Translations under genes and position numbers: made by a program
The notes under the pieces: model-generated
The model's database searches: none
The model's input: only the letters and a program-made list of their open reading frames with translations
What the model was told of the DNA's origin: nothing
Assembly (NCBI GenBank): GCA_001767075.1
Contig: MEKX01000067.1
Coordinates: 383-64,382, forward strand
From: Acidobacteria bacterium RIFCSPLOWO2_12_FULL_54_10
GTDB lineage: Bacteria > Acidobacteriota > Terriglobia > 2-12-FULL-54-10
Direction of reading: 5' to 3'
Length of the DNA: 64,000 bases
Shown here: piece by piece, positions 1 through 64,000 of the stretch
How the letters are laid out: each line of letters opens with the position of its first letter
How positions within the stretch are numbered: the first letter of the stretch is position 1

Positions 1-773
1 TTGATGCAAACAGCGATGGAGAATCCGCAGGCTTGTCTCAAAAAGCTGGTTCGGTTTGGTTTCTGGCTGGCGAAAAGGTCGCACAGCGCTTTGGCTGGAA
101 ACCAGGACAAACTGTGGCAGTTAATTACGGAGACAAGCAGTTATCTTTTCCGTTGACGGGCATTCTTTCGACAGGCGAGAGCGCGGATTCCCAAGTATTG
201 CTTCCGTTAAATCTTTTGCAGGACATGGCTCAGCAACAAAACCGCATGAGCCTGATACAGCTTGCAATTCCTGGCTCCTCGCAAGAGGTTGAACAGACAA
301 GACAGCTTCTAGCTAAATCAATATCGGGCGCTGAAATCCGCCCAATCCGCGAAATAGTGGAATCCGAGGGACGGGTTGTAATGAAGGTAAAAGGCTTGAT
401 GTTTGGGCTGACTGCAATTGTTTTGGGGATTGTAGTTTTGAGCGTCATGACAACCATCAGTCGAACGGTATTCGAGCGCCGCCATGATATTGGCGTCATG
501 AAAGCTATAGGGGGAAGCGATGCCGCGGTATCGCGCATATTTATCGCCCAATCCACACTTCTGGGCGTGATGGCTTCCATTCTCGGTTATCTCGCGGGAT
601 TCGGGTTGGCGCAATGGGCAGCGCTTCGCATTTTCCAATCGACGCTGATGTGGCGATGGGATGTATTTCCAGTGGTTCTTGCGATCACCCTGGTAATGTC
701 GCTGGCTGCAACGGCGCTTCCTGTTCATCGGATTCGCATGCTGAGTCCTGCTGTTGTTCTAAAAGGTGATTGA
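1..773 (+). CDS. ABC transporter permease, FtsX/MacB-like, 5'-truncated by window edge
   Basis: Frame is open to position 3 with no stop. C-terminal hydrophobic FtsX-like TM helices (GLMFGLTAIVLGIVVLSV, LLGVMASILGYLAGFGLAQW). The ATPase gene starts at 766 in the ATGA overlap. Confidence 0.7.
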   Translation, partial: DANSDGESAGLSQKAGSVWFLAGEKVAQRFGWKPGQTVAVNYGDKQLSFPLTGILSTGESADSQVLLPLNLLQDMAQQQNRMSLIQLAIPGSSQEVEQTRQLLAKSISGAEIRPIREIVESEGRVVMKVKGLMFGLTAIVLGIVVLSVMTTISRTVFERRHDIGVMKAIGGSDAAVSRIFIAQSTLLGVMASILGYLAGFGLAQWAALRIFQSTLMWRWDVFPVVLAITLVMSLAATALPVHRIRMLSPAVVLKGD

Positions 774-1917
774 GATGCCGGCACAAATGCAGATGCAAGA
801 CGTCGAAGATAAAACGTTTGTTCCAATGGACCCTGAGCAACCGATGATCTCAATAGAAAACGTGCGGAAGCAGTATAACGGCTCTGTGGTGGCGCTGGAT
901 GGCGTGAATCTGGCAGTTAAGCCCGGTGAGTGGGTGGCGATTATGGGGCCATCCGGATCAGGGAAATCGACGTTGCTGAATATCGTGGGGTGCCTTGATC
1001 TGCCGACCTCTGGCCGGGTAGTCATCGCAGGCACGGATACCAGCAGCCTAACTGGGCGTGAGCTGACCCGTTTTCGCGCTGAGACTGCCGGATTCATCTT
1101 CCAGCAATTTCATTTGATCCCCTATCTAACAGCGCTGGAAAACGTCATGATGGCGCAATACTTCCACAGCATGACCGACGAGCAGGAAGCCCGCAAAGCG
1201 CTCGATTTGGTGGGACTCAAAGACCGCAGCCATCATTTGCCATCACAACTATCCGGAGGCGAGCAACAACGCGTATCCATTGCACGCGCCCTCATTAACC
1301 AGCCTCGCATTCTGCTGGCCGATGAACCTACAGGAAATCTCGATGCGGAAAACGAAAGGATCGTGATGAGCTTGCTGCGGGAGCTGCACATGCAAGGAAA
1401 CACGATTCTTATGGTCACGCACGATCCTATCATAGGAGAGATGGCTGACCGAAAGATCGTCCTGGAGCACGGGCGCATCATTCACGCCCAGCACTATACT
1501 TTCGAAGAAGAGATTTTGTTTGATGAAGTATTAGAGCAGCTTTGGGTTTTCGAGGAAAGGGCGGAACACGCGACGCAAGACCAACTGCAATTTGAAGGCG
1601 GAGGCAATCTTAAACTACTGCCGGTCATGCAGGATATAGGCTTGTTGCATCGCAATGGAAAACAACTCGCTATGACGCTCGTGGGGCGAGAAAGGGCCGC
1701 CAGCCATGTCCGGCGGCACCGTCTCGCAGAATGTCTTTTCGCGGAAACAATTCATGTCAAGAATGATCGCGGGCTTAAGTCCAATGCGTGCACGTTCGAC
1801 CAATTACTCAGTTCGGAAATGACAGAAAAAATCTGCACATTTCTCAATCATCCATCACAATGTCCGCACGGAAACCTCATCCCGCCCGGTCCTTGCTGCT
1901 CCTACGCAAATACTTAG
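766..1917 (+). CDS. ABC transporter ATP-binding protein (MacB/LolD-like) with ~140-aa C-terminal extension
   Basis: Walker A GPSGSGKST, ABC signature LSGGEQQRVSIARAL, Walker B ILLADEPTGNLD, H-loop VTHD. The ABC domain ends near aa 245 and the ORF continues to 1917. Confidence 0.8.
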   Translation: MIEMPAQMQMQDVEDKTFVPMDPEQPMISIENVRKQYNGSVVALDGVNLAVKPGEWVAIMGPSGSGKSTLLNIVGCLDLPTSGRVVIAGTDTSSLTGRELTRFRAETAGFIFQQFHLIPYLTALENVMMAQYFHSMTDEQEARKALDLVGLKDRSHHLPSQLSGGEQQRVSIARALINQPRILLADEPTGNLDAENERIVMSLLRELHMQGNTILMVTHDPIIGEMADRKIVLEHGRIIHAQHYTFEEEILFDEVLEQLWVFEERAEHATQDQLQFEGGGNLKLLPVMQDIGLLHRNGKQLAMTLVGRERAASHVRRHRLAECLFAETIHVKNDRGLKSNACTFDQLLSSEMTEKICTFLNHPSQCPHGNLIPPGPCCSYANT

Positions 1918-1947
1918 CGCAAACTCGGATCGTCGAAACAGCCATCG

Positions 1948-2382
1948 TTATTGGGGACCTTCGACTTCAATCATATAGCCGTCCGGGTCCTTGACCATAA
2001 AGCTCCAACCGTAAGACTGCTCTTTGGGAGGATTGGCAATCGCCACGCCTGCAGCTTTTAGCTTGTCATATAGGGCCTGTACAGACGGAGGCTCGATCCC
2101 AATGACGATGGCTGGAGTTACCGGCACAGGGCCTTGGCCTTGCCACTTGCCAAACCAGAGCGCGCCGCCCTCAAACTCTACTACCTGACCGGGTCGCTCC
2201 TCGGTCAATTTCATGCCCATTTTGTCGCGATAAAAAAGCTTCGTCTTTTCGACATCAGACACTCGGATATGGATGTGCCGGACTTTCATTCCGCCGGCGC
2301 CTTGTTGCGCCTGGGAAATAACAATTGAAGCCGGAAACAGCAGTCCGGCGATGAGCAACAACCGCGTTAACATACGATACAC
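1948..2382 (-). CDS. VOC/glyoxalase-family protein with signal peptide
   Basis: N-terminal hydrophobic leader followed by a betaalphabetabetabeta-like sequence typical of glyoxalase/bleomycin-resistance fold (HIHIRVSDVEKTKLFY...DPDGYMIEV). Confidence 0.55.
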   Translation of the reverse strand: MYRMLTRLLLIAGLLFPASIVISQAQQGAGGMKVRHIHIRVSDVEKTKLFYRDKMGMKLTEERPGQVVEFEGGALWFGKWQGQGPVPVTPAIVIGIEPPSVQALYDKLKAAGVAIANPPKEQSYGWSFMVKDPDGYMIEVEGPQ

Positions 2383-2519
2383 CTCGTCATCTGGAATTTG
2401 ACTTACGGTACTTAAATGCTAAAAGGGGCAGATTGACTCGTGTGAATCTACCGCCTAAGCTCGCACCCTTCGCCTGCCTGCCAGCATACGGAAGCTCAAT
2501 TTATCTGTCAATGCAAAGT

Positions 2520-3965
2520 CTATTGAAGATCGGTGATTTTCTCAAGAATGCTAGGCTTTTCTTCTTCGATAGCTATTAGAGAATGACAAGTATTGCAGTC
2601 TTGAGTGAGGAAAGTATTGTTCTTGCCGACATGGCTGCCATCATGACATCGGAAGCATCCGGGAAAATCTTGATGGCTCAGGTTGTTGGGATAAGTACCC
2701 CAGCCGACTCTTCGTTCCGGAAATACGTTCCTGCGGTAAATATCCTGCGCAACGCTTGTGGCTAGCTCGACTGCGTCACGCTGCGTTTCCCAAACTTGCG
2801 GATAAGTTGTTTGATAATAGGTGGTCAATGATTTCACGATGGCATCAGCGCCTTCGCCCTGAGTTGCGTATGGTTGCATGAGAAATTCTTTGGCCTTCAT
2901 TTTCACGAAAGGCAAAGACGGCGCGATTTGCCCAGAAGACAAACCATTGTCCAATGCCTCTGCCGGTGATTCAAAAGCATGTGCCGGACGGTTATGGCAA
3001 TCGATGCAGTCCATCTTGCGCAACTGTCCCTTGGAAAAATCTCCATCCCAGTCCGGGGTTGCGTACTCTCGAACCTCGCCACCAGCTGTGCGATACCGCA
3101 CCCAAGGGATGGTTTGCCGGTGGTCATCTGTTGCGAGGTAAGTAATGTCATCGGCCAAATCTAAATGCGTGCTGTGCACTCCTCTCGAACGGCCGTTGCC
3201 GCCCCCGACATGCATCTGCAGAATCGTCCAGGTGAGGGTGTTTGCTTCGTCTTCCTGATACTTTTTTTTGACCTTGATGACGGAACCGACATAATGAGAC
3301 GGCTCGTGGCACTGCTGGCAGGTTTCATTGGATGGATGAAGATTTGCTAACTTGGTTTGAAGTGGCAGCGCATAGTTTCCTGAGGCAGTGGCAAACACTT
3401 TGCCAATGCCTGCCATTTTGTGTTGGAGATAGGTGGAAGTTTTAGATCCTATGTGGCACCGGATGCAATCCACATTGGCATGAGGCGATGAAGGATATGC
3501 CGCAAACTCCGGTTGCATGACCGTGTGACAAGCCTCGCCGCAAAAAGAGGCTGAATCCATGTACTGGATGCCCTGATAAGTTGCAAAAATAAAAATAAAT
3601 GCATTTAACATTGTCGCTAGCGCCAATAAACCTAATATCTTGCGCAGCTTCGGCACATTCAGATCAATCAGAGGATATTCGGAAGGTAACTTGCTTTCCT
3701 CAGTGGTTCGGCGGCGTTTCAACCAAATGCCGACGGGAATCAATATCAATCCGAAAACGAAAATGCCCGGCAATATAAGCGTGGTAAGGATCGTTATATA
3801 CGGATTCGCTTGATAGCCATATTCACCGGTAAGAAGGGATACGGCGATAGCAAAAAATGTGCTTGTCGTGAGCACAACGCCGATCAGGCTAATCGTGTTG
3901 CTGGCGAAAACCACGAAAGGCTTGATAATCCTGAATAGCCTATCCCAGAAGGCTTCATTGCCCAT
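2520..3965 (-). CDS. membrane-anchored multihaem c-type cytochrome (6 CxxCH)
   Basis: Three N-terminal hydrophobic helices, then six CxxCH motifs: CGEACH, CIRCH, CQQCH, CIDCH, CFRCH, CNTCH. Confidence 0.8.
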   Translation of the reverse strand: MGNEAFWDRLFRIIKPFVVFASNTISLIGVVLTTSTFFAIAVSLLTGEYGYQANPYITILTTLILPGIFVFGLILIPVGIWLKRRRTTEESKLPSEYPLIDLNVPKLRKILGLLALATMLNAFIFIFATYQGIQYMDSASFCGEACHTVMQPEFAAYPSSPHANVDCIRCHIGSKTSTYLQHKMAGIGKVFATASGNYALPLQTKLANLHPSNETCQQCHEPSHYVGSVIKVKKKYQEDEANTLTWTILQMHVGGGNGRSRGVHSTHLDLADDITYLATDDHRQTIPWVRYRTAGGEVREYATPDWDGDFSKGQLRKMDCIDCHNRPAHAFESPAEALDNGLSSGQIAPSLPFVKMKAKEFLMQPYATQGEGADAIVKSLTTYYQTTYPQVWETQRDAVELATSVAQDIYRRNVFPERRVGWGTYPNNLSHQDFPGCFRCHDGSHVGKNNTFLTQDCNTCHSLIAIEEEKPSILEKITDLQ

Positions 3966-4100
3966 GAATGCAATTATATGCCGGACCTATCGCGAGAAGA
4001 ATCAGCAAACATAAAAATATCGGCATAGTCCATTCATGCATCCGAGGCTGGAATCCGTAATTGACATTAATTCTATGATGCCGATAAGCTGTTTTGATCT

Positions 4101-4865
4101 ATGGTCGACATTCATTGCCACATATTGCCGCAATTGGACGACGGAGCTAAGGATTTAGTTACTTCACAACAAATGGCGGCAATGGCTCAGTCCGATGGGA
4201 TTACCCACATCGTAGCGACGCCGCATTCCAATTACCAGTACAAGTTCGACGCGGGTGTCAACGCTCAAAAGCGTGATGAACTGCAACAAACGATAGGCGG
4301 CTCGCCTGCCATTTTACTCGGTTGCGACTTCCATTTAAGCTTTGAAAATTTAGAGGACATTCGGGTCAACCCTGAGCGTTATACGCTGAATGGAAAACAG
4401 TACCTGTTGGTGGAATTCGCAGACATCAGCATCCCGCCGCATATGGACCAAATATTTTTCGACCTGCTCGGCCGGCGGCTTAACCCTATCATTACTCATC
4501 CGGAGCGCAATCCAATCCTTTCGCGTCAGCCAGAGCAAATTCGCAAATGGGTGGATCAGGGATGTTTTGTTCAAGTAACGGCAGCTTCATTTTTAGGGCG
4601 TTTCGGCAAGCAGGCGGAACAGTTAAGCCATATTCTGGTAAAGCACGGCTTGGTACATTTCATAGCCACCGATGCCCATAACACCATCTCTCGTCCACCG
4701 GTGCTTTCTGAAGCGAGGGAAGCTCTAAAAACCCTATATGGAGAGAAACTAGCTGACGCTCTCACAGAACTCAACCCGCGTGCAGCAATTGAAGGCAGAC
4801 AGCTCCCTTGGCAACCGCCCACGTTGCCCATAAAAGCCAAGCGCTGGTTTTCATTTGGCCGCTAA
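4101..4865 (+). CDS. CpsB/YwqE-like PHP-domain protein-tyrosine phosphatase
   Basis: N-terminal MVDIHCHILPQLDDGA motif and later His-rich motifs (ATPHSNYQY, ITHPERN, ATDAHN) match the Mn-dependent CpsB phosphatase family. Confidence 0.75.
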   Translation: MVDIHCHILPQLDDGAKDLVTSQQMAAMAQSDGITHIVATPHSNYQYKFDAGVNAQKRDELQQTIGGSPAILLGCDFHLSFENLEDIRVNPERYTLNGKQYLLVEFADISIPPHMDQIFFDLLGRRLNPIITHPERNPILSRQPEQIRKWVDQGCFVQVTAASFLGRFGKQAEQLSHILVKHGLVHFIATDAHNTISRPPVLSEAREALKTLYGEKLADALTELNPRAAIEGRQLPWQPPTLPIKAKRWFSFGR

Positions 4866-4973
4866 GCGTGCGATTTTGTTGATGTTGATCTTTTAGCCTA
4901 TATTAGCTATATTTAGGTTGTTTACTCCCCCCAAACCAGGCAGTCTTGCGGTCCCCTGCGGGCTGAAATCTAA

Positions 4974-6587
4974 ATGAGTGCATCGAAACCTACTGACGGT
5001 ATCCTTCCCAGGCAACAGGCTAACCTGCTCTCCGAACTCATCATCGCGGAAGGGTCACGGTTTCAGGGCGTGGTTTGTGCGAATCGGCTACAAGGCAAGA
5101 GCGACCTGTTGCGGCAAATCCGCGATCGACTTTTTGATGCAGCGGAAGGGCCGATCCCCATCCTTCATTCCTTTAATAATCACCGCACCAATGCGATTGA
5201 TGCACGATATTTCCTAGCTTCTTTCTGCAATCAAGTTCGCGCGTTTCTCCTGCGGAGAGAGGAATTGCTGGATGAGCAATCTTTGGATCTTGAGCATGAA
5301 ATAGATCGCCCAGGCATGCCGCTTTCCTTATCAGAACTTGTACAAACATTTTTGGCTTTACCTGAAGATGCAATGCTCGAATTCGCCGCCTCAGTTCCTT
5401 CGCAGTTCGCCAGTAAGGAAAAAAGGCCAATCTGCCTGTTGTTCGATGATACGGAAACGCTAAATATTAATTCTCCATTCTTGACCGCTCTGAAGCCTGC
5501 AATTCATCCATGGATACTGACAGGAAGACTTTCAGCAATGAAGAAAGTGGCTGCCCATTGTTCTTGGTCAATCATTCCATTAGAGAGTTTTTCCGCGCAG
5601 GAAGCGCTGCTCCTTGCTGAAATTAGATGCAGATTTCATGGCCTGAAGTATGAGCCGCAGCCATGGAAGGAGTGGATAGCAATTGCCGGCGCTTCACTCT
5701 GGCCCATCCAACAGCTAATCAGCGCAGCGGCAGTCCGGGGGCAGACGATCGATTCCACGAAGCAATTGGGCAACATTTACATCACTGAACTTTCAGGTGG
5801 AACTCTAGGGAACTTCTTTGCAGATCGGTGGCAGAGGGCCGTGCCTGACCGCAGGCAAAGGTTGAAGGCTTCGCATTATATGGCCAACCTGAGTTCCAGA
5901 GGCGATGTTGCGCCGGATTCTACAATCGTTGGTGAAAGCATCTGGGATGGCTTGATTGCAGAAGAGTGGGCAACGGAAGCTGCCGTACGTTTACAATTTG
6001 ATTTGAGTCTTCTGGAACGGGATTGGCTGCTATTTTCCCTGGCATCGGATTCAACGAGTGTTTCAAAAGAAAGAGCCCGTGCTCGCGCATTACAAGCATT
6101 TTTATATCGTGTTTTGCTCTGGCAGCGTCGTCTCGATCAACAGCCTTTAGCTATGATCCGAGAGCGCATTTCTGAGTTAGTTTTCCAGGGCTGGCCTAAA
6201 TCGACAGAAACAATTGACAGCAAGATTCATTTTCCGCGTATCAGTTCAATCGCCATGGAAAGCGCTGGCAATGCAGACTTGTTTTGGTGTTATGGATTTA
6301 AGACTCAAGAATCGGGAGACGGAGAAATCCCGATCGTAATGCTGATTGCCTTGTGCCTGGAGACTCCATCCGCCGAAATAGTGAGAATTTGGCACCGGCA
6401 GTTGCTTCAGGAATCACATAGCTTGGCATTAGATTCATCCTGTCCATCAGAATTGTGGACGATTGTACCGAATTCTTCATTGCCTGCATCGGAAAGCTTC
6501 GAACGACGATTTAGCTGGGACGAATTTGCGCTTTTCCTTGAATCGGGAAAACTTCCCAAGCAGGTATTATTCCCACCTTTTAATTAA
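4974..6587 (+). CDS. hypothetical protein, possible degenerate P-loop domain
   Basis: Long ORF with no transmembrane segment. Walker-A-like RLQGKSDLL and Walker-B/A'-like ICLLFDDTETL. Recognised only as an ORF. Confidence 0.45.
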   Translation: MSASKPTDGILPRQQANLLSELIIAEGSRFQGVVCANRLQGKSDLLRQIRDRLFDAAEGPIPILHSFNNHRTNAIDARYFLASFCNQVRAFLLRREELLDEQSLDLEHEIDRPGMPLSLSELVQTFLALPEDAMLEFAASVPSQFASKEKRPICLLFDDTETLNINSPFLTALKPAIHPWILTGRLSAMKKVAAHCSWSIIPLESFSAQEALLLAEIRCRFHGLKYEPQPWKEWIAIAGASLWPIQQLISAAAVRGQTIDSTKQLGNIYITELSGGTLGNFFADRWQRAVPDRRQRLKASHYMANLSSRGDVAPDSTIVGESIWDGLIAEEWATEAAVRLQFDLSLLERDWLLFSLASDSTSVSKERARARALQAFLYRVLLWQRRLDQQPLAMIRERISELVFQGWPKSTETIDSKIHFPRISSIAMESAGNADLFWCYGFKTQESGDGEIPIVMLIALCLETPSAEIVRIWHRQLLQESHSLALDSSCPSELWTIVPNSSLPASESFERRFSWDEFALFLESGKLPKQVLFPPFN

Positions 6588-6850
6588 AAGTAGAAGATTC
6601 GCAGCAGGAGAATTTCAGTTTGCATGATATTGGAGGTTGAAATAAGCATACATCCCAATACACAATCTATTGCTTTTCTCCGATTAACCGATATGATCTT
6701 ATGTTATTGATGTATAAAGCGATACATGATCTATAATATATCGGCGCTAGTAGTTAGCCAGCAAGGGTTATGTTATATTCGTTTATCAATTAATCGGTTA
6801 TTCATGCATCACAGGAAGCAAAATATTGGCAGCTACGAGGATAAATAACT

Positions 6851-7648
6851 TTGAAGCCGGATTCAACCTCTCAGAGTAACCCGTTTCGAAATAGGGTAGC
6901 TAGTGTTGAGAAGCGTGATTGGGAGCTCTGGTCATTAGCTGTGGTGTTAGTTTGCGCACTGGCCATCGGATTGTTCCTGATTCTACTGCCATCAGTTTTT
7001 ATGGGCCAGGACAAAATCTATGTCCAAGCTGAATTATCGCCTCAACTACTGTTGGGCTTGCTTGTTCTGGTCATGTTTTCTCTTGTCTATTTGATTCATA
7101 AGCAGTTTCAAGTTAGAAATCTTCGTTTGCAATCGATTCAAGATGCATGGAATTTCGAGCTAGGCCGTGTTCAAATGTTGATTGACCCGCTTACACAGGT
7201 ATTCAATCGAGCAGCCTTGGAGGAGATATTTAGCAAAGAGATTAATCGAGCTAAACGTAATCAATCTTCACTCTTTTTTTTATACATCGATGTGGATGAT
7301 TTCAAGCACGTCAACACAAAATATGGCCATCTTGCAGGGGATTTGGTCCTGACGGAAGTAGGAGCTATTCTAAAGCAGAGCATACGGGGGTCCGACTATG
7401 TCATACGAATGGGCGGTGACGAATTTTTATTGGCATTAGTGGATACAAATGATGAGGGTGCTCAAGTTGTGAAAAACCGTGTTCATCAAAGCGCAATAAA
7501 TTGGAGCCAGTCTTCTCCGTTAGCCGGATATAAACTGAGCTTGAGCATTGGAGTAAAGAAATTCGACGGAAGCATGTCGTTTGATAAAGCCATGGAAGAT
7601 GCCGATGCGCTGATGTACGCTGAAAAAGAAAAGCACCATTCCGATTAA
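6851..7648 (+). CDS. GGDEF-domain diguanylate cyclase with N-terminal TM segments
   Basis: Two hydrophobic helices followed by RMGGDEFLLAL (GGDEF active site) and upstream RxxD-like context. Confidence 0.8.
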   Translation: MKPDSTSQSNPFRNRVASVEKRDWELWSLAVVLVCALAIGLFLILLPSVFMGQDKIYVQAELSPQLLLGLLVLVMFSLVYLIHKQFQVRNLRLQSIQDAWNFELGRVQMLIDPLTQVFNRAALEEIFSKEINRAKRNQSSLFFLYIDVDDFKHVNTKYGHLAGDLVLTEVGAILKQSIRGSDYVIRMGGDEFLLALVDTNDEGAQVVKNRVHQSAINWSQSSPLAGYKLSLSIGVKKFDGSMSFDKAMEDADALMYAEKEKHHSD

Positions 7649-7685
7649 TCGCTTTGCAATTGACTTTTTTCACAGCTCCTCATAA

Positions 7686-8231
7686 TTATTTTGTAGTGAT
7701 ATTTCCTGGATTTTTAGTTTCCGCTAGGTTTCTGACCCACAGGACTACCTGCCATGCCTCTTCCGCGGATAGAACTTTTTCAAAAGACGGCATAGCTGTA
7801 TACCGCACTCCTTTAGAAATCACGAAATGAATCTGCCCATCCGTGAGATTGACTTCTAGGTTGCGAAGCGAGGGGACAGGCGGATAGAATTGCAGACCAA
7901 CCGCTGACTGCCCACTGCCATTGGACCCATGACAAAAGGCGCAATTAAGGTCATATGATTCCTCCCCTTTCGACAGATTCTCCTCAGTGGGGAGCAATGG
8001 GTTTTTCTCATTTGCTGCATCCTGGCGGCTCAGTCGCAAGATCCATCTTGCCATAGCTGTTTCTACTCTGCCCGGCTGTCCGGTTGCCGACCAATTCTCT
8101 TTAAGATACGACGTAATAGCAATTACTATGACAACAACAAGAAGTAGACCAATAGCAGCATAAATTTTTCTCATGTATGCGCACCCGCCCGTCAAAAAGG
8201 GAAGTAAAAGGGGGAAACCCCTATTTTTCAA
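7686..8231 (-). CDS. membrane-anchored monohaem cytochrome c
   Basis: TM helix AAIGLLLVVVIVIAITSYL and a single CAFCHG haem-binding motif. The true start may be the internal MRKIYAA. Confidence 0.65.
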   Translation of the reverse strand: MKNRGFPLLLPFLTGGCAYMRKIYAAIGLLLVVVIVIAITSYLKENWSATGQPGRVETAMARWILRLSRQDAANEKNPLLPTEENLSKGEESYDLNCAFCHGSNGSGQSAVGLQFYPPVPSLRNLEVNLTDGQIHFVISKGVRYTAMPSFEKVLSAEEAWQVVLWVRNLAETKNPGNITTK

Positions 8232-8406
8232 AAGATAACACGAATTATCAGATTTACCAATGCAAGCCGAAGGCTTTGAATTATTAACAATGTTGCAATC
8301 TGTAAGGGTGCACTTTCCTTTCGCTTAACTTGTGAATAGGGCGCAATATCAGTTACATTTCCGATTGGATGTTTTCATAGACAAAAGAATCGATCCAGGG
8401 AAGAAC

Positions 8407-9660
8407 ATGAGACGACGCCAAAATGGGATCGCGTATGCAGGGAATGCGCTCTATTGCGACAAAATCCCTTTGTCACAGATTGCGGAGCAAACAGGAACGC
8501 CGGTCTATATTTACAGCGCGAATCGAATCGCTGAACGCGTTGATCAATTCGAGACGGCCTTCGGTAGTTACCCACATTTGCTTTGCTATGCAGTCAAGGC
8601 TAATTCGAATATTGTCCTGCTGCGCCTGCTGGCTCGTCAAGGAACCGGATTCGACATCGTTTCCGGTGGGGAGCTGTATCGAGTTTTGAAGGCAGGAGGG
8701 CAACCATCCAAAACCGTATTTTCCGGGGTTGGCAAAACAGCCGAGGAAATTGATTATGCATTGAAATCGAATATAATGCTTTTCAATTGCGAATCCGAAA
8801 GTGAACTTCGCTTGCTGAATGATCGTGCTGTGCGAATGAAAATGCAAGCGAATGCTGCCCTACGCATTAATCCTGCCGTCAACGCAAAGACGCATCCCTA
8901 CATCGCCACTGGATTAAATGAACACAAATTTGGCATCAAGATGTCGATTGCCGAATGGTTATACCGCGAATGCAATAGCCTTCCGGGACTACGAATTATT
9001 GGCATCAGTTGCCATATAGGATCGCAGATTTGCAGTCTTACCCCTTTTTCCGAGGCTGTTCAAAAGCTTGTTGAAATGGCCACACGCCTGAGAAAAGATG
9101 GATTTACAGTGGAGTATTTGGATGCGGGCGGAGGACTTGCAGTTCCTTACCGAAAGGAAGATACCGCTCCAACTATTGGGGATTACACGCGCAACTTATT
9201 AAAATGCGTCAGAAACAGCGGATTGAAGCTGATCATCGAACCAGGAAGGTCTATCGTTGCGGATGCTGGCGTCCTGCTGACGCGAGTAATCCATGTGAAA
9301 TCCAATGGTAAAAAGAAATTCGTTATCGTGGATGCGGCAATGAACGATCTGATTCGCCCGTCGTTATACGGCGCTTACCATGAAATAAGACCAGTCGAGA
9401 GAATGAAATCTCCAATGCAAAAAGCGGATTTGGTTGGCCCTGTTTGCGAAACAGGGGATTTCTTTGCGCGGGACCGGCTGATTCCTAGCGTAAAGCCCGG
9501 AAATCTGTTGGCTATACTTACAGTCGGAGCATACGGATTTGTTCTGAGTTCAAACTATAACTCACGGCCGCGCCCTGTCGAAGTTATGGTCGAGGGTGAT
9601 CAATGGAAAGTCGTCCGCCAACGAGAGTCATTAAAGGATTTGCTGCGAGGAGAGGCCTGA
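8407..9660 (+). CDS. lysA: diaminopimelate decarboxylase
   Basis: PLP-fold type III decarboxylase sequence (YAVKANSN, GGGLAVPY, EPGRSIVA, CETGD). ATG at 8407 is preceded by AGGGA. The ORF track begins further upstream at a GTG. Confidence 0.85.
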   Translation: MRRRQNGIAYAGNALYCDKIPLSQIAEQTGTPVYIYSANRIAERVDQFETAFGSYPHLLCYAVKANSNIVLLRLLARQGTGFDIVSGGELYRVLKAGGQPSKTVFSGVGKTAEEIDYALKSNIMLFNCESESELRLLNDRAVRMKMQANAALRINPAVNAKTHPYIATGLNEHKFGIKMSIAEWLYRECNSLPGLRIIGISCHIGSQICSLTPFSEAVQKLVEMATRLRKDGFTVEYLDAGGGLAVPYRKEDTAPTIGDYTRNLLKCVRNSGLKLIIEPGRSIVADAGVLLTRVIHVKSNGKKKFVIVDAAMNDLIRPSLYGAYHEIRPVERMKSPMQKADLVGPVCETGDFFARDRLIPSVKPGNLLAILTVGAYGFVLSSNYNSRPRPVEVMVEGDQWKVVRQRESLKDLLRGEA

Positions 9661-9703
9661 GAGTCAATGCGGATTCCACCAACACGCCGTTTAACAATAA
9701 ATA

Positions 9704-10279
9704 TTATTTGCGAAATTCGCCGGCTAGCAAATCCTGCACTTGGTCAGAAAAAGTTAGAAATTGAATTGGCTTGAACATATAGTAGCAACCGCTGCTATCC
9801 AGAAACTCTTTCATGGAATTACTTTTGTCACCGGTAAGAAAGAGTATTCTTTGTGGCGGCAACAATGCGTTGTCCCGAATATGGCTATATAGTTCCTTAC
9901 CTGTCATTCCAGGCATGTGAATGTCGCAAATCATAAGATCAAATTCCTGTGTTGACAACTTGCTGAGTGCGTCTTTTGCATTATCGGCAATCTGGATATC
10001 GGCTTTCCAGGTATCTAGGACTTTTTTCAGAAGTGTAATGGTTAAATCATCATCATCTACAACTAAAATACTTCTAGGGCTCTCAAGGATTGGTTCCTCT
10101 TCATCTTTATATGTAACCGGATTTACGGATGCCCAATATTGGGGAGTTGTGCAATAGGTACAATGAAATTGCAATAACCTGCCCTCAGCCAAAGTACGTA
10201 TCTGTGATCGATTAAGAGAAAGCGATTTCTCCATTTTGCAGATAGAGCAACGCATTAATATGTCTTTGGTATCCAGCAT
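9704..10279 (-). CDS. response regulator receiver protein with N-terminal C4 zinc ribbon
   Basis: CSIC...CTYC ribbon then REC domain (ILVVDDDDL, phospho-acceptor-context LMICDIHMPGMTG, FLTGDK). Confidence 0.7.
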   Translation of the reverse strand: MLDTKDILMRCSICKMEKSLSLNRSQIRTLAEGRLLQFHCTYCTTPQYWASVNPVTYKDEEEPILESPRSILVVDDDDLTITLLKKVLDTWKADIQIADNAKDALSKLSTQEFDLMICDIHMPGMTGKELYSHIRDNALLPPQRILFLTGDKSNSMKEFLDSSGCYYMFKPIQFLTFSDQVQDLLAGEFRK

Positions 10280-10314
10280 TTATTTGCTCCCCGGTCGCAA
10301 TTATAGCAAAATAG

Positions 10315-10342
10315 TTTCTAATCTGGTGATTGATTTCTAATC
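10315..10342. repeat. 9-bp direct repeat TTTCTAATC x2 (19-bp period) in the divergent promoter region
   Basis: Exact copies at 10315-10323 and 10334-10342, between the response-regulator gene and the ATPase gene. Confidence 0.4.
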
Positions 10343-10375
10343 GAAATTACAGCCTATGAAGTTAATGGAAACACC

Positions 10376-11545
10376 ATGGTAAGTCGAGATAAACCTCCTC
10401 TAGTTCAACGTTTTACAAATGTGCATCTGGAAAATTGGAGAAACTTTCGCTCCGTTGATGTTGGTTTGACAAGACGAGTTTTCTTGGCAGGTGCAAATGC
10501 ATCGGGGAAATCAAATTTCCTCGATGTCTTCCGTTTTCTACAGGGTCTTGTTTCCGTGGGTGGAGGTTTCCAGGCGGCGATTCGCAAAAGGGGTGGTATT
10601 TCTCGCTTGGGATGCCTCGTAGCAAAAAAGAACCCTGAAATTCTGATCCATGTGAAAACTGCAAACAAGACATCAAAAGGACAGTGGGAATACGAATTAC
10701 AATTTACCCAAAATAACCGCCGCAAAATGCCGATCATATGGAGCGAGCGAGTAATACGCAACGGTGAGCAAATATTAAATCGCCCGCTGGATTCGGATAT
10801 TGCCGATCCTGAGAGAATGACTCAAACATATCTTGAGCAGGTCAATGTAAACCGTGAGTACCGGGCGCTTGCGGACTTTTTTCGATCCATCCGATATCTT
10901 CATATCATCCCAGAAATAGTGCGTGAACCAGACCGTTCCGGCGGGCGACGCAATGATCCTTATGGTGGAGACTTCCTCGATCAAGTTGCAAAGACACCGC
11001 CCGCAATTCGCAAACAGCATCTTACAAAAATTCGTGAGGCTTTGTCTGTTGCAATCCCACAATTGAAAGCACTCGAGTTCTGGAGGGATGCGCGAGGTGT
11101 TCCTCATCTGCGAGGAAACTACAAGCATTGGAAACCGATTGGTGTTTGGCAAACCGAAGAACAATTTTCAAACGGGACATTGCGATTGATTGGTTTGCTA
11201 TGGGCAATTTTGGACGGTAACGGTCCGCTCATCTTAGAGGAACCGGAGTTGTCTTTGCATTCCGATGTTGCCAGACACCTCCCCCAGATGTTCGCTAAGG
11301 TCCAGCAACGCACTGGACGGCAATTCCTAATTTCTACCCATTCCAATGAGCTTCTTCAGGATGAAGGCATAGGACTGAATGAGTTATTGTTATTAGAACC
11401 CACGCCGCGAGGCACGACCATTCGACAGGCAGGCGATTTCGCAGGTATACAGGCAATGATCAAAGGCGGAACAAGTTTAGCTGAGGCAGCACTGCCTAGA
11501 ACCCGTCCTCCGAACGCCCAGCAGCTTGCTCTCTTCGGTGAATGA
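10376..11545 (+). CDS. ABC/AAA_21-type ATPase (OLD/AbiL/PARIS-class ATPase component)
   Basis: Walker A FLAGANASGKSN, signature-like FSNGTLRLIGLL, Walker B/D-loop PLILEEPELSLH, H-loop LISTHSNELL. No transmembrane or substrate-binding domain. Confidence 0.75.
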   Translation: MVSRDKPPLVQRFTNVHLENWRNFRSVDVGLTRRVFLAGANASGKSNFLDVFRFLQGLVSVGGGFQAAIRKRGGISRLGCLVAKKNPEILIHVKTANKTSKGQWEYELQFTQNNRRKMPIIWSERVIRNGEQILNRPLDSDIADPERMTQTYLEQVNVNREYRALADFFRSIRYLHIIPEIVREPDRSGGRRNDPYGGDFLDQVAKTPPAIRKQHLTKIREALSVAIPQLKALEFWRDARGVPHLRGNYKHWKPIGVWQTEEQFSNGTLRLIGLLWAILDGNGPLILEEPELSLHSDVARHLPQMFAKVQQRTGRQFLISTHSNELLQDEGIGLNELLLLEPTPRGTTIRQAGDFAGIQAMIKGGTSLAEAALPRTRPPNAQQLALFGE

Positions 11546-11596
11546 TTTCAATTTAGACCTGATTCCCAATGTCACGTTTGCTCAGGAGCGCTGGTT

Positions 11597-12259
11597 TTGA
11601 ATCGTTCACATAAAACTATTGTTTATGGAGCTGTGGAAGGTTTGGTGGATGAAGCAGTCTTTCGTGTATTGGTCCATCTAGCAGGCGGTGCGCATGGCCC
11701 TGTATTCGGAAGACATGGCAAAGAGTATTTGAGGAAAAATCTTGCTGGGTATAACTTAGCTGCACAGACTGCCCCCTGGGTTGTCCTGGTTGATCTGGAC
11801 CACGATTCGGATTGTCCTCCTCCATTCCGAAATTCGTGGCTTCCAAATCCATCTTCTAGCATGTGCTTTCGGATTGTCGTGCGCGAGGTGGAAGCTTGGC
11901 TGCTCGCCGACCGGGAGCGTATCGCTAATTATTTGGGCATTCCGCGACGATTGGTGCCATCGGAACCAGAACTGGTTCACGACCCCAAAAAACTGATGAT
12001 TCGTTTAGCAATGCATTCTCGGCATCGGCGTATTCGATATGAAATGGTTCCGCATCCAGGGAGCGGTCGCGAAGTAGGGCCAGCGTACAATTCTAGACTC
12101 ATTGAATACGTAGAAAACAAGAATCGCGGATGGCGACCTGAGATCGCTGCCCGACACTCAGAAAGCCTGGCGCGATGCATGCATCGCCTAAATAATCTCT
12201 TGAAACAAAATATCGATAATAGAACAGTAATTCGCAGTCCTGAAGTTGCCTATTACTGA
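11597..12259 (+). CDS. TOPRIM-like (DUF4276-like) putative nuclease partner of the ATPase
   Basis: TTG start preceded by AGGAG at 8-nt spacing. N-terminal VYGAVEGLVDEAVF (conserved Glu) and VVLVDLDHDSD (DxD) arranged as in TOPRIM. Lies 51 nt downstream of the ATPase on the same strand. Confidence 0.6.
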   Translation: MNRSHKTIVYGAVEGLVDEAVFRVLVHLAGGAHGPVFGRHGKEYLRKNLAGYNLAAQTAPWVVLVDLDHDSDCPPPFRNSWLPNPSSSMCFRIVVREVEAWLLADRERIANYLGIPRRLVPSEPELVHDPKKLMIRLAMHSRHRRIRYEMVPHPGSGREVGPAYNSRLIEYVENKNRGWRPEIAARHSESLARCMHRLNNLLKQNIDNRTVIRSPEVAYY

Positions 12260-12867
12260 AGTTGCGATGTAGGAACCGTGACGGGATGCGCTTGCTCAAA
12301 GGCTTGGATATGCTTTTCCTGTTTCAGGATATAACCTAGCTGGTCAACTCCCTCGAGCAGACATTTCTTTGAAAAATTGTCTATCGGGAACTCCACAGAA
12401 CGTCCATTGGGCAGCTTCACGGATTGGCTAGCTAGATCGACCGTTAACTCCATTGCAGGATTCTTCTCAGCCAATTCAAACAACTCGGAGCACGTGCTCG
12501 CCGGCAGCTCCACGGGTAATAAGCCGTTTTTCAAAGCGTTGCTTCTGAAAATATCCGCAAATGACAGGCTGATAATTGCGCGAAATCCAAACGCCATTAA
12601 AGTCCACGGAGCATGTTCTCGTGAACTGCCTGTGCCAAAATTCTTCCCAACCAGTAATATTTTTGCACCCTTAGCTCGTGTCTGATTCAGGATGAAATCT
12701 AGTCGCGGTTTGCCTGCAGAATCAAACCGCCAGTCATGGAAGCAGTATTGTTCCATGTTCGCTTTATCCGTTATTTTCAAGAAGCGCGCAGGAATAATAA
12801 TATCCGTGTCGATGTTTTCATTGGGCAATGGAACTACACGGCTGGTGAACGAATTGACTGGTTCCAC
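12253..12867 (-). CDS. leuD: 3-isopropylmalate dehydratase small subunit
   Basis: Full-length LeuD-like sequence (IDTDIIIPARFLK, GKNFGTGSSREHAPW). Confidence 0.85.
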   Translation of the reverse strand: MEPVNSFTSRVVPLPNENIDTDIIIPARFLKITDKANMEQYCFHDWRFDSAGKPRLDFILNQTRAKGAKILLVGKNFGTGSSREHAPWTLMAFGFRAIISLSFADIFRSNALKNGLLPVELPASTCSELFELAEKNPAMELTVDLASQSVKLPNGRSVEFPIDNFSKKCLLEGVDQLGYILKQEKHIQAFEQAHPVTVPTSQLQ

Positions 12868-12916
12868 GATTTCCTATTCTCCTAAGATAGCCTACACAAA
12901 TATTATTAGACAGTTG

Positions 12917-14329
12917 TTACAGCAACGTTCTCACATCACTAATGCAGCCTTCTATTGCAGTAGCTGCTGCCGTCAAGGGACTAGCGAGGAATGTGCGGCC
13001 CCCGATTCCCTGACGGCCTTCAAAATTTCTATTGCTCGTCGAAACGCAATACTGCCCCGGTCTCAGCTCATCTCCGTTCATCGCAATGCACATGCTGCAG
13101 CCAGGCTCACGCCATTCGCAACCGGCAGCCCGGAATAGTTCCGGCAATCCTTCCTGCTTTGCTTGCCGCTTCACCTGCTCTGAGCCTGGAACGACCATAA
13201 CTCGAACTTTAGGGTTCACCTTCCGGCCTTTGAGGATTCCTGCTGCGGCTCTTAAATCCGAAATGCGTGAATTGGTGCAGCTCCCGATGAAAACAACATC
13301 CACAGGATGACCGAGCAGACGTTTTCCAGGAGATAGATTCATGTATTCCAGGGCTCGGGCTAGCGCTCTGCGACTGGAATCATCCTCAAGCGATTCAAGT
13401 GTTGGGATCGAACCGGTAATCGGGATTCCCATTCCCGGATTCGTGCCATAAGTAATCATCGGCTCCAATTTATTGGCATCGAGAATCACTTGTGTGTCGT
13501 AGGTCGCACCCACATCGCCGGGCAGTTGGCGCCACAGCTTGACAGATTCGTCCCAGGCCGCGTTTTTAGGGACAAAGGGGCGCCCGTGCAAATATTCAAA
13601 AGTAATCTCGTCGGGAGCGATCAGGCCAGCTCGCGCACCTCCTTCAATGGACATATTGCAGATGGTCATGCGCGCTTCCATGGATAGCGCGCGGATCGCG
13701 CTTCCTGTAAATTCGAAAATGCTACCCACGCCTCCTCCGACACCGATTTTAGCTATCAGAGCCAGAATGATGTCTTTAGAAGTGACGCCAGATCGCAGTT
13801 GGCCATCGACGCGCACCTCAAAGGTTTTCGATTTTCTTTGCAGCAGACACTGTGTTGCCAGCACATGCTCCACTTCAGTTGTCCCTATTCCGAAGGCCAG
13901 CGCACCTAGTGCTCCGTGCGTTGCCGTGTGGCTATCACCACAAACAATCGTCATCCCTGGCTGAGTTAACCCCAGCTCCGGGCCTATGACATGCACAATG
14001 CCTTGGTGGGGGTTCCCTATTCCAAAGTGCGGGATGCCAAACTCCCGGCAATTGATTTCCAACTGCCGCAATTGATTGGCCGCCATTGAGTCTGTTATCG
14101 GCAGGCTGCGATCCGTTGTAGGCACACTGTGGTCTGCTGTTGCGACAGTTCTGCCGACCTGCCGTACTATTAATCCCTTTTCCCGGAGCCCCTGAAATGC
14201 TTGCGGAGAAGTAACCTCATGCACAAGGTGCAGATCGATATAGAGTACCGAGGGGCAGTCCATTTCATCCTGAACAACATGCTTGTCCCATATTTTTTCA
14301 AATAATGTTCGAGGGGGTAGATTGTTCAT
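12917..14329 (-). CDS. leuC: 3-isopropylmalate dehydratase large subunit
   Basis: Aconitase-family large subunit with Fe-S ligand cysteines ([17 protein letters not shown]). Confidence 0.9.
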
Positions 14330-14459
14330 AGCGATTTTCTACGATCTCCAATGCTCTATTTTACACGCTCCTGCATCGAAGCGATGCAGTAACTTTCGCC
14401 TTGATTTACCACTTGGGTTCCAAATTGTTATCGGGAAGGGTGTATATAGAATCTATCGA

Positions 14460-15878
14460 TCACAGACCAAGTTCTTTGAGACGTGTTTCAATATTTTCCG
14501 GTTCGCCTGGCGCCATTTCATAAATAGATGGCTCTCCTTGGCGAGCGGTGTAAAAGCCCTCACCTTTACGTCCGAATAAGACCGTTTCCTCTGTATTGCT
14601 ATCGCCTGTGTATACCTTAATCACGATCCAGGGAGCCTCCAGGCCGAAACTGTCATATCGATTCGGGCGATCCTCGACGTAATGTTGAATACGGAGAGAA
14701 TAGATATAGTTCAGAAAGGCATCCACTTTTGCAGTATCTATTGCTTTCTGGGAACTATCGCTGCTCGCCCATGTGTCGCCTTTCCGATCCAGGCGCAGGC
14801 TTCCATCAGCAGTCTGAATCTCAAGTCGACGTGTTGCGGGAGCAGCCGAGTAGTCGAACAAATAACGGCTTCGGTATTGCTCCATATCTTTAGTCAATTG
14901 GGAATAAATCGACTGATCTACCGTGAAAACGTATGGCCAGATGGAATTCCGCGCATAGTACCGAAGTTCCTCGCCTTCCTTAAGATTGCCAATTATAAAA
15001 TTGGAGGTTCCGGCAGCGCTGCGAAGCTCTGCGCGAACCTCCTCTGGCGCGAGGCCATATCGATTCAGCGACTGTGGATTTTCATCTTCATACGCAAGAA
15101 TCTGACTATTTTCTAAAGCCCTAATTAGCTCCTGAGCGGTTCCATAATCCGTTCTAACGGAAGGCGAAGTCAGTTTCCAATCGCCGCTGCTCTGGCGAGA
15201 AAATACTACCTTGGGTGGATTAACAGGCAGTCTGCGACGACGAGCTTCTTCCAAATCCTGCGCTGAAGGCGCTCCACCCCGCAGGTAATATTGCAGCTCG
15301 ATTTGCTGGACTTGGCTCATATCTAATGGCACTGCCCGCTTGTCGCGATAATCGAACAAGACATTGCGAATTAGAGGTTCGGCATTGAGCAAATCCAGCA
15401 TGAAAATCTTTTCAGAACCTGCAAGTCTGCCGTAGCGGGCAAACCCGTTGGGGTTTTCCCCGCCCACTTCCAGATCAAATGGTTGGCCACCTGTTATTTG
15501 GAAGGAGTACTTTCTTTGAGGCTGCTCAAAACCATAATCCGACAATGATGTTCCAGGTTCTAAATTTAATGGAATCGCTTTAATTTTCGGGAGATTCCCA
15601 ATGAAATTTTCAATGCTCTTGCTATCCCCAGCTATGCCCGGGGGCGAGGTGATTGCCCACTTTGTTTGACTCCCATCAACGCTTTTCTGAAAAACCATGG
15701 GTGATTCTTTATCGATTTCGATAGTGAGACCATCTACTTGAGAAGGATCAAATGTAAATAGGTCTTCTTTGGGAAAACCTTCTTGAGGCATTACTTGAGG
15801 GTTTTGGCGGACGTAATAAAGCGCGCCTCCCAATGCCAACAATACGATCAATGCGAGTGCTGTATGCCAAATTTTCAT
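14460..15878 (-). CDS. DUF4340-like secreted/anchored protein of GldG-type ABC cluster
   Basis: N-terminal signal/anchor, no catalytic motifs. Sits immediately downstream of the gldG-like gene, as in many gliding-type ABC clusters. Confidence 0.5.
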   Translation of the reverse strand: MKIWHTALALIVLLALGGALYYVRQNPQVMPQEGFPKEDLFTFDPSQVDGLTIEIDKESPMVFQKSVDGSQTKWAITSPPGIAGDSKSIENFIGNLPKIKAIPLNLEPGTSLSDYGFEQPQRKYSFQITGGQPFDLEVGGENPNGFARYGRLAGSEKIFMLDLLNAEPLIRNVLFDYRDKRAVPLDMSQVQQIELQYYLRGGAPSAQDLEEARRRRLPVNPPKVVFSRQSSGDWKLTSPSVRTDYGTAQELIRALENSQILAYEDENPQSLNRYGLAPEEVRAELRSAAGTSNFIIGNLKEGEELRYYARNSIWPYVFTVDQSIYSQLTKDMEQYRSRYLFDYSAAPATRRLEIQTADGSLRLDRKGDTWASSDSSQKAIDTAKVDAFLNYIYSLRIQHYVEDRPNRYDSFGLEAPWIVIKVYTGDSNTEETVLFGRKGEGFYTARQGEPSIYEMAPGEPENIETRLKELGL

Positions 15879-15929
15879 GGGAAATTAGGTGTCTACTGTA
15901 TCCGTTGCGTCTACCGATTCCTGACTATA

Positions 15930-17366
15930 TTATCCCCGCCGCTTCCACCAGATGCCAAAACCTGTGAGAACTATGCCTAAAGGTACTACAACCATTGTCA
16001 GATAGAAAAGAATGCTCATCTGCCCAGTGGAAAGCTGTACCCTGCGGTCCTCCAAGCTGATTGGCCGAATAGATATCAAATCTTCATCCGAGGCCAGCCA
16101 ACTCATGGAATTAAGGAAAAAATCTCGATTACCGATGAACCCAAGAACCGCGTTCGCAATGATGTCGGTGCTCCCAACAACCACGATGCGACCCTCAGGC
16201 CCGACGCTCTTGGTTTCTTCAGGTGGATTGCCTTCATTATGAGGATCCTGTGGTGCGGGAGGATTGGTAGCGGGATCGCGATAAATGCCTGCTGCAGCCA
16301 GCGCCAGAGGACCTTCCAGATCGATTCCTTTACGGAATTGCAACGAAGTGGATTTAACATCGGTCGTTGCCCAGCTATTTTGTGTCGTCTTGGCTATTAA
16401 GCTCAATTTAGCTCCAGGTATCGACATCCCGGATATTTGAATGGCGTTAGCCATGGGATAAAGGGTTGCAGTATTTCTTAAATCCTTGGTGATTGGATGA
16501 TCCTCATATCCCTCTACAAGAGGCATCACTTCATCAGTGCCGTATTGGCGTCCCGCGCCACTTGTGTCGAACACCAAATTACTGCTGACATCCGCCCCAA
16601 AATCGGCCATCAATCCTTTCAGTTTTTCCGGAGTTGATTGATGGATTAGAAACATTACCCTGCCGCCTTTTAACAGATATTGCCCGATTGTTTCAATCTC
16701 TGAGTCCAGGAGATCCTTCTGGGGGCCGGCTACGACCAACACGCTGCAATCTTCGGGGATTTGTGGTTTTTCTTGCAGCAAGTTTAGGGGCTTTACTTCG
16801 TAATTACTGTCCTGTAAAGAAGATTTTGCCTCGCTATAGCCGATTCGATCAGTGGACTCAACGTCCCTTTCACCGTGACCAGTGAGGAAGTAGATTGTCT
16901 TCGGCCCACCTTTCAAAACACGGATGATGGTGTTGGTAATGTCTTCTTCCAACAGACCTCTTGATGTTTCTTGGCGGTCTCCCGAACTGACCACTACGGT
17001 AGCGTAAGTTTTGATGTTAAATTCTTTTGCCTTCCCTGGCTCGCGATCAGGATCAACATAAGTCAACTTGACGCGATGAGAAACGATTGGGTATTGCTCC
17101 AATAAGTCTTTCGCGCCGGCAAAATTCTCTTTGCGGTCAAAGTAGAGCATTTCAACATCACGGTCCGTTTCGGCAAGCACTTTTACAGTTTGCGGAGCCA
17201 AACTATAGATTTGCGAGGAAGTGAGGTCTATCTGCTTTACAAAGCGGTTGGCTATTAAATTCACGACAACGACGATTGCCAACGCGATCAGAGCGTAAAT
17301 TGCCGTATTCGCTCCGTACTTGGCCCTAGTGTTTCTAGAATAATGGCCTTGAGTTTCTCCTGACAT
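15930..17366 (-). CDS. gldG: GldG-like ABC transporter auxiliary (substrate-binding/periplasmic) component
   Basis: N-terminal and C-terminal TM anchors flank a large periplasmic domain. Position and size match GldG of ABC-2 gliding-type exporters. Confidence 0.6.
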   Translation of the reverse strand: MSGETQGHYSRNTRAKYGANTAIYALIALAIVVVVNLIANRFVKQIDLTSSQIYSLAPQTVKVLAETDRDVEMLYFDRKENFAGAKDLLEQYPIVSHRVKLTYVDPDREPGKAKEFNIKTYATVVVSSGDRQETSRGLLEEDITNTIIRVLKGGPKTIYFLTGHGERDVESTDRIGYSEAKSSLQDSNYEVKPLNLLQEKPQIPEDCSVLVVAGPQKDLLDSEIETIGQYLLKGGRVMFLIHQSTPEKLKGLMADFGADVSSNLVFDTSGAGRQYGTDEVMPLVEGYEDHPITKDLRNTATLYPMANAIQISGMSIPGAKLSLIAKTTQNSWATTDVKSTSLQFRKGIDLEGPLALAAAGIYRDPATNPPAPQDPHNEGNPPEETKSVGPEGRIVVVGSTDIIANAVLGFIGNRDFFLNSMSWLASDEDLISIRPISLEDRRVQLSTGQMSILFYLTMVVVPLGIVLTGFGIWWKRRG

Positions 17367-17369
17367 TCT

Positions 17370-18149
17370 TTAACCCCTCCACCGAACCGATTCCAAGCTT
17401 CGAGCTGTTAGGAAAAGTCCCAACCCTATTACAGACAAATAATAAACAGTGTCCTTAAGGTCGAGAACACCTTTGGAAAAATTCTCTATATGCGTTGTAA
17501 ATGAAATGTAATTAACGATCTGTCCTACTTGCGTACTGGCGTATTCGCTCGCCATATTGAGGATCCACAACATCAAAAAGAGCCCGAAAGTCAGGCTGCC
17601 CGCTACTAACTGGTTTTTAGTAAATGTTGACAGAAGCAAGCCAAAGGAAAGGAAGCAACCACCCAGTAGTAATTGTCCTAGATATCCAGCAATGAGCGGC
17701 TTCCAATCCGGATTGCCGTAGCGGAACAAAATCAAGATGTAGCAGAACGTTATGCCCAGCAGGCAAGCGTAAAGAATGAACGCTGCAAAGAACTTCCCTA
17801 GGATAATCTGCATATCTGTTATGGGTGCGGTCATCAGCAATTCCATGGTGCCGCTCTTTTTTTCCTCTGCGAATAGGCGCATGGTAATCATAGGCACCAA
17901 AAACAAACAGACCACGCTGACGTTCGATAACAGAGGCCGGATGACCATTTCATTCACGTTGAGCGGATACATGCGGCCATACATAACCGTGTATTGAGCC
18001 TGCTCAAAGACTTGGCGCATGAACAGAGAAATGACACTGTAAAAAAAGAATCCAAAGATAATTGCGAAAACCGCTAGCACAATATAGGCGATTGGAGAGC
18101 GAAAGTAAGCATTCAACTCTTTGCGCGTTATTGTCCATACATTTCTCAT
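17370..18149 (-). CDS. gldF: ABC-2 family permease (GldF-like)
   Basis: Six predicted TM helices. Start overlaps the upstream ATPase stop by 4 nt (18146..18149). Confidence 0.65.
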   Translation of the reverse strand: MRNVWTITRKELNAYFRSPIAYIVLAVFAIIFGFFFYSVISLFMRQVFEQAQYTVMYGRMYPLNVNEMVIRPLLSNVSVVCLFLVPMITMRLFAEEKKSGTMELLMTAPITDMQIILGKFFAAFILYACLLGITFCYILILFRYGNPDWKPLIAGYLGQLLLGGCFLSFGLLLSTFTKNQLVAGSLTFGLFLMLWILNMASEYASTQVGQIVNYISFTTHIENFSKGVLDLKDTVYYLSVIGLGLFLTARSLESVRWRG

Positions 18150-19135
18150 TGTTCTAAACTCCCGACCGGAGATTCCGGCGCCTCTTCCATCTCATGCTCT
18201 AATGATTCCTTTGTCGTCAACTGGAGGAAGATATCCTCCAGACTCATGCCTAGGGGTCGCAATTCCATCAACCCCCAGCCTGATTCCACAACGGCTCGCG
18301 CGATTTCCCTGCGCAAATCCTTCCCATGGCTCATTTGAACCGATAATTCCACTTTTCCGTCGTGCGTTACAGACGCTGCCACTTCTCGAATTCCATCCAT
18401 ACTCGATACTTTTTCTTGAATTTCAGCCTGTGGTCCGTCGACAACCAGACGCAAAGTATCAAATCCCTGTAAGCGTGCTGTCAAATTTTCCGGGGTATCT
18501 TCTGCGACAAGCCGCCCATTGTTGATAATCATGACTCTATGACAAGTGTTGGCAGCCTCCGGCAAAATATGTGTGCTCAATATGATCGTGTGTTCGCCGG
18601 CCAAGCTTAGGATCAGCTTCCGCGTTTCAATAATTTGCTTGGGATCTAGTCCAGCGGTAGGTTCATCGAGAACCAAAATATCAGGGCTGTTGATCAGTGC
18701 GACGGCAAGGCCCACTCTTTGCCGATATCCCTTAGAAAGATGCCCCACAATTTTCTTGCGTACATCCGTGATAGCCGTCTTTTCTGCTACTTCTTCCATC
18801 CGCTGTTGTAGATCAGACTTTTCCACACCCTTGATACGGCCTGCAAATTCTAGCATTTCATCCACGCGCATGTCGGTATATAAAGGTGGTGTTTCCGGTA
18901 AATAACCTACGCGCTTTTTGACCTCCAGCGGGTCCTGCATTACGTTAAATCCTGCTACGGAAACATTCCCGGATGTGGGAGGCATATACCCGGTAATCAC
19001 TCGCATGGTTGTAGTTTTACCAGCACCGTTGGGACCGAGGAACCCTAGAATTTCGCCCTTTTTTACGGAAAAGTGTAGATTATCCACCGCCACCGTATGT
19101 CCGAATTTTTTTGTTAATCCTTGAACCTCAATCAC
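18146..19135 (-). CDS. gldA: ABC transporter ATP-binding protein (GldA-like)
   Basis: Walker A GPNGAGKTT, signature LSKGYRQRVGLA, Walker B ILVLDEPTAGLD, plus a C-terminal extension typical of GldA/NosF-type ATPases. Confidence 0.8.
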   Translation of the reverse strand: MIEVQGLTKKFGHTVAVDNLHFSVKKGEILGFLGPNGAGKTTTMRVITGYMPPTSGNVSVAGFNVMQDPLEVKKRVGYLPETPPLYTDMRVDEMLEFAGRIKGVEKSDLQQRMEEVAEKTAITDVRKKIVGHLSKGYRQRVGLAVALINSPDILVLDEPTAGLDPKQIIETRKLILSLAGEHTIILSTHILPEAANTCHRVMIINNGRLVAEDTPENLTARLQGFDTLRLVVDGPQAEIQEKVSSMDGIREVAASVTHDGKVELSVQMSHGKDLRREIARAVVESGWGLMELRPLGMSLEDIFLQLTTKESLEHEMEEAPESPVGSLEQ

Positions 19136-19512
19136 CTATTTCCCCTCCATTTACCGCAAGCTTCATATATTCTTCGGGATGTTCGAAGATAAACAATCCG
19201 ATTCAATTTTTGGTCGATTGGACTTCCTTTAGAATATCAAATTCTCTTGGTCTATGCACCAACAGAACTACAGGGTTTTAAGTATTATTATCAATATAAA
19301 TCTAGTAGAGCATATATTAGATGCGTTTATACAATTTAATGATCAAATTAAAATGATTAAAGACGCGAGAAATTGTAATTTGGTTGCAATTAAATAATGC
19401 AATACGGTTCCTGAGCCAGATATTAATCCCGGCGATTCACTACCCCACCTTGTCCATTGAATTTATTGAAGTTATAATATACCTAGCTTTACAGCTAAAG
19501 GGGGTTCCTGCA

Positions 19513-19815
19513 TTGCCGCTTTTCGAATATGAATGCTCGGCTTGTCATCGCCGTTTTGAACTTATTCATAAATATTCAGATAATCCTTCAAGAAAATGTA
19601 TCCATTGTGGCGGTAAAGCAACACGGCTTATCTCGTCTTCAGCGATCCAGTTTAAAGGAACTGGCTGGTACGTCACTGACTATGCTCGAAAAAGTTCCGA
19701 GGAATCACCTCGCCGCAGCAAAAACAAAGCAAGCGCAACGCAGGAGCCATCCACTACATCGACTACTGAAACTACTCAAGCTAAACCCACCAAGACCGAC
19801 ACATCAACCCCATGA
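19513..19815 (+). CDS. FmdB-family zinc-ribbon regulatory protein
   Basis: Starts M(TTG)PLFEYECSACHRRFE...CIHCGG, then a low-complexity S/T-rich tail. Confidence 0.6.
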   Translation: MPLFEYECSACHRRFELIHKYSDNPSRKCIHCGGKATRLISSSAIQFKGTGWYVTDYARKSSEESPRRSKNKASATQEPSTTSTTETTQAKPTKTDTSTP

Positions 19816-19873
19816 GGGTCTTCAAGCATTCGTACTAATTAGGAAGAAAGAACTTAGGAGATTAATCGGTGCG

Positions 19874-20107
19874 CTACTCGCTACTCTTTGGTGGATCTGG
19901 ATTCTGTTCGTTGCGACGATCGCTGCTTCGTCTATCATGACCTTGCCGTCGATCAATTGTTACGTAAGCCCATTCGGTTACTCCGCGACAAGTTACGCAA
20001 TGTTTGCTCAATGTTTTTCCAGAAGTTATCCCCTCGGCGACACCCTCCTCCACGAACATACCGTGCCGCGCTCCGCAACTTTCGCAAGTCATTAACATGC
20101 TAGGCAT
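19874..20107 (-). CDS. small zinc-ribbon protein (two CxxC pairs), hypothetical
   Basis: CESCGARHG...CVTCRG followed by a basic Arg/Ser-rich tail. Convergent with the FmdB gene. Confidence 0.35.
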   Translation of the reverse strand: MPSMLMTCESCGARHGMFVEEGVAEGITSGKTLSKHCVTCRGVTEWAYVTIDRRQGHDRRSSDRRNEQNPDPPKSSE

Positions 20108-20276
20108 AGGGAGAGTATAGCATTACAATGGCATCGCTAGTCTAGGTCTGCATGTCTATTGAATTCACATTGACCCAATTCGATTTTAAGTATTAAATTG
20201 TTTCATGTTTTGATGATTTAGATGAATGCAAATCGCTGAAATGCTTTTATTAGAACATCGCTTCCGGAGGGAAAAC

Positions 20277-22178
20277 ATGTCAAAAAAAATTAGTGCGCTC
20301 TTTGCTCTAGTGTGTTGGATCGGACTTTCGGCCAACTCCTGGGCACAAGGATATCAAAGTCTTGAAATGGTTCTTTATAATGGCAAAATTGTAACGGTCG
20401 ATGACCATAGCTACACGTCAAATATAGGAACCATTGCTCAAGCAATCCACATCAAAGACGGCAAAGTATTGCATGTTGGAACCAACGACCAGATTCGCCC
20501 AATGGCTGGAGCCGGGGTCAAGTCGGTCGATCTGAAGGGAAAGACTGTTATTCCAGGAATGATTCTTACGCATGAACATCCTTATGACTGGAATCCAGTA
20601 GAACCCTGGCCCGTGAAAGCAGTTTTGGGTAAAGATGACAAGGTCATAGTTCGATTTTTGGAAGGCAGCCCGGAAGAAAATATCCAAGCATTTCCTAAAA
20701 CTTTAACTGAAACTGTGGCCAAGTCTAAGCCTGGTCAATGGATCTACATCGTATTTACCTTCGGCAAGAATTATGAATGGTCCACTGGCGGCAACATTGG
20801 CATGGGTCGGGGAGGCATGGATTCCAAAGTATTTAATATCATCCTCGAGAAAAGAATCACCAAAGAGATGCTGGACGCTGCCGCACCCAATAATCCGATT
20901 CTTCTCCGGGATGTTTTCACCACCATGATGTTTAATCAGAAAGGATTGGATGAAAGCAGGAAAATTTTCCCCGAGAAAGACATCAATACCATAAAAGATG
21001 CAGATGGCATCGGCGGAGCCAACGAAATGCGCTGGGCTTTTTCGGATGTAGTCATGCATGACCGAATGGCGGATTTACAAGAAATCATCCGTTTAGGGCA
21101 TGAATGGTGGGCCGGATACGGAATGTCGGGGTATTCTTCCAACACATATGCGCCATCAACGCACAAAGTTTATGGTGATCTTGAAGCGAGAGGACTGATG
21201 TCCTTGCGCGTGGCTTGGACTTGGAATTGGCGTGCGGGCTATTATTACCCGGATGAATATTTTCTGTACGACTTGGCAAACAGGCTGGGTAAAGGTACAG
21301 ATTATTATTGGAATGCAGGTGGCAGAAATGGCGCAGGCGGGAATTGCACCACAGCAGTACCGCTCAAGCCGCAACCAATTGTGCGAGCCGCAGGCGGTGG
21401 TGAACTAGCCGGTTGCACGTATGAGCCCGGCTCCAGGAATGCCCTATTGCTTTATGACTGGATTAAAGCGGGAAATCGATATGCCGGAGCTCACCATGGC
21501 GGAGACAAAGATGTCGATTACGTCATGGATATCATCGAAAAAGCCAGTAAAGATGCTGGCATGACGATTGAGCAAATACGGGCAAAACGCCATTCGGTTG
21601 ACCATAGCGGGATGTTCCCTCGTCCGGATCAAGTAACGCGCATGAAAAATCTCAATTTGGCTGCCGACGGCAATGCGTTTGAGATTTTCCAAGCTGCGCC
21701 AGCCGTGTTTGAAACCTATGGTGAAAGAGCTGTTGGTTGGGTCGTTCCCAAAAAGCGGCTGAATGAAGCGCAGATTCTTAATTCATTTGAGATGGATCGT
21801 GCTTTAGGATCAACGGTACTTACATTCTTTGACGGTCTCACTTGGTTTCAGAATCGAAAATCCTGGGACGGCAAAGTCTATGGCGCGGACCAAGCGATAG
21901 ATCGTGCGACGACGCTAAAGGTCGCTACTTACCGCGGAGCTGAATTCTCACTGAAGGAGAATCAGTGGGGTTCTCTCGAACCAGGGAAATGGGCCGACCT
22001 GCTCGTATTGGATAAAGATTTCCTTGCCTCGTCCATCGATGACTTCCAAAAAACCAGAGTACTCATGACAGTTTCTGGCGGCCGAATTATTCATTTGGTT
22101 CCATCTTTAGCCCGCGAGATTGGAGTGCAGCCAGCAGGCGCTATGGTGACTTTGAACGGCCCGGCGGCTCAATGGTAA
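20277..22178 (+). CDS. secreted amidohydrolase-3 family metal-dependent hydrolase (paralogue 6 of the family at 54-64 kb)
   Basis: ATG at 20277 preceded by GGAGG. Signal peptide ALFALVCWIGLSANSWAQ. HxH metal motif PGMILTHEHP and C-terminal NAFEIF.../DLLVLDKDF blocks shared with the tandem copies. Confidence 0.75.
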   Translation: MSKKISALFALVCWIGLSANSWAQGYQSLEMVLYNGKIVTVDDHSYTSNIGTIAQAIHIKDGKVLHVGTNDQIRPMAGAGVKSVDLKGKTVIPGMILTHEHPYDWNPVEPWPVKAVLGKDDKVIVRFLEGSPEENIQAFPKTLTETVAKSKPGQWIYIVFTFGKNYEWSTGGNIGMGRGGMDSKVFNIILEKRITKEMLDAAAPNNPILLRDVFTTMMFNQKGLDESRKIFPEKDINTIKDADGIGGANEMRWAFSDVVMHDRMADLQEIIRLGHEWWAGYGMSGYSSNTYAPSTHKVYGDLEARGLMSLRVAWTWNWRAGYYYPDEYFLYDLANRLGKGTDYYWNAGGRNGAGGNCTTAVPLKPQPIVRAAGGGELAGCTYEPGSRNALLLYDWIKAGNRYAGAHHGGDKDVDYVMDIIEKASKDAGMTIEQIRAKRHSVDHSGMFPRPDQVTRMKNLNLAADGNAFEIFQAAPAVFETYGERAVGWVVPKKRLNEAQILNSFEMDRALGSTVLTFFDGLTWFQNRKSWDGKVYGADQAIDRATTLKVATYRGAEFSLKENQWGSLEPGKWADLLVLDKDFLASSIDDFQKTRVLMTVSGGRIIHLVPSLAREIGVQPAGAMVTLNGPAAQW

Positions 22179-22221
22179 AAAAATAGCAGCAAATAATAAA
22201 TTTATTTTGTCTTGAAAGCAT

Positions 22222-22290
22222 GGGGCAGGCAATCACCTTAACTCCAGTGAAACTAGATAAGGTGAGTGACCTGCCCCGGATGTTTTATAA
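22222..22290 (+). terminator. rho-independent terminator candidate after the amidohydrolase gene
   Basis: Imperfect ~19-bp inverted repeat GGGGCAGGCAATCACCTTA / TAAGGTGAGTGACCTGCCCC with 17-nt loop, followed by GGATGTTTTAT. Confidence 0.45.
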
Positions 22291-22351
22291 ATTCTAATAA
22301 TCCATTTATCAATTCTTCGTGAAGAAATGTTGCGTATCTAGTGTTGTTTTC

Positions 22352-22381
22352 TTGACACAGCACAAAAATGTTACCTAAGAT
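22352..22381 (+). promoter_or_regulatory. sigma70-like promoter candidate for the dksA-like gene
   Basis: TTGACA (22352-22357), 18-nt spacer, TAAGAT (22376-22381), 45 nt upstream of the ATG at 22427. Confidence 0.35.
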
Positions 22382-22426
22382 AGTGGTTTTAGACTTTGGA
22401 GGCTTTTCACATTGAGGTCAGTTACT

Positions 22427-22780
22427 ATGGATAAGAAACGACTGGAGATGTATAAGAAGCGGCTCCTTGATCGGAGAACCGAACTCCAGGATATCGTTTC
22501 TAGAGCCGAAGAAGATGGGCGCCATGCGGATGAGGAAGTTGCCCGGGATTTGGCGGACAAGGCAAGCAGTTCCTACACAAAGGAATTTCTCTTCAAGAAG
22601 AGCAACGACGACCGCTTTATATTACAGTTAGTGCAGGATGCCTTGGAGCGATTAGAGCGCGGAGAATACGGCATTTGCGTTCATTGTAACGGTGAAATGC
22701 AGCAAAAACGGCTGGATGCCGTACCCTGGGCCAGGCATTGTATCGACTGCCAGGAAAAGCAAGAACAAGGATTACTGTAG
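22427..22780 (+). CDS. DksA/TraR-family C4 zinc-finger transcription factor
   Basis: Coiled-coil N-terminus then CVHCNGEM...CIDCQ four-cysteine finger. Confidence 0.75.
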   Translation: MDKKRLEMYKKRLLDRRTELQDIVSRAEEDGRHADEEVARDLADKASSSYTKEFLFKKSNDDRFILQLVQDALERLERGEYGICVHCNGEMQQKRLDAVPWARHCIDCQEKQEQGLL

Positions 22781-22955
22781 TTAGAAATTATAGATTTTCT
22801 AACAGGAGGGTGTCTTCCCTACTAAATCCTACATTCGAAACCCCGAACTTCCCGCATCAGTTCCCACGTTATTTCGTACCGCTGCTGACTGCATAATTAC
22901 CCTTCTGTTTCCCATTACCTGCAAAATTTGCGAGAATCCAATTCAAGAATTCTCT

Positions 22956-23534
22956 TTGGCACCCGTATGCCAAACCTGCTTGGAAGCTCCTGTTGAATGG
23001 ACAGGAAAACAATGCGAACGCTGTGGTTTATTGCTCATAAGCTCTGGATCAATACACAAGGATGAATTCTGCCGTTTATGCCGGAAAGGCGTATTCCGAT
23101 TTGAAAAAGCTCGCAGCTTTGGGTTATACGAAGGCAGGCTGAGAGACCTGATCCAGCGGTTGAAATATGACGGACTTCGTCCTCTGGCGAAGCCTCTGGG
23201 CAGACTTCTTAGGAATCCTATTCAACGATTCAATGTGGACACGTGGGATGTGATCCTGCCTGTTCCTTTACATGCGCGCCGGCAACGCCATCGTGGATTT
23301 AATCAATCGGCTCTGCTGGCGCAGGAGATTTCGCGAATGCTTGGAATAGCTTTATCGAAGGATTGTGTCCGCGTTCGAGATACGCCTCCGCAAACGGGAC
23401 TACGTGCTGCGGAGAGGCGTAAAAATGTAACTGGAGCGTTTCTTGTTCCAAATCCTGAAAAAGTCCGATCACTGCGTGTTCTTCTAGTGGACGACGTGAT
23501 AACCACCGGAGCTACCGCGAACGCTTGCGCTTAA
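22956..23534 (+). pseudogene. comFC: ComF/ComFC-family phosphoribosyltransferase-like gene with in-frame TAA and no canonical start
   Basis: PRTase motif VLLVDDVITTGAT. N-terminal zinc-finger residues (CKICEN...CQTC) lie upstream of the annotated TTG in the same frame, with no ATG/GTG in between. TAA at 23536-23538 interrupts ...ANACA*ALLEAGAKGVWVVTLARA, which continues in frame to 23600. Confidence 0.5.
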
Positions 23535-23614
23535 GCATTACTGGAAGCGGGCGCAAAGGGCGTATGGGTGGTTACTCTGGCGCGTGCTGAACGAAACGAC
23601 TTGGATATAGTATA

Positions 23615-24202
23615 ATGAATGCAACAAAAGATATTTCTCTAGGTTTACATACAAAGATGGAGAAACTAGAGGCGAAACGGAACGGCCAGGTTTTACATAC
23701 GCCGGTTCTCGTTCTAAATGCTACTTATGAACCAGTCAATGTATGTGCCGCCAGACGAGCAATCGTGCTGATTTTGAATGGAGTTGCATTACCAGAAGAA
23801 GTTTCCCATCGACAGGTAAAATCGCCGAGCAGGATCATGCAGGTGCCTAGCGTTATTCGTCTGCTTGAGTATCGTCGGATTCCACATCAGGCACGGGCGT
23901 TATCACGAAAAAATATCCTGATTCGCGATCACTACACCTGCCAATTCTGTGCGCGGACACTGGTTGCCGCAGAATTAACGCTTGACCATATCATTCCTCG
24001 CTCGCAAGGCGGAAAATCGGCTTGGGAAAATCTGGTTGCGTGTTGTTATTCTTGCAACAATCACAAAGGAGATCGCACGCCCGAACAGGCATCCATGAAG
24101 TTACTGCGCCAGCCGCGACCGTTTAATCTGCACACCAGCCGACATCTGATGCGATTAATGGCATCCGGTGAAGTCCTGTGGCGCAAGTATCTATTTTTTT
24201 AG
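23615..24202 (+). CDS. HNH endonuclease family protein
   Basis: CQFC...LTLDHIIPRSQGG...WENLVACCYSCNNHKG HNH/zinc-finger nuclease motif. Confidence 0.75.
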   Translation: MNATKDISLGLHTKMEKLEAKRNGQVLHTPVLVLNATYEPVNVCAARRAIVLILNGVALPEEVSHRQVKSPSRIMQVPSVIRLLEYRRIPHQARALSRKNILIRDHYTCQFCARTLVAAELTLDHIIPRSQGGKSAWENLVACCYSCNNHKGDRTPEQASMKLLRQPRPFNLHTSRHLMRLMASGEVLWRKYLFF

Positions 24203-25225
24203 ATTTCCGATTGAATTTTTGATTTTTTGGTTTAAGTGTTTTTCTGTTTGTAGCGCAATAGCAGACAAACGATCACCACATGCTCCGCCTGTAGCAAGTG
24301 CGGTTTCCGCAGCTCTGCTTGCGTACTCCAATCCTAAGGAATCCTGCCCGCTTCGGCCTGCCTGAATCGCTGTAGCCAGCGCATAGAGTGCGTTGGATGG
24401 ATACTTATCAGAAAGCTCCTTTAACATGGCCAGCGAGACGATTAGATAGTTTTCCTGAATGGAATAAATATGCGCTAGTTCGTACTGCGCCTCCACGGCA
24501 ACCAGTATCGAATGTTGGCTGGCAGTTCGAAGCTGCTCCAAGCCTTTACTGCGATCCCCTGCCGGAATGCCCAGAAAGAAGCGAACCAGTTTCAGCATGG
24601 GCGAAAGAATATCAGCGTAATAGTTGTATGCTCCCAGGCCAAAAGAGGCCTCTGGCATCAGGCTAGAATCCTCTTCTACAGCTTCCAGAAGTTCGGCGCG
24701 CATCTTCTTGCCTTCGGTTGCTGATTTCAATCGATCTCCACGAAAAGTGAATAAACGGGCCTGAATGCCGTGAGATAACCCTTTGTACAACGCGCCGACT
24801 GCGGCGTTTTCGCCATTACGGTTCATATTTTCGCTGGAAATAAGCGCACGCTGTATAGACTCAGCAAATTGTTTGTCATAAGAACTAGAGCCATGTTGGG
24901 CAACGTGCCAAACCTCGCGTGGAGTGATGTGAGCCGTCTCGCAGTAAATCAATCCCCAGTATGCTTCTGCGACCACGAGTGAAGACAATGGCTGATCTGC
25001 AAATTGATTCTGCAATTCCGTTGCGGAAGAGATGACCTGAGCGTATTTACCCTGACGAATCGCCTCGACGCTTGTTTTTAGTTGGTCAGGAATATCCAGG
25101 ACATTCGCAGCATGTGAATAACGCCCAATGGATGCGGTCGTTAGAAAAATAAAAATGAATGCTATCGACGTGCTACACCGGGCCCAGCCTTGATATTGAC
25201 AGGCCAACAAACGAACTGCCCGCAT
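24191..25225 (-). CDS. hypothetical secreted/anchored protein
   Basis: Long ORF. Start placed at the internal MRAVRLL with signal-like leader, because the ORF-track start would overlap the divergent methyltransferase start. Confidence 0.4.
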   Translation of the reverse strand: MRAVRLLACQYQGWARCSTSIAFIFIFLTTASIGRYSHAANVLDIPDQLKTSVEAIRQGKYAQVISSATELQNQFADQPLSSLVVAEAYWGLIYCETAHITPREVWHVAQHGSSSYDKQFAESIQRALISSENMNRNGENAAVGALYKGLSHGIQARLFTFRGDRLKSATEGKKMRAELLEAVEEDSSLMPEASFGLGAYNYYADILSPMLKLVRFFLGIPAGDRSKGLEQLRTASQHSILVAVEAQYELAHIYSIQENYLIVSLAMLKELSDKYPSNALYALATAIQAGRSGQDSLGLEYASRAAETALATGGACGDRLSAIALQTEKHLNQKIKNSIGNLKK

Positions 25226-25288
25226 AAGGAAGCTATTGAGCTCCAATGTTAAGATTACATTTCGTATCATGGCCATATAGGAAAGAAT

Positions 25289-25972
25289 ATGAGGCAAATT
25301 CATTCCAACGAAATAAAGGAAACTTCAGCGGCAAAGCTAAATATCCGCCAAATCAGCGATGCTTATACGCGCCTCGCACCATTGTACGGTATTTGGGAAT
25401 GGGTAGCTGAAGGAAGTGCACAGCGAACTGCCATGGAGATGGCTGCGATCCAAAATGGTGAATCCCTCCTGGAAGTGGCAGTAGGCCTGGGCACATCGCT
25501 CAATATTCTTAGGAAACAAAACCCTAATGGAAGAAATATAGGAATGGATTTAACCTCTGTAATGCTGCGTAGAACTCGCAAGCACTTGATGATCGACCAG
25601 AATGTCAATCCTGCGCTTTGCCAAGGCGACGCTATGGTTATGCCATTTGCTGATGCAAGTTTCGATTTGATTTATTGCACCTTTCTGCTCGATTTGCTGC
25701 CCATACCTGATATTCATGTAGTGATCCGGGAAATGCGTCGAGTGTTGCGTCCTTCGGGTAGGGTAGTCATAGCGCATCTAAGCATGAATCATCGCTCGTT
25801 TAATTGGTTCTGGATTCTTCTTTACTCGAGTATCCCAATGTTGCTTGGAGGATGCAGGCCGATTCAACTGACAAACTGGCTGCCCCATGATGGGTTTATG
25901 GTCCAACAGGTACAAGTTGTTTCGCAGTGGGGGATTCCCAGCGAAATTATTTTAGCAACACCTAATGGATGA
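25289..25972 (+). CDS. class I SAM-dependent methyltransferase (UbiE/Type-11-like)
   Basis: Motif I LEVAVGLGTS, D/E loop IGMDLT, motif post-II DASFDLIYCTF, LRPSGRVVI. RBS AGGAAAG. Confidence 0.7.
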   Translation: MRQIHSNEIKETSAAKLNIRQISDAYTRLAPLYGIWEWVAEGSAQRTAMEMAAIQNGESLLEVAVGLGTSLNILRKQNPNGRNIGMDLTSVMLRRTRKHLMIDQNVNPALCQGDAMVMPFADASFDLIYCTFLLDLLPIPDIHVVIREMRRVLRPSGRVVIAHLSMNHRSFNWFWILLYSSIPMLLGGCRPIQLTNWLPHDGFMVQQVQVVSQWGIPSEIILATPNG

Positions 25973-25995
25973 GCATGGTTTGGAAGAAATGATGA

Positions 25996-26805
25996 TTATT
26001 GGCGGGGATCTTGCGCGCTTTCAACGGCCTCACCTTGAATACCGCCCGTATAATCTTTCACCTGTACAACTTCATCGCCTTCAAAAGTGACAAAGATGAC
26101 TTTCATCGGGGGCGTTCCGTAGATCCAGTCCTCTCGCTCGGTACCATTATCATCTTCTCGTACCTTACGGTCCGGCGGACCCAGCGCTGCCAATACCATG
26201 TCTCGGTCCATGCCTGAAACCGCTCTTTTGTTCTCAATGGCTTCTTTAAATTCCGGGGGGACTGGTTTGCTTATGGCTTGCAGGGGAGTAACCGGCGTAA
26301 AATCCAGCACCGGTAAAAGTAAGTCTTTTGTTTGCTCGACAGTTAGTTCATCCACGCTGCGTGGCAATTCGAGCCTGATCATCGAGCCTGTTGGGGAATC
26401 TTTTTGTTTGTTCGGATTTGTGCCAACCGGATAGGTTCCGGAGCCCATGCCGACTTCGATGTGCTCATACCATTTCGTCTTCTTTTTCCCGCCACCGTTG
26501 ATTTCAAATTGAATTTCTCGTCCATTAAATTCGATATTGGTAATTTGTATCAGCAACTTCGGCGCAATGGCCATGCCGTTTTTACTAATCTCTCGTTCTA
26601 GATTCTTGTCATCTACTTGACCCGTATCCTTCAGGATCAATCCTTTCTCACCACGAGGCAATGGAATCTTCAAAGTAGCGTATTCAGCTACCAAGCCACG
26701 AAGTAAAGCCATTCGGGTTTCCGTCTTCAGATCGGCCCGCAGATAGCCGGAAGTGAACAGAAAACTGGCTAACAATATTATTTGCAGATGGACCCGGCAA
26801 GCCAT
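25996..26805 (-). CDS. hypothetical secreted protein
   Basis: Signal-peptide-like N-terminus (LQIILLASFLFTSG) and no recognisable catalytic motif. Confidence 0.4.
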   Translation of the reverse strand: MACRVHLQIILLASFLFTSGYLRADLKTETRMALLRGLVAEYATLKIPLPRGEKGLILKDTGQVDDKNLEREISKNGMAIAPKLLIQITNIEFNGREIQFEINGGGKKKTKWYEHIEVGMGSGTYPVGTNPNKQKDSPTGSMIRLELPRSVDELTVEQTKDLLLPVLDFTPVTPLQAISKPVPPEFKEAIENKRAVSGMDRDMVLAALGPPDRKVREDDNGTEREDWIYGTPPMKVIFVTFEGDEVVQVKDYTGGIQGEAVESAQDPRQ

Positions 26806-27047
26806 AAATGATCCGACCTCCAGCCTTCGAATGGTTATTCTCTTGTATAGATTCTATGACTTTCATAAAAATAGCACAAGATGCCATTTAGCCAGTTTTA
26901 CCCCTGCGGTGTTTCTGAATATTCATTCACCCTATCTTGGTCATGGTGAATCATTTAATGAACTGGTTTCTGCGTAATTTCAGCCAATTGATCCCGCACA
27001 TTAAACAACGTTCTTTGCTATGCTTTCATTAGATTTTCTCAGGAGGC

Positions 27048-27635
27048 ATGCCAATGAATAAAATGAATATTTTACTAGTAATGGCGGTGGGATTTTTAGT
27101 TGTTTCATTTCCTGCCAAAGGAAAATCCGAAACCATTCCTGCAGGGACAATTGTCACGGTGCGCATTATGGATTCATTGGATTCGGAGATAAATTATGCG
27201 GGGGAAACATTTCGCGCAACACTGGATAACCCGCTAACGGTAGATGGAAGAGTAATCATTCATCGCGGCGCAGAGGCAATCGGACGCCTGACTACTTCAG
27301 AAGCATCGGGGCGTTTCCGTGGGCGATCCGTGATCGGCATTGAGCTTACAGCGATAAATTTTGATGGCAAGTCGGTTGCTATTCAAACAAGCGTTTACCA
27401 GGAAACCAGTTCCTCCCGCGGCAAGGAAACCGCAAAGTTGGCCGGTATTGGATCGGTGCTCGGTTCTATTATCGGAGCTGTGGCAGGGGGCAAGAAAGGA
27501 ACCTTTATTGGTGCAGGGATTGGCGCTGCTGGCGGCGCTGCTACGCAAACCATTAAGGGCAATGCCAATGTGAGGATACCTGCTGAATCTATGGTGCTTT
27601 TCACCTTGCAATCGCCAACTGAGGTTGGTAAATAA
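27048..27635 (+). CDS. secreted protein with C-terminal glycine-zipper segment
   Basis: Signal peptide then GIGSVLGSIIGAVAGGKKGTFIGAGIGAAGGAAT glycine-zipper-like repeat. Confidence 0.5.
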   Translation: MPMNKMNILLVMAVGFLVVSFPAKGKSETIPAGTIVTVRIMDSLDSEINYAGETFRATLDNPLTVDGRVIIHRGAEAIGRLTTSEASGRFRGRSVIGIELTAINFDGKSVAIQTSVYQETSSSRGKETAKLAGIGSVLGSIIGAVAGGKKGTFIGAGIGAAGGAATQTIKGNANVRIPAESMVLFTLQSPTEVGK

Positions 27636-27874
27636 TGAAAAGTTGTACCGGATAATTTATTGCAGAGTGTTGTCTGAATCTCCTGGAACTATTGATCTAT
27701 TGTTTTGCAATACAATCGATAAATATTTACGTTTTAATCAGCGAAAGTCTTGACACAACTATTCAATTCTGCGCACAATGCTCTGTTTTAGATACAGAGT
27801 TAAATTTTCTGCCCGCTTCTCATATTTGTTGTGTAAATCAAGAAGAAATGAGAAGGCAGGGGAGGCATTTCTAA

Positions 27875-28627
27875 ATGGCTAATACCGTGCGAGCATTAGA
27901 AGAACGTGGCTTAGGAGCAACTCAGCGTCGTGATGCCTGGTGGCTACAGCCCGTCGCTGTGGCTGCTGGCCTTGGAGCATTCGTGATTTATTCCACCTGG
28001 GCTGCGCTGCAAGGCAATAATTATGAATGGGGACCGTATTTATCTCCGTTTTATTCCCCTCTGCTGGGTAAAGACTGGTGGCCCTTTTCACCAGCATTTT
28101 TGATCTTATGGGCACCAGCGGGATTCCGCGCTACATGTTACTACTATCGCAAAGCATACTATCGGGCGTTCTTCGCGGATCCTCCTGCCTGTGCCGTTGG
28201 TGAAATAGCAGAGCATCGCTACTGCGGCGAAACAAAGTTTCCATTCATCCTCCAAAACATGCATCGTTTCTTCTTCTATGTTGCCCTCTTGTTACTTGTT
28301 TTCTTATGGCACGATGCATACAAAAGCTTCTTTTTTGAAAACGGTATCGGAATCGGCCTGGGAAGCTTAGTTTTAACAGCTAATGCCAGTTTGCTCAGCT
28401 TTTATACATTGGGTTGCCATTCCCTGCGACATTTTGTCGGAGGAAAACTTGACACCTTCCAAGTCGGAGGCAACTGCACCATGCGGCACTCTTGCTGGAA
28501 AGGAGTCACCCGCTTGAACGAACATCATATGTTGTGGGCTTGGTGCAGTCTGGTCATGGTTGGGTTCGCAGATTTCTATGTCAGGATGCTAGCGTCCGGC
28601 ATATTTACAGACTTGAGGCTACTCTAG
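27875..28627 (+). CDS. sdhC: succinate dehydrogenase/fumarate reductase cytochrome b membrane subunit
   Basis: ~250 aa with 5 hydrophobic helices and conserved His residues, immediately upstream of the flavoprotein and Fe-S subunits (Bacteroidetes-type frdC/sdhC). Confidence 0.65.
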   Translation: MANTVRALEERGLGATQRRDAWWLQPVAVAAGLGAFVIYSTWAALQGNNYEWGPYLSPFYSPLLGKDWWPFSPAFLILWAPAGFRATCYYYRKAYYRAFFADPPACAVGEIAEHRYCGETKFPFILQNMHRFFFYVALLLLVFLWHDAYKSFFFENGIGIGLGSLVLTANASLLSFYTLGCHSLRHFVGGKLDTFQVGGNCTMRHSCWKGVTRLNEHHMLWAWCSLVMVGFADFYVRMLASGIFTDLRLL

Positions 28628-30345
28628 TGGAAAGTTACGAAACTCACGAACACGATGTCTTAGTCATTGGTGCAGGCGGCGCTGGACTTCGGGCGGCGAT
28701 TGAGGCCGCGTCGCAGGGAGTATCCGTCGGCGTAGTGTGTAAATCTCTGCTCGGCAAAGCACACACGGTAATGGCCGAAGGCGGGGTTGCCGCAGCGATG
28801 GCCAATGTCGACAAGAGCGACAATTGGCAGACACATTTCAAAGACACCATGGCCGGCGGCAAGATGCTGAACAACTGGCGCATGGCGCAGATTCATGCTC
28901 AACAGGCGCCTGACCGCATCCACGAATTGGAGCAGTGGGGAGCGTTGTTCGACCGAACCCCTACAGGCGACATTCTCCAACGTGCCTTTGGCGGACACAC
29001 CTGCAAACGTCTATGCCACGTAGGTGACCGGACCGGATTGGAGTTGATCAGGACGCTCCAAGACCGTGTTGTACAAATAGGCATGCCAGTCTACATGGAA
29101 TGCACCGCCACCCATCTATTCAAAGATGGAGGGCGAATCGCCGGAGTTCTAGCTTATTGGCGCGAAACAGGCAAGTTTGTTTTATACAAAGCAAAAGCCA
29201 TCATTCTGGCCACTGGCGGCACGGGCAAAGCTTTCGTTATTACCTCGAATTCTTGGGAGTACACAGGCGATGGCTTCGGGATGGCGTATCAGGCAGGAGC
29301 TCAGTTGATGGACATGGAGTTCGTTCAATTCCATCCAACCGGGATGGTGTGGCCTCCGGGAGTCCGCGGGATACTTGTTACGGAAGCGGTCCGCGGTGAA
29401 GGCGGACAGCTAAAGAATAGCAAGGGTGAACGTTTTATGGAGCGCTACGATCCAAAGCGCATGGAGCTTTCAACTCGGGACCAAGTGGCGCGTGCGATTT
29501 ATACGGAAGTGAAGGAAGGCCGAGGCAGCCCGCACGGTGGCGTTTTCTTAAGCGTGACACATCTTAATGCGGAAGCAGTGAAGAAAAAACTCCCCAGCAT
29601 GTATCACCAGTTGAAGGATTTTGCTGATGTAGATATTACAAAAGAACCGATGGAGGTCGGGCCTACAACCCACTACATCATGGGTGGCATACGAGTAGAA
29701 GCGGAAACCACCGCCAGCACGGTTCCTGGACTCTACGCAGCGGGAGAGACGGCTGCTGGAATGCATGGGGCCAATCGTCTGGGCGGCAATTCTCTCTCCG
29801 ACTTGTTAGTTTTCGGGCGTCTTTCAGGGCATCACGCCGCTCAATTCGCTAAGCAGAACAGCGGGGCCGTGAAGATCAATGAAGATGAGGTTCGCCGCGC
29901 CGCCCAAGAAGTATTGGCTCCTTTTGATCGCACAAGCGGGCCAACGCCTTACGAATTGCACGAGAAGCTCCAGGAGTTCATGCAGGCTAAGGTCGGCATC
30001 ATGCGGATCGAGTCGGATATTAAAGAAGCCTTGGTTGAAATTCAGGATTTAAAGAAAAAGTTGACCACAGTGCGCGTATCGGGTTCGCGGATGTTTAATC
30101 CAGGCTGGCATCTGGCTTATGATCTTAAAAATCTGCTGACATCTGCAGAAGCGATTGCCAGGGCGGCGTTGATGCGTCAGGAAAGTCGCGGTGCGCATAC
30201 CCGTTTGGATCATCCGAAGACCGATCCGGAATGGGGCAAGGTGAATCATGTGATCAGCAAAGACGGAGACGCGATGAAAGTTGCCCAATCACCTCTGCCT
30301 CAAATGCCCGATGAATTGAAGAAATTATTCGAAGAAACGAAATAA
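28627..30345 (+). CDS. sdhA: succinate dehydrogenase/fumarate reductase flavoprotein subunit
   Basis: GTG start in the TAGTG overlap with the sdhC stop. FAD motif VLVIGAGGAGLRAA, covalent-FAD His region SHTVMAEGG, active-site HYIMGG, RLGGNSL. Confidence 0.9.
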   Translation: MESYETHEHDVLVIGAGGAGLRAAIEAASQGVSVGVVCKSLLGKAHTVMAEGGVAAAMANVDKSDNWQTHFKDTMAGGKMLNNWRMAQIHAQQAPDRIHELEQWGALFDRTPTGDILQRAFGGHTCKRLCHVGDRTGLELIRTLQDRVVQIGMPVYMECTATHLFKDGGRIAGVLAYWRETGKFVLYKAKAIILATGGTGKAFVITSNSWEYTGDGFGMAYQAGAQLMDMEFVQFHPTGMVWPPGVRGILVTEAVRGEGGQLKNSKGERFMERYDPKRMELSTRDQVARAIYTEVKEGRGSPHGGVFLSVTHLNAEAVKKKLPSMYHQLKDFADVDITKEPMEVGPTTHYIMGGIRVEAETTASTVPGLYAAGETAAGMHGANRLGGNSLSDLLVFGRLSGHHAAQFAKQNSGAVKINEDEVRRAAQEVLAPFDRTSGPTPYELHEKLQEFMQAKVGIMRIESDIKEALVEIQDLKKKLTTVRVSGSRMFNPGWHLAYDLKNLLTSAEAIARAALMRQESRGAHTRLDHPKTDPEWGKVNHVISKDGDAMKVAQSPLPQMPDELKKLFEETK

Positions 30346-30366
30346 TACGATACGAGGCCCACGAAC

Positions 30367-31098
30367 ATGAGCGAGATGGTCATACGAGTTTCTCATGGCA
30401 CAACTGAGAAAATGGAAGAGAAGACATACAAAGTTCCTGTGGGACCTGGCATGGTGGTTCTGGATGCGATCCACTATATTCAATCGCATTTCGCGCCGGA
30501 TTTGGCCGTGCGGTGGAATTGCAAAGCTGCTAAGTGCGGCTCCTGCAGCGCCGAGGTCAACGGCAAGCCAAAATTGATGTGTAAATCACGCATGGACGCT
30601 TACGACCAGAATGAAGAGTTGGTCGTTCATCCAATCAAAACCTTTCCTCGTATCAAAGATTTGGTTACTGACGTATCTTGGAATTATAGAGTCAACAAAA
30701 CAATCACACCTTTTACTCCACCCAAAGGTAATTTCGGCAAGATGTATCAAGCTGATATGGACCGCGTGCAGGAGTTCCGCAAATGCATTGAATGTTTCCT
30801 ATGTCAGTCAGTTTGTCACGTCTTGAGGAACCACGAGAAGCATGAAGAATTTGCCGGGCCACGTTTCTTTGTGCGGATCGCTTCGCTGGAGATGCATCCG
30901 CTGGACGAAGCATCTAGGATAAAATTCCTGAAAGAAGAAGGCGGGCTGGGTTATTGCAACATCACAAAATGTTGTTCCGAAGTGTGCCCTGAAGATATTC
31001 ACATTACGGATAACGCCATTATTCCGCTCAAAGAACGGGTCGTCGACGAATACTACGATCCGGTCCAGAAAATCTTCCGCATATTTTCTGGCAAATAG
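30367..31098 (+). CDS. sdhB: succinate dehydrogenase/fumarate reductase iron-sulfur subunit
   Basis: 2Fe-2S cysteines (CKAAKCGSCSAEVNG...C), 4Fe-4S CIECFLCQSVC and 3Fe-4S C...C...CPE clusters. Confidence 0.9.
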   Translation: MSEMVIRVSHGTTEKMEEKTYKVPVGPGMVVLDAIHYIQSHFAPDLAVRWNCKAAKCGSCSAEVNGKPKLMCKSRMDAYDQNEELVVHPIKTFPRIKDLVTDVSWNYRVNKTITPFTPPKGNFGKMYQADMDRVQEFRKCIECFLCQSVCHVLRNHEKHEEFAGPRFFVRIASLEMHPLDEASRIKFLKEEGGLGYCNITKCCSEVCPEDIHITDNAIIPLKERVVDEYYDPVQKIFRIFSGK

Positions 31099-31137
31099 CT
31101 CTCATCAGCTATTTCTCAAATAAACTTCCCTGCTCGA

Positions 31138-31986
31138 TTAGTTTCCGCTGGGGGACTGGTTAGCGCCTTGAATGCCCAGAACGAGGTGTTGCGCCAATTC
31201 CAGGCTCACGGGACAGGATGTATCGTTGATCCGGCACTGAGCCAAAGTTAACCCGCAGCCGCATGTGCAGGACTGCTCATTCAATTGACGCAGAGCGGTT
31301 TCCTTTTGCTCGGTTGAGAGGACGGTAAGATCGATACCAGGAAGCTCCGTGGCGTTTTTTGCATTGGCTAAGAATATTTGTCCTGTGTCCTCAAACGTCT
31401 CGATCTTTGCATTAATCGGAAGATCGGATAATGCGCGAATTTCCGCAATATAAAGCTCCGGAGATCGTAATCCTATGTGCTTTTGAACGATCCGACCCTC
31501 TGTGTCGACAACGAACGATGTGGGCAGACCTACAACGCCCCCAAACATCGCCTCAATTCCTGGAGTGGAAAAAGCAAGCGGGTAATTGATCCCATGCTCC
31601 ATGGCGAAACGTTTTACGTCCGCTGCGGGCAGAATATCTTTGGAAAGCCCTATAATCAGAAGGTTGTCTTTGTATTCATCCTGCATCCTGATTAAATCCG
31701 GGATTTCCGCTACGCAAGGCGGGCACCATGTAGCCCAGAAATTCACGAGAACTACCTTGCCTAGCCAATCCCTTGAAGAGATCGCTTTGCCATCCAGGTC
31801 ATTTACAGTGAAGTCAGGAATAGGAAGAGGATTAGAAACAAATTTCACGGTGACAGGAGCTTCCCCATCTTTGCTGTCGCCGAAATTAGGCTCGGAAGAT
31901 GTAAAGCGCCGGATATCTCGTACCCCGAGAATTAGAATTGCAAAAATCCCCAAGGTTGCTACCAGAAGAATTACTTTTTTTTTCAA
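31138..31986 (-). CDS. TlpA/redoxin-family thiol-disulfide oxidoreductase with extra C-terminal Cys-rich domain
   Basis: N-terminal TM anchor, thioredoxin-fold WATWCPPC active site, C-terminal CTCGCGLTLAQC...C cluster. Confidence 0.7.
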   Translation of the reverse strand: MKKKVILLVATLGIFAILILGVRDIRRFTSSEPNFGDSKDGEAPVTVKFVSNPLPIPDFTVNDLDGKAISSRDWLGKVVLVNFWATWCPPCVAEIPDLIRMQDEYKDNLLIIGLSKDILPAADVKRFAMEHGINYPLAFSTPGIEAMFGGVVGLPTSFVVDTEGRIVQKHIGLRSPELYIAEIRALSDLPINAKIETFEDTGQIFLANAKNATELPGIDLTVLSTEQKETALRQLNEQSCTCGCGLTLAQCRINDTSCPVSLELAQHLVLGIQGANQSPSGN

Positions 31987-32073
31987 TCTTCCGGCTCCAT
32001 ACTTCTAGGCAGGACAACTTGATTCAGTTACCCTGCCTGTCCGTAATACAGTGAAATGCTTGCCGAAAATGAT

Positions 32074-32607
32074 CTATTTTTGAAGCTCAGCAAGAGCGGC
32101 CAGGGATTCTTCGCTGCTCTTATTCGGATCAACTCCCAAGAAAACTTTGCCAATCGTGCCCTTGGGATCAATCACAAAGGTATTCCGCGCTGCCATGGCC
32201 GTGTCGCCTCTTTTATTCAGAGAGCCATATAGGTCAGAGACTTTCTTGTCCTCATCTGCGAGAAGCTTGAAGCTGATGCCTTCTTTATCACAAAATTCAG
32301 TATGGGATTGAACTGAATCCACGCTTACGCCGACGACTACCGCGCTCTTCTTTTCATACAACGCCATATCCCGTGTAAACCCATGAGCCTGAATTGTGCA
32401 CCCATTGGTAAAATCTTTTGGGTAGAAGTAGAGAACAACCCATTTGCCTTTGAAGTCAGCCAGACTCATAGGCGAGCCTTCCTGGTTCTTCAGGGTGAAA
32501 TTAGGCGCTGCAGTACCCTCTGCGGGCACTCCCGCCGACCAAGAATTCGCCGTGGACGTGAACAATATTACCGCCAGAACTGCTGCACTAAGCATGGTTT
32601 TCCGCAT
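32074..32607 (-). CDS. peroxiredoxin (AhpC/TSA-Bcp family) with signal peptide
   Basis: Peroxidatic-Cys context FTNGCTIQAHGF, overall AhpC-TSA-like size. Confidence 0.7.
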   Translation of the reverse strand: MRKTMLSAAVLAVILFTSTANSWSAGVPAEGTAAPNFTLKNQEGSPMSLADFKGKWVVLYFYPKDFTNGCTIQAHGFTRDMALYEKKSAVVVGVSVDSVQSHTEFCDKEGISFKLLADEDKKVSDLYGSLNKRGDTAMAARNTFVIDPKGTIGKVFLGVDPNKSSEESLAALAELQK

Positions 32608-32879
32608 TTCCTTGGATCCTTTCTATTATCTCAAATATTCTTTGCGCGCATAAAGCCATGCGCTATTCGACTTTGAGAATAACCCGCCCGAAATTGATCA
32701 AATTGCAGCTAGTCAATTGTCTGACAAGTCTCAAAGAGATTCACTGATCCTGCCAGGGTGACTAGCATCAACTGTTGAAATCTTAACAAACTCGGAGCCA
32801 GTAACCAAGCCAAATATTTTAAATGTAATCGAAGTGTGTTACAAAAAGGAAATATATGGATTGTAAAAAAGGAGGCCAT

Positions 32880-33320
32880 CTAGCCGAGGCTGTGAAGGTG
32901 GTCGCGCAGGTTTTCCCGCTCTGCCTGATCCAATTCCTCCGAACTACTGCCCAGGGAGTTCCCAATAGGCTTCGCAGTACTTTTTAGATTTGCTGTCCAT
33001 GGATAATTTTCGATCTCAAGCCACTGTACTAAGATTTTCATTTTTAGATCTGGAGAAAATAATTTTATAGAAACTAAATTGTCCTGAATCCCGCAAATTT
33101 GACCATCCAATATTATTGTTTCAGGATATTTCTGAAGCCGTAAAACTGCATGAATATTGCTTCCAGGTTCTATGGAGTCATTTAAACGGACTGAAAATCC
33201 TGATTCACTAAGATTGACGATATTGCCGTTATACACGCGGTTGCCGGTCTCAATTTGCAAATCACCCGTAACAATGTATCTTCGGGAACGCCGCCGCTCA
33301 GTTTGAGTATCGCTGTTCAT
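32880..33320 (-). CDS. PilZ-domain c-di-GMP-binding protein
   Basis: RRRSRRY (RxxxR) followed by NLSESGFSV (D/NxSxxG) in canonical PilZ spacing. Confidence 0.7.
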   Translation of the reverse strand: MNSDTQTERRRSRRYIVTGDLQIETGNRVYNGNIVNLSESGFSVRLNDSIEPGSNIHAVLRLQKYPETIILDGQICGIQDNLVSIKLFSPDLKMKILVQWLEIENYPWTANLKSTAKPIGNSLGSSSEELDQAERENLRDHLHSLG

Positions 33321-33449
33321 AGACCACTAGATTTACAACTGCAATCTATATATCTGTAAATTCTACTCTTAGCAATAGGGAAAATGGAATTACACGACAA
33401 CTAAATGAATTGAATCGAGTTAGTCACCTAACGGGGGGAATAAAAATTA

Positions 33450-33596
33450 TTAACGTCGCTTGGACTGCTTTTCCGGCGACAATTTGGCTAAAGTGTCCTG
33501 ATAGTTCTTCGCCTGGTTATCGAGAATGTAAATTCCGGCGAACACCCCCAGCAAGATAAGCCAGGCAATGAGCATCACTATCGTCAAACCATCCAT
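33450..33596 (-). CDS. 48-aa small single-pass membrane protein (hypothetical)
   Basis: ATG...TAA ORF MDGLTIVMLIAWLILLGVFAGIYILDNQAKNYQDTLAKLSPEKQSKRR in an otherwise empty 410-bp gap. One TM helix plus a basic tail. Not in the ORF track because it is below the size cutoff. Confidence 0.3.
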   Translation of the reverse strand: MDGLTIVMLIAWLILLGVFAGIYILDNQAKNYQDTLAKLSPEKQSKRR

Positions 33597-33753
33597 AGCA
33601 TCTTCCCTCTAGCAAGATATTCTTATGTTACACGATTTAGTTTTATCAACAAATCATTCTTCACATAATTATTAGGTCCTTTGTATTTGCTTGACGAGTA
33701 GAAAGACTTATCGCTAGCATCGAACTTGGCATTTGATTTATAAGCCCATTAGC

Positions 33754-34602
33754 ATGGAATCGAAAGAAACAACAAACCGCTGGCTTGAACGCATACTGAT
33801 AGCTAAGCGCAGGGATTTAGACCGGGATCGCCTTCTTATTCCGCTTTCAGAATTAGAGAAGAGGATCAAGCCTGCGCAGGCCGGAAGGTTCCGGCAAGCT
33901 TTGGAAAAAGCTAGATCAGAGCAACAAAAAGCAGTCATCATATCGGAATTGAAAAGCGCCTCTCCCTCAAGGGGAATCATATGCCGAAATTATGATCCAG
34001 TTCGAATCGCGCAAAGCTATCAGAAAGCTGGAGCCGCGGCTCTGTCGATTCTTACAAATCAAGAGTTTTTCTCCGGGTCATTGGATCATCTCAAAATGGT
34101 CCGCTCGGTGACTTCCCTTCCCTTGCTTAGGAAGGACTTCACGATATCCGAATATCACCTGTACGAGGCTGTGGCAGCCGGTGCAGACGCTATCTTGTTA
34201 ATTGTTGCGGCGATATCACCGACAGAATTGAGCCGATTATTGATTCAATCGCACCAGCTTGGCCTTGACGCTCTTGTGGAAGTTCATTCGGCGGAGGAGT
34301 TAAAAATCGCTATTGATGCCGGTAGCGATATGATCGGAGTAAATAACAGGGATTTAACGACATTTGAAGTGAGCTTGGACACTTCTCTGAAGTTAATAGC
34401 TGATATTCCGGACTCAACCCTTGCCATTAGCGAAAGCGGAATAAAAACTGCTAATGATTTAGTTAGATTGCATAACGCTGGATTTGACGCTTTTCTCATT
34501 GGAGAACGTTTTATGGATCAGCCCGATCCCGGATACGCGCTCGCGCAGTTTTTGTCATCCTTGCCAAATCGACAAATTGCTGCAAGTGGACAATCGTTAT
34601 GA
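33754..34602 (+). CDS. trpC: indole-3-glycerol phosphate synthase
   Basis: IGPS TIM-barrel motifs (IISELKSASPSRG, LRKDF, IGVNNRDL). ATG MESKETT chosen over the upstream TTG. Confidence 0.85.
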   Translation: MESKETTNRWLERILIAKRRDLDRDRLLIPLSELEKRIKPAQAGRFRQALEKARSEQQKAVIISELKSASPSRGIICRNYDPVRIAQSYQKAGAAALSILTNQEFFSGSLDHLKMVRSVTSLPLLRKDFTISEYHLYEAVAAGADAILLIVAAISPTELSRLLIQSHQLGLDALVEVHSAEELKIAIDAGSDMIGVNNRDLTTFEVSLDTSLKLIADIPDSTLAISESGIKTANDLVRLHNAGFDAFLIGERFMDQPDPGYALAQFLSSLPNRQIAASGQSL

Positions 34603-35285
34603 CATGGATCAAGATTTGCGGAATCAAACGCCTGCAAGATGCCGAGACAGCAGTGGCTGAGGGTGCCAATGCGTTAGGTTTCAACTTCTGGAAGGGGACG
34701 AAGCGGTATATAGATCCCGATGAAGCAGCCCGTATAGTTACAAAGATGCCTGCATCCGTTTGGTGCGTGGGAGTATTTGTGGATGAGACAGTGGAGCGGG
34801 TTCTGGAAATCGTTCGTTTGAGCGGTGTAAATTGCGTACAACTGCATGACAGTGAAGGTCCTGAATACCTGGATCGTCTGAGCCATTTAAAGACTTTCAA
34901 GGTTTTCAAGGTAAAATCAAATTTCAAGCCTGAGGCATTACTGTCATTTCCCTCCGTGACGGCGTTTCTGTTGGACGCGTACGTTGAAGGAGTACCCGGT
35001 GGCACGGGTCAAGCATTTGACTGGGCCAGCGCGGTACAGGCCAAACGCTATGGGAAGGTTATTTTAGCCGGTGGACTGAACCCAGGAAATGTCGCAAAGG
35101 CTGTCGAGTTTGTCCAGCCATGGGGAGTAGATGTAGCATCAGGGGTTGAAGTCGAACCGGGTATTAAGTGTCCAGAAACGATCAGAAATTTCATTCGCGC
35201 CGTTAAAGAGGCTGATAAGAAGCTTCTGGATCAAAGTCAACATAGTAGTGTTGCGGACAAAAATCATGCGCACGAACTACTTTAA
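34599..35285 (+). CDS. trpF: phosphoribosylanthranilate isomerase
   Basis: [16 protein letters not shown]-terminus and [11 protein letters not shown]-terminal motif. 4-nt overlap with trpC. Confidence 0.85.
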
Positions 35286-35302
35286 ATGTCCGGTATAACC
35301 TA

Positions 35303-36508
35303 ATGAATATAAAGCCAGATATAACATCAGAAGCATCGGGTCTTACAGGACGCTTTGGGCTTTATGGAGGGAGGTTTGCTCCAGAAACCCTCATGCAGCC
35401 ATTGATGGAGCTTGAGTCCTCCTACTTGGCAGTACGGACAGATATTGGTTTTCAAAAAGAGTTGGACAACTTGCTCAAGCTATATGCTGGGCGGCCAACT
35501 CCACTGTATTACGCCAGCAGACTTAGCGAACATTTGGGCGGAGCCAAAATCTATCTCAAACGCGAAGACCTCCTTCATACAGGCGCTCATAAGATCAACA
35601 ATTGTTTGGGGCAGGCATTGTTGGCTAAGCGCATGGGAAAGCGTCGCATCATTGCGGAAACCGGCGCAGGTCAGCATGGCGTGGCTTCTGCCACGGTATC
35701 GGCTCTCTTAGACTTTCAGTGCGTGGTTTACATGGGTGAAGTAGACATGGCGCGCCAGCGTCTGAACGTATTCAGGATGCGCCTGCTGGGAGCGGAAGTC
35801 CGCGCGGTAACGGCTGGCAGCCGCACACTCAAAGAAGCCATCAGTGAAGCAATGCGCGATTGGGTAACCAACGTGGAAGACTCATATTATCTCCTCGGAT
35901 CAGTTCTTGGTCCGCATCCATATCCATTGATGGTCAGAGATTTTCAACGAGTGATCGGCCAGGAAGCTCGCCAACAAATCATGGCGGCTGAAGGCCGTTT
36001 GCCTGACCGGCTTGTGGCCTGCGTGGGAGGAGGTAGTAACGCGATCGGCTTGTTTTATGAGTTCCTGAACGATGAATCAGTAGCAATGACCGGGGTGGAG
36101 GCAGGTGGCCGTGGGTTTGAGTTAGGCCAGCATGCCTCTAGATTTCATGGAGGAAGCCCTGGTGTTTTGCATGGCGCATATACATACATTCTTCAGGATG
36201 ACATGGGTCAAATTTCCACTACACACTCGGTTTCCGCAGGGCTCGACTATGCAGCCGTCGGGCCGGAACATGCCATGTTAGGGGATCTGAAGCGCGCTGA
36301 ATATACTGCTCGTACAGATGCTGAAGCGCTCGAAGCCTGTCGGCTTTTGAGTCGCATGGAAGGAATTATTCCTGCTTTGGAATCTTCCCACGCCATTGCT
36401 GAAGTCATCGAACGTGCGCCTTCAGCAAAAGGTCAGGTCTTTATTGTTAACCTTTCCGGCAGGGGTGATAAGGACATGGAGATTTTAGAGCGAGAGTTGA
36501 AACTATAG
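35303..36508 (+). CDS. trpB: tryptophan synthase beta chain
   Basis: PLP-lysine context [17 protein letters not shown], highly conserved TrpB sequence. Confidence 0.92.
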
Positions 36509-36539
36509 TGTCGGTTTATTCTTAACAATTTAATTCATT

Positions 36540-37376
36540 ATGCCCACACGAATTGTCGAGTGCTGGAATAAATTACATCAACAAGGCGAAAAAGCTTTCA
36601 TCGGCTTTGTCATGGCCGGAGACCCGGACATTCCTCGGAGTATTGATGTCGTCCTTGCATTAGCGGAAGCCAAAACCGACATCATCGAATTGGGCATTCC
36701 ATTTTCCGAGCCAATTGCGGACGGCCCAGTAATACAAAGGGCCGGGGAAAGGGCTTTGAAAAATGGCGTGAATCTTCCTCTAATTTTGGACATGGTGCGC
36801 CAGATACGGAAGAAATCCGATGTTCCTTTGCTCTTGTTTAGTTACCTTAATCCAATATTGCGATACGGACTGGAAAGGTTCGCAAAAGATACAGTTGCTT
36901 GTGGCGCTGACGGGGCGCTCATCACGGACCTCAGTGTCGAAGAGGCTGATCCCTTTGTTACGCAAATGCGCTTGAACAACCTCGACACGGTTTTCCTCGT
37001 TGCTCCCACCAGCACGGATGAGCGCATCAAACGCGCGGCGGAATTGTCAACCGGCTTCCTCTATGCCGTAAGCCGCACGGGGGTTACAGGAACTCGAGAG
37101 CAATTATCCGATACGGTTACTCCTCTTTTGCGACGCTTGCGAGCCTTTACAACACTGCCCGTCGGGGTTGGATTTGGAATTTCACGTCCAGAGCATTTGG
37201 CGCAATTGACTCCGATGGTCGATGGCGTGGTGGTAGGAAGCGCGCTTGTTCGCTGCATTGAGGATCATCAAGAAAACCCTGCTCTGCATGTTGCCCAAAT
37301 GGTTCGTTGGTTACGAGAGGGTTTCACAGCGAATAGCACGTCCAAAGGAAAGTCATCATCCGCTAATATGGCATAA
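36540..37376 (+). CDS. trpA: tryptophan synthase alpha chain
   Basis: TrpA TIM-barrel with catalytic E/D context (ELGIPFSEPIADGP) and C-terminal GFGIS. Confidence 0.9.
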   Translation: MPTRIVECWNKLHQQGEKAFIGFVMAGDPDIPRSIDVVLALAEAKTDIIELGIPFSEPIADGPVIQRAGERALKNGVNLPLILDMVRQIRKKSDVPLLLFSYLNPILRYGLERFAKDTVACGADGALITDLSVEEADPFVTQMRLNNLDTVFLVAPTSTDERIKRAAELSTGFLYAVSRTGVTGTREQLSDTVTPLLRRLRAFTTLPVGVGFGISRPEHLAQLTPMVDGVVVGSALVRCIEDHQENPALHVAQMVRWLREGFTANSTSKGKSSSANMA

Positions 37377-37747
37377 TGGGTTCGTCGCAGATGATCCAAC
37401 GGATGCCATTAAATAATCGAACTGTAGCCATGGATATTACGGATTGGCGTAAAAAAATTGATGAGATTGATCGCCGCCTTGTTGAGTTGCTCAATGAGCG
37501 GGCTCGCTGCGCGACTGAAATAGGTCGCATCAAGCTGCTCAACGGCAAGCCCGTCCAGGAAATTAGCCGGGAAGAAGAAGTATTGCGAAATGTGGTTGAG
37601 CTGAATCGAGGCCCCTTGGGAGAGAATGCCCTGCGGGAGATTTTCAAGAAAATAGTAGAAGAAGTTCGCCAAATGCAACAGAAATTAATTCAGTCAGAGC
37701 AAGACTCGCTGCAACCATTACCCACTAATAGGGACTCCAAGAAATGA
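37376..37747 (+). CDS. aroQ: chorismate mutase (AroQ class)
   Basis: LRKKIDEIDRRLVELLNERARCATEIGRIK helix-bundle signature. ATG overlaps the trpA stop (TAATG). Confidence 0.75.
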   Translation: MGSSQMIQRMPLNNRTVAMDITDWRKKIDEIDRRLVELLNERARCATEIGRIKLLNGKPVQEISREEEVLRNVVELNRGPLGENALREIFKKIVEEVRQMQQKLIQSEQDSLQPLPTNRDSKK

Positions 37748-38625
37748 TGGAAGCTCCGATGACTCATATTCATCAAATAACAATTTGCGGAGTCGGCCTC
37801 ATTGGTGGATCGCTTGGCTTGGCATTGAAAAAAGCTGGTTTCAAAGGGAAAATAGCAGGTTTTGGGCGACCGGTCACGATGGAAAAATGTCAGCGTTTGG
37901 GAGTCATTGACGCAGGCTATTCCAATTTAGCAGAAGCTGTGGCCGATGCTGACGTTATCTACCTCTCTGCACCCATACTGACTAATCTCGAATTATTGAG
38001 CAAACTTCCTCCTCTTGTTAAAGAAGGCGCATTAATTACCGACGCTGGAAGCACCAAAGCGGTTATTTGCGAAAAAGGAGCTGCGCTGTTTACTGCAAGT
38101 AGCGTATTCGTAGGTGGACATCCTATGGCTGGCAAAGAGACCACTGGTTCCGAAAATGCCGATGCTGACTTATACCAAGGCGCCCGCTATGCGCTTACAC
38201 CCTACAGCAGGCACCATTTGGATCCGCCGATTGTGCGCGAATTCATGCAGTGGCTGGACCGCATAGGAGCAAGAATCCTTATCATGGACGCGGAAGTTCA
38301 CGATGAGATCGTTACATGGACCAGCCATATCCCTCAATTGGTTTCCACTGCTCTAGCTGTTTCTGTTTTGGAGAATATCCGCACGCCGGAAGATCTGGAG
38401 CTTTCCGCTGGAGGCTTGAAGGACGCTTCCCGCCTTGCTGATAGCTCTTATAGGGTGTGGAGAGATATTTGTCTTACCAATACTGAGAACCTCGAACAGG
38501 CTCTTACCAGCTTTGCTCAAGCCCTGGAGCACTTGCGCGATAGTTTGCGTACTAGGGACCTTGAGAATTTGTTTGATCGAGCCAATGCACTCAGGCGGCA
38601 ATTAAAACCATCAGCCGCACCTTGA
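37744..38625 (+). CDS. tyrA: prephenate/arogenate dehydrogenase
   Basis: Rossmann motif ICGVGLIGGSLGLAL and GGHPMAG catalytic region. 4-nt overlap with aroQ. Confidence 0.85.
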   Translation: MMEAPMTHIHQITICGVGLIGGSLGLALKKAGFKGKIAGFGRPVTMEKCQRLGVIDAGYSNLAEAVADADVIYLSAPILTNLELLSKLPPLVKEGALITDAGSTKAVICEKGAALFTASSVFVGGHPMAGKETTGSENADADLYQGARYALTPYSRHHLDPPIVREFMQWLDRIGARILIMDAEVHDEIVTWTSHIPQLVSTALAVSVLENIRTPEDLELSAGGLKDASRLADSSYRVWRDICLTNTENLEQALTSFAQALEHLRDSLRTRDLENLFDRANALRRQLKPSAAP

Positions 38626-38640
38626 TAAACGGGACTCTAT

Positions 38641-38949
38641 ATGGAATCCAACACAATTGTCATCGTGAGCCTGCATTCGCCGAAGGAGAAATTTTGGGGC
38701 CGCCTTCTATCCCTGAACCCTGCGGGCGTTACGTTGCAAGGCATCGACTTGAACACGTTTGACGATTGGCTTGGACAGATTGCCGCTGCCGAACCCCACT
38801 TGCTCAGACCTTCCACTGTTTTTTACCCTATGCATCGCGTAGAGCGGATCTCAATGGATGAGCCATCGGGGGACATCCCATCCGTGGAAGGACGTTTTTC
38901 TCTGCGCATTGGAATAACTCTGCTGGAATATCTGACCATTGATCGGTAA
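38641..38949 (+). CDS. hypothetical 102-aa protein
   Basis: ORF 15 nt downstream of tyrA on the same strand. No motif recognised. Confidence 0.4.
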   Translation: MESNTIVIVSLHSPKEKFWGRLLSLNPAGVTLQGIDLNTFDDWLGQIAAAEPHLLRPSTVFYPMHRVERISMDEPSGDIPSVEGRFSLRIGITLLEYLTIDR

Positions 38950-39014
38950 TCCAAAAAGTGGACTATCCCAGTTCTTAAAAGTTGTGTTTCTCAGAAGCAA
39001 CTCTCAGCGAATCA

Positions 39015-39482
39015 TTACGTCCCAGTTTTCGGACTATCCGTGGCGCTGATCAGATTGCGAATGTAGTTCACCAATTTCCATTTCTGGTCGTCCTTAAGCC
39101 GACCTTCCTGATTTGGCATATTGCCCTTGCCCTTGGTAATCATCGCAAATATAGCGCCGTCGCTGACTCCTTTCAGCGTTTCAGGATTCTTGAGATCTCG
39201 AATATCCCACTTTTGCTCTTGAGCTAAGCTGCCCTTCCCATCACCAGTCGTACCATGACACAGTGCACACTGGGATTCGAACAGGGATTTACCCTGACGA
39301 AGGCTTTCCTCATCTGGTTTCAATGGATTTTCAAGGGCTGCTTCTTGTGACGTGATTTTCCAATCCTGCAATTTTCCGTTTGCAGTGTCTTGAGCAGCGG
39401 CTGGTGATATTAGACAAACCACGGCCAGCAAACCTGGTATTTTTGGTATCCGCATCGTACTCCTCCCTGGGATAACGTTCAT
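39015..39482 (-). CDS. class I cytochrome c with signal peptide
   Basis: Signal peptide, single CALCHG haem site, Met-ligand region. Confidence 0.7.
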   Translation of the reverse strand: MNVIPGRSTMRIPKIPGLLAVVCLISPAAAQDTANGKLQDWKITSQEAALENPLKPDEESLRQGKSLFESQCALCHGTTGDGKGSLAQEQKWDIRDLKNPETLKGVSDGAIFAMITKGKGNMPNQEGRLKDDQKWKLVNYIRNLISATDSPKTGT

Positions 39483-39688
39483 CTTCGGATCGATTTTTAT
39501 AGCCGGGCGCCTTGCCAGTTAGGCACGACCAGCATGCGTGTGCGGAAATTGAGATAAGCAGAAGGGGTGCGTGCCTTCTTTACAACTAACCTGCCCCTTC
39601 ATCATTTGACTGGATGGTATCACGGATTCAGCGAGGATATAGGGAATATTACAGAGATTAATTAATCTTAGAGCGTGTTAGTTTCAGA

Positions 39689-40369
39689 TCATTTCATCCC
39701 CTGCCATCGCTTTACGATGCCGGGGTCTATTTGAAAAATATCTAAAACGCGTCCAACGGTGTGGTTGATGATATCGTCAACTGTTTTTGGGAAGTTATAA
39801 AACGCAGGAACCGGCGGAACTATTGTAGCGCCAATCTCGGCTGCCTCGGTCATTCTCCGGAGATGGCCGGTATGCAGCGGCGCTTCGCGAACCAAGAGCA
39901 CCAATGGGCGTTTTTCTTTCAATGTAACATCGGCTGCCCTGCACAGAAGGTCCTGGCTTATGGAACCAGCTATTGCCGACAATGTTTTCACAGAACACGG
40001 AGCAACGATCATCCCATCCACGTCGTATGAACCGCTGGATATAGGTGCGCCTATATCCTTTACATCATAGTAAACATGCGCTAAATCGCTCACCTGCCTG
40101 ACCGTATACTCCGTTTCAAAAGTGATCGTCTGGCAGGCGGCTTTGGAGATCACAAGATGAGTTTCTACGCCGGAAACTTCACGCAGAATTTCCAGCAACC
40201 GGATACCGTAAATGGCTCCAGTGGCGCCGGTGATCCCTATGATAATGCGTCTGATTTTAGCCTGAGATTCCTTGATAGGCGATGACAGCCTTTCATCAAG
40301 CGGTTTACTCTTGCGGCGGTATTTCGTGTTTGCCATGTTCGGTCTGTCACTGTATAGAAATTGTCCCAA
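39689..40369 (-). CDS. ubiX: flavin prenyltransferase UbiX
   Basis: IIIGITGATGAIYG N-terminal flavoprotein motif and conserved UbiX/Pad1 core (MIVAPCSVKTLSAIA). Confidence 0.85.
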   Translation of the reverse strand: MGQFLYSDRPNMANTKYRRKSKPLDERLSSPIKESQAKIRRIIIGITGATGAIYGIRLLEILREVSGVETHLVISKAACQTITFETEYTVRQVSDLAHVYYDVKDIGAPISSGSYDVDGMIVAPCSVKTLSAIAGSISQDLLCRAADVTLKEKRPLVLLVREAPLHTGHLRRMTEAAEIGATIVPPVPAFYNFPKTVDDIINHTVGRVLDIFQIDPGIVKRWQGMK

Positions 40370-40503
40370 TAATTGTAAAACGGTATCGTGCCATTTCCTA
40401 CAAATGTCAGAAGAATTCCTAATGATTTACATTTGTTAGCCGATAACTATTACGAGAAATCAGTGCGTTGCAGAGTTCATAAACGTCCCGCTGCACAAAG
40501 GCA

Positions 40504-41745
40504 TTGCGGAGGAATTGTACGAATCGAGACCATATGGTTGAGGCAACGGAACAACTGAGCCCGCTGGCGAGCGAGTTACGCCAGGGGTTGCAAAATAAGG
40601 AATTCCACCTAAATTATCAGCCTGTTTTCCATTTGGGTACGGAAAAGCTGGCTGGATTTGAAGCGCTGCTTCGCTGGATGCACCCCGAGCGCGGATGCCT
40701 TCATCCTGCCCAGTTTTTATCCATCGCAGAACGAAATGGTTTGATTGTTCCTCTAATGCAATTGGCATTGCGGGAAATGACCCGGCAAGTGTCACAATGG
40801 CACGCAGATTTGTCTGTGCCACCGGAATTCTTAGTAACTATGAATTTGCCATTTAAGTATCTTAAACAGTGTGATTTAGACCGAGACCTTGATGATTTAG
40901 TTCTCGATAATAACCTGATTCCGCAATTAATACGTTTTGAGCTGTCTGAAACGGATATTCCAGGCAACGAAGAATTTCTATCAAATGTGATTGATCGTTT
41001 GAACCGCAGGGGAATTCAAACACTCATTGATGATTTTGGCGCTGGGGAGGACCCGCGAGGTTCAATTTCACGGCTAAAATTTTCTGCTCTTAAAATTGAT
41101 CGCAGCGTGATTCGTAACCTGGATTCTCATTATGCCAAGCGGTGCGTGGGGGCCATCATTTCCTTAGCTCACGGCAATGGCATGGATGTTTATGCTAAAG
41201 GCATTGAAAACAAGGTCCAACTTAACTTATTACGGGAAATGGGTTGCACCATCGGTCAAGGGTTTTATTTTTCTTCTGCGCAAGAAAAAGACTCCGCGTC
41301 TTTATTTCTGTCCGAGAATCTCCAGGAAGATTCAGGCAGTGGTGTGCAAACATCTCGCCTGTTGCCGTTTGATCTATTCTCCGGCTTAAATTACGAAGAA
41401 CTAAACGAAGTTGCGGTGCAGTGTAAGGAAATTATTGTCCAGCCCGATGCTCTGGTGATTCGCCAAGGTCAGGTCGGCAACCGAATTTATTTCCTAGAGG
41501 AAGGATCTGTCTCCGTATACAAAGGTGATGCTGAGTCAGCAGTGATGCTGGGGATTTTCGAAGGTCCTACTGTATTTGGAGAAATGGCGATTATAGACCC
41601 TGAAAGAATTCGCACGGCAAATGTTCAGAGCGTCACCGCCCTGAAGGCTTTATCTATATCCATCGATACCTTCAAGCCGCTTCTGCGTCGCATGCCGACT
41701 CTTGCCGGCAATCTGAAATATCTGGTCAACTCGCGATCCCGCTAA
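40504..41745 (+). CDS. EAL-domain c-di-GMP phosphodiesterase fused to C-terminal cyclic-nucleotide-binding domain
   Basis: EAL motifs FEALLRW, ELSE, DDFGAG, KIDRS, then a cNMP-binding domain with FGEMAII...RTANV. ATG alternative at 40534. Confidence 0.75.
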   Translation: MRRNCTNRDHMVEATEQLSPLASELRQGLQNKEFHLNYQPVFHLGTEKLAGFEALLRWMHPERGCLHPAQFLSIAERNGLIVPLMQLALREMTRQVSQWHADLSVPPEFLVTMNLPFKYLKQCDLDRDLDDLVLDNNLIPQLIRFELSETDIPGNEEFLSNVIDRLNRRGIQTLIDDFGAGEDPRGSISRLKFSALKIDRSVIRNLDSHYAKRCVGAIISLAHGNGMDVYAKGIENKVQLNLLREMGCTIGQGFYFSSAQEKDSASLFLSENLQEDSGSGVQTSRLLPFDLFSGLNYEELNEVAVQCKEIIVQPDALVIRQGQVGNRIYFLEEGSVSVYKGDAESAVMLGIFEGPTVFGEMAIIDPERIRTANVQSVTALKALSISIDTFKPLLRRMPTLAGNLKYLVNSRSR

Positions 41746-41773
41746 CTGCTCCGCTCGGAAACCTTCCGCTGCA

Positions 41774-42331
41774 TCACACAGATAAAATTTCTTTTTCTTT
41801 ATTTTTCCCCGCTTCGTCCAGATGCGCAATAGCCTGATCGGTTACTTTTTGAACCTCGTCCAGCGCTTTACGCTCTTCGTCTTCAGCAATTTTCTTATCC
41901 TTGAGAAGTTTCTTGAAGGCTTCATTACAATCTCTCCGAAGATTTCGTGTAGCAGTTCTGTGTGCTTCTAAAACCTTATGCAGATGACGGACCAATTCCT
42001 TTCTTCTGTCCTCCGTTAAGGTCGGAATCGGAATACGAATTACTTTCCCGTCATTGGCAGGATTTAAGCCGAGGTCAGAGCCGCGAATCGCTTTATCTAT
42101 CATCGGCAGAACGCTTGGATCCCACGGAGCCACCATCAAGGTAGTGGGATCTGATACGGACAGCTTGGCTAGTTCTTTCAGTTGCGTCGGTGTGTCGAAA
42201 TAATCGACACGAATATGATCCAGGATGCTTAACGAAGCGCGGCCCGTGCGTATTGCAGCCAGTTCGTTGCGCAGATCGTGCTCAACTTTTTCCATCTTCT
42301 TCTTGGCTTCCTGAATGAGTGTATTTGTCAT
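41774..42331 (-). CDS. frr: ribosome recycling factor
   Basis: Full-length Frr. Start placed at MTNTLIQEAKKKME. Confidence 0.9.
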   Translation of the reverse strand: MTNTLIQEAKKKMEKVEHDLRNELAAIRTGRASLSILDHIRVDYFDTPTQLKELAKLSVSDPTTLMVAPWDPSVLPMIDKAIRGSDLGLNPANDGKVIRIPIPTLTEDRRKELVRHLHKVLEAHRTATRNLRRDCNEAFKKLLKDKKIAEDEERKALDEVQKVTDQAIAHLDEAGKNKEKEILSV

Positions 42332-42361
42332 GTTTGTATTTAGACCTCGCAATTCGTGCGA

Positions 42362-43081
42362 CTACTTAGTCACCATTGAACCAACCTTTTCCCCTTGGAT
42401 CACCCGCAGGATGTTGCCGGGCACATTCAGGTTAAATACTATGATCGGGAGATTATTCTCGCGGCACAGTGAGATGGCGGTAGCGTCCATAACCCTTAGG
42501 TTTTGCGACAATATCTCCCGGTACGTAATTGCTGGAAACATCTTAGCGTCTTTAACTTGAATGGGATCGGCATCATAAATGCCATCCACTTTGGTCGCTT
42601 TCAAGATGACTTCCGCGCGCACTTCCATGGCCCGAAGGGCTGCGGCAGTGTCCGTGGAAAAATAGGGGTTTCCGGTGCCCGCTGCGAAAATGACCACGCG
42701 GCCTTTTTCCAGGTGTCGAATGGCGCGGCGGCGGATGAATGGCTCGCCAATTTGGTCCATGGAAATTGCCGTCATCACGCGCGTGGGCACGGATATCTTC
42801 TCCATAGCGTCTTGAAGTGCCAGTGCATTGATGACCGTAGCCAGCATCCCCATGTGGTCTGCTGCCACTCGGTCCATTTTTTTAGCCGAGGCTGCTATGC
42901 CGCGGAATATGTTTCCACCGCCAATGACCAGCGCCATCTCGACGCCGCTGGCGTGAACATCCCTAATCTCTTCCGCAATTTGGATAGCGCGATCAGGATC
43001 TACACCATATCCCTGACTTCCGCCCAGCACCTCTCCGCTGAGTTTCAACAGGATACGGTTGAAGATGGGTTTGGTTCCCAT
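42362..43081 (-). CDS. pyrH: UMP kinase
   Basis: [10 protein letters not shown]-terminus and [17 protein letters not shown] motif. Confidence 0.92.
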
Positions 43082-43090
43082 GGGAGGAAA

Positions 43091-43726
43091 CTATTGGCTG
43101 ACCGCTGATGGTTGGTTGGATGTGTCGCCCACTTTGAAGCGAACGAATCGCCGCAATGTGATGTTTTCACCAAGCTTTCCAATGGCAGCGGCAATTACCT
43201 GACTCACCGTCTGGCTTGGATCTTTGATAAAGTGTTGGTCAAGAAGGCAGACTTCCTCGTAGAATTTTTCCATCTTGCCTTCAATGATCTTCTCGACTAC
43301 TTTTTCCGGCTTTCCCGATGCCAATGCCTGCGTCCGGTAGATATCTTTCTCTTTGGCCAATATTTCCTGAGTGACTTCGTCTTTGCTTAGGAATCGCGGG
43401 TCAGTTGCAGCAATGTGCATAGCAATATCATGTGAAAGTTGCTGAAATACGTCCGTCCGCGCGACGAAGTCGGATTCGCAATTCAGCTCAATCATCACGC
43501 CGATCTTACCGCCGGCATGGATATAAGAGCCGACAAGTCCTTCCAGTGTGGCTCTGCCAGCGCGCTTTTGCGCCGAAGCCAGGCCACGCTTGCGCAGCAC
43601 GACCTCAGCTCCCGCAAGGTCCCCCTTGGCTTCCGTGAGCGCTAATTTGCAGTCCATCCACGGCGCTCCAGTCTTATCTCTTAAATCCTTGACCATTTGA
43701 GCCGTAATCCGCTGTTCTGAAGACAT
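43091..43726 (-). CDS. tsf: elongation factor Ts (short form)
   Basis: ITAQMVKDLRDKTGAPWMDCKLAL UBA-like N-terminus and EF-Ts core. Confidence 0.9.
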   Translation of the reverse strand: MSSEQRITAQMVKDLRDKTGAPWMDCKLALTEAKGDLAGAEVVLRKRGLASAQKRAGRATLEGLVGSYIHAGGKIGVMIELNCESDFVARTDVFQQLSHDIAMHIAATDPRFLSKDEVTQEILAKEKDIYRTQALASGKPEKVVEKIIEGKMEKFYEEVCLLDQHFIKDPSQTVSQVIAAAIGKLGENITLRRFVRFKVGDTSNQPSAVSQ

Positions 43727-43867
43727 GCTTGGTTAATACGTCCTATTCTTTATTGGTAGCTTAGCGTAGCTTGTAATGATTACGATAGCGCAGCTTCGTA
43801 AGATACTTATCGGTAACGCTGGTTTGTCATAACTTAAATTCGATGCGACAGGAAATCGAATATCACT

Positions 43868-44761
43868 TCAAAAACTGTGGCGGGCCGTAACATTGGTAGT
43901 GCCGTATGATTCATCGCCTTCAGCCTGATCTTCACTAGTGGCAGGTTCGCTAAATGGCATATCCACAATCGGCTCACTGCTCGTTGAAGCTGCTGGTTCT
44001 TGGATAGCTGCGAGCGGTGCACCGGCTTCTTCGGCTTCATCGGCTGCTATCCTGTCACGCTCCATTACACTTTCTGCAGCCATTTGTTTGCCCTCTAAGA
44101 CTGCATCAGCAATTTTGGAAGTGAATAATCGAATGGCTCTCAGCGCATCATCGTTGCCGGGAATGGGCCAATCGACTTGTCCTGGATCACAATTGGTGTC
44201 CACCACGCCAATCACGGGTATGCCCAGCTTCTTGGCTTCCTTTACAGCGATCTCTTCCTTGAACGAATCCACCACGAAAAGCGCATCCGGCAGCACCGGC
44301 AGGTTCTTGATTCCGGCAAGATTCTGCTCCAAATGCTTGCGCTCGCGCTCGAGCCGAATCACTTCTTTCTTCGGTAGCAGCTCATAGCGGCCATTCTGGG
44401 ACATATCGTCGAGATCTTTCAACCGCTGGATCGATTTTTGTATGGTCGTAAAATTGGTCAGCAAACCGCCGAGCCAGCGCTGGTTGATGTAATACATTTC
44501 ACATCTCTTGGCTTCTTCTGCGATAGCTTCTTGCGCTTGGCGCTTGGTCCCTACAAACAGGATGAGCTTGCCTTCTGCCGCCAGTTGCGTTGCAAATCGA
44601 GATGCTTCCTTAAACATTCGGAGGGTTTTCTGGAGATCGATGATGTGTATTCCATTTCGCTCGCCAAATATAAACTCCTTCATTTTCGGGTTCCACCGTT
44701 TGGTTTGATGGCCAAAGTGGACTCCCGCCTCCAGCAATTCTTTCATTGGAATCGTCGGCAA
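43868..44761 (-). CDS. rpsB: 30S ribosomal protein S2 with acidic C-terminal extension
   Basis: [23 protein letters not shown]-terminus. C-terminal ~50 aa are Glu/Ala/Ser-rich. Confidence 0.92.
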
Positions 44762-44843
44762 ACACCCTCCTTATACTATTAATCAAATTCTTATCGTGTG
44801 CTTTATTTTAGCACTCTTCCGGATGCACGGGGAGCTTCCGGTA

Positions 44844-45245
44844 TTACCGCTTGGAGAACTGGAAGCGCTTGCGGGCGCCTTTCTGCCCGTATTTCTTCCG
44901 TTCTTTCGCTCTGGGGTCGCGTGTCAGCAAGCCCAGCTTTTTCAACTGAGGCCGCAACTCCGCATTAAAACGAAGCAGTGCTCGTGCTATGCCTAATCTG
45001 GCTGCTCCGGCCTGGCTATTTACGCCGCCGCCGTTGACCGTAATGAGCACATCAAAATCCTTCTGCTTTTCTATCGATAACAAAGGAACTCGCACGGTCA
45101 CCCTCTGCGTTTCCGATGGGAAATATGCGTCCAAGGTGCGGCCGTTTACCTTGTAATCTCCACTGCCTGGCCTAAGAAATACCCTGGCTATGCTCTTCTT
45201 CCGCCGGCCTGTTCCCAAATACTGCGTTTTTGCAACTGCGCTCAT
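44844..45245 (-). CDS. rpsI: 30S ribosomal protein S9
   Basis: Ends in the canonical ...KRFQFSKR tail. Confidence 0.92.
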
Positions 45246-45248
45246 AGA

Positions 45249-45689
45249 TTACTTCGCCTTCTCCAACTGTAATATTTGCGGCTTTTGTGCTTGGTGTGGG
45301 TGCTTGTCATCCACATACACCATCAATTTTTTCCCCATGGCTCTCCCAAGTTTACCCCTCGGAAGCATGCCCAGAATCGCATCTTCCACGATTCTCTCCG
45401 GGTGCTCCGCGGACTGAATCCGCGCCGTCTTTTCCTTTAATCCACCTGGATATCCGCTATAGGATCGATACATCTTCTTCTCTAACTTATTCCCAGTAAA
45501 ACGAATCTTTGCTGCATTTAGCACGATTACATGATCTCCGAGGTCTAAAAACGGGGTATAGACTTCCTTGTGCTTTCCTCGTAAAATTGTTGCCACTTGG
45601 GTAGCCAGACGGCCCAGCACCTGGCCATTGGCATCCACCACAAACCATTTTTTAACAATTTCCCCTTCTTTGGGGAGATAAGTGTTCAT
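45249..45689 (-). CDS. rplM: 50S ribosomal protein L13
   Basis: MNTYLPKEGEIVKKWFVVDANGQVLGRLA N-terminus, chosen over the longer upstream ORF start. Confidence 0.9.
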   Translation of the reverse strand: MNTYLPKEGEIVKKWFVVDANGQVLGRLATQVATILRGKHKEVYTPFLDLGDHVIVLNAAKIRFTGNKLEKKMYRSYSGYPGGLKEKTARIQSAEHPERIVEDAILGMLPRGKLGRAMGKKLMVYVDDKHPHQAQKPQILQLEKAK

Positions 45690-45850
45690 TTGCTCTTCCT
45701 TTGCAAGATGTTCCAATCGTTTAGAATAGCCAGCTATAGCAGTATTGTCAAGGAATCCATCGGCTTGCCGGCGGCAAGTTACTGTTCGCTTGGGGCTTAA
45801 TATACTGACCTACTTTACGGCTTGTACCCTAACCGATGTAAACTGAAATC

Positions 45851-46705
45851 GTGGTTAACCAGGATATTCGACGAGCTTGCTCCACCCATTTTTACGACGT
45901 CGATTGCGAGAAGTTTTTGCGTAATTTCCTTGCCGAGTTTCATGCTTCTCCCCAACCGGATAGCATTGTGGCCGGTGTTGTTCCCCATGCTGGCTGGGTC
46001 TATTCCGGGGCGGTAGCGGCACAGGTTTTTGAGAATATCCGAAAAAAAACTTCACCAGGAACTTTTATCATCCTCGGCGCCGTTCACCGCTGGGCAGGAA
46101 TCAATAGCGTATACGCTCGTGGGGCCTGGGAAACACCTTTTGGCAACATGCTTATTGACGAAGAGTTGGCGGAAAATATCTTGCAGGCAACTGCTTCTTG
46201 GACCGTAGAAGAACCCAAGGCTCACAGTGGCGAACATTCCATCGAAGTTCAGTTGCCCATGTTGAAGTTGTTATTCCCTAATTCCAAAATTATTCCTATT
46301 GCAATTAATCCTGACTCTCGTGCCGTTCCCATTGGGCGTACCATTGGTCAAATCGTCAAAACTAGCAAACAACACACTGTCATAATCGGTTCGACGGACT
46401 TGACTCACTACGGGGATGTTTATGGATTCACGCCGATGGGTTACGGTCCCCGCGCCCATGCTTGGTTTCGAGACAACGACAACCGCATCCTTCGCCTAGC
46501 CGAGGAAATGCAGGCGGAGGAAATAGTCCCGGAATCGCAAGAGCACGATAACGCCTGCGGAGCAGGCGCGCTGGCAGCCACTGTTGCTGCGGCTCGTGAA
46601 TTAGGCGCCATACATGGGTATGTGATTGAGCATACGGACAGTTTCTCCGTCGTCCCTGAAAAGGAATTCCGCATGGGAGTCGGCTATGCGGGAATTCTTT
46701 TCTGA
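45851..46705 (+). CDS. MEMO1-family protein (AmmeMemoRadiSam system protein B-like)
   Basis: VPHAGWVYSG and downstream His/Asp cluster typical of Memo-like extradiol-dioxygenase fold. Confidence 0.7.
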   Translation: MVNQDIRRACSTHFYDVDCEKFLRNFLAEFHASPQPDSIVAGVVPHAGWVYSGAVAAQVFENIRKKTSPGTFIILGAVHRWAGINSVYARGAWETPFGNMLIDEELAENILQATASWTVEEPKAHSGEHSIEVQLPMLKLLFPNSKIIPIAINPDSRAVPIGRTIGQIVKTSKQHTVIIGSTDLTHYGDVYGFTPMGYGPRAHAWFRDNDNRILRLAEEMQAEEIVPESQEHDNACGAGALAATVAAARELGAIHGYVIEHTDSFSVVPEKEFRMGVGYAGILF

Positions 46706-46892
46706 GGCAATTGGATATGCGGATTTTACAGAGTTCCCACGGCTCTGCCAGATGAAGAAGAAACTCCCTTTGAAAATCCTCGTACTTCCTCTCCGGATTC
46801 TGAATCTTGATGGGATTGAATCATCTCCTGAACCATTAGATGACTGTAAGTTTAGTGATATTGTATAAGATAGGATTTAAGGATATGGCATT

Positions 46893-47939
46893 ATGATTTC
46901 GGCTGATTCCTATCAAAGTACCAACGGAAAACCGCGCATCGAGCGTGTCTTCCCGCAGGCAGCAGTGCCTGGAGGCGAATTGCAAGTCTGGGGCAGTGGC
47001 TTCTATTCCCACGGTTCATCCCGCGCGCTTGTCCAGTTTGGCAGCATTGAAGGTTCCTTATTGGTCAGTTCCGACCGCTACTTAGTAACTCGCGTCCCAG
47101 ATGGCGCGGTTAGCTGTAATCTTCTTGTCGCAAATGAAAATATCTCCAGCGCCCCTTTCCCGGTGGAGATCGGCGCTTCAATCGCTGACGAAGTTCATCC
47201 AGTCGCTAACCCTGCGGTTGATCACGATGGAAACATCTTTGTAACCTTCAGTGGCCAGCGTGGCCAAAAGGTTCCGGTTTGCGTTTATAAGATTGATGCT
47301 AACCACGACAAAAAACCTTTTCTGACCGAGCCGATGAACCCAACTGGCATGGTATTTGATGCAGAAGGGTATCTGTACATTTCCAGCCGCAACGACGGCA
47401 ACATCTATCGCGCTTCTCCCAATGGAACCTTGACTGTCTATGCGGAAGGAATGGGCATCGCTACGGGTCTTGCGTTCGATCATCAGGGTTTTCTGTACGT
47501 CGGCGACCGCAGCGGCACCGTGTTCAAAATTTCTCCGGATCGCAAGATATTCGTCTTCGCTACCTTGGAGCCTAGCATCTCGGCATACCACTTAGCCTTT
47601 GGCCCCGATGGATTTCTCTATATCACCGGCCCTACAACGTCTAGCTACGATTCCGTAAACCGCATATCCACCAATGGCGATGTTGAGAAATTTTACCGCG
47701 GCTTGGGCAGACCTCAAGGGATGGCATTCGACATTGCCGGAAATCTTTATGTGGCTGCATCGCAGGGCGGTCGCAAGGGAATTTTCCGTATCAATCCTGC
47801 CAGGCAATGTGAGCTGGTCATTGCCGGCACAGGGCTTGTCGGCTTGGCATTCATGAAAGGGCCTGCCGTTATCCTGGCTAGCAACCAATCCTTATTCCAT
47901 CTTAATTGGGATGTAAAAGGTATGCCGCTCATGGGGTAG
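46893..47939 (+). CDS. IPT/TIG-domain plus NHL/SMP-30-like beta-propeller repeat protein
   Basis: N-terminal ~100-aa Ig-like IPT segment, then repeated ...GxxFDxxGxLYVxD... NHL-like blades. Confidence 0.55.
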   Translation: MISADSYQSTNGKPRIERVFPQAAVPGGELQVWGSGFYSHGSSRALVQFGSIEGSLLVSSDRYLVTRVPDGAVSCNLLVANENISSAPFPVEIGASIADEVHPVANPAVDHDGNIFVTFSGQRGQKVPVCVYKIDANHDKKPFLTEPMNPTGMVFDAEGYLYISSRNDGNIYRASPNGTLTVYAEGMGIATGLAFDHQGFLYVGDRSGTVFKISPDRKIFVFATLEPSISAYHLAFGPDGFLYITGPTTSSYDSVNRISTNGDVEKFYRGLGRPQGMAFDIAGNLYVAASQGGRKGIFRINPARQCELVIAGTGLVGLAFMKGPAVILASNQSLFHLNWDVKGMPLMG

Positions 47940-47997
47940 TTCTTGCGCATTCCCTGCCCCCTACTGATCCAAATTGTTGATGTGCTCAACTGACGAG

Positions 47998-49242
47998 ATG
48001 GTCGCAGAAATCATCGCTATTGGTTCCGAACTGCTTACACCTCATCGCACCGACACGAATTCCCTTTTTATAACCGATCATTTGAATCGCATCGGAATCG
48101 AGGTGGTTCTTAGAACAATTGTAGGAGACGACCGCGAGCGATTGACTCAGGCGCTGGCATTGGCGCTGCAACGATCCGATATCATCATTACATCTGGCGG
48201 CCTCGGGCCAACCGAGGATGATTTAACTCGCGAGTGTGCCGCAGCAGCTCTGGGTAAAACAATGTACCGGGACAGCTCTCTGCTCAATGAAATTGAGGAA
48301 CGCTTCCGGTCCCGCGGACTCACGATGCCCTCTGTTAATTTACGGCAGTCGATGGTCATCGAGGGTGCCCAAGTGCTCAGAAACCCTCGCGGCACTGCTC
48401 CAGGACAATGGATCAATCATGACGGCAAAATGCTGATCCTTCTTCCAGGACCTCCTCGCGAGTTGCAGCCGATGTTTGAAGAGATTTGCATTCCTCTGTT
48501 ACAGAGAACAGGGCCGCCATCGGTCCTCCTCGCCAGATCATTGCGTATCACGGGCCTCACCGAGTCTGCCGTCGAGGAACTTGCGGCTCCGATTTACACT
48601 CAATACAACAATCCGGTCACCACAATTCTGGCATCCCCTGGAGACGTTCAGCTTCATCTCCGAGCCAAAGCAAGTCAATATTCTGAAGCGAAGTCGTTGT
48701 TGGACGAACTCTCCTGCCAATTGGAAGCGAAACTGCGTAATTACATCTATTCCACCAACGGAGATTGTCTGGAGAAAGTCGTTGGAAATCTTTTGCATCA
48801 GCAAGGGCAAACTCTGGCTGTCGCCGAGAGTTGCACCGGCGGCCTTCTGGCGGAACGAATCACCGATGTTCCTGGCAGTTCGGATTACTTTCTTGGCGGC
48901 TTCGTATGTTACAGCGATTCATGGAAGTTGAACTTTCTGGATGTGCCAGCGGATGTTTTAGAAAAGCATGGTGCTGTGAGCGAACCCGTAGCCAGGCTTC
49001 TCGCAGAGGGAGTGCGTAAAAAAGCAGGCTCCACTTACGGCATCGGCATCACGGGAATCGCCGGTCCGTCTGGATCGACTCCATCCAAACCCGTAGGGCT
49101 GGTTTATCTGGCTCTCGCCGCTCCAAAAGAAACTCAGGTCTTGCAGCGTCTTTATCCGGGCGAAAGGGAAATCATACGCTGGCAGTCCACACAAGCTGCT
49201 CTGGACATGCTGCGACGAATGATCGTCAGCACAATGAAGTAA
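47998..49242 (+). CDS. cinA: CinA-family competence/damage-inducible protein (NMN deamidase)
   Basis: MVAEIIAIGSELL MoCF-like N-domain and C-terminal CinA domain (AVAESCTGGLLA). Confidence 0.85.
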   Translation: MVAEIIAIGSELLTPHRTDTNSLFITDHLNRIGIEVVLRTIVGDDRERLTQALALALQRSDIIITSGGLGPTEDDLTRECAAAALGKTMYRDSSLLNEIEERFRSRGLTMPSVNLRQSMVIEGAQVLRNPRGTAPGQWINHDGKMLILLPGPPRELQPMFEEICIPLLQRTGPPSVLLARSLRITGLTESAVEELAAPIYTQYNNPVTTILASPGDVQLHLRAKASQYSEAKSLLDELSCQLEAKLRNYIYSTNGDCLEKVVGNLLHQQGQTLAVAESCTGGLLAERITDVPGSSDYFLGGFVCYSDSWKLNFLDVPADVLEKHGAVSEPVARLLAEGVRKKAGSTYGIGITGIAGPSGSTPSKPVGLVYLALAAPKETQVLQRLYPGEREIIRWQSTQAALDMLRRMIVSTMK

Positions 49243-49260
49243 GCTGTATTTCTTTCCATC

Positions 49261-49827
49261 ATGCGTTTATTTATTGCCATTGATCTTCCTGAGGAAATTC
49301 GCAGCAAAATCTCTGACCTTTTAGATCAACTCAAACCAATGACGCGCAATGTACGTTGGTCACGCCCGGAGACCATGCATATCACTCTCAAATTCCTCGG
49401 AGAAACATCCCCGGACATAATGCGTTCCGTTAGCAATCGGCTCAGCACATTAACAAATTCCCTTCCCTTTCACTTGCGTATCCAGGGTGCCGGGTATTTC
49501 CCCAGTGAAGTCTCACCCAATATCATCTGGTTGGGTATTGAGGCCGGCCCGCCTTTGGAAACCCTCGCAAACAAAATTGAGGCATGCCTTGTTCCTTTGG
49601 GTTTCCAAAAAGAAACTCGGCCCTTTTCGCCTCACCTCACTCTTGGCCGTCTTCGCAGCAAGGACTCTATTCCAGTCGTTAGGCAGTTTCTTTCAGACCC
49701 TGATCGCACGAATTTTGGCAGCGGATTTGAAGTGCGCGAGTTTCACTTATATGAAAGCCAGCTATCTCCGGGCGGCTCGGTATATCATAAGATTGCGCGA
49801 TTTCCGCTGGTATCCACATCAAAATGA
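49261..49827 (+). CDS. thpR: RNA 2',3'-cyclic phosphodiesterase (2H family)
   Basis: Two HxT/S motifs: HITLKFLGE and HLTLGRL. Confidence 0.85.
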   Translation: MRLFIAIDLPEEIRSKISDLLDQLKPMTRNVRWSRPETMHITLKFLGETSPDIMRSVSNRLSTLTNSLPFHLRIQGAGYFPSEVSPNIIWLGIEAGPPLETLANKIEACLVPLGFQKETRPFSPHLTLGRLRSKDSIPVVRQFLSDPDRTNFGSGFEVREFHLYESQLSPGGSVYHKIARFPLVSTSK

Positions 49828-50843
49828 CACAGAATCAGCCCATCCATACCATTGCCATTATCGGTGCTGGCGGCTGGGGAACTGCTCTTTCCATCGTCCT
49901 CGCGAAAAAAGTGAACACCATCCGGCTTTGGGTTTATGAGCCTGATCTGTGCGCGACAATAGCAACTCAGCGCGCGAACCCAATCTACTTGCCCGGATTT
50001 CTGATTCCTCCGAATGTGACTCCAACGAATAACATTGCAGAAGCGGTAACTGGTTCTGATCTCGTTATCCTTGTGGTTCCTTCTGGGCATCTGCGGGAGG
50101 TTGTGCTGAAGATTGCTCCCTCCATCAAACAAAATCAAATTTTCCTGAGCGCCACAAAAGGTCTGGAACGCCGCACCCATCTGCGCATGAGCGAAGTCAT
50201 CGCAGAAGCCCTGCCACTCGATTTGCATCCACGAATAGCAGTTCTATCAGGCCCTTCCTTCGCTAAGGAAGTCGCCAGTGAACTCCCTGCTGCGGTGGTT
50301 GTTGCTTCTGCCAATTTAGACCTGGCTTCCTTGCTGCAACAGAATTTATCCAGCTCTTCATTGCGCTTATATACGAACACCGACGTCACAGGAGTCGAGC
50401 TAGGCGGCGCGCTCAAAAACATCATCGCCATCGGCGCTGGTCTTTGCGAGGGATTAGGGTTAGGTTCAAATGCTATCGCTGCTCTCATCACCCGCGGACT
50501 TGCCGAAATGACGCGATTGGCCTGTGCATGCGGCGCTCGCAGAGATACCCTCTCCGGGCTTTCCGGCATGGGTGATCTCGTTTTAACCTGCACCGGTGCG
50601 CTCAGCCGCAATCACTGGGTAGGCCTCGAGCTCGGCCGCGGGCGGACCCTCAATGAAATCCTCGCTTCGATGTCTATGGTGGCCGAAGGGATAGAAACTA
50701 CAGCAGCGGCTCGGGACCTTGCCCGCCAGAAGAACGTTACCATGTCCATTGCCGATCAGATTTACTCCGTCCTCTACGAAAATCAGCCTGCTCGCGATGC
50801 AGTGAGCAAGTTAATGGAACGGACCTTGAAAGCGGAGTTTTAA
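49824..50843 (+). CDS. gpsA: NAD(P)H-dependent glycerol-3-phosphate dehydrogenase
   Basis: Rossmann IGAGGWGTALS, GLxxGxNAxAALITRGLAEM. 4-nt overlap with thpR. Confidence 0.9.
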   Translation: MTQNQPIHTIAIIGAGGWGTALSIVLAKKVNTIRLWVYEPDLCATIATQRANPIYLPGFLIPPNVTPTNNIAEAVTGSDLVILVVPSGHLREVVLKIAPSIKQNQIFLSATKGLERRTHLRMSEVIAEALPLDLHPRIAVLSGPSFAKEVASELPAAVVVASANLDLASLLQQNLSSSSLRLYTNTDVTGVELGGALKNIIAIGAGLCEGLGLGSNAIAALITRGLAEMTRLACACGARRDTLSGLSGMGDLVLTCTGALSRNHWVGLELGRGRTLNEILASMSMVAEGIETTAAARDLARQKNVTMSIADQIYSVLYENQPARDAVSKLMERTLKAEF

Positions 50844-50853
50844 TCGCGGTTGG

Positions 50854-51558
50854 TTAATCGCTTATTTGAAAGCCAATCGTTTGTTGCACGGAATCGCCCA
50901 AATAAATTTCCACCTGCCATACTCCTGTTTCTAAACCTGCTTGCAGGGAGAATACTGTTATGGCAATAAACCCGTTCGTTTTCGCGACAATTCTTACAGG
51001 TTCAGCGCGTAATCTCTTTAACTCTCCATCTGGCCCCCTCAAGCGCACGGCATAGGCATTATCCCCAAGTTTTCCACTCCACTGGCTATAGACAACAATC
51101 CTTTTGTCTTCTGTCATCGAAAATGCCGTGCTGGGGTTCGCTGGTTCGGAATCGCGCACATCTTTATAAAGCCCGGCTTGTATTAGTGCCGGTTTTTCCG
51201 CTAGCCAGGGTAAGGTGGTTGTATCCTTGAGGAAACTATACAGAGCAAATAAAATAAATACCGCCGGAACCAAAAACTTTGTCCACGCTGGCGGTTCCAT
51301 GCGCTTGGGCCCATCTGGAGTTGTTTCCGGCTCCATTTCCTCCGGCTCGATATCCCTAACTTCAGGGACCTGCTCTTCAATGGTTTGCTTTCTTGGAGCT
51401 TCTTGAGAACGCCATTGCCTGGGCAAATCTTCTCGCCCGGCGGGTTTATCCGCTTCCTTGATCACTGCCGGTGGACTGGCGCTACGAACTAAAGCTCCGC
51501 AAAAGTTGCAAACAGCACGATCCTTCTGCACGCTCTTGCCGCAAGTTGGGCATTTCAT
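50854..51558 (-). CDS. zinc-ribbon and TM-containing hypothetical protein
   Basis: MKCPTCGK...CNFCG ribbon, Pro/Glu-rich linker, one TM helix, C-terminal domain. Confidence 0.5.
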   Translation of the reverse strand: MKCPTCGKSVQKDRAVCNFCGALVRSASPPAVIKEADKPAGREDLPRQWRSQEAPRKQTIEEQVPEVRDIEPEEMEPETTPDGPKRMEPPAWTKFLVPAVFILFALYSFLKDTTTLPWLAEKPALIQAGLYKDVRDSEPANPSTAFSMTEDKRIVVYSQWSGKLGDNAYAVRLRGPDGELKRLRAEPVRIVAKTNGFIAITVFSLQAGLETGVWQVEIYLGDSVQQTIGFQISD

Positions 51559-51631
51559 CGAATCTTCACCTGATTCCTTTGCATTAGCTTCCCTATGCTA
51601 CAATTTTGCATTATCGGTCGTCGAGTATCTT

Positions 51632-53929
51632 ATGAAAATCCTTCACCGGCAGTTTCTCAAAGAAGTCGCAGCTCACGGACTGCTGGGACTCATACTTTTT
51701 ACTTCTGTTCTTTTTCTGCGGGACACCACTCGCTTGTTGGAATTGCTTTTGCGTGAAACCGCCGTATGGCAGGACTTGGTTTCGCTGTTGCTGATGGCAT
51801 TCCCTCCTTTATTGACCTTTACGGTCCCGGTAGCTGTTGTTGTGGGTTTGGCGGTGACGCTCAGCCGCATGGCGAGTAATAATGAAATCACCGCGATGCG
51901 CGCCTGCGGTTTAGGTGTCAGGAGCTTAGCCCTGCCTGTCAGTATCGTCATAACCATCGGTTGCATCTCCGGAGTCATTCTTTCGGTGTGGCTTGCTCCA
52001 TTAGCAAGTCAAAAGAGAGTAGAGGTCGAACGGCGCATTGGCCTCCGCCAGATTCCCTTGCGGTTGCAGCCGCGGGTCTTTGAAGAGAATTTCCCAAACT
52101 ATATTCTCTACGTTCGCGACGTCACTAGCGGTTCGAATCCTCTTTGGAAGGGCATTTTTCTAGCCGATGTCTCAAATCCTCAAAAACCCAAGGTGATTCT
52201 GGCAAATGATGGATATCTTCTCAGCAATCCTGAGGAGAACAGATTTCAGCTTCATTTATTGAATGGAAGCAGTCACGAGATCGGCGGATCGCCGGACGAA
52301 TATTCTATCGTCACATTTTCGGAGATGGATTTACCCGTCAACATTCCGCCACCGCAAGTTCCATCCGTGAAACCTATCGGACGAAGGGCTACTCCAGAAC
52401 TTCACGCAGTGTCACCCAATGCCCCGGATTGGCTGGATGCAAACATTGAATTCCACCGGCGTTTTGCGCTCCCCATCGCGGCGCTTTCTCTCGCCTTAGT
52501 CGCAATTTCCTTCAGCCTCTTTTCCATTCGGGGTGGAAAATCTTCCGGCATGGTGCTGACCGTTCTGATGGTCCTGGTCTATTACACGATTTTCACCGGC
52601 GGCATCAGCATGGCTCGCCAGCAAGTGGTCCCTCCTTGGATTGGGGTTTGGGGCGCAAATTTCCTGTTCGGCTTGCTCGGCATCATTTTATTAATGCGCG
52701 CTGACCGCATAAACTTCTCGATGGATTGGTACGAACGAATTGCCAACCTTCCCGCTACTGCATCCGCATACTTTTATCGCATATATCGGCGCGATCCCCT
52801 GTCTGTCCAAACTCTGCCTCACTTCCGGCCAAACATTCGGCGAACACTGGACCGCTATGTGGCGAAAAGTTTTCTTGCCTATCTGGCTATCATCCTTTCA
52901 GCCCTCGTTTTGCTGACCGAGATCGTTACTTTCTTTTTGGACTTACTGAATGACGTGTTGAAAAATCAAATTCCCGCCAGCATGGTTTTCAGCTACTTCT
53001 TCCATCTGACGCCTTATCTCATTTATGCAACCATGCCATTGGCCGTGCTGGTAGCGGTCCTGGTCAGTATCGGCATCCTGAATCAGCGCAACGAAATCGT
53101 TGCCGCAAAAGCTTCGGGTATCAGCGTGTACCGCTTGGCTATGCCCATTTTTGTTCTTGCCGCTGGTCTTGGATCATTGCTTTTTCTGTTTGAGCATTTC
53201 TATGTGCCGTCCGCGAATCGAGTCCAGGACGCGATTCGAAACCGCATCAAAGGCAGGCCTGCTCAAACCTATTTGCGCCCAGACCAACGATGGATCATGG
53301 GTGAAGATTCCAGAATTTATTATTCCAATTTTTTCGCGCCAGAGGAAAACGTTATGGGTGGGGTCACGGTCTTTGAGATGGACCGGGAGAATTTTTCTCT
53401 TACTCGCCTCATATCAGCCTCCAGAGCAACTTGGGAGCCTTCTTTGTCTGGATGGATTTTCCAGTCAGGCTGGGTCCGGGAATTTGACCAAAACGCAGTG
53501 GTCCATTTCAATGATTTCCGCGTACAGCTTTTTCAGGACTTGCACGAGCCTCCTTCGTATTTCCTCAAGGAAGTCAAACAGTCCATCCAGATGAATTTTA
53601 TAGAGCTTGGGCGTTACATCCAGGAACTTCGCCAAAGTGGGTTTGATGTCACTTCACTCTCCGTGCAGTTTCACAAGAAGTTTTCCTTCCCTGCTTTTAC
53701 GCTGATCATGGCCTTGATCGGTTTGCCATTTGCTGTTTCCAACGAGAGAAAGGGCGCCGTTACTGGCGTTGCCGTTGCTTTGGGCATCGCTTTAGTTTAT
53801 TGGGGCGCCAGCAGTCTTGCCGAGGCTTTGGGAAATCTGAACGAACTGCCCCCGGTTTTAGCCGCATGGTCACCAAATCTTCTTTTTGGCCTCGGCGGAA
53901 TTTATCTATTCTTAAAGATTAAAACTTAA
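51632..53929 (+). CDS. fused LptF-LptG-like permease (YjgP/YjgQ family duplicated)
   Basis: Two consecutive LptF/LptG-like modules, each with N-terminal TM helices, a periplasmic beta-jellyroll region and C-terminal TM helices. Second module starts near YRRDPLSVQ...RYVAKSFLAYL. ATG at 51632 chosen to avoid overlap with the convergent gene. Confidence 0.7.
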   Translation: MKILHRQFLKEVAAHGLLGLILFTSVLFLRDTTRLLELLLRETAVWQDLVSLLLMAFPPLLTFTVPVAVVVGLAVTLSRMASNNEITAMRACGLGVRSLALPVSIVITIGCISGVILSVWLAPLASQKRVEVERRIGLRQIPLRLQPRVFEENFPNYILYVRDVTSGSNPLWKGIFLADVSNPQKPKVILANDGYLLSNPEENRFQLHLLNGSSHEIGGSPDEYSIVTFSEMDLPVNIPPPQVPSVKPIGRRATPELHAVSPNAPDWLDANIEFHRRFALPIAALSLALVAISFSLFSIRGGKSSGMVLTVLMVLVYYTIFTGGISMARQQVVPPWIGVWGANFLFGLLGIILLMRADRINFSMDWYERIANLPATASAYFYRIYRRDPLSVQTLPHFRPNIRRTLDRYVAKSFLAYLAIILSALVLLTEIVTFFLDLLNDVLKNQIPASMVFSYFFHLTPYLIYATMPLAVLVAVLVSIGILNQRNEIVAAKASGISVYRLAMPIFVLAAGLGSLLFLFEHFYVPSANRVQDAIRNRIKGRPAQTYLRPDQRWIMGEDSRIYYSNFFAPEENVMGGVTVFEMDRENFSLTRLISASRATWEPSLSGWIFQSGWVREFDQNAVVHFNDFRVQLFQDLHEPPSYFLKEVKQSIQMNFIELGRYIQELRQSGFDVTSLSVQFHKKFSFPAFTLIMALIGLPFAVSNERKGAVTGVAVALGIALVYWGASSLAEALGNLNELPPVLAAWSPNLLFGLGGIYLFLKIKT

Positions 53930-54018
53930 TTCACTTCCAGTGGTTGACCATCATCGACAAAAAATGGGAGCCTCTTGCGAAGCTCCCTTATCCAGCAATC
54001 GTTGCTTTGACGTAGTGC

Positions 54019-55920
54019 TCAGTATTGCGGTGATTTGTAAACCGTCTTGCCTCCCAGCGATGTCAGAAGCGTCTTGATCGTCTTGATCTGGTCTGACGGA
54101 ATCGTGAAGTAGTCCTTGTCGATCACGATAAAGTCGGCCAGTTTCCCGACCTCCAGCGACCCGATGTTCTTTTCATTAAACAACTGCTCGGCGCCCCAGA
54201 TCGTTGCCGCTTTCATCAAGTCGGTGCGGTCCATGGATTCGCGCACATTGTACGTCAATCCATCGTGCGGCATCTTTCGGCTTACAAAGAACTCGATGAA
54301 GCCCCAGATGTTCCCATCCCACTGCTCTGGATAGTCCATATCCTTCGCGTAGTATGCCACTTTGTTCAAATGAGCATCGGTATTGAATACCGGGTGCCCG
54401 CCGGCATCCTGGTAGCTCTTCATCGGCGCCATCCAGGTCATCACCTGTTCCCCGTAAACCTTCAGGAACTCGCCGCCCTTGATGTTGCCCTGCACTTGGT
54501 ATCCATTAAATGCCGGCATCACGCCGTAATCGGCCAATCGCTTGATATGATCCGGACGAATGATCGGGTTGTGCTCCGTGCCGATGCGCAGCTCCCGCAC
54601 CTGTGCCACGGTCATTCTGCCGCTTTTCACTTCCTCATCCAGCAATTTCAACAAGGAGTCGTAGGTGCCATCACTGTACGTATGCAGAAAGCTCAGTCTC
54701 AGGCCCGATTGAATGGCTGATTTGACCTGTTCGAAACCCGCTGCTGCATTGTAATCGGTTGGCTGAGCGTTGCAATCCCGGCGAATTCCACTCGGTGCGT
54801 TCGGGTTGATCGGCTTTGATGTCGTGCAGGTTAAGCCAGATTCCCAACCTTCGTTGGAAACACCAGCGTTCCAAATGTAGTCATTGCCAATGCCTCTGAA
54901 ATCGCCTACATTTCGGTAAAAGAACGCTAACCCCCCGCCTGGTTGATTTACTTCCGGCTGATTACCCCACAGCGTTCCCAGGTACCAGCCCCAGCGGACC
55001 GGCATCTCGCCGCTCTGATAGAGCAGATTGTAGGTCTTCATGATGGATGGCGACCCGTAATAGTGATTCCCGAACGTGGTCACGCCTTGCGCCGATACGC
55101 ATTCCAGAAGTTCACGCTTCAGGAAGTCAACTTTTTCCGTCTCGCGTCCTTTCATCAGGATGTCGAAGACCGTCGCTGTGCGCGCCGTCAACCCCGCCGC
55201 TTCCCAACCCAATATTTTCAGGAACTCGTCTTTCGCTTTCGTATTGTGTGCTTCCGGGCCGATGGCTTCGCTGCTGAATACCAGCAACGGATTATTCGGC
55301 GAAAGGGTGTCCAGATATTCGCGTGTTATCGTTCCGCTGCTCCCGTCCTGCTGGCGAAACAGCGCATGGACGATCTTCCGTGATTCCGGCAGTGTTTTGC
55401 CGCCGAATACCGATGCCCAAATCCATTTGCCTGGCCCCATTTGCGCAGCCCGGTCGCGAACCCCTTTTTCCAGGTTCCTCAATACCTCAGCCTGCTCGGT
55501 GCCTAACGCATAAGTGATCTTCAGTTGCGGATCGTTATATCGCTTGGAGGTTGCCTCGCCTTCCGATCCCAGCCAGTGTTCCACTGCCCACAGATGCGGA
55601 TGCGTGTGCCCGTCAATCAATCCGGGCAGAACAATGCGCCCTTTCGCATCTACTACTTCCGTATTCGGTCCTGCTAAAAATCGCATTTCATCGTTCGTTC
55701 CACGGGCGATAATGCGATTATTTTTCACCGCAAATGCTTGCACTTGCGTGTTGCTGTTGTCCATGGTGTGAACTCGCCCATTCACCACAACCAGTTCCGG
55801 ATACGCTTTCAGTAAATCCAGCTTTCTTGTCGCATCGTCTTGCGCTTGCAGCAGCACTGGCATCAGTAAAGCAAACATCGCCCAAGCCGCTTGATATAAT
55901 TTCCAATTCTTTCTTATCAT
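54019..55920 (-). CDS. secreted amidohydrolase-3 family hydrolase, tandem paralogue 1
   Basis: Start MIRKNWK preceded by AAGGGGG. Signal peptide ...LLMPVLLQAQ. HxH PGLIDGHTHPHLW. C-terminal NTDAHL and GKLADFIVIDKDYFTIP blocks. Confidence 0.8.
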   Translation of the reverse strand: MIRKNWKLYQAAWAMFALLMPVLLQAQDDATRKLDLLKAYPELVVVNGRVHTMDNSNTQVQAFAVKNNRIIARGTNDEMRFLAGPNTEVVDAKGRIVLPGLIDGHTHPHLWAVEHWLGSEGEATSKRYNDPQLKITYALGTEQAEVLRNLEKGVRDRAAQMGPGKWIWASVFGGKTLPESRKIVHALFRQQDGSSGTITREYLDTLSPNNPLLVFSSEAIGPEAHNTKAKDEFLKILGWEAAGLTARTATVFDILMKGRETEKVDFLKRELLECVSAQGVTTFGNHYYGSPSIMKTYNLLYQSGEMPVRWGWYLGTLWGNQPEVNQPGGGLAFFYRNVGDFRGIGNDYIWNAGVSNEGWESGLTCTTSKPINPNAPSGIRRDCNAQPTDYNAAAGFEQVKSAIQSGLRLSFLHTYSDGTYDSLLKLLDEEVKSGRMTVAQVRELRIGTEHNPIIRPDHIKRLADYGVMPAFNGYQVQGNIKGGEFLKVYGEQVMTWMAPMKSYQDAGGHPVFNTDAHLNKVAYYAKDMDYPEQWDGNIWGFIEFFVSRKMPHDGLTYNVRESMDRTDLMKAATIWGAEQLFNEKNIGSLEVGKLADFIVIDKDYFTIPSDQIKTIKTLLTSLGGKTVYKSPQY

Positions 55921-56015
55921 CTGCGCCCCCTTATATAAATTCCTGAAATGCTTAGGGCAGAATGACCGTTGTGAATTCGGCATTCTGCCCTAAGAAATTA
56001 ATTAAAAGCTAACTC

Positions 56016-57941
56016 CTAATAAGCAGCATCCTTGTAGACCGTCTTGCCTCCCACGGATGTGAGCAGCGTTTTGATGGTTTTGATCTGATCGCCAGGAATC
56101 GTGAAGTAATCCTTGTCGATCACGATAAAGTCGGCGAGTTTCCCGACTTCCAGCGACCCGATGTTCTTTTCGTTCAAGAGCTGCTCGGCGCCCCAGATCG
56201 TCGCGGCCTTCATCAGGTCCGTGCGATCCATGGCTTCGTCGCGGTTGTAGTAAAGCCCGTCGTTGGGCATTCTGCGTGTAACGAAAAACTCGATGAACCC
56301 CCAGATATTGCCATTCCATTCTTCTGGATAGTCCATGTCCTTTGCGAAATAAGGCACCTTGCCCAGATGCGCATCCGTATTAAAGACCGGCTTGCCGCCG
56401 TCTTTCAGGTAGGTCTTCATCGGAGCCATCCAGGTCATCACCTGTTCCCCGTAGACTTTCAGGAATTCTCCGCCCTTGATGTCGCCCTGCACCTGATATC
56501 CATTGAATGCCGGCATCATGTTGTAATCCGCCATCCTCTTGAGCTGGTCAGGCCGGATCATGGGGTTGTGTTCGGTACCGATCCGCAAAGCGCGAATCTG
56601 GTCCTTGGTAACCTTGCCGCCAGCCACTGCATCGTCGAGAAGCTTCAGGAGCGAATCGTATGTCCCGTCACTGTAAGTGTGCAGGAAGCTGATGCGCAAA
56701 CCATTTTCCACGGCAGCTTTCACATTTTGATAACCGCCTGCCTTCTCATATTCCGTCGGCTGACTGCCGCAATCGCGCCGCACTCCGCTTTGTGCATTCG
56801 GGTTGATTGGTTTGACCGTCGTGCAGGAAAGTCCCGACTCCCAGGCTTCATTCGACACGCCTGCATTCCAAATGTAATCATTGCCGATGCCCCGGAAATC
56901 GCCCACGTTGCGGTAGAAAAAGTTCAGGTCGCCGCTGTCGTTGCCTGTCGTGTTTATACCAGCTTCCAGTTGGTTGCCCCACAGCGTTCCCAGGAACCAC
57001 GCCCACCGTACCGGCAATTCATTGCGGGACACGAGCAAGTTGTACGTCTTCATGATGGAGGGCGAGCCGTAGTAATGGTTCCCGAAAGTGGTTACGCCCT
57101 GCGGCACCACGCACTCCAGCAGTTCCCGCTTCAGGAAATCCACTTTGTCGTTGTCCCTGCCCTTCAGCAGAATGTCGTATAGAAGAGACGTCCGGGTGGT
57201 TAATCCTGCAGCTTCGTACCCTATCATGCGGATGAATTCGTCCTTTGCCCTGGTGTTGTGCACTTCCGGACCAATTGCCTCGCTGCTGTGCATCAGCATC
57301 GGGTTATTCGGAGCTATCGTATCCAGATACTGCCGCGTCAGAGTGCCGGACTGCCCTCCCGCTTGTTGAAACAGCGGGTAAGTCATTTTGCGTGACTCAG
57401 GAATGTTTTTGCCTCCGAAAGCCGTCACCCAAATCCATTTGCCTGGTCCCACGGCCTGAATTCTCTCCCGTGCCACGCGCTCTATATTTCGCAGAACTTC
57501 TGTGGGGTCGTTGCCCATCGCATATCCAATCTGCAATTGCGGATCGTTGTACCGCTTGGCTGTCGCGTCGCCCACGCCGCCCAGCCAGTGCTCCACGGCC
57601 CACAGGTGCGGGTGCGTATGGCCATCAATTAGCCCCGGCAGCACGATCCGTCCCTTGGCGTCGACCACTTCTGTCTTCGGTCCCGCCAAGAATCGCATCT
57701 CATCGTTTGTTCCGCGGGCGATAATGCGATTGTTTTTTACCGCAAATGCCTGCACCTGCGTATTGCTGTTGTCCATCGTGTGAATGCGCCCGTTCACTAC
57801 AATCAATTCTGGATAAGCATTCAGCAGTTCCAGCTTTCTCGCTGCATCCTGCTGTGCTGCCATCCTCCCCGGCAACGCTAGTACAACCAGCGCCACCACC
57901 AGGGCAAAACGCCAAATCATATTCCGATACCTGCTATGCAT
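56016..57941 (-). CDS. secreted amidohydrolase-3 family hydrolase, tandem paralogue 2
   Basis: Start MHSRYRN preceded by AAGGAGGAAATC. ~80-90% identical to paralogue 1 over long stretches. Confidence 0.8.
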   Translation of the reverse strand: MHSRYRNMIWRFALVVALVVLALPGRMAAQQDAARKLELLNAYPELIVVNGRIHTMDNSNTQVQAFAVKNNRIIARGTNDEMRFLAGPKTEVVDAKGRIVLPGLIDGHTHPHLWAVEHWLGGVGDATAKRYNDPQLQIGYAMGNDPTEVLRNIERVARERIQAVGPGKWIWVTAFGGKNIPESRKMTYPLFQQAGGQSGTLTRQYLDTIAPNNPMLMHSSEAIGPEVHNTRAKDEFIRMIGYEAAGLTTRTSLLYDILLKGRDNDKVDFLKRELLECVVPQGVTTFGNHYYGSPSIMKTYNLLVSRNELPVRWAWFLGTLWGNQLEAGINTTGNDSGDLNFFYRNVGDFRGIGNDYIWNAGVSNEAWESGLSCTTVKPINPNAQSGVRRDCGSQPTEYEKAGGYQNVKAAVENGLRISFLHTYSDGTYDSLLKLLDDAVAGGKVTKDQIRALRIGTEHNPMIRPDQLKRMADYNMMPAFNGYQVQGDIKGGEFLKVYGEQVMTWMAPMKTYLKDGGKPVFNTDAHLGKVPYFAKDMDYPEEWNGNIWGFIEFFVTRRMPNDGLYYNRDEAMDRTDLMKAATIWGAEQLLNEKNIGSLEVGKLADFIVIDKDYFTIPGDQIKTIKTLLTSVGGKTVYKDAAY

Positions 57942-58023
57942 GATTTCCTCCTTATGATTTTCCGTGCGGGAAGCCGCAAATTTCAATTTGCTATTCCCGC
58001 ATATTAACTTGTTCCGAAACTAT

Positions 58024-59955
58024 TTAGAAGTTCGCGTCTTTGTACATGACTTTGCCGCCGACCGCCGTCAGTATCGTTTTGATGCTTCCAATATCGTCAG
58101 CGGGAATCGTGAAATAATCTTTATCGATGACGATAAAGTCAGCCAGTTTCCCGACTTCCAGCGAGCCGATGTTCTTCTCATTCATGGCCCCTTCCGCTCC
58201 CCAGATCGTTGCCGACTTCATCAACCGTTCCTTGTCCAATGCTTCGCCCCTCGCATAGGTAATGCCGTCATGCGGCATCGTCCGGGTTGCGAAGAACTCC
58301 ATGAACCCCCAGATGGTGCCGTCCCATTGCTCTGGATAGTCCATGTCTTTGTAGTGCACCGGGATGTTCTTGCCCAGATGCGCATCGGTATTGAAAACTA
58401 CGCGCACTCCGGCATCGGCCATGGATTTCATCGGTGCCATCCAGTTCATATATTGCTCGCCGTAGGACTTCAGAAATGCGCCGCCCTTGATGTCTCCTTG
58501 CACCTGATAACCATTAAAGGCAGGCATGACGTTGTACTTCGCGAAATCGGCAAATTGATTGGGCCGGATGATCGGGTTGTGCTCCGTGCTGACCCGCAGC
58601 GCGCGAATCTCTTCCAGCGTCATTCTGCCGGATGTCACTTCATCACTTAGCATTTTAAACAATGCATCGTAAGTTCCGTCGCTATAGCCGTGCATGAAGG
58701 CGATTCTCAAACCGCTTTGCAGTCCGGCTTTCACGCTCTTGTAGCCTGTTTTCTCATCATAGTTGATTGCCGCTTTTGCGCAATCCAGTCTTACGCCGTC
58801 TGCTACGCTCCGTCCAGTTCCTTGCGCTGCCACATTCGGCAGAGGCGTGGCTGTCGTGCAGGTCAGTCCCCCTTCCCAGCCTTCGTTGGTGATTCCTGCG
58901 TTCCAGAAATAATCGCCGCCTATGCCGCGGAAGTCTCCGGTCTCTTGGCTGAACGCGCGGATGATGGCATCGGTAATTTCAGGTTTATCCTTGTCGTATT
59001 TACTCACTATGTTCCCAGCGCCGGGCACATAGTATGCGAAACGCACCGGCATGTCGTCATTCTGATGCAGCACATTGAACGCCTTCGTAATTAACGTGGA
59101 GCGGTCGAATCGGTCGCCGAACGTCGTGACGCCCGCCTCGGCGATGCATTCCAGCATTTCCTGCTTCAGAATTTCCGCTTGCTCTTTCCACCGTCCGCGC
59201 ATCAGGATTTCAAACGGGATCACCGTCCGGGCAATAATGCCGGTCGCCTCGTAACCGACAATCCGGTCCATCTCCTGCTTCGCCTTCGTGTTGTTCTGTG
59301 ATGGTCCGATCGCTTCGGTCGCGATCAGCGATACCGGATTGTTCGGCGCCAGCGCATCCAAAAACTGCGTGGTAATCGGCGCTGAGCTGCCCAGCGACGC
59401 AAACAACGGACTGGCAATCCTGCGCGATTCCGGAATGCTCTTGCCTCCGAATACCTTCATCATGATCCATTTGCCAGGGCCCATTTCCTGCGCGCGATTG
59501 CGGATGCCTTGTTCGATAGACCGCAGAACCTCCGCTTCGGTGTTCCCTAGCGCCGCAGTATATTTCAATTGCGGGTCGTTATATTTCTTCGAGGTGGCTT
59601 CTCCTTCGGCTCCGAACCAGTGCTCCGATCCCCACAGATAAGGATGCGTATGCCCGTCGATCAAGCCGGGCAGCACGGCCCGCCCCTTGGCGTCGATCAC
59701 CTGGGTTTGCGGACCAGCCAGGAAACGGATTTCGTCGTTGGTTCCCAGCGCCAGGATGCGGTTGCTGCGCACGGCCATGGCCTGCACCTGCCTCATCTGC
59801 CCGTCAATCGTGTAAATCTTGCCGTTCACGACAATCACTTCTGGATATGCTTTCAGTAGTTCCAGCTTTCTGTTCGCGTCCTGGCTGTATCCGGCAGTCG
59901 CAACAATAACCAACAGCGCAAACAGCAGGCTTGTGTGTCTAATATTGCCTTTCAT
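58024..59955 (-). CDS. secreted amidohydrolase-3 family hydrolase, tandem paralogue 3
   Basis: Signal peptide LLFALLVIVATAGYSQ. HxH PGLIDGHTHPYLW. SD GAGGGAGAG upstream. Confidence 0.8.
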   Translation of the reverse strand: MKGNIRHTSLLFALLVIVATAGYSQDANRKLELLKAYPEVIVVNGKIYTIDGQMRQVQAMAVRSNRILALGTNDEIRFLAGPQTQVIDAKGRAVLPGLIDGHTHPYLWGSEHWFGAEGEATSKKYNDPQLKYTAALGNTEAEVLRSIEQGIRNRAQEMGPGKWIMMKVFGGKSIPESRRIASPLFASLGSSAPITTQFLDALAPNNPVSLIATEAIGPSQNNTKAKQEMDRIVGYEATGIIARTVIPFEILMRGRWKEQAEILKQEMLECIAEAGVTTFGDRFDRSTLITKAFNVLHQNDDMPVRFAYYVPGAGNIVSKYDKDKPEITDAIIRAFSQETGDFRGIGGDYFWNAGITNEGWEGGLTCTTATPLPNVAAQGTGRSVADGVRLDCAKAAINYDEKTGYKSVKAGLQSGLRIAFMHGYSDGTYDALFKMLSDEVTSGRMTLEEIRALRVSTEHNPIIRPNQFADFAKYNVMPAFNGYQVQGDIKGGAFLKSYGEQYMNWMAPMKSMADAGVRVVFNTDAHLGKNIPVHYKDMDYPEQWDGTIWGFMEFFATRTMPHDGITYARGEALDKERLMKSATIWGAEGAMNEKNIGSLEVGKLADFIVIDKDYFTIPADDIGSIKTILTAVGGKVMYKDANF

Positions 59956-60039
59956 ATTTTCTCTCCCTCTTTTCTCATGAAAACATTTTTGCCAGCGTCA
60001 AACGCTGGTTTCTACAAACGCTATGACTTTGAAATGCTC

Positions 60040-61977
60040 CTAGTAGCTTGGATCGCGGTATGTTTCCTTGCCACCCACCACGGTCAGCAGCGCGCGAACC
60101 GTGCCGATTTGATCGTCGGGTGTGGCAAAGTAATCCTTGTTCATAACAATAAAATCGCCTAGTTTGCCGATTTCCAGCGAGCCGATGTTTTTCTCGTTCA
60201 ACAATTGTTCGGCGCCCCAGATGGTTGCGGCTTTGATCAGCGTCACCTTGTCAATCGCTTCGTTCTTGGAATAGATGACCCCGCTGCTGGGCATCACTCG
60301 CGAAGCAAAAAATTGCATAAACGCCCAGATGTTGCCGTCCCACTGCTTGTCATAGTCCATGTCTTTCCACTGCGGCGGAATGTTGCGTCCCAGGTGCGCA
60401 TCCGTGTTGAACACCACGTGCACGCCCGCGTTGGCCAGCGACTTCACCGGCAGCATCCAGCCCATGTATTGTTCGCCGTACGCTTTCAGGAATGCCCCGC
60501 CCTTGATGTCCCCTTGTATCTGGTAACCATTGACGGACGGGTATAGATTGTATTTCCCGAAGCTGGCAGCCTGGTCCGGACGGATGATGGGATTGTGCTC
60601 CGTGCTGATGCGCAGGGCGCGGATCTGCTCCAACGTCATTTTGCCGCTGGTAACCAGCCCATCCAGCATGTTGAATATGGCGTCGTAAGTGCCGTCGCTA
60701 TAGCCGTGCAGGAAACCTATACGCAGTCCATTTTCGACTCCTGCCTTTACCGCCGCATAGCCCTTCTTTTCCTCGTAGGCAATCGCTTTCGCGCAATCCG
60801 GTTGTATGCCGTCGGCGACGCTCCAATCCCCTTGCTCCGCCTTGACGGCAGAGTTCGGCAGAATGGTCGCCTTAGTGCAACTCAATCCGCCTTCCCAGCC
60901 TTCGTTGGCGACCCCGGCGTTCCAGATGTAATCGTTGCCGATGCCGCGAATATCGATCATCTCCTGATTCAGCAGCCGGATGATCACGTCGTTGTAAGCT
61001 GTGTTATTGAATTTGCTGGTGGTGTTCGACCCACCCTCGGAGAAATACGCATGGCGGATGGGCATATCGTTTTTCTGATAGAGCAGGTTGTAAGCCTTCA
61101 ACACCGCAGGCGACCGGTCGTAGCGGTCTCCGTAAGTCGTCACCCCCTGGTAGGACAGGCACTCCAGTATTTCCCTCTTCAGCATATCGGCCATGTCTTC
61201 CCAGCGGTCTCTTAAAAGAATCTCGAAAGGAACCACCGTCCGCGCGAAAATCCCAGTGGCCACATAGCCCAAGCGATCCTGCATGATTTTCTTCGCCATC
61301 GAGTTGCTCTCGGTTTGTCCGATGGCTTCGGTGGCGTAAAGTTGTACCGGATTATTGGGAGCAATCACATCGAGAAACTGTACCGTCAGCGGCCCTTTGG
61401 GGCCATCGGATGCGAACAGCCCTTGCATGATCCTCCGCGATTCCGGCAATGTGTTGCCGCCGAACAATTTGGCGACGATCCACTTGCCCGGTCCCATCTC
61501 CTGCGCTCGCTGCCTCAGAGTCTGCTCCAGCGCCCTCAATAACTCCGCGTGATTGTTCCCCCTCACCGAGCTCCACTTCATCTGCGGATCGTTGTAGCGT
61601 TTCGATGTAGCTTCGCCTTCTGCCCCCATCCAGTGCTCCGCGCCCCACAGGTTCGGATGTGTATGCCCGTCGATCAGCCCGGGCAGCACATGGCGGCCTT
61701 TGGCGTCGATCACCCGGGTATTCGGCCCTGCCAGGCTCTGGATGTCTGCTGTTTTTCCGATTGCGACAATTCTCTCGCTGCGGATCGCCAGCGCTTCGGC
61801 CTCGCTCATCGAAGCGTCGATGGTATGGATCTTGCCGTTCACCAGAATCACATCCGGGTAAGCACGGAGCATTTCCAGCTTGCGATTCGCGTCGGTGATC
61901 TGTGCACTCCCCGAAGCGATTGCAATAACTAAGGCTATTGCGAACATGAAGCACCTAATTATGGATCGATTGCGCAT
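60040..61977 (-). CDS. secreted amidohydrolase-3 family hydrolase, tandem paralogue 4
   Basis: Signal peptide FMFAIALVIAIASGSAQ. HxH PGLIDGHTHPNLW. SD AGGAGG upstream. Confidence 0.8.
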   Translation of the reverse strand: MRNRSIIRCFMFAIALVIAIASGSAQITDANRKLEMLRAYPDVILVNGKIHTIDASMSEAEALAIRSERIVAIGKTADIQSLAGPNTRVIDAKGRHVLPGLIDGHTHPNLWGAEHWMGAEGEATSKRYNDPQMKWSSVRGNNHAELLRALEQTLRQRAQEMGPGKWIVAKLFGGNTLPESRRIMQGLFASDGPKGPLTVQFLDVIAPNNPVQLYATEAIGQTESNSMAKKIMQDRLGYVATGIFARTVVPFEILLRDRWEDMADMLKREILECLSYQGVTTYGDRYDRSPAVLKAYNLLYQKNDMPIRHAYFSEGGSNTTSKFNNTAYNDVIIRLLNQEMIDIRGIGNDYIWNAGVANEGWEGGLSCTKATILPNSAVKAEQGDWSVADGIQPDCAKAIAYEEKKGYAAVKAGVENGLRIGFLHGYSDGTYDAIFNMLDGLVTSGKMTLEQIRALRISTEHNPIIRPDQAASFGKYNLYPSVNGYQIQGDIKGGAFLKAYGEQYMGWMLPVKSLANAGVHVVFNTDAHLGRNIPPQWKDMDYDKQWDGNIWAFMQFFASRVMPSSGVIYSKNEAIDKVTLIKAATIWGAEQLLNEKNIGSLEIGKLGDFIVMNKDYFATPDDQIGTVRALLTVVGGKETYRDPSY

Positions 61978-62051
61978 CTTTCCTCCTCATCTTTTGAATA
62001 CAAGTCTGTGGCTTTCTGCTGTTGAGTCTTACTGCTAATAATTCGGTTTAA

Positions 62052-62123
62052 TTCAAAAAGTAAAAAAGGCTGCACTCAGTCGTTTCCCGTCACCATTGCT
62101 TCAGGAAATTTCTCGTGCAGCCT
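62052..62123 (-). terminator. rho-independent terminator candidate downstream of paralogue 5
   Basis: On the minus strand: stem AGGCTGCAC/GTGCAGCCT (62067-62075 / 62115-62123) enclosing a 39-nt loop, followed by TTTTTACTTTTTG. Confidence 0.35.
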
Positions 62124-62140
62124 GTCATTGCTTCTCTTTC

Positions 62141-64000
62141 CTAGTACGCCGAATCCTTAAAGACCACCTTGCCGCCGGTTGCGGTTAACAGAGTCTTAAT
62201 GGTCTTGATCTGGTCTTCTTGGATTGTAAAGAAGTCCTTGTCGAGAACGATAAAGTCAGCCAGCTTACCGACCTCCAGCGAACCGATATTTTTCTCGTTC
62301 AGAATCTGCTCGGCTGCCCAGATCGTAGCTGCCCTCATCATGTTCACTCGATCCATGGCTTCACTTCGGTTATAAGTAATTCCGTCATGCGGCATTTTGC
62401 GCGTCACAAAGAACTCGATGAAGCCCCAGATGTTTCCGTCCCACTGCTCAGGATAATCCATATCCTTGGCATACACTGGGATGTTCTTGCTCAGGTGAGC
62501 GTCAGTGTTAAATACCGGATGCGCCCCTTTATCCATTAGGCTCTTCATCGGCGCCATCCAGGTCATGTACTGTTCGCCGAACGCCTTCAGGAAAGCGCCG
62601 CCCTTGATGTCTCCTTGCAACTGATAACCATTGAACGCCGGCATAATGTTGTACTTGGCGATCGTTTCCACTTGGTCCGGCCGGATCATCGGCGTGTGTT
62701 CCGTGCTGATGCGCAGCGCGCGAATCTGGTCAACGGTCATATTCCCTTTCTTGACCTGTTCATCGAGCAGATGGAACAGGGCATCGAAGGTCCCATCGCT
62801 ATAGTGATGCAGGAACCCAACCCGCAGGCCTGCCTCCACCGCAGCTTTCACCCTGGTATATCCAGTCTGCTCATCATACTTCGCCACCATTTCGTCTGAG
62901 CAGGATGTTTTCATGGCTCCATCCCGCAAAATCCGGGCGACCTTGGAAGTGGGCATCTTCACGTTGGTCTTTGGAACCTTCGTGCAGTTCAAACCACCTT
63001 CCCAGCCTTCATTCGCCACGCCGACGTTCCAAATAAAATCATTGCCGATGCCGCGGAAATCTCCCAGGTCGTTGTAAAACAGCTTAGCGAATTCGCGCTC
63101 TCGTGCTGGATCGCTAATCACATTTTCCGCCAGCCCGCCGCCAACCCACCAGCCCCAACGCACCGGCATTTCGCCGCGCTGGTAGAGGAGGTTAAATGTC
63201 TGCATGATGGAGGGTGAATTATAGTAGTGGTTCGAGAAGGTCGTGATGCCCTGCGCTGCCACGCATTCCAGCAGTTCTCGCTTCAGGAAGTCCGCCTTAT
63301 CATCCAATCGGCCTCGGAAAAGAATGTCATAGGTCACCGAGTTCCTGGCCGAAAGCCCCTGCACCTCGGTTCCCAGGTATTTCACCATCTCTTCTTTCGC
63401 CTTGGTGTTGTTCGCTGCGGGTCCGATCGCTTCGCTGGCCATCAGCATCAGCGGATTGTTCGGCGCCAGCGTATCCAGAAATTGCCGCGTCAGCGTGCTT
63501 GGTCGTCCGTCCTCGAACGTAAATAGCGGATACGTAATCTCGCGGGATTCCGGAATCGAGTTGCCGCCGAAAAGGCCCACCCAGATCCACTTGTTTGGTC
63601 CCAGTTCCTGCGCCCTCTCGCGGACCAGCCGCTCCGTATTCCGCAACACGGTCGCGCCGTCGTTGCCCCGCGCATAGACAATCTTCAATTGCGGATCGTT
63701 GTATCGTTTCGCCGTAATATCTCCCTCGGCTCCCAGGCGATGCTCTACGGCCCACAGATGCGGATGCGTGTGCCCATCGATCAGCCCGGGCAGCACGCGC
63801 CGCCCCTTGGCATCCAGCACTTCCGTCCTTGGCCCAGCCAGGAACCGCATTTCGTCGTTGGTTCCCAAAGCAATAATGCGGTTATTTTTCACCGCCAATG
63901 CCTGCACTTCCCGGTTGCTCGAATCAATCGTGGAGATTTTTCCATTCACCACGATCAGTTCCGGATAAGCTCCCAGCAGTTCCATCTTCCTGGTCAAGTC
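62141..64000 (-). CDS. secreted amidohydrolase-3 family hydrolase, tandem paralogue 5 (5' end beyond window)
   Basis: Homologous from the mature N-terminus (RKMELLGAYPELIVVNGK) onwards. The signal peptide/start must lie past position 64000. Confidence 0.75.
   Translation of the reverse strand, partial: DLTRKMELLGAYPELIVVNGKISTIDSSNREVQALAVKNNRIIALGTNDEMRFLAGPRTEVLDAKGRRVLPGLIDGHTHPHLWAVEHRLGAEGDITAKRYNDPQLKIVYARGNDGATVLRNTERLVRERAQELGPNKWIWVGLFGGNSIPESREITYPLFTFEDGRPSTLTRQFLDTLAPNNPLMLMASEAIGPAANNTKAKEEMVKYLGTEVQGLSARNSVTYDILFRGRLDDKADFLKRELLECVAAQGITTFSNHYYNSPSIMQTFNLLYQRGEMPVRWGWWVGGGLAENVISDPAREREFAKLFYNDLGDFRGIGNDFIWNVGVANEGWEGGLNCTKVPKTNVKMPTSKVARILRDGAMKTSCSDEMVAKYDEQTGYTRVKAAVEAGLRVGFLHHYSDGTFDALFHLLDEQVKKGNMTVDQIRALRISTEHTPMIRPDQVETIAKYNIMPAFNGYQLQGDIKGGAFLKAFGEQYMTWMAPMKSLMDKGAHPVFNTDAHLSKNIPVYAKDMDYPEQWDGNIWGFIEFFVTRKMPHDGITYNRSEAMDRVNMMRAATIWAAEQILNEKNIGSLEVGKLADFIVLDKDFFTIQEDQIKTIKTLLTATGGKVVFKDSAY

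Follow-up and report, generated by a model that had tools for sequence, protein, structure and literature searches.

A gene module conserved in uncultured Acidobacteria comprises, in this gene order, a PHP-family phosphatase, a 537-aa protein (X), a coiled-coil protein in some genomes, and a diguanylate cyclase with two transmembrane segments. The combination of this phosphatase with a predicted STAND ATPase and a cyclase suggests an undescribed type of phosphorylation-linked c-di-GMP control and not a capsule kinase/phosphatase pair. The module was studied in a window of 64,000 nt, i.e., the whole stretch of DNA analysed here, from Acidobacteria bacterium RIFCSPLOWO2_12_FULL_54_10. The analysis established what the genes encode, how well their motifs are conserved and which folds are predicted, as well as synteny, co-divergence and the architectures found in relatives. 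Literature searches for AAA_16 with HATPase_c_2 and STAS, and for a PHP phosphatase with a diguanylate cyclase, yielded no account of such a module. The genes and spacers of the module in the window are:

4101..4865, + strand: gene 1, CpsB/YwqE-type PHP (metal-dependent) phosphatase, 254 aa (PF19567, YwqE/CpsB matches)
4866..4973, + strand: spacer between the phosphatase gene and X, 108 bp (between ORFs)
4974..6587, + strand: X (gene 2), predicted 537-aa STAND/AAA+-type P-loop NTPase with a family-specific C-terminal domain (AF2, Foldseek and motifs)
6588..6850, + strand: spacer between X and the cyclase gene, 263 bp, AT-rich (between ORFs)
6851..7648, + strand: membrane-anchored diguanylate cyclase, 265 aa, with two hydrophobic helices, a stalk and a GGDEF domain (Pfam GGDEF)

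The first two ORFs, their coordinates and their distance of 108 bp are exactly as given in the original prediction, which had also correctly recognized gene 1 as a CpsB/YwqE-type PHP phosphatase. The gene 1 product (N-terminus MVDIHCHILPQLDDGA) scores 170.5 bits with the Pfam family CpsB_CapC (PF19567; cut-off 27, E 5e-50), a full-length match (residues 1-230 aligned to profile positions 1-233 of 234), and also matches YwqE of B. subtilis (3qy6, E 5e-41) and CpsB (3qy8, E 1e-23). The equivalog cut-off of NCBIfam NF041488 (Cps4B) is not reached (102.5 vs. 400 bits). The metal ligands of Cps4B are H5, H7, D14, H42, E80, E108, H136, D199 and H201, and its phosphate-binding arginines are R139 and R206 (PMC2777267). 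Their equivalents in gene 1 are H5, H7, D14, H42, E105, H133, D191 and H193 for the metals and R136 and R198 for the phosphate; these ten positions are kept in 17/17 X-linked orthologs. Glu80 is conservatively replaced by Asp76. The use of this Asp as a marker of a phosphatase subfamily dedicated to X was dropped, because out-group homologs in other contexts have Asp, too. By its sequence, gene 1 is an intact CpsB/YwqE-type PHP phosphatase with predicted phosphotyrosine-protein phosphatase activity. It resembles CpsB/Cps4B/YwqE (PtpZ) over the full length and at about equal size, likewise has the trinuclear-metal ligands (with Asp for Glu80) and both phosphate-binding arginines, and ends in a similar basic/hydrophobic C-terminal tail.

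Unlike typical CpsB/YwqE genes, gene 1 adjoins no BY-kinase or Wzz-type modulator, and its conserved neighbours are a predicted STAND NTPase and c-di-GMP enzymes, not polysaccharide genes. That neither a BY-kinase nor Wzz is nearby had been noted before and holds for the window: a pattern scan of the 64 kb found no ORF with the BY-kinase signature of Walker A plus Walker A' (hhhDxDxR), and no Wzz or BY-kinase was found among the ~30 larger ORFs scanned with Pfam/NCBIfam. The pairing of CpsB/YwqE phosphatases with a BY-kinase/Wzz-type modulator is typical, not obligatory, and the kinase gene is not always adjacent to that of a PHP tyrosine phosphatase. To our knowledge, PHP phosphatases of the CpsB/YwqE type have been described almost exclusively as BY-kinase partners in capsule/EPS control.

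The partner gene X matches no Pfam or NCBIfam model, in agreement with the missing family assignment in the original prediction. Its family is small, with 54 representatives among 1.84 billion proteins, and essentially Acidobacterial; every member is from an uncultured organism. A profile search with a 17-sequence X alignment in a set of 5.8 billion proteins returned the same 12 proteins and nothing further. For X itself, no significant Pfam match to the AAA_16, ATPase_2 or NB-ARC profiles was found, and its relatives match AAA_16 weakly (best, P0047, 32.7 vs. 32.6 bits; others E 6e-4 to 0.09). The features assigned within X are:

5001..5873, + strand: NOD core and lid, residues about 10-300 (AF2 strand/helix order, Foldseek, weak RuvBL2 lid match)
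5079..5102, + strand: Walker A, A36-NRLQ-GKS43 (conservation in 31 close-family sequences)
5430..5450, + strand: Walker B, I153-CLLFDD159 (conservation, model strand)
5511..5528, + strand: sensor-1 strand, WILTGR185, followed by a STAND-like 'PLExFSxxEA' segment (conservation, model strand)
5874..6188, + strand: helical/winged-helix-like middle region, residues about 301-405 (AF2 model)
6231..6548, + strand: C-terminal alpha/beta domain (b-b-b-a-b-b-a), residues about 420-525 (separate AF2 model)

A Foldseek search of the PDB with the AF2 model of X (pLDDT 80.2) matched 2qen (3e-8) and 2fna (8e-7), and further MalT (8bob), RuvB/RuvBL2, ORC/Cdc6, Avs4, CED-4, Apaf-1 and NRC. The best 50 PDB matches are all AAA+/STAND proteins, with no MinD, Soj or BY-kinase among them. 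Alignments to AAA+/STAND proteins comprise 290-440 columns; those to 2qen and 2fna (385-394 columns) span the core, the lid and the winged helix of the predicted structure. The X-family profile found only the RuvBL2 lid in the PDB, as a sub-threshold match of residues 200-271 (E 0.08). The AF2 model and the Foldseek matches support the P-loop fold on which the original prediction depended, and the fold of X is predicted to be of the AAA+/STAND type, not the MinD-like BY-kinase type.

Motif conservation was counted in 31 non-redundant close-family members. The segment RLQGKSDLL (residues 38-46) had been taken for a degenerate Walker A lacking its first Gly. It belongs to A36-NRLQ-G41-K42-S43, an instance of the classical [AG]x4GK[ST]: G41, K42, [ST]43 and D44 are present in 31/31 sequences, the first position is G in 28/31 and A in 3/31, and in the model the motif lies between strand 31-36 and helix 42-55. 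The pattern [AG]x4GK[ST] alone is weak evidence, as seven of the window's ORFs with 150 aa or more contain it. Similarly, ICLLFDDTETL (residues 153-163), previously read as Walker A'/B-like, is an ordinary ASCE Walker B (hhhhDD) and not a BY-kinase Walker A', with D158 in 30/31 sequences, at the end of the model strand 153-158, and D/E159 in 29/31. The segment WILTGR185 (G184 in 31/31, R185 in 26/31; strand 180-185 in the model) resembles the sensor-1 motif, hhhTxR, known from STAND NTPases. In the model, the two Walker motifs are located on strands 1 and 3 of an ASCE core, and the sensor-1 Arg comes after strand 4. The middle region is modelled as helices and a short beta-hairpin (333-342), with EEW332 and D350-W351 conserved. 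Taken by its sequence and model, X is a P-loop protein with canonical, intact motifs and a predicted NTPase function.

The likeness to STAND/AAA+ proteins of the AAA_16 and ATPase_2 (PF01637) types, i.e., 2qen (PAB2304), 2fna (SSO1545), MalT, Apaf-1/CED-4 and Avs, comprises the predicted core fold, the lid, the winged-helix region, Walker A, the hhhhDD Walker B, the sensor-1 Arg and, on the N-terminal side of the P-loop, another conserved Arg. What sets X apart is a long insertion of helices (residues 73-149) that separates strands 2 and 3. Unlike STAND NTPases, it has an unmatched alpha/beta domain of ~105 residues in place of an effector or a TPR/WD40/LRR sensor; the model contains neither TPR, WD40 or LRR repeats nor an N-terminal effector. 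Modelled separately (AF2 pLDDT 78), this C-terminal domain has no significant PDB fold match in Foldseek for residues 420-525 (best E 0.02, TM 0.34). Its signature FW438-C-Y-G441, C461, P465, W473, E480, W495 and P499 is nearly invariant in the close family.

In view of these results, a role of X as a BY-kinase-like pseudokinase, or as a degenerate P-loop protein, that partners the tyrosine phosphatase as a capsule/EPS-type kinase surrogate or substrate is very improbable. Such a role would agree with the adjacent, co-inherited CpsB-type phosphatase and with the presence of Walker A and B motifs, and Y269, found in 31/31 close and 18/19 distant relatives, could be a phosphosite. However, the best 50 Foldseek matches point to AAA+/STAND only, and X is without a Walker A' DxD motif (pattern scan, alignment) and a Wzz-like or transmembrane activator. 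Its C-terminus, ...GKLPKQVLFPPFN, contains no tyrosine and hence no tyrosine cluster. The Walker motifs are canonical and strongly conserved and give no hint of a pseudo-enzyme such as was proposed originally. On the grounds of fold, motifs and the missing tyrosine cluster, the BY-kinase/pseudokinase identity was rejected, and the BY-kinase part of the original prediction is largely refuted. The idea of a kinase-like partner nevertheless has a surprising parallel in relatives of X, which carry a GHKL (RsbW-type) kinase domain that the window protein lacks.

The Foldseek matches to Avs4 and plant NLRs, together with a complete candidate defence system, HEC-01A/B, 3.8 kb downstream (10376-12259), would be in line with an anti-phage STAND system of the Avs kind in which X is the sensing ATPase. 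This is extremely improbable: the Avs/NLR matches reflect the shared NTPase core only, neither an effector (nuclease, protease or TIR) nor a repeat-type sensor is present, and the divergence of X parallels that of its conserved signalling neighbours, in contrast to the variability of defence islands. PADLOC found nothing for X, the phosphatase, the cyclase or the relatives of X, and a defence-system identity was discarded.

The third gene, encoding the membrane diguanylate cyclase, and the c-di-GMP context of the locus had been overlooked in the original prediction. The cyclase matches Pfam GGDEF with E 1e-38 and has an intact GGDEF motif with an RxxD I-site five residues upstream (RGSDYVIRMGGDEF); the hydrophobic segments comprise about residues 24-50 and 62-82. 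The spacer in front of the cyclase gene is 81% identical to that of the closest relative, L007, leaving aside a 46-bp indel, and the 108-bp spacer is 93% identical to its L007 counterpart. The length of 263 bp suggests a separate promoter for the cyclase gene. In a promoter/terminator scan of 3900-7800, counts did not exceed shuffle expectation; the same holds for a single sigma-70-like hexamer pair at 4885-4913. A sigma-54-like GG/GC element, seen by eye in the spacer between the phosphatase gene and X, was dropped since its spacing is two bases too short. Rfam returned no RNA match over 3800-7800, including both spacers, even at E<=1, and thus no c-di-GMP riboswitch is found in the 263-bp spacer. 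The whole window contains no GAF-HD-GYP gene, coiled-coil gene, STAS gene or kinase domain, and no HATPase_c_2 or PP2C gene according to Pfam.

The original prediction had asked whether the first two genes are inherited together, and they are. As a P-loop fold is predicted for X as well, neither of the two outcomes named there as refuting was obtained. The phosphatase gene is located directly upstream of X in 24/30 informative loci, representing 10 of the 14 X lineages (set apart at <70% identity). The two genes are on the same strand and 23-170 bp apart, across X identities of 36-48%. Pairwise identities correlate between X and the phosphatase (r=0.94) and between X and the cyclase (r=0.95); all X loci are from one phylum, and shared ancestry adds to both the synteny and these correlations. 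An orthologous 2-TM GGDEF gene follows X in 13/17 informative loci (orthologs 56-66% identical). In 13 loci, a divergent gene for a GAF-HD_5 (GAF-HD-GYP) phosphodiesterase is found upstream, and in L002 a gene for an RR-PAS-GGDEF-EAL protein. The outer flanks vary by locus, with cytochromes in the window and GAF-HD-GYP, TerB or Sua5 elsewhere. Exceptions to the pairing are 4/14 lineages (L001/L019, L002, L003, L004/L025), and also L013, where X occurs without the phosphatase; X can thus work without it.

The same data bear on the possibility that the genes are neighbours only, i.e., that the phosphatase belongs to a BY-kinase/EPS pathway with its genes elsewhere and that adjacency is an inherited order with no direct functional coupling. 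We consider this unlikely, at an appreciable remaining probability. In L001/L019, X retains the cyclase while the phosphatase is missing, and an out-group Acidobacterial CpsB homolog (56% identity) is placed among sugar-nucleotide genes, without X. Along with the four lineages devoid of the phosphatase, the origin of all loci from one phylum and the occasional separation of PHP tyrosine phosphatases from their kinases, this would be expected of mere neighbours. Evidence against inherited order alone is that gene order, strand and short spacing are kept at X identities of 36-41% while the outer flanks differ. Moreover, a kinase-fused variant of X also retains the phosphatase, and the X-linked phosphatases form a discrete ortholog group (at least 59% identity; several members on X contigs) of about the size of the X family.

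The consistent embedding of the phosphatase gene between GGDEF and HD-GYP genes would also suit a PHP enzyme whose substrate is not a protein but a nucleotide or a product of c-di-GMP breakdown, with X as the regulator of a purely metabolic c-di-GMP turnover unit. The PHP superfamily includes nucleotidases and exonucleases, and the lineage carries the Glu80 to Asp replacement. We regard this alternative as improbable, given the full-length, high-scoring match to CpsB_CapC and YwqE, the two phosphate-positioning arginines of Cps4B, and the presence of the Asp substitution in out-group homologs from polysaccharide contexts as well.

The NTPase and alpha/beta core of X is found by itself, extended by a coiled coil, or joined to an RsbW-type kinase domain. 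In forms of 677-710 aa, the C-terminal extension matches the C-terminal end of the separately encoded coiled-coil protein, which was counted as fusion evidence for the module. The C-terminal RsbW-type (GHKL) kinase domain of relatives is missing from the X of the window. One such protein, P0013 (45% identical), combines X with HATPase_c_2 and is encoded between the same phosphatase and coiled-coil genes. The distant relatives are NTPase-HATPase_c_2 proteins in which the C-terminal alpha/beta domain precedes the kinase domain, and are encoded in operons with STAS and HD_5 or with PocR-GAF-GGDEF and STAS. P0013 and these distant relatives connect the X family with phospho-signalling.

The best explanation, which we hold tentatively and rate somewhat short of an even chance, gives X the part of a nucleotide-dependent switch or scaffold in a phosphorylation-linked c-di-GMP module. 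From the gene context we infer its mechanism, including a physical interaction of X, phosphatase and cyclase, the substrate of the phosphatase and the direction of c-di-GMP control. The NTP-bound or assembled state of X would gate the neighbouring cyclase, probably via the cytoplasmic stalk of the latter, and the PHP phosphatase would erase a phosphorylation mark on X, the cyclase or an adaptor. Since X in the window has no kinase domain, any kinase would act in trans. Several observations were counted against this explanation: the 'switch' in the window has no visible kinase; the activity known for CpsB-type enzymes is that of tyrosine phosphatases, but RsbW-type kinases phosphorylate Ser/Thr; some X lineages lack the phosphatase; all loci are from one phylum; and the 263-bp spacer suggests that the cyclase gene has its own promoter. 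A more specific proposal, a new c-di-GMP circuit in which an NTP-driven STAND switch directly gates the membrane diguanylate cyclase and the PHP-family (CpsB-type) phosphatase resets it, is bold and rather doubtful. If true, it would be the first case of a CpsB-type 'capsule' phosphatase with a role beyond BY-kinase/polysaccharide systems, and the first of a STAND NTPase as the phospho-regulated partner of a GGDEF enzyme, and the unmatched C-terminal alpha/beta domain of X would be an interaction or phospho-acceptor module. The substrate range of the CpsB/YwqE phosphatase family would widen. The protein family defined here has no Pfam or NCBIfam model, and its modular history is clear. Acidobacteria are abundant in soil and groundwater, and their biofilm/EPS regulation is poorly known.

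BY-kinases (Wzc, CapB, PtkA/YwqD) are P-loop proteins like X and the classical partners of CpsB/YwqE phosphatases. They belong to the MinD-like P-loop class with Walker A', in contrast to X, which has no Walker A', tyrosine cluster or transmembrane activator. On our best reading, the module would instead be functionally analogous to SiaABCD and HsbR/A/D. In SiaABCD and HsbR/HsbA/HsbD, a diguanylate cyclase is switched by a small protein whose own state is determined by a kinase and a phosphatase (PMC7278518, PMC8457831, PMC5085249). SiaABCD of Pseudomonas aeruginosa consists of the PP2C phosphatase SiaA, the kinase SiaB, the switch SiaC and the cyclase SiaD (PMC7278518, PMC8457831). The module likewise combines a phosphatase, a kinase (in relatives only), a putative switch protein (non-enzymatic in SiaABCD) and a cyclase with a short stalk and GGDEF domain. 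The PHP enzyme would take the role of the PP2C phosphatase and the STAND NTPase that of the switch protein. SiaD is the second-best NCBIfam match of the window cyclase (E 5e-35), below the equivalog cut-off (121 vs. 290 bits), and Pfam and NCBIfam found no PP2C or SiaC-like gene near X. The GGDEF domain is the sole homologous part: the module has a PHP in place of a PP2C phosphatase, its putative switch is an NTPase of 537 aa where SiaC is a small protein, and the window has no kinase.

Partner-switching modules can control a cyclase, as in HsbA-HsbD (PMC5085249). In comparison with partner switching (RsbW/RsbV, SpoIIAB/SpoIIAA; HsbR-HsbA-HsbD), the window is devoid of HATPase_c_2, STAS and PP2C genes; the distant relatives of X have HATPase_c_2, with a STAS protein and a c-di-GMP enzyme encoded after them. 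We know of no NTPase module fused to a kinase in canonical partner-switching systems. With X, a nucleotide-switch protein would join the known controls of diguanylate cyclases, including SiaABCD and HsbR/A/D.

The two genes of the original prediction were found at the proposed positions, separated by the proposed 108 bp. A third gene that it had not considered follows on the same strand, and the locus is laid out as follows:

2520-3965 (-), multihaem NapC/NirT-type cytochrome gene, upstream of gene 1
4101-4865 (+), gene 1, PHP phosphatase of the CpsB/YwqE type, 254 aa
4974-6587 (+), gene 2, encoding the 537-aa protein X
6851-7648 (+), TM-GGDEF diguanylate cyclase gene, 265 aa

An AT-rich spacer of 263 bp separates X from the cyclase gene, and a cytochrome c gene and lysA are the downstream neighbours of the three-gene stretch. 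The window matches the MAG Acidobacteria bacterium RIFCSPLOWO2_12_FULL_54_10, in which gene 1 is 100% identical to A3F68_12755, and X to A3F68_12760, annotated as a hypothetical protein. The phosphatase-X spacer (4866-4973) has no match in Rfam. It is 93% identical to positions 1015-1115 of L007, the locus of the closest relative, where the X proteins are only 86% identical, and it contains the GC-rich segment GGCAGTCTTGCGGTCCCCTGCGGGCTG immediately 5' of the X start codon.

X has no match in Pfam, NCBIfam or PADLOC models, and its family is tiny: phmmer, run exhaustively over 1.84 billion representatives, found 54 proteins. The P-loop motifs, previously described as degenerate, are canonical and conserved. 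Walker A (A36-NRLQ-GKS43) fits [AG]x4GK[ST], and G41, K42, [ST]43 and D44 are present in 31/31 non-redundant close relatives. In Walker B (CLLFD158-D159), D158 is kept in 30/31 and D/E159 in 29/31, and the sensor-1-type Arg of WILTGR185 is found in 26/31. In an AlphaFold2 model from 12 sequences (mean pLDDT 80.2), strand 31-36 leads into Walker A, which is followed by helix 42-55; strands 153-158 and 180-185 end in Walker B and R185, respectively. The P-loop fold was checked with Foldseek against the PDB, and the 50 best matches are all AAA+/STAND proteins. Two archaeal Walker-type ATPases, 2qen (3e-8) and 2fna (8e-7), score best, followed by MalT, RuvB/RuvBL2, ORC/Cdc6, Avs4, CED-4, Apaf-1 and NRC NLRs. 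On this model, X is a P-loop NTPase belonging to the AAA+/STAND class. MinD- and BY-kinase-type proteins are missing from these matches, no Walker A' motif was found in X, and the C-terminal tyrosine cluster is absent. A BY-kinase, or the BY-kinase-like pseudokinase suggested originally, is therefore essentially excluded.

The assignment of gene 1 was borne out, and the gene is intact. Pfam CpsB_CapC covers its product end to end (E 5e-50), and among solved structures the product matches YwqE of B. subtilis (E 5e-41) and CpsB of S. pneumoniae (E 1e-23). The metal ligands of Cps4B (M1: H5, H7, E80, D199; M2: E80, E108, H136; M3: D14, H42, H201) and its phosphate-binding residues R139 and R206 (PMC2777267) correspond to H5, H7, D76, D191, E105, H133, D14, H42 and H193, and to R136 and R198, in gene 1. 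All are kept in 17/17 orthologs adjoining an X gene, the sole change being Glu80 to Asp. This change also occurs in out-group Acidobacterial homologs and is therefore a feature of the lineage, not of the phosphatase-X pair. Gene 1 scores well short of the Cps4B equivalog cut-off of NCBIfam; by sequence it belongs to the CpsB/YwqE family and is not a capsule ortholog. That the PHP enzyme is a nucleotide hydrolase is improbable. Searched from the phosphatase side, the orthologs form a group of their own (318-581 bits, at least 59% identity), set off from the next matches at 56% identity or less; several of them share a contig with X. The out-group phosphatase P0198 is encoded without X, next to UDP-glucose dehydrogenase, epimerase, TauE and OmpA genes.

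The cyclase consists of two hydrophobic helices, a stalk and a GGDEF domain. Its GGDEF motif is intact, with a canonical RxxD I-site five residues upstream, and an active, product-inhibited diguanylate cyclase is plausible from the sequence. The second-best NCBIfam match is SiaD, well under cut-off.

To describe the gene neighborhood, 41 loci with X or a relative were collected and their neighbours tabulated by tblastn and blastp. A phosphatase ortholog (60-93% identical) is found directly upstream of X on the same strand in 24/30 informative loci and in 10/14 lineages (full-length X, <70% identity), with a spacer of 23-170 bp. A TM-GGDEF ortholog is located downstream in 13/17 informative loci (56-66% identical; >90% in L007). 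At 13 loci, a divergent GAF-HD_5 (HD-GYP-type) gene is found upstream (66-82% identical). The phosphatase is missing in the lineages L001/L019, L002, L003 and L004/L025 and in the partial locus L013; in L001/L019, a Sua5 gene lies upstream of X and the cyclase is retained. Pairwise identities of X correlate with those of the phosphatase (r=0.94, 120 pairs) and the cyclase (r=0.95), correlations that alone do not prove co-evolution because all organisms are related. X evolves faster, with a mean identity of 48% vs 71% for the phosphatase and 67% for the cyclase. Judged by these sequence comparisons, the pair is co-inherited, and X, phosphatase and cyclase are inherited together vertically. That the three are mere neighbours without coupling is possible, if rather unlikely. 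The 263-bp spacer is long enough for the cyclase gene to have its own promoter.

Two variants carry small ORFs without a Pfam match, one of 132 aa directly upstream of X and overlapping its start (L002, 4145-4543, +) and one of 86 aa upstream of the phosphatase gene (L014, 4730-4990, +). These could be extra small partners. At several loci, a coiled-coil gene of 320-365 aa is inserted between X and the cyclase gene (L006 2425-3492; L011 7875-8972; L029 7202-8167; L033 2246-3334; L014 8155-8732). The protein has no Pfam match, and its C-terminus matches the C-terminal extension of X forms of 677-710 aa (common segment ELEARAQWLEEEL ... STDLLA ... QSQxLLE). Depending on the genome, the same module is thus either part of X or a separate protein.

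Some relatives of X carry a kinase domain. P0013, 45% identical to X, ends in HATPase_c_2 (E 5e-17), the RsbW/SpoIIAB-type Ser/Thr kinase domain; its gene lies between those of the same phosphatase and the coiled-coil protein, with an HD_5 gene upstream. More distant relatives (24-30% identical, 670-840 aa) combine a weak AAA_16 match with HATPase_c_2 and are annotated by their sources as anti-sigma regulatory factor or RsbW. The part that aligns with X begins at the N-terminus and extends into the FxCYG motif in the C-terminal domain. At L016/L017, such a gene is followed by genes for a STAS and then an HD_5 protein; at L018, PocR-GAF-GGDEF comes before it and STAS after it. Roughly half of the distant relatives with a kinase fusion (P0047, P0048, P0051, P0053, P0054, P0055, P0057, P0060, P0061) have lost the Walker A lysine (GAS, GSS or GVS), with Walker B mostly kept; the subfamily of the window retains the lysine in 31/31 sequences. 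By sequence, the lysine-less proteins resemble a pseudo-ATPase scaffold joined to an RsbW-type kinase. Kinase domain, STAS proteins, PHP phosphatase and c-di-GMP enzymes tie the X superfamily to both phospho-signalling and c-di-GMP.

Elsewhere in the window, a complete two-gene candidate anti-phage system, HEC-01 (10376-12259, +), is flanked by a response-regulator gene and an aconitase-family gene. Further features are an Amidohydro_3 array and an ABC-transporter ATPase:

766-1917 (+), ABC-transporter ATPase fused to a C-terminal Fe_dep_repr_C domain (E 2e-17)
10376-11545 (+), HEC-01A, AAA_21-type ATPase (PADLOC E 1e-145)
11597-12259 (+), HEC-01B (PADLOC E 1e-61)
20226-22178 (+), further Amidohydro_3 copy
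54019-63997 (-), tandem array of at least five ORFs of ~620-655 aa

Three ORFs of the array were scanned and are Amidohydro_3 paralogs; the other two are assigned by size and position only. The array coincides with strongly negative GC and AT skew in the last 20 kb. The ABC ATPase has MacB-, LolD- and FtsE-like best matches, and its fusion to Fe_dep_repr_C, the DtxR-type metal-binding and dimerisation domain, looks unusual for its class. With the HEC-01 pair nearby, X itself might belong to an anti-phage STAND system, a reading made highly improbable by its vertical inheritance and lack of a PADLOC match.

That X is a STAND/AAA+ NTPase, and that it and the genes around it are functionally linked in c-di-GMP signalling, is a much safer claim than the specific mechanism. 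From gene context alone, we infer that X would act as a nucleotide-dependent switch or scaffold coupled to the neighbouring cyclase, and that the PHP phosphatase would take a regulatory phosphate off X or off a partner. This model is tentative, its chances slightly short of even. A kinase gene is absent from the 64-kb window, as are GAF-HD-GYP, coiled-coil and STAS genes; CpsB-type enzymes are known as tyrosine phosphatases, and RsbW-type kinases phosphorylate Ser/Thr. The long spacer and the lineages without phosphatase are further weak points.

Literature searches turned up no account of a module that combines PHP phosphatase, STAND NTPase and diguanylate cyclase, and the locus offers a clean, testable and conserved module from an under-studied phylum. 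No curated family covers X. The components all come from known superfamilies, and there are precedents for the proposed logic. In SiaABCD, the cyclase SiaD is activated by SiaC, whose state is controlled by the kinase SiaB and the phosphatase SiaA (PMC7278518, PMC8457831), and HsbR/HsbA/HsbD includes a STAS protein that binds a cyclase (PMC5085249). The model proposed for X, phosphatase and cyclase would follow the same logic.

Follow-up and report, generated by a model that had tools for sequence, protein, structure and literature searches.

Two adjacent genes of the uncultured Acidobacteria bacterium RIFCSPLOWO2_12_FULL_54_10, here called gene A and gene B, constitute a stand-alone HEC-01-type two-gene module and thus belong to a known candidate anti-phage family. 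The pair lies in a 64,000-nucleotide stretch of DNA, hereafter referred to as the window (Table 1). Both proteins are matched nearly end to end by the PADLOC models of the family: residues 12-386 of gene A align to profile positions 2-380 of 382 in the HEC-01A model PDLC04180 (E = 1.3e-145, 483 bits), and residues 9-203 of gene B align to positions 6-199 of 204 in the HEC-01B model PDLC04194 (E = 1.4e-61, 206 bits). These two matches, together with the adjacency of the genes on one strand, assign the pair to HEC-01. An initial annotation, made from the letters of the sequence, had proposed a split OLD-like candidate defence module and suspected an undescribed variant. The former proposal is supported by the HEC-01 models and by structural links to OLD, AriB and GajA; the latter had to be abandoned, because the PADLOC models cover the exact sub-cluster and HEC-01 was described in 2024.

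HEC-01 (Hma-embedded candidate 01, PADLOC-DB v2) is defined as an ABC ATPase plus a TOPRIM protein with a conserved OLD-like metal site, and the family is repeatedly embedded in Hma defence loci (Payne et al., 10.1101/2024.01.29.577857). The first representative assayed did not protect against any of the phages used (10.1101/2024.01.29.577857), another made E. coli resistant to one or more of T4, T5 and T7 (PMC12881386), and other authors still handle HEC-01 as an unvalidated candidate. We found no mechanistic study of HEC-01 in the literature. The acidobacterial pair has the gene order of the family, an ABC ATPase gene (HEC-01A) followed by a TOPRIM/DUF4276 gene (HEC-01B), and the OLD-like metal-site residues are conserved in gene B. 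However, the pair stands alone in the core chromosome rather than being Hma-embedded, and gene B comes with a spacer, a Shine-Dalgarno sequence of its own and a non-conserved C-terminal tail. At homologous loci, the gap between the two genes is -1 to 7 nt, compared with 51 nt here.

Table 1. Positions of the gene pair, its motifs and the adjoining features in the window
Feature	Position	Strand	Remarks
REC-domain gene	9704-10279	-	Divergent from gene A
Upstream intergenic region	10280..10375	.	96 nt, AT-rich, between the divergent REC-domain gene and gene A (ORF coordinates)
Gene A, HEC-01A-type ABC ATPase (AAA_21/AAA_15)	10376..11545	+	389 aa, ATG start
Walker A / P-loop GANASGKSN	10490..10516	+	Residues 39-47, K45; read from sequence
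Gene A residues 179-195	10910..10960	+	Rich in invariant residues; AF2 pLDDT < 50
ABC signature-like FSNGTLRLIGLL	11165..11200	+	Residues 264-275; read from sequence
Walker B and D-loop PLILEEPELSLH	11225..11260	+	Residues 284-295, E288/E289; read from sequence
H-loop ISTHS	11330..11344	+	Residues 319-323, H322; read from sequence
Spacer between gene A and gene B	11546..11596	+	51 nt, contains AGGAG
Gene B, HEC-01B-type DUF4276 protein	11597..12259	+	220 aa, TTG start
TOPRIM E14 (end of b1) and D18, in VYGAVEGLVDE	11636..11650	+	Pattern as Bp OLD E400/E404
DxD, D66-L67-D68, end of strand b3, in VVLVDLDHDSD	11792..11800	+	
E97-V98-E99, start of the helix after b4	11885..11893	+	Pattern as Bp OLD T506/E508, metal B site
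K131, helical domain	11987..11989	+	Candidate counterpart of Bp OLD catalytic K562
Gene B C-terminal tail, non-conserved	12215..12259	+	About 15 aa beyond most homologues, reaches the leuD overlap
leuD ORF	12253..12867	-	Convergent with gene B

The locus and the ABC-type ATPase

The gene order is diaminopimelate-decarboxylase-type gene, REC-domain gene, gene A, gene B, leuD and leuC. The initial annotation had described these flanks correctly, and the sequence also confirmed its reading of a 51-nt gap, a TTG start with a strong AGGAG and a 7-nt overlap with leuD. The AGGAG Shine-Dalgarno sequence is located at positions 11584-11588, 8 nt upstream of the TTG, and this start is supported because the N-terminus of gene B aligns with the N-termini of its homologues from column 3. 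By the ORF coordinates, the 3' end of gene B overlaps the convergent leuD at 12253-12259. Both ORFs have thousands of homologues.

The region upstream of gene A presumably contains its promoter, and GC is about 0.385 across positions 10000-10399. A sigma-70 consensus scan found no plus-strand site in 10280..10375, and site counts in the promoter and terminator scan of the whole region were not above shuffled expectation. The GC contents of gene A and gene B (0.478 and 0.487) and their GC3 values (0.428 and 0.416) are near the averages of the window genes (0.493 +/- 0.03 and 0.509 +/- 0.071, respectively), so that the pair is not anomalous in composition; nor is it anomalous in codon usage. The remark of the initial annotation that composition is inconclusive also holds. 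The search for insertion scars around the pair yielded only chance-level repeats of 12-15 nt and no flanking repeats, and the surroundings contain no defence island, mobile-element genes or Hma/MADS genes. Neither a DNA methyltransferase gene nor a helicase gene lies within 10 kb of the pair in either direction, and Rfam had no match in the entire window.

Gene A is matched by the Pfam families AAA_21 (8.3e-31) and AAA_15 (4.5e-13) and has at least 7985 homologues, the nearest relatives being 60-67% identical and the best non-self match 67%. The set of ATPase motifs that had been read from the sequence is complete and is not a chance resemblance, because the following motif residues do not vary among 35 homologues: G39, N41, A42, G44, K45, S46 and N47 in Walker A; S265, G267, T268, L269 and R270 in the signature-like FSNGTLRLIGLL; L287, E288, E289, P290, E291, S293 and L294 in PLILEEPELSLH; and S320 and T321 in the H-loop, where H322 is at least 90% conserved. 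Over the same 35 homologues, mean column identity is 77%. The AF2 model (pLDDT 80.4) has no coiled-coil insert. The loop at residues 179-195, with P179, R183, P185, R187, S188, G190, D194 and P195 invariant among the 35 homologues, might serve as an interface for a partner or substrate.

A Foldseek search of the PDB with the gene A model returned retron/Septu PtuA, GajA, Rad50, the SMC head and TsOLD (E values of 1e-11 to 1e-13). By sequence, the closest solved proteins are GajA (4.5e-8) and AriA (8e-4); similarity to GajA is confined to the Walker A and Walker B regions, and the Walker B stretch of gene A aligns with that of GajA.

The NCBI name of gene A, 'chromosome segregation protein SMC', is a misannotation. 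The scores against the RecF, SMC and Rad50 models are 26.3, 8.8 and 18 bits, against cut-offs of 172, 729 and 1087 bits, respectively; the Pfam SMC_N score is 24.7 bits with a cut-off of 40, and the 389-aa protein lacks a coiled-coil insert. The housekeeping assignment that the initial annotation had named as one possible refutation of its reading is not what the models indicate. Assignment to an ABC transporter was also rejected, in agreement with the lack of transporter context remarked on at the outset: gene A has no Pfam ABC_tran match, transporter equivalogs match at E > 0.005, and no permease is adjacent, the neighbours being the REC-domain gene and leuD.

The DUF4276 protein

By profile comparison, the gene B family appears to be a divergent sub-family of DUF4276. 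Gene B itself scores 18.3 bits (E = 0.003) against Pfam DUF4276 (PF14103), below the gathering threshold of 30.2 bits. Of the 36 family members, 31 match DUF4276 alone at E <= 0.01, with 1.3e-7 as the best value. DUF4276 has been placed in the Toprim superfamily, the motifs being a Glu and a DxD (PMC12065111). The expectation of a DUF4276-type partner beside an AAA_21 ATPase, for which a Pfam check had been suggested, is supported by Pfam for gene A and, at the level of its family, for gene B. The family forms no fewer than 2552 clusters (50% identity) among 1.84 billion representatives, the nearest relatives of gene B being 51-62% identical, and its 150 best-scoring representatives are mostly about 200 aa long (142-271) and free-standing.

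The AF2 model of gene B (pLDDT 88.4, pTM 0.85) has the order b1-a-b2-a-b3-a-b4 followed by helices, with the four-stranded parallel sheet, the conserved Glu after b1 and the DxD after b3 that characterize TOPRIM. The topology is that of TOPRIM, and the Glu and DxD originally pointed out in the sequence hold up. These motifs are not due to chance, because E14, D18, D66 and E99 are 97-100% conserved among 136 homologues that are 33-50% identical to gene B; when D68 and K131 are included, the range is 87-100%. Individually, D66 is conserved in 100%, E99 in 98.5% and K131 in 99% of the homologues, position 68 holds D in 87% of them and N in another 12.5%, and E97 is variable. In the model, the DxD lies at the end of strand 61-66, the E97-V98-E99 segment follows strand 89-95 at the start of helix 98-103, and K131 belongs to helix 130-139.

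The spacing of E14/D18/D66/D68/E99/K131 mirrors that of E400/E404/D455/D457/E508/K562 in Bp OLD, in which K562 is the catalytic lysine (PMC6755086). Accepting this correspondence, E97-V98-E99 would be equivalent to T506/E508 and K131 to K562 of Bp OLD. We predict that gene B is an OLD-like metal-dependent nuclease composed of a TOPRIM core and a helical domain. At its C-terminus, residues 215-220 face gaps in more than 90% of the homologues.

A structure search with the gene B model, as had been recommended, retrieved the C-terminal region of Bp OLD, the uncharacterized protein PH0156 and AriB with 145-150 aligned residues, the best long match being Bp OLD (6nk8, 150 residues), and, with lower Z scores, GajA (132 aligned residues) and TsOLD (123). 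Foldseek found no significant match of gene B in the PDB, the sole TOPRIM entry in its list being the Toprim domain of RNase M5, and the gene B family profile had no significant match among PDB sequences.

Distribution and genomic neighbourhoods

The A-then-B adjacency is kept, next to unrelated neighbours, in all five other genomes examined (L018, L020, L026, L027 and L028), and in two of these gene B is not intact, being frameshifted in L027 and fragmentary in L028. Some contexts of homologous pairs are rich in toxin-antitoxin genes or have a reverse transcriptase next door. The homologous pairs in L018, L020 and L026 have no methyltransferase or helicase genes next to them. The REC-domain gene was judged not to be linked to the pair: no such gene adjoins the pair in the five homologous loci, and the only one in the vicinity, in L027, is about 7 kb away.

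Relatives of the locus were sought with the LeuD protein, to which the nearest are just 69-72% identical. The metagenome scan gave five loci at no more than 70% identity, one of which (L007) is among the four relatives compared, and the scan of genome contigs gave two short Anaerolineales contigs alone. The four relatives keep the ABC_tran/ABC2_membrane/aux/leuC/leuD block with no pair after leuD, and three of them also keep the DUF4340 gene. One of the four carries the pair at another locus, with an ATPase 65% identical to gene A. No true empty site was found; three long contigs keep the upstream block and have different genes after leuD. As a candidate homologue of the REC-domain gene, a 189-aa ORF after leuD in L024 was dismissed (E = 0.08). 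Within the population, the pair is present in all seven contigs that have an identical leuD and sufficient length, and no presence/absence polymorphism was seen among these seven. The gene B family had no match in 50,697 phage records and one weak match in plasmids, to a megaplasmid.

The pair is accessory at the leuD locus, and the non-conserved synteny and the variable contexts are indirect evidence for the proposed inserted cassette. The leuCD block occurs in four relatives without the pair after leuD; the empty site, repeats and compositional signal of an insertion are missing.

Related systems and proposed function

Membership in the AbiL/PARIS/Gabija class, which had been considered initially, does not apply, as gene B matches none of the partner models of these systems. 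AbiL is likewise a two-gene abortive-infection system with an AAA_21-type ATPase, and gene A matches AbiLi at 2.8e-22; however, this match is far weaker than that to HEC-01A and covers 209 of 326 profile positions, and gene B has no AbiLii match in PADLOC. In MADS (Mad3/Mad4) and Menshen, a DUF4276 TOPRIM domain is also paired with an AAA_21-type ATPase in a defence system. In Menshen, however, DUF4276 is the C-terminal domain of an NsnC-like protein (NsnC-C), whereas gene B is free-standing, and neither methyltransferase nor ParB/NsnA-type partners are found near the pair.

The most likely function of the pair is that of a nuclease module regulated by ATP and directed against phages or other mobile DNA. 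Taken as a whole, the data are probably best explained by a HEC-01 module that combines an ATPase of the OLD/GajA/AriA/PtuA class with an OLD-like two-metal nuclease. By analogy with split and fused systems, the gene A ATPase would oligomerize, bind the gene B nuclease in a physical complex and keep it inactive. The ATPase would sense a sign of infection, for instance a phage protein, a DNA structure or altered nucleotide levels, and ATP binding or hydrolysis would release or activate the nuclease. The latter would then cut nucleic acid, DNA or RNA, and halt phage replication, possibly at a cost to the cell, and the acidobacterial copy may thus serve in anti-phage defence.

How such a module would act is less certain. 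A stable A-B complex that nicks or degrades DNA and is gated by ATP or nucleotide levels, as in OLD and Gabija, is possible but less likely than not. Like OLD proteins of class 1 (P2 Old, TsOLD) and class 2 (GajA, Bp OLD), the pair combines an ABC ATPase, a TOPRIM domain and a helical nuclease domain, and gene B shares with them E-x3-[E/D], the DxD, the Glu after b4 and the helical-domain Lys, thereby reproducing the OLD two-metal set plus lysine. Among solved proteins, GajA is closest to gene A in sequence and is also one of its top Foldseek matches, Bp OLD 6nk8 is the best long structural match of gene B, and an OLD-like metal site is conserved in HEC-01 (Payne et al., 10.1101/2024.01.29.577857). 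Yet the ATPase and the nuclease are two polypeptides, encoded by two ORFs with a stop codon and 51 nt between them, whereas all OLD proteins of classes 1-3 are single chains, and the PADLOC Old and GajA models match gene A weakly (1e-9 to 1e-12), those of GajA in the Walker A/B segments alone. No UvrD-like GajB helicase gene adjoins the pair or lies within 10 kb, and the catalytic residues are common to RNA-cutting TOPRIM enzymes (RNase M5), so that they do not fix the substrate. Somewhat less probable is a PARIS-like mechanism, in which an ATPase cage sequesters the TOPRIM protein until a phage anti-restriction protein or a comparable trigger frees it to cleave host tRNA or other RNA, resulting in abortive infection. 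PARIS, a proposed class 4 of OLD, consists of the ABC ATPase AriA and the DUF4435 TOPRIM protein AriB and thus has the same split architecture of an ATPase and a small TOPRIM effector; AriA is among the solved ATPases nearest to gene A by sequence, the PADLOC AriA model matches gene A at 2.3e-28, AriB structurally matches gene B, and the RNase M5 entry points in the same direction. However, the model behind the AriA match is a generic one of AAA_21 type, gene B belongs to DUF4276 and not to DUF4435, with no AriB or DUF4435 match in PADLOC or Pfam at E <= 1, and AriA (464 aa) has about 75 residues more than gene A, which leaves an AriA-like cage unproven. Furthermore, PARIS is often found on phages and satellites, whereas the phage records searched contained no member of the gene B family. 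We therefore do not classify the pair as PARIS, nor as Gabija or class 1-3 OLD.

Several observations count against a defence role: the negative first HEC-01 assay, the lack of a defence island, mobile-element genes and compositional anomaly around the pair, the near absence from phage and plasmid records, and a conservation, seen in the mean column identity of gene A, that is unusual for a defence gene. A non-immune function, as a chromosomal module of nucleic-acid maintenance or repair or as a selfish, toxin-antitoxin-like addiction cassette, nevertheless appears improbable. The conservation across phyla, the core-chromosome context, the rarity in mobile elements, the first assays and the presence in all seven population contigs speak for it, but synteny is not kept in relatives, the pair occurs at different loci among unrelated genes, and some of these loci are toxin-antitoxin-rich or have an adjoining reverse transcriptase; its closest characterized relatives are all defence proteins, the HEC-01 family recurs within Hma defence loci, a later assay reported protection (PMC12881386), and the scores against the RecF, SMC and Rad50 models are far short of the cut-offs. 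It is more improbable still that the pair is an accessory sub-module of a methylation-linked Hma/MADS system, resembling Mad3/Mad4 and dependent on a methyltransferase and a helicase. HEC-01 was discovered inside Hma loci, gene A is weakly similar to mad3 (PADLOC, 1.4e-14), and Mad4 has been described as a DUF4276 homologue (PMC12065111). However, the NCBIfam MAD3 score of gene A is 56.5 bits with a cut-off of 420, gene B matches no PADLOC model named mad4, and none of the partner genes lies within +/-10 kb, nor do methyltransferase or helicase genes accompany the pairs in L018, L020 and L026; for the acidobacterial locus, this explanation is largely refuted by gene content. The MANTIS preprint proved to have no relevance to Mad3/Mad4.

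The analysis places a solitary acidobacterial pair in HEC-01, a widespread candidate defence family with disputed activity, the known extent of which is at least 2552 nuclease clusters at 50% identity and about 8000 ATPase matches, and it corrects the public SMC name of gene A. The family and its ATPase plus TOPRIM logic were already described in 2024, and little is added beyond a residue map for mutagenesis, namely K45 and E288/E289 of gene A and E14, D18, D66, D68, E99 and K131 of gene B. More speculatively, and with about the same low confidence as we give to the PARIS-like mechanism, this very conserved clade of HEC-01 may represent an immune module that works autonomously, independent of Hma, and a further split class of OLD-like systems. 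With equal caution, the ATPase would hold the free-standing DUF4276 TOPRIM protein until infection releases it to cut specific RNA or DNA, and the invariant ATPase loop 179-195 could act as a sensor or docking site. If true, this autonomous split-OLD reading would explain for the first time how a family that has thousands of members among environmental bacteria works.

Gene organization and family assignment

Gene A, encoding an ABC-type ATPase, and gene B, encoding a DUF4276/TOPRIM-like protein, are separated by a spacer of 51 nt, with AGGAG at positions 11584-11588, 8 nt ahead of the TTG of gene B, and the 3' end of gene B overlaps the convergent leuD ORF (12253-12867, -) by 7 nt. The ATPase motifs of gene A (see the table) and the VYGAVEGLVDE and VVLVDLDHDSD motifs of gene B were likewise read from the sequence, and the same two genes were predicted on independent assemblies from the same population. 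Thus, the two ORFs, the intergenic gap, the AGGAG/TTG start, the overlap and all motifs quoted in the initial annotation were confirmed by the ORFs, the sequence and the independent gene calls.

Coordinates of the gene pair, its motifs and the cluster around the HNH endonuclease gene
Feature	Coordinates	Strand	Remarks
Gene A ORF	10376-11545	+	389 aa, ATG start
Walker A GANASGKSN	10490-10516	+	gene A, read from sequence
Gene A residues 179-195	10910-10960	+	invariant-rich, low-confidence stretch
FSNGTLRLIGLL (signature-like motif)	11165-11200	+	gene A, read from sequence
PLILEEPELSLH (Walker B)	11225-11260	+	gene A, read from sequence
ISTHS (H-loop)	11330-11344	+	gene A, read from sequence
Gene B ORF	11597-12259	+	220 aa, TTG start
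HNH endonuclease gene	23615-24202	+	195 aa
Gene without Pfam match	24191-25303	-	344-370 aa; adjoins HNH gene
UbiE-type SAM methyltransferase gene	25289-25972	+	same cluster (23615-25972)

Both proteins matched, over nearly their full length, the PADLOC HMMs of HEC-01 (Hma-embedded candidate 01), gene A as HEC-01A (PDLC04180, 1.3e-145) and gene B as HEC-01B (PDLC04194, 1.4e-61). The other PADLOC defence models matching gene A (AriA, AbiLi, mad3, GajA and Old) scored far lower, and no PADLOC model other than HEC-01 matched gene B. Payne et al. described HEC-01, an ABC ATPase paired with a TOPRIM protein, among their 'Hma-embedded candidate' systems (10.1101/2024.01.29.577857). The pair thus adds a new member to this catalogued candidate system, one that stands alone and is moderately divergent. 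The initial reading of the architecture, an ATPase plus a TOPRIM protein forming a split OLD-like candidate defence module, was correct; the nearly full-length matches to both models did not bear out the hope of an undescribed variant.

The ATPase and the TOPRIM-like protein

The gene A protein matched Pfam AAA_21 (8.3e-31) and AAA_15 (4.5e-13), with an SMC_N match below the Pfam threshold, and scored far under all cut-offs of the NCBIfam models for RecF, SMC, Rad50, MAD3 and transporter ATPases. Across 35 aligned homologues (mean column identity 77%), the Walker A, Q150, signature, Walker B/D-loop and H-loop residues were invariant or nearly so, with H322 at least 90% conserved; the ABC ATPase site is intact. 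The AF2 model (pLDDT 80.4) contained no coiled coil, and Foldseek against the PDB retrieved retron/Septu PtuA, GajA, Rad50, SMC heads and TsOLD (E 1e-11 to 1e-13, TM about 0.45-0.54), whereas the solved proteins nearest by sequence were GajA, AriA and a retron ATPase. Taken together, these results identify gene A as an ABC ATPase of the class recurring in defence systems, not an SMC, RecF or transporter subunit, in agreement with the ABC-type ATPase proposed from the motifs; the check for a housekeeping, RecF/SMC-type placement came out negative. Residues 179-195, the sole internal segment modelled at pLDDT below 50, are rich in invariant positions (P179, R183, P185, R187, S188, G190, D194 and P195) and may form an interface ordered only with a partner or substrate.

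The protein is 100% identical to one from the groundwater MAG 'Acidobacteria bacterium RIFCSPLOWO2_12_FULL_54_10', publicly named 'chromosome segregation protein SMC'. Because the SMC, RecF and Rad50 models scored far under their cut-offs and a coiled coil is absent, an SMC identity was rejected and this name is a misannotation; a transporter subunit was rejected on the scores of the transporter-ATPase models.

Gene B itself matched Pfam DUF4276 below the gathering score (E 0.003); of 36 aligned family members, however, 31 matched DUF4276, at best with 1.3e-7, and these matched nothing else. In its confident AF2 model (pLDDT 88.4, pTM 0.85), strands b1 (8-13), b2 (32-37), b3 (61-66) and b4 (89-95), interspersed with helices (one after b1, several after b2 and one after b3), precede a helical domain, which is the TOPRIM topology. 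Structural support is moderate rather than strong, since Foldseek of the model against the PDB returned no significant match and the family profile found no solved relative among PDB sequences. Conservation among 136 homologues, 33-50% identical to the window protein, adds weight to the TOPRIM assignment: E14 (97%), D18 (100%), D66 (100%), E99 (98.5%), D105 (99%) and K131 (99%), with position 68 occupied by D (87%) or N (12.5%). These residues agree with the published statement that HEC-01B shares the OLD metal site (10.1101/2024.01.29.577857) and with the membership of DUF4276 in the Toprim superfamily (PMC12065111); the OLD-like TOPRIM site is intact. The DUF4276/TOPRIM partner originally suggested is thus upheld by the modelled topology, the conserved E14, D66 and D68 and the family-wide DUF4276 matches. 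C73 (11813-11815), 98% conserved across diverse homologues, lies directly after the DxD motif, within the one loop (residues 71-74) modelled with low confidence; conservation of C90 and C194 is confined to the close sub-family.

Distribution and genomic context

The gene B family comprised 1433 matches in a 90% clustered database (best non-self 62% identical) and, at 50% identity, 2552 clusters within a set of 1.84 billion representatives; most of the 150 top-scoring ones were free-standing proteins of about 200 aa (range 142-271). No member of the family occurred among 50,697 phage records, and the one plasmid match (34% identity) was in a Ralstonia megaplasmid. Gene A had at least 7985 homologues at E <= 0.001; among the matches listed, the best non-self was 67% identical, and the named sources (Acidobacteria, Alphaproteobacteria, Chloroflexi/Anaerolineae, Pirellulales and Deltaproteobacteria) showed a flat 60-65% identity.

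In five other genomes, A is directly followed by B amid unrelated neighbours; this adjacency is strict in the homologous loci. Toxin-antitoxin genes surround the pair in one of these genomes, and in another (L027, a 334-kb metagenomic contig) B is frameshifted and followed by a reverse-transcriptase gene. The L027 frameshift (locus 9165-11673) falls within the DLD motif region and could reflect an error in long-read assembly or mark a pseudogene; the 598-aa RVT_1 protein, encoded 90 nt after the HEC-01B homologue, may be a defence-associated RT adjoining HEC-01. L020, a 271-kb contig with a homologous pair, encodes a separate 671-aa AAA_21/AAA_15 protein (19025-20627) ~9 kb from the pair, as large as a fused OLD or GajA-like protein, and a HicAB toxin-antitoxin pair ~4 kb upstream.

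In gene calls on same-population assemblies, the pair is flanked by a PLP-dependent decarboxylase (lysA-type) gene, a REC-domain gene, leuD and leuC. The REC-domain gene (9704-10279, -), divergent from A, encodes 191 aa: a zinc-ribbon-like N-terminal segment (~60 residues, two CxxC pairs), then a receiver domain without an output domain. It is probably unrelated to the pair, because in none of the five homologous loci examined does a REC-domain gene adjoin the pair (the one in L027 is ~7 kb off).

The pair was present in all sufficiently long same-population contigs with an identical LeuD. The nearest other LeuD was only 72% identical, so the lineage is poorly sampled. Four relatives retain ABC_tran, ABC2_membrane, an auxiliary protein, leuC and leuD (three also the DUF4340 gene); the pair, the REC-domain gene and lysA are all missing after leuD, where each relative has different genes. 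One of these genomes, Acidobacteria bacterium RIFCSPLOWO2_02_FULL_61_28 (GCA_001767035.1; L022, L026), has the ABC-2/DUF4340/leuCD block without the pair and carries a pair with a 65%-identical ATPase on a different contig, where gatB and a SpoU methylase gene flank it. No flanking repeats were found around the pair, no integrase, transposase, DNA methyltransferase or helicase gene lies near it, and its composition is host-like (GC 0.478/0.487 and GC3 0.428/0.416 for A/B versus window gene means of 0.493 and 0.509). Thus, of the inserted accessory cassette initially proposed, the accessory, non-syntenic character stands and fits old horizontal spread, whereas a clean insertion event was not demonstrated.

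The window is otherwise ordinary chromosome (trp operon, rpsB-tsf-pyrH-frr, rplM-rpsI, succinate dehydrogenase, an ABC-2 exporter block and several amidohydrolase genes), with no Rfam match. Five tandem paralogous Amidohydro_3 genes of about 620-656 aa (54019-63997, -; four covered by Pfam, the fifth inferred from size and position) have a GC3 of 0.64-0.72 versus the window gene mean of 0.51, and the array could have been recently expanded or acquired; a sixth (20226-22178, +) has an ordinary GC3 (0.47). The protein of 51458-53929 (+; 823 aa as a mechanical ORF, 765 aa in the gene call on a same-population assembly) contains two LptF_LptG stretches (E 1.7e-153) and looks like a fused, single-polypeptide LptF-LptG permease.

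Possible mode of action

By analogy with PARIS, OLD and Gabija, the ATPase would bind and regulate the nuclease, an infection cue would turn the nuclease on, and nucleic-acid cleavage would block the invader. The nuclease might be set free to cleave RNA in the manner of PARIS, or act on DNA within the complex like OLD and Gabija; the catalytic residues, common to both kinds of TOPRIM enzyme, cannot separate these readings. A non-defence role is possible but less likely; in its favour are the high conservation, the core-chromosome context and the one negative assay, in which the HEC-01 representative tested by Payne et al. gave no protection in E. coli (10.1101/2024.01.29.577857).

In a later cold-seep study, one HEC-01 representative was protective against at least one of T4, T5 and T7 (PMC12881386); HEC-01 continues to be listed as an unvalidated candidate in another study, and our literature search found no mechanistic study of it. 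The activity of HEC-01 is thus disputed in the literature, and the pair described here is one more member of that candidate system.

What the first reader, a model, noticed from the sequence alone, without database searches (positions are those of the whole stretch)
54019..64000. Head-to-tail array of five ~650-aa secreted amidohydrolase paralogues
Five consecutive minus-strand genes, the last running off the window, encode signal-peptide-bearing amidohydrolase-3-like proteins. They share an N-terminal KLELLKAYPE..VVNGKI.T block, the HxH metal site GLIDGHTHP, NTDAHL and the C-terminal GKLADFIVIDKDYFTIP..QIKTIKTLLT..GGK.VYK. Each has its own strong Shine-Dalgarno (AGGAGG-like) and a short 32-163-bp spacer. 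Lineage-specific expansions like this usually mark substrate diversification, for example deacylation of varied N-acyl or amide compounds in soil. The substrates are unknown.
Basis: seen in the sequence. Interest (0 to 1): 0.6.

Follow-up and report, generated by a model that had tools for sequence, protein, structure and literature searches.

The report
Tandem array of exported amidohydrolase paralogues
Five neighbouring genes in a groundwater Acidobacteria genome encode old, diverged, still-functional copies of an exported metal-dependent amidohydrolase of unknown substrate; the array is real and mildly interesting, but it belongs to a known enzyme superfamily.

Summary
Five head-to-tail minus-strand genes (54019 to the window end) encode 633-649 aa proteins. 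All hit Pfam Amidohydro_3 at 100-119 bits and all carry Sec-type signal peptides. The window is from Acidobacteria bacterium RIFCSPLOWO2_12_FULL_54_10. Longer contigs show the array has exactly five genes, and three independent assemblies recover it. The copies are old: 59-72% nucleotide identity, saturated synonymous sites, dN/dS 0.09-0.21 and no gene-conversion tracts. c5, c4 and c3 have orthologues in the same order in another assembly. Only c1 and c2 are sister copies.

The catalytic HxH, two His and Asp are kept in all copies. The carboxylated lysine of canonical YtcJ-like enzymes is absent. A conserved Asn-Glu insertion and a Cys-Cys-flanked variable loop sit after that strand. One segment (residues 311-340) is conserved between orthologues but differs sharply between paralogues, which fits diverged specificity.

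The close family is narrow. It forms one 50%-identity cluster among 1.84 billion representatives, and all named members are Acidobacteria. It is multi-copy, with arrays of four to six genes in relatives. Substrates remain unknown. This is a new member of a known kind, of modest interest.

The parts
54019..55920 (-). c1, an exported Amidohydro_3 paralogue of 633 aa. The maximal ORF and the public gene call extend to 55983, giving 654 aa.
   Evidence: ORF. Pfam PF07969 at 103 bits. ATG at 55920 is preceded by AAGGGGG, whereas ATG 55983 lies inside a hairpin stem. Signal-peptide features. 75% amino-acid identity to c2.
56016..57941 (-). c2, an exported Amidohydro_3 paralogue of 641 aa. It is the sister copy of c1.
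   Evidence: ORF. Pfam at 116 bits. ATG at 57941 is preceded by AAGGAGG, and the public gene call is also 641 aa. It is sister to c1 in the NJ tree.
58024..59955 (-). c3, an exported Amidohydro_3 paralogue of 643 aa. It equals NCBI locus tag A3F68_13030. This is the copy that was modelled.
   Evidence: 100% match to P0001. AF2 model with pLDDT 92.5 and pTM 0.91. Best Foldseek PDB matches are 3igh and 3icj. An orthologue at 77% identity lies at the same array position in L089.
60040..61977 (-). c4, an exported Amidohydro_3 paralogue of 645 aa (A3F68_13035).
   Evidence: ORF. Pfam at 101 bits. GAGGAGG lies upstream. The orthologue P0004 is 82% identical and lies at the same array position in L089.
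62141..64000 (-). c5, the first gene of the array, cut by the window end. The full protein is 649 aa (L081:3734-5683).
   Evidence: The frame is open at the window end. The full gene and its upstream region come from longer contigs. TAGGAGGG lies upstream of the ATG. c5-type relatives are P0025 (72%) and P0035 (68%).
53956..53987 (-). Intrinsic-terminator-like hairpin plus T-run just after the c1 stop, between c1 and the convergent LptF/G gene.
   Evidence: The sequence GGGAGCTTCGCAAGAGGCTCCC followed by ATTTTTTG was found by the scan. The fold has z = -2.8.
62055..62123 (-). Long hairpin followed by a U-rich tract in the 163-bp c5-to-c4 spacer. It is a candidate (partial) terminator or RNA-stability element.
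   Evidence: Fold of -29.5 kcal/mol, z = -3.9, 0 of 200 shuffles as stable. The stem is followed by UUUUUUACUUUUU.
55953..55992 (-). Stable hairpin in the c2-to-c1 spacer with no U-run. It is a candidate intercistronic processing or stability element.
   Evidence: Fold of the spacer: -30.4 kcal/mol, z = -4.6, 0 of 200 shuffles as stable.
57965..58001 (-). Moderately stable hairpin in the c3-to-c2 spacer.
   Evidence: Fold z = -2.2, 7 of 200 shuffles as stable.
20226..22178 (+). Distant sixth paralogue of 650 aa, from a second, related subfamily. It is not part of the array.
   Evidence: tblastn 26% identity to c3. Pfam Amidohydro_3 at 94.6 bits. It keeps the HxH, His, His, Asp and Cys-Cys pair but lacks the Asn-Glu insertion.

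Best explanation
The array encodes five old, individually maintained paralogues of a Sec-exported, metal-dependent hydrolase of the amidohydrolase superfamily (Pfam Amidohydro_3, nearest to the YtcJ-like branch).

Each protein is a composite beta-sandwich plus a (beta/alpha)8 barrel. The ligand set is the HxH of strand 1, a His on strand 5, a His on strand 6 and an Asp on strand 8. This set should bind one or two divalent metal ions (probably Zn) that activate water to attack a carbonyl carbon.

The carboxylated lysine that bridges the two metals in canonical YtcJ-like enzymes has been replaced by Ala, Ser or Thr. Either the centre is mononuclear, or the conserved Glu of a family-specific Asn-Glu insertion at the end of strand 4 supplies the bridging carboxylate.

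My best guess for the reaction is hydrolysis of amide (C-N) bonds in small N-acylated or peptide-like compounds met in the periplasm or outside the cell. Each paralogue would take a different substrate range, set mainly by the strand-3 loop and helix (residues 311-340) and perhaps by the disulfide-stapled loop after strand 4. The products (amine or amino acid plus acid) would feed nitrogen and carbon scavenging.

Shown here: the gene structure, the age and constraint of the copies, family membership, conservation of the ligand residues, absence of the lysine, signal-peptide features, and synteny in a relative.

Inferred: metal stoichiometry, the role of Glu358, the disulfide, the reaction type, and the specificity differences.
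For: Family and fold:
- Pfam PF07969 over the full length in all five, 100-119 bits.
- AF2 model with pLDDT 92.5.
- Closest solved folds are the YtcJ-like Pyrococcus hydrolases 3igh and 3icj (E 4e-24, target-normalised TM 0.72), followed by TrzN, AtzA and HutI.
- A profile search of PDB gives the same top hits.

Catalytic residues (c3 numbering):
- H102, H422 and H459 are present in 95 of 95 close family members. H104 and D524 are present in 94 of 95.

Functional and old copies:
- dN/dS is 0.09-0.21 with pS about 0.69 (saturated). Identical-codon fractions show no conversion tracts.
- Three independent assemblies carry the same array.
- c5, c4 and c3 orthologues (68, 82 and 77% identity) lie in the same order in L089.

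Export:
- All five N-termini have tripartite signal-peptide features.
- C366 and C392 are each conserved in 94 of 95 members and are lost together in the single exception, P0038.

Diverged specificity:
- Segment 311-340 is 77-89% identical between orthologues (c4, c3 and c2 groups) but only 7-33% identical between paralogues. Whole-protein values are 71-84% against 53-64%.
- The catalytic motifs are near-invariant.

Precedents in the same Pfam family:
- Secreted, tandemly arranged metal-dependent bile salt hydrolases (PMC13081902).
- The N-epsilon-acyl-lysine acylase SmELA, classed as YtcJ-like (PMC10699109).

Context hints at uptake and N-compound use:
- TonB-dependent receptors next to family members.
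- An amino-acid permease.
- Asparaginase and creatininase.
Against: - No substrate was identified.
- No NCBIfam model comes near its cut-off. The best is 61 bits against 391.
- The closest solved structures are themselves uncharacterised and only about 15% identical.
- The canonical bridging lysine is missing, so the mechanism cannot simply be copied from YtcJ-like or metalloBSH enzymes.
- The related dist6-type subfamily lacks both the Lys and the Glu. This argues that Glu358 is not an obligatory metal ligand for the clade.
- Gene neighbourhoods differ from genome to genome and give no consistent pathway.
- The c5 orthologue group does not show the 311-340 conservation pattern (0.46-0.47).
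- The signal-peptide call is heuristic.
- There are no expression data.
Confidence: 0.55

Rival explanations
1. The proteins are mononuclear, subtype-III-like hydrolases (as in cytosine or adenosine deaminase, TrzN and AtzA). They would deaminate, dehalogenate or ring-open N-heterocycles or ureides rather than deacylate amides.
For: The strand-4 carboxylated lysine is absent, as in mononuclear members. TrzN, AtzA, imidazolonepropionase and adenosine-deaminase homologues are the next-best structural matches after 3igh and 3icj. One family member sits in a cluster with a xanthine-dehydrogenase-family molybdoenzyme, NicX, a CN_hydrolase and Amidohydro_2, which resembles N-heterocycle catabolism. 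Another lies near creatininase and asparaginase.
Against: The YtcJ-like structures match clearly better than TrzN and AtzA (E 1e-24 against 1e-16; target-normalised TM 0.72 against 0.57). The strand-5 motif is H-x-Y-S-D, not the HxxE proton-shuttle motif of the deaminases. TRZ/ATZ and deaminase NCBIfam models score 35-40 bits against cut-offs of 350-700, and only over the N- and C-terminal sandwich. Export by a signal peptide is unusual for nucleobase deaminases (own knowledge).
Confidence: 0.15
2. The copies are functionally redundant, with the same substrate. They would be kept for dosage or for differential regulation, for example different promoters or RNA stability, rather than for different specificities.
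For: The catalytic and many surrounding motifs are nearly invariant across copies. Every spacer carries a hairpin, and the c5-to-c4 spacer has a terminator-like element, so expression could differ between copies.
Against: The copies are only 52-75% identical in protein sequence, with saturated synonymous divergence, yet each is under purifying selection. Separate orthologues of c3, c4 and c5 persist in another lineage in the same order. Segment 311-340 is subfamily-specific and conserved within orthologue groups. Long-term retention of distinct orthologue groups is the pattern expected for distinct functions.
Confidence: 0.15
3. The enzymes hydrolyse bonds other than C-N, for example lactones or phospho- and carboxyl-esters, as some amidohydrolase-superfamily members do.
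For: The superfamily includes lactonases and phosphotriesterases, some of which have a Glu in place of the carboxylated Lys (own knowledge of Seibert and Raushel's subtype II). The family has a conserved Glu358 at the end of strand 4.
Against: The listed characterised PF07969 members act mainly on C-N bonds. The exception is PhnM, a diphosphatase (list in PMC13081902). No phosphotriesterase or lactonase structure appears among the top 50 structural matches.
Confidence: 0.08
4. The array is an assembly artefact (an expanded or collapsed repeat), or the copies are decaying pseudo-enzymes.
For: None was found.
Against: Nucleotide identity between copies is only 59-72%, too low for repeat mis-assembly. 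An identical five-gene array appears in three independent assemblies from different samples. All ORFs are intact, the ligand residues are retained and dN/dS is 0.09-0.21.
Confidence: 0.02

Closest known systems
YtcJ-like metal-dependent hydrolases of Pyrococcus (PDB 3IGH, 3ICJ; function unknown)
   Same: They are the best sequence-profile and structural matches. They share the N- and C-terminal composite beta-sandwich plus the (beta/alpha)8 barrel. The HxH, strand-5 His (HAIGD against HxYSDG), strand-6 His (EHAS against EHNP), strand-8 Asp and the C-terminal GxLExGxxAD motif all align.
   Different: Identity is only about 15%. The window proteins are about 150 aa longer and carry a signal peptide. 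They lack the GVKLFxDG lysine, with Ala, Ser or Thr at that position. They have an Asn-Glu insertion and a Cys-Cys-flanked variable loop after strand 4.
Secreted metal-dependent bile salt hydrolases BwBSH1/2 of Bilophila wadsworthia (PF07969; bioRxiv 2026, PMC13081902)
   Same: They belong to the same Pfam family and have a Sec signal peptide. Two or three paralogues (about 51% identity) are arranged side by side. They hydrolyse an N-acyl amide bond outside the cytoplasm.
   Different: BwBSH is 945 aa with an extra C-terminal domain that matters for activity. It needs the carboxylated Lys373, and K373A is dead. Its genes lie next to a type II secretion system. The window proteins have none of these features.
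N-epsilon-acyl-L-lysine acylase SmELA of Streptomyces mobaraensis, and N-substituted formamide deformylase NfdA (YtcJ-like / PF07969 members with known substrates)
   Same: They are in the same superfamily branch as described in the literature (PMC10699109; PMC13081902). They hydrolyse an amide to a free amine plus an acid, which is the chemistry proposed here.
   Different: No structure is published for the epsilon-lysine acylases. No evidence links the Acidobacteria family to these substrates.
Triazine hydrolase TrzN and atrazine chlorohydrolase AtzA (mononuclear amidohydrolases)
   Same: They are second-tier structural matches. They have no carboxylated lysine, and the metal is held by HxH, His and Asp.
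   Different: Structural similarity is much weaker (target-normalised TM about 0.57). The HxxE motif is absent from the window proteins. NCBIfam TRZ/ATZ models score far below cut-off. TrzN and AtzA are cytoplasmic (own knowledge).

Membership tests
Pfam PF07969 Amidohydro_3 (amidohydrolase superfamily) | Full-length match to the family HMM above the gathering score | tested here: met
   99.6-118.8 bits against a cut-off of 29.7 for all five. The match covers profile positions 1-472 in four copies and 46-472 in c1.
Pfam PF07969 Amidohydro_3 (amidohydrolase superfamily) | (beta/alpha)8 barrel with a composite beta-sandwich formed by the N- and C-termini | tested here: met
   AF2 model with pLDDT 92.5 and pTM 0.91. 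Foldseek probability is 1.00 to 3igh, 3icj and many other amidohydrolases.
Pfam PF07969 Amidohydro_3 (amidohydrolase superfamily) | HxH at the end of strand 1, and Asp on strand 8 | tested here: met
   DGHTHP and NTDAH are invariant in the five copies. Among 95 close family members H102 is 95/95, H104 is 94/95 and D524 is 94/95.
Pfam PF07969 Amidohydro_3 (amidohydrolase superfamily) | His on strand 5 and His on strand 6 | tested here: met
   H422 (FLHxYSDG) and H459 (EHNP) are 95/95. They align to HAIGD and EHAS of 3igh.
YtcJ-like binuclear subgroup (cd01300/COG1574; subtype I centre) | Carboxylated lysine on strand 4 (G-V-K-x-x-x-D-G) bridging two metals | tested here: not met
   No Lys occurs anywhere in GIGNDYIWNAGV[AST]NEGWEGGL. 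HMMER aligns the 3igh Lys to position 356, which is Ala, Ser, Gly or Thr (residue counts). hhalign against 24 Lys-containing relatives aligns it to N357. More distant representatives that keep GVK place it at position 356.
YtcJ-like binuclear subgroup (cd01300/COG1574; subtype I centre) | Two metal ions per active site | not testable with these tools
   This needs metal analysis or a crystal structure.
D-aminoacylase / N-acyl-D-amino-acid deacylase (PF07969 members) | Cysteine metal ligand in the N-terminal part of the barrel (Cys96 in Alcaligenes D-aminoacylase; own knowledge), and detectable sequence relationship | tested here: not met
   The mature proteins have only three Cys (c3: 270, 366, 392). 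None lies in the strand following the HxH region. No D-aminoacylase chain is among the 60 best PDB profile hits or the 50 best structural hits.
Subtype III deaminase / TRZ-ATZ hydrolases | HxxE motif on strand 5, and a match to TRZ/ATZ or deaminase family models | tested here: not met
   Strand 5 reads H-[GTH]-Y-S-D. NCBIfam TRZ/ATZ, guanine deaminase and 5'-deoxyadenosine deaminase models score 30-40 bits against cut-offs of 350-700.
Metal-dependent bile salt hydrolases (metalloBSH) | Carboxylated Lys essential for activity, and an additional C-terminal domain (about 945 aa) | tested here: not met
   The Lys is absent. The proteins are 633-649 aa and end with the amidohydrolase sandwich. The features are as described in PMC13081902.
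Sec-exported proteins | N-terminal tripartite signal peptide with no Tat motif and no lipobox | tested here: met
   Net charge is +2 to +4 before a 10-residue hydrophobic core (mean Kyte-Doolittle 2.6-3.6). The c-regions end in A, S or G followed by Gln. There is no RR motif and no lipobox Cys. The rule is heuristic; SignalP was not available.
Any NCBIfam equivalog or subfamily with a named function | Score at or above the curated cut-off | tested here: not met
   The best hit is PRK08204 'hypothetical protein' at 46-61 bits against a cut-off of 391. All others are lower.

The most novel reading that the evidence does not exclude
The array belongs to an Acidobacteria-restricted, uncharacterised clade of exported PF07969 enzymes that has remodelled the active site. 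The carboxylated lysine is lost, a conserved Asn-Glu insertion has been gained at the end of strand 4, and a disulfide-stapled hypervariable loop follows.

On this reading the clade has been multiplied into batteries of 4-6 tandem genes, with at least 11 copies in this population. The batteries would act as a specificity-diversified toolkit for releasing nitrogen and carbon from amide-bound natural organic matter in the periplasm, possibly fed by TonB-dependent transporters.

If Glu358 proves to be the metal bridge, this would be a new active-site subtype within the YtcJ-like branch.
Probability: 0.3. Interest if true: 0.5.

Novelty: new member of a known kind. Interest (0 to 1): 0.33.

Why it matters
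Acidobacteria are abundant in soils and aquifers, but little is known about how they obtain organic nitrogen. This lineage keeps many diverged, exported amidohydrolases under purifying selection: at least five, four, one and one genes in this population, and arrays of six in relatives. That level of investment implies these enzymes matter for its way of life.

PF07969 is very large and mostly uncharacterised (PMC13081902). This clade offers a compact natural set of paralogues with one candidate specificity segment, residues 311-340. It also lacks the canonical lysine. It would therefore suit substrate-screening and structure-function work. Taken alone, the finding is an ordinary paralogue array in a known superfamily.

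Tried and rejected
- **Assembly artefact:** rejected. Nucleotide identity is 59-72% and three independent assemblies agree.
- **Recent gene conversion or concerted evolution:** rejected. This was tested to explain the near-identical N- and C-terminal blocks of c1 and c2. Identical-codon fractions in the 93-97% amino-acid-identical N-terminal block are 0.35-0.58, the same as background. Only the last C-terminal window is mildly raised, at 0.76.
- **Riboswitch or known RNA in or upstream of the array:** none. Only a tRNA lies upstream of c5, beyond the window.
- **Sigma-70 promoters:** the number of matches is below the shuffle expectation, so no promoter is claimed.
- **Named function by NCBIfam:** nothing reaches its cut-off.
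- **Close solved structure by sequence:** none. Only the terminal sandwich matches with a single sequence. A profile search was needed to reach 3igh and 3icj.
- **Literature on expansion of this family in Acidobacteria:** no papers found.
- **Consistent gene neighbourhood that would name a pathway:** not found. Contexts vary.
- **Conserved Lys490 (DIKGG) as a displaced carbamate lysine:** considered and rejected as unsupported. It lies after strand 7 and is not conserved in the nearest outgroups.
- **Cys270 as a metal ligand:** considered and rejected. It lies at the end of the helix that precedes strand 2, which would put it on the non-catalytic face of the barrel.

Full report
**Observation.** The region 54019-64000 holds five consecutive minus-strand ORFs. 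I call them c1 (54019-55983), c2 (56016-57986), c3 (58024-59955), c4 (60040-61977) and c5 (62141 to the window end). The c5 frame is still open at base 64000.

All five match Pfam PF07969 (Amidohydro_3) over essentially the whole profile, at 99.6-118.8 bits against a gathering score of 29.7. No NCBIfam model comes near its curated cut-off; the best is 61 bits against 391. Protein identities among the copies are 52-75%. A tblastn search of the whole window finds one further, distant paralogue (26% identity) at 20226-22178 on the plus strand.

**Gene starts, spacers and signals.**
- For c1 and c2 the maximal ORFs have no ribosome-binding site. The internal ATGs at 55920 and 57941 are preceded by AAGGGGG and AAGGAGG. 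The starts of c3, c4 and c5 are preceded by AGAGGGAG, GAGGAGG and TAGGAGGG.
- With these starts the proteins are 633, 641, 643, 645 and 649 aa, and the spacers are 95, 82, 84 and 163 bp.
- All five N-termini have the tripartite features of a Sec signal peptide. None has a twin-arginine motif or a lipobox. This is a heuristic rule, not SignalP.
- Three of the four spacers fold into a hairpin more stable than most shuffled sequences. The c5-to-c4 hairpin (z = -3.9) is followed by a U-rich tract and looks like a terminator. The c2-to-c1 hairpin (z = -4.6) has no U-tract. The c3-to-c2 hairpin is moderate (z = -2.2). The c4-to-c3 spacer is not distinguishable from shuffles (z = -0.7).
- A canonical terminator follows c1.
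- A hairpin also occupies the c4-like to c3-like spacer of a related array, without sequence conservation.
- Promoter-like matches are not above chance, so I make no claim about transcription units beyond these hints.
- Rfam finds nothing in the window, and only a tRNA upstream of c5 beyond the window.

**Source and reality of the array.** c3 is 100% identical to a protein of 'Acidobacteria bacterium RIFCSPLOWO2_12_FULL_54_10' (locus tag A3F68_13030; the taxon exists). Longer contigs from three independent assemblies carry the same locus. They show that the array has exactly five genes. It is bounded upstream by a roughly 640-bp gap, a tRNA and an RRM-protein gene, and downstream by a convergent LptF/G gene. 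Nucleotide identity between copies is only 59-72%. Mis-assembly is excluded.

**Age and selection.**
- Synonymous differences are saturated for every pair (pS 0.68-0.73), including c1 against c2. dN/dS is 0.09-0.21.
- The long blocks of near-identical protein sequence between c1 and c2 are not conversion tracts. Within them the fraction of identical codons among conserved residues is no higher than elsewhere.
- A neighbour-joining tree of 108 family members places c1 and c2 as sisters. It places c3, c4 and c5 with proteins from other assemblies.
- P0004 is 82% identical to c4, against 63% for c3 versus c4.
- On contig L089 the genes lie in the order c5-like (68%), c4-like (82%), c3-like (77%).
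- The array therefore predates the split of these lineages, and each gene has been kept separately. 'Lineage-specific' describes the family, not a recent burst at this locus.

**Family size and distribution.**
- Every named close homologue comes from Acidobacteria or Terriglobia metagenome bins.
- Among species-representative genomes, hits above about 50% identity come from two or three Acidobacteriota bins, one of which has at least six dispersed copies.
- An exhaustive HMMER scan of 1.84 billion 50%-identity representatives gives only 110 clusters at E <= 1e-30. The close family collapses into a single full-length representative.
- The family is nevertheless highly multi-copy. Proteins that NCBI assigns to this same bin lie on further contigs: a four-gene array holding two close-family and two dist6-type genes, and a singleton beside a TonB-dependent receptor.
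- Another Acidobacteria contig has six such genes in a row, five dist6-type followed by one c5-type, plus a seventh nearby.

**Structure and active site.** An AlphaFold2 model of c3 built from 45 homologues is confident (pLDDT 92.5, pTM 0.91). Its best PDB matches are the uncharacterised YtcJ-like hydrolases 3igh and 3icj (E about 1e-24, target-normalised TM 0.72, 15% identity). TrzN, AtzA and imidazolonepropionase follow. A profile search of PDB sequences agrees and gives a residue-level alignment.

From that alignment and the secondary structure I assign the barrel strands as follows:

| Strand | Residues (c3) | Key residues |
|---|---|---|
| 1 | 98-100 | HxH = H102, H104 |
| 2 | 276-282 | - |
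| 3 | 305-311 | - |
| 4 | 350-356 | - |
| 5 | 418-422 | H422 |
| 6 | 456-458 | H459 |
| 7 | 477-480 | - |
| 8 | 519-521 | D524 |

These five residues are present in 94-95 of 95 close family members.

The sixth canonical ligand is missing. This is the carboxylated lysine of the G-V-K-x-x-x-D-G motif on strand 4. The family reads W-N-A-G-V-[A/S/T]-N-E-G-W-E-G-G, with no lysine anywhere nearby.
- HMMER aligns the 3igh lysine to position 356.
- hhalign against 24 lysine-containing relatives aligns it to N357, with E358-G359 as an insertion.
- More distant representatives that retain G-V-K place it at position 356.
- Most of the roughly 100 related clusters also lack the lysine. The Asn-Glu insertion is confined to the close family and its nearest relatives.

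Glu358 (93 of 95) sits at the C-terminal end of strand 4, where a bridging ligand would be expected. The dist6-type subfamily has neither Lys nor Glu. The metal centre is therefore either mononuclear or Glu-bridged, and this remains open.

**Other conserved features.** Cys366 and Cys392 flank the most variable loop (371-391). Each is conserved in 94 of 95 members, including distant paralogues. They are lost together in the single exception. This is the pattern of a disulfide and fits export.

**Where the paralogues differ.** Variability concentrates in residues 131-140, 181-195, 211-255, 311-340 and 367-402. The catalytic motifs are nearly invariant. Segment 311-340 is the loop and helices after strand 3, which by barrel topology lies on the catalytic face. 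It is 77-89% identical between orthologues of c4, c3 and c2 but only 7-33% identical between paralogues. That contrast is far sharper than for the whole protein. This is the signature of subfamily-specific constraint and is the best available evidence for diverged specificity. The c5 group does not show it as clearly. The Cys-flanked loop varies even between orthologues.

**Function.** The shown facts support five exported, metal-dependent, functional hydrolases of the Amidohydro_3 family, long maintained as distinct genes. The reaction is inferred. Characterised PF07969 members mostly cleave C-N bonds: aminoacylases, formamide deformylase, imidazolonepropionase, AtzC and deaminases (PMC13081902). 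The YtcJ-like branch includes an N-epsilon-acyl-lysine acylase (PMC10699109). Secreted, tandemly arranged bile salt hydrolases are also PF07969 members, with 3icj among their closest structural homologues.

I therefore favour amide hydrolysis of small N-acylated or peptide-like compounds in the periplasm or outside the cell, with paralogue-specific substrate ranges (overall confidence 0.55). The main rivals are:
- deaminase- or dehalogenase-type chemistry, suggested by the missing lysine and by one N-heterocycle-like gene neighbourhood - 0.15;
- functional redundancy - 0.15;
- hydrolysis of bonds other than C-N - 0.08.

Gene neighbourhoods elsewhere are heterogeneous and give only weak hints of uptake-linked nitrogen scavenging. 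They include TonB-dependent receptors, an amino-acid permease, asparaginase and creatininase, and transposases.

**Verdict.** The array is a real, old and conserved set of exported amidohydrolase paralogues from a narrow, Acidobacteria-restricted and uncharacterised clade of a known superfamily, with a non-canonical lysine-less active-site arrangement. It is a new member of a known kind. Interest is modest (0.33). It would rise if the Glu-for-carbamate substitution or a defined substrate repertoire were demonstrated.

Noticed in passing
window 20226-22178 (+): A sixth Amidohydro_3 gene of 650 aa with its own signal-peptide-like N-terminus. It is only 26-28% identical to the array copies. It lacks the Asn-Glu insertion but keeps the HxH, His, His, Asp and Cys-Cys pair. 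Its subfamily forms its own tandem arrays elsewhere (five in a row on L092; two on L087).
   Followed up: partly
window 51458-53929 (+): A single long ORF (765 aa in the public gene call, 823 aa as the maximal ORF) that hits Pfam LptF_LptG. It appears to be a fused LptF-LptG lipopolysaccharide-export permease, convergent with c1.
   Followed up: no
L081 3023-3095 (-), about 730-800 bp beyond the window end: A tRNA gene (Rfam, 59.5 bits) lies upstream of c5, followed by an RRM-domain protein gene and a DUF4159 gene. About 640 bp of non-coding DNA separates the tRNA from the c5 start.
   Followed up: no
window 55921-56015, 57942-58023 and 61978-62140 (-); L089 5016-5102: Three of the four spacers of the array carry a hairpin more stable than most shuffles (z = -4.6, -2.2 and -3.9); the fourth, c4-to-c3 at 59956-60039, is not distinguishable from shuffles (z = -0.7). 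A related array also has a strong hairpin in the equivalent c4-like to c3-like spacer, without sequence conservation. These may be intercistronic terminators or RNA-stability elements.
   Followed up: partly
window 55921-55983 (-): The public gene call for c1 (654 aa) starts at an ATG that has no Shine-Dalgarno sequence and lies inside the stem of the spacer hairpin. The ATG at 55920, which has AAGGGGG upstream, is the more likely start (633 aa).
   Followed up: yes
L084 (contig ctg125572, 4.5 Mb), L088, L093, L090, L094: Family members elsewhere sit next to varied genes. These include a Mo-hydroxylase, NicX, CN_hydrolase, Amidohydro_2 and M20 cluster (L084); TonB-dependent receptors (L088, L093); an amino-acid permease (L090); and asparaginase and creatininase (L094). 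Small response-regulator genes lie just upstream in L085, L086 and L088.
   Followed up: partly
window 10376-11545 (+): A 389-aa ATPase with AAA_21 and AAA_15 domains, the kind found in some abortive-infection or defence systems. It lies next to a 220-aa ORF.
   Followed up: no
window 14460-19135 (-): An operon of an ABC ATPase, an ABC-2 permease, an ABC_transp_aux (GldG-like) protein and a DUF4340 protein. An aconitase-family gene follows at 12917-14329.
   Followed up: no
P0038 (family member on a 1.9-Mb contig): This is the only close family member lacking Cys366, and it also lacks Cys392. It also has a divergent DIKGG motif. It may be a copy that has changed location or function.
   Followed up: no
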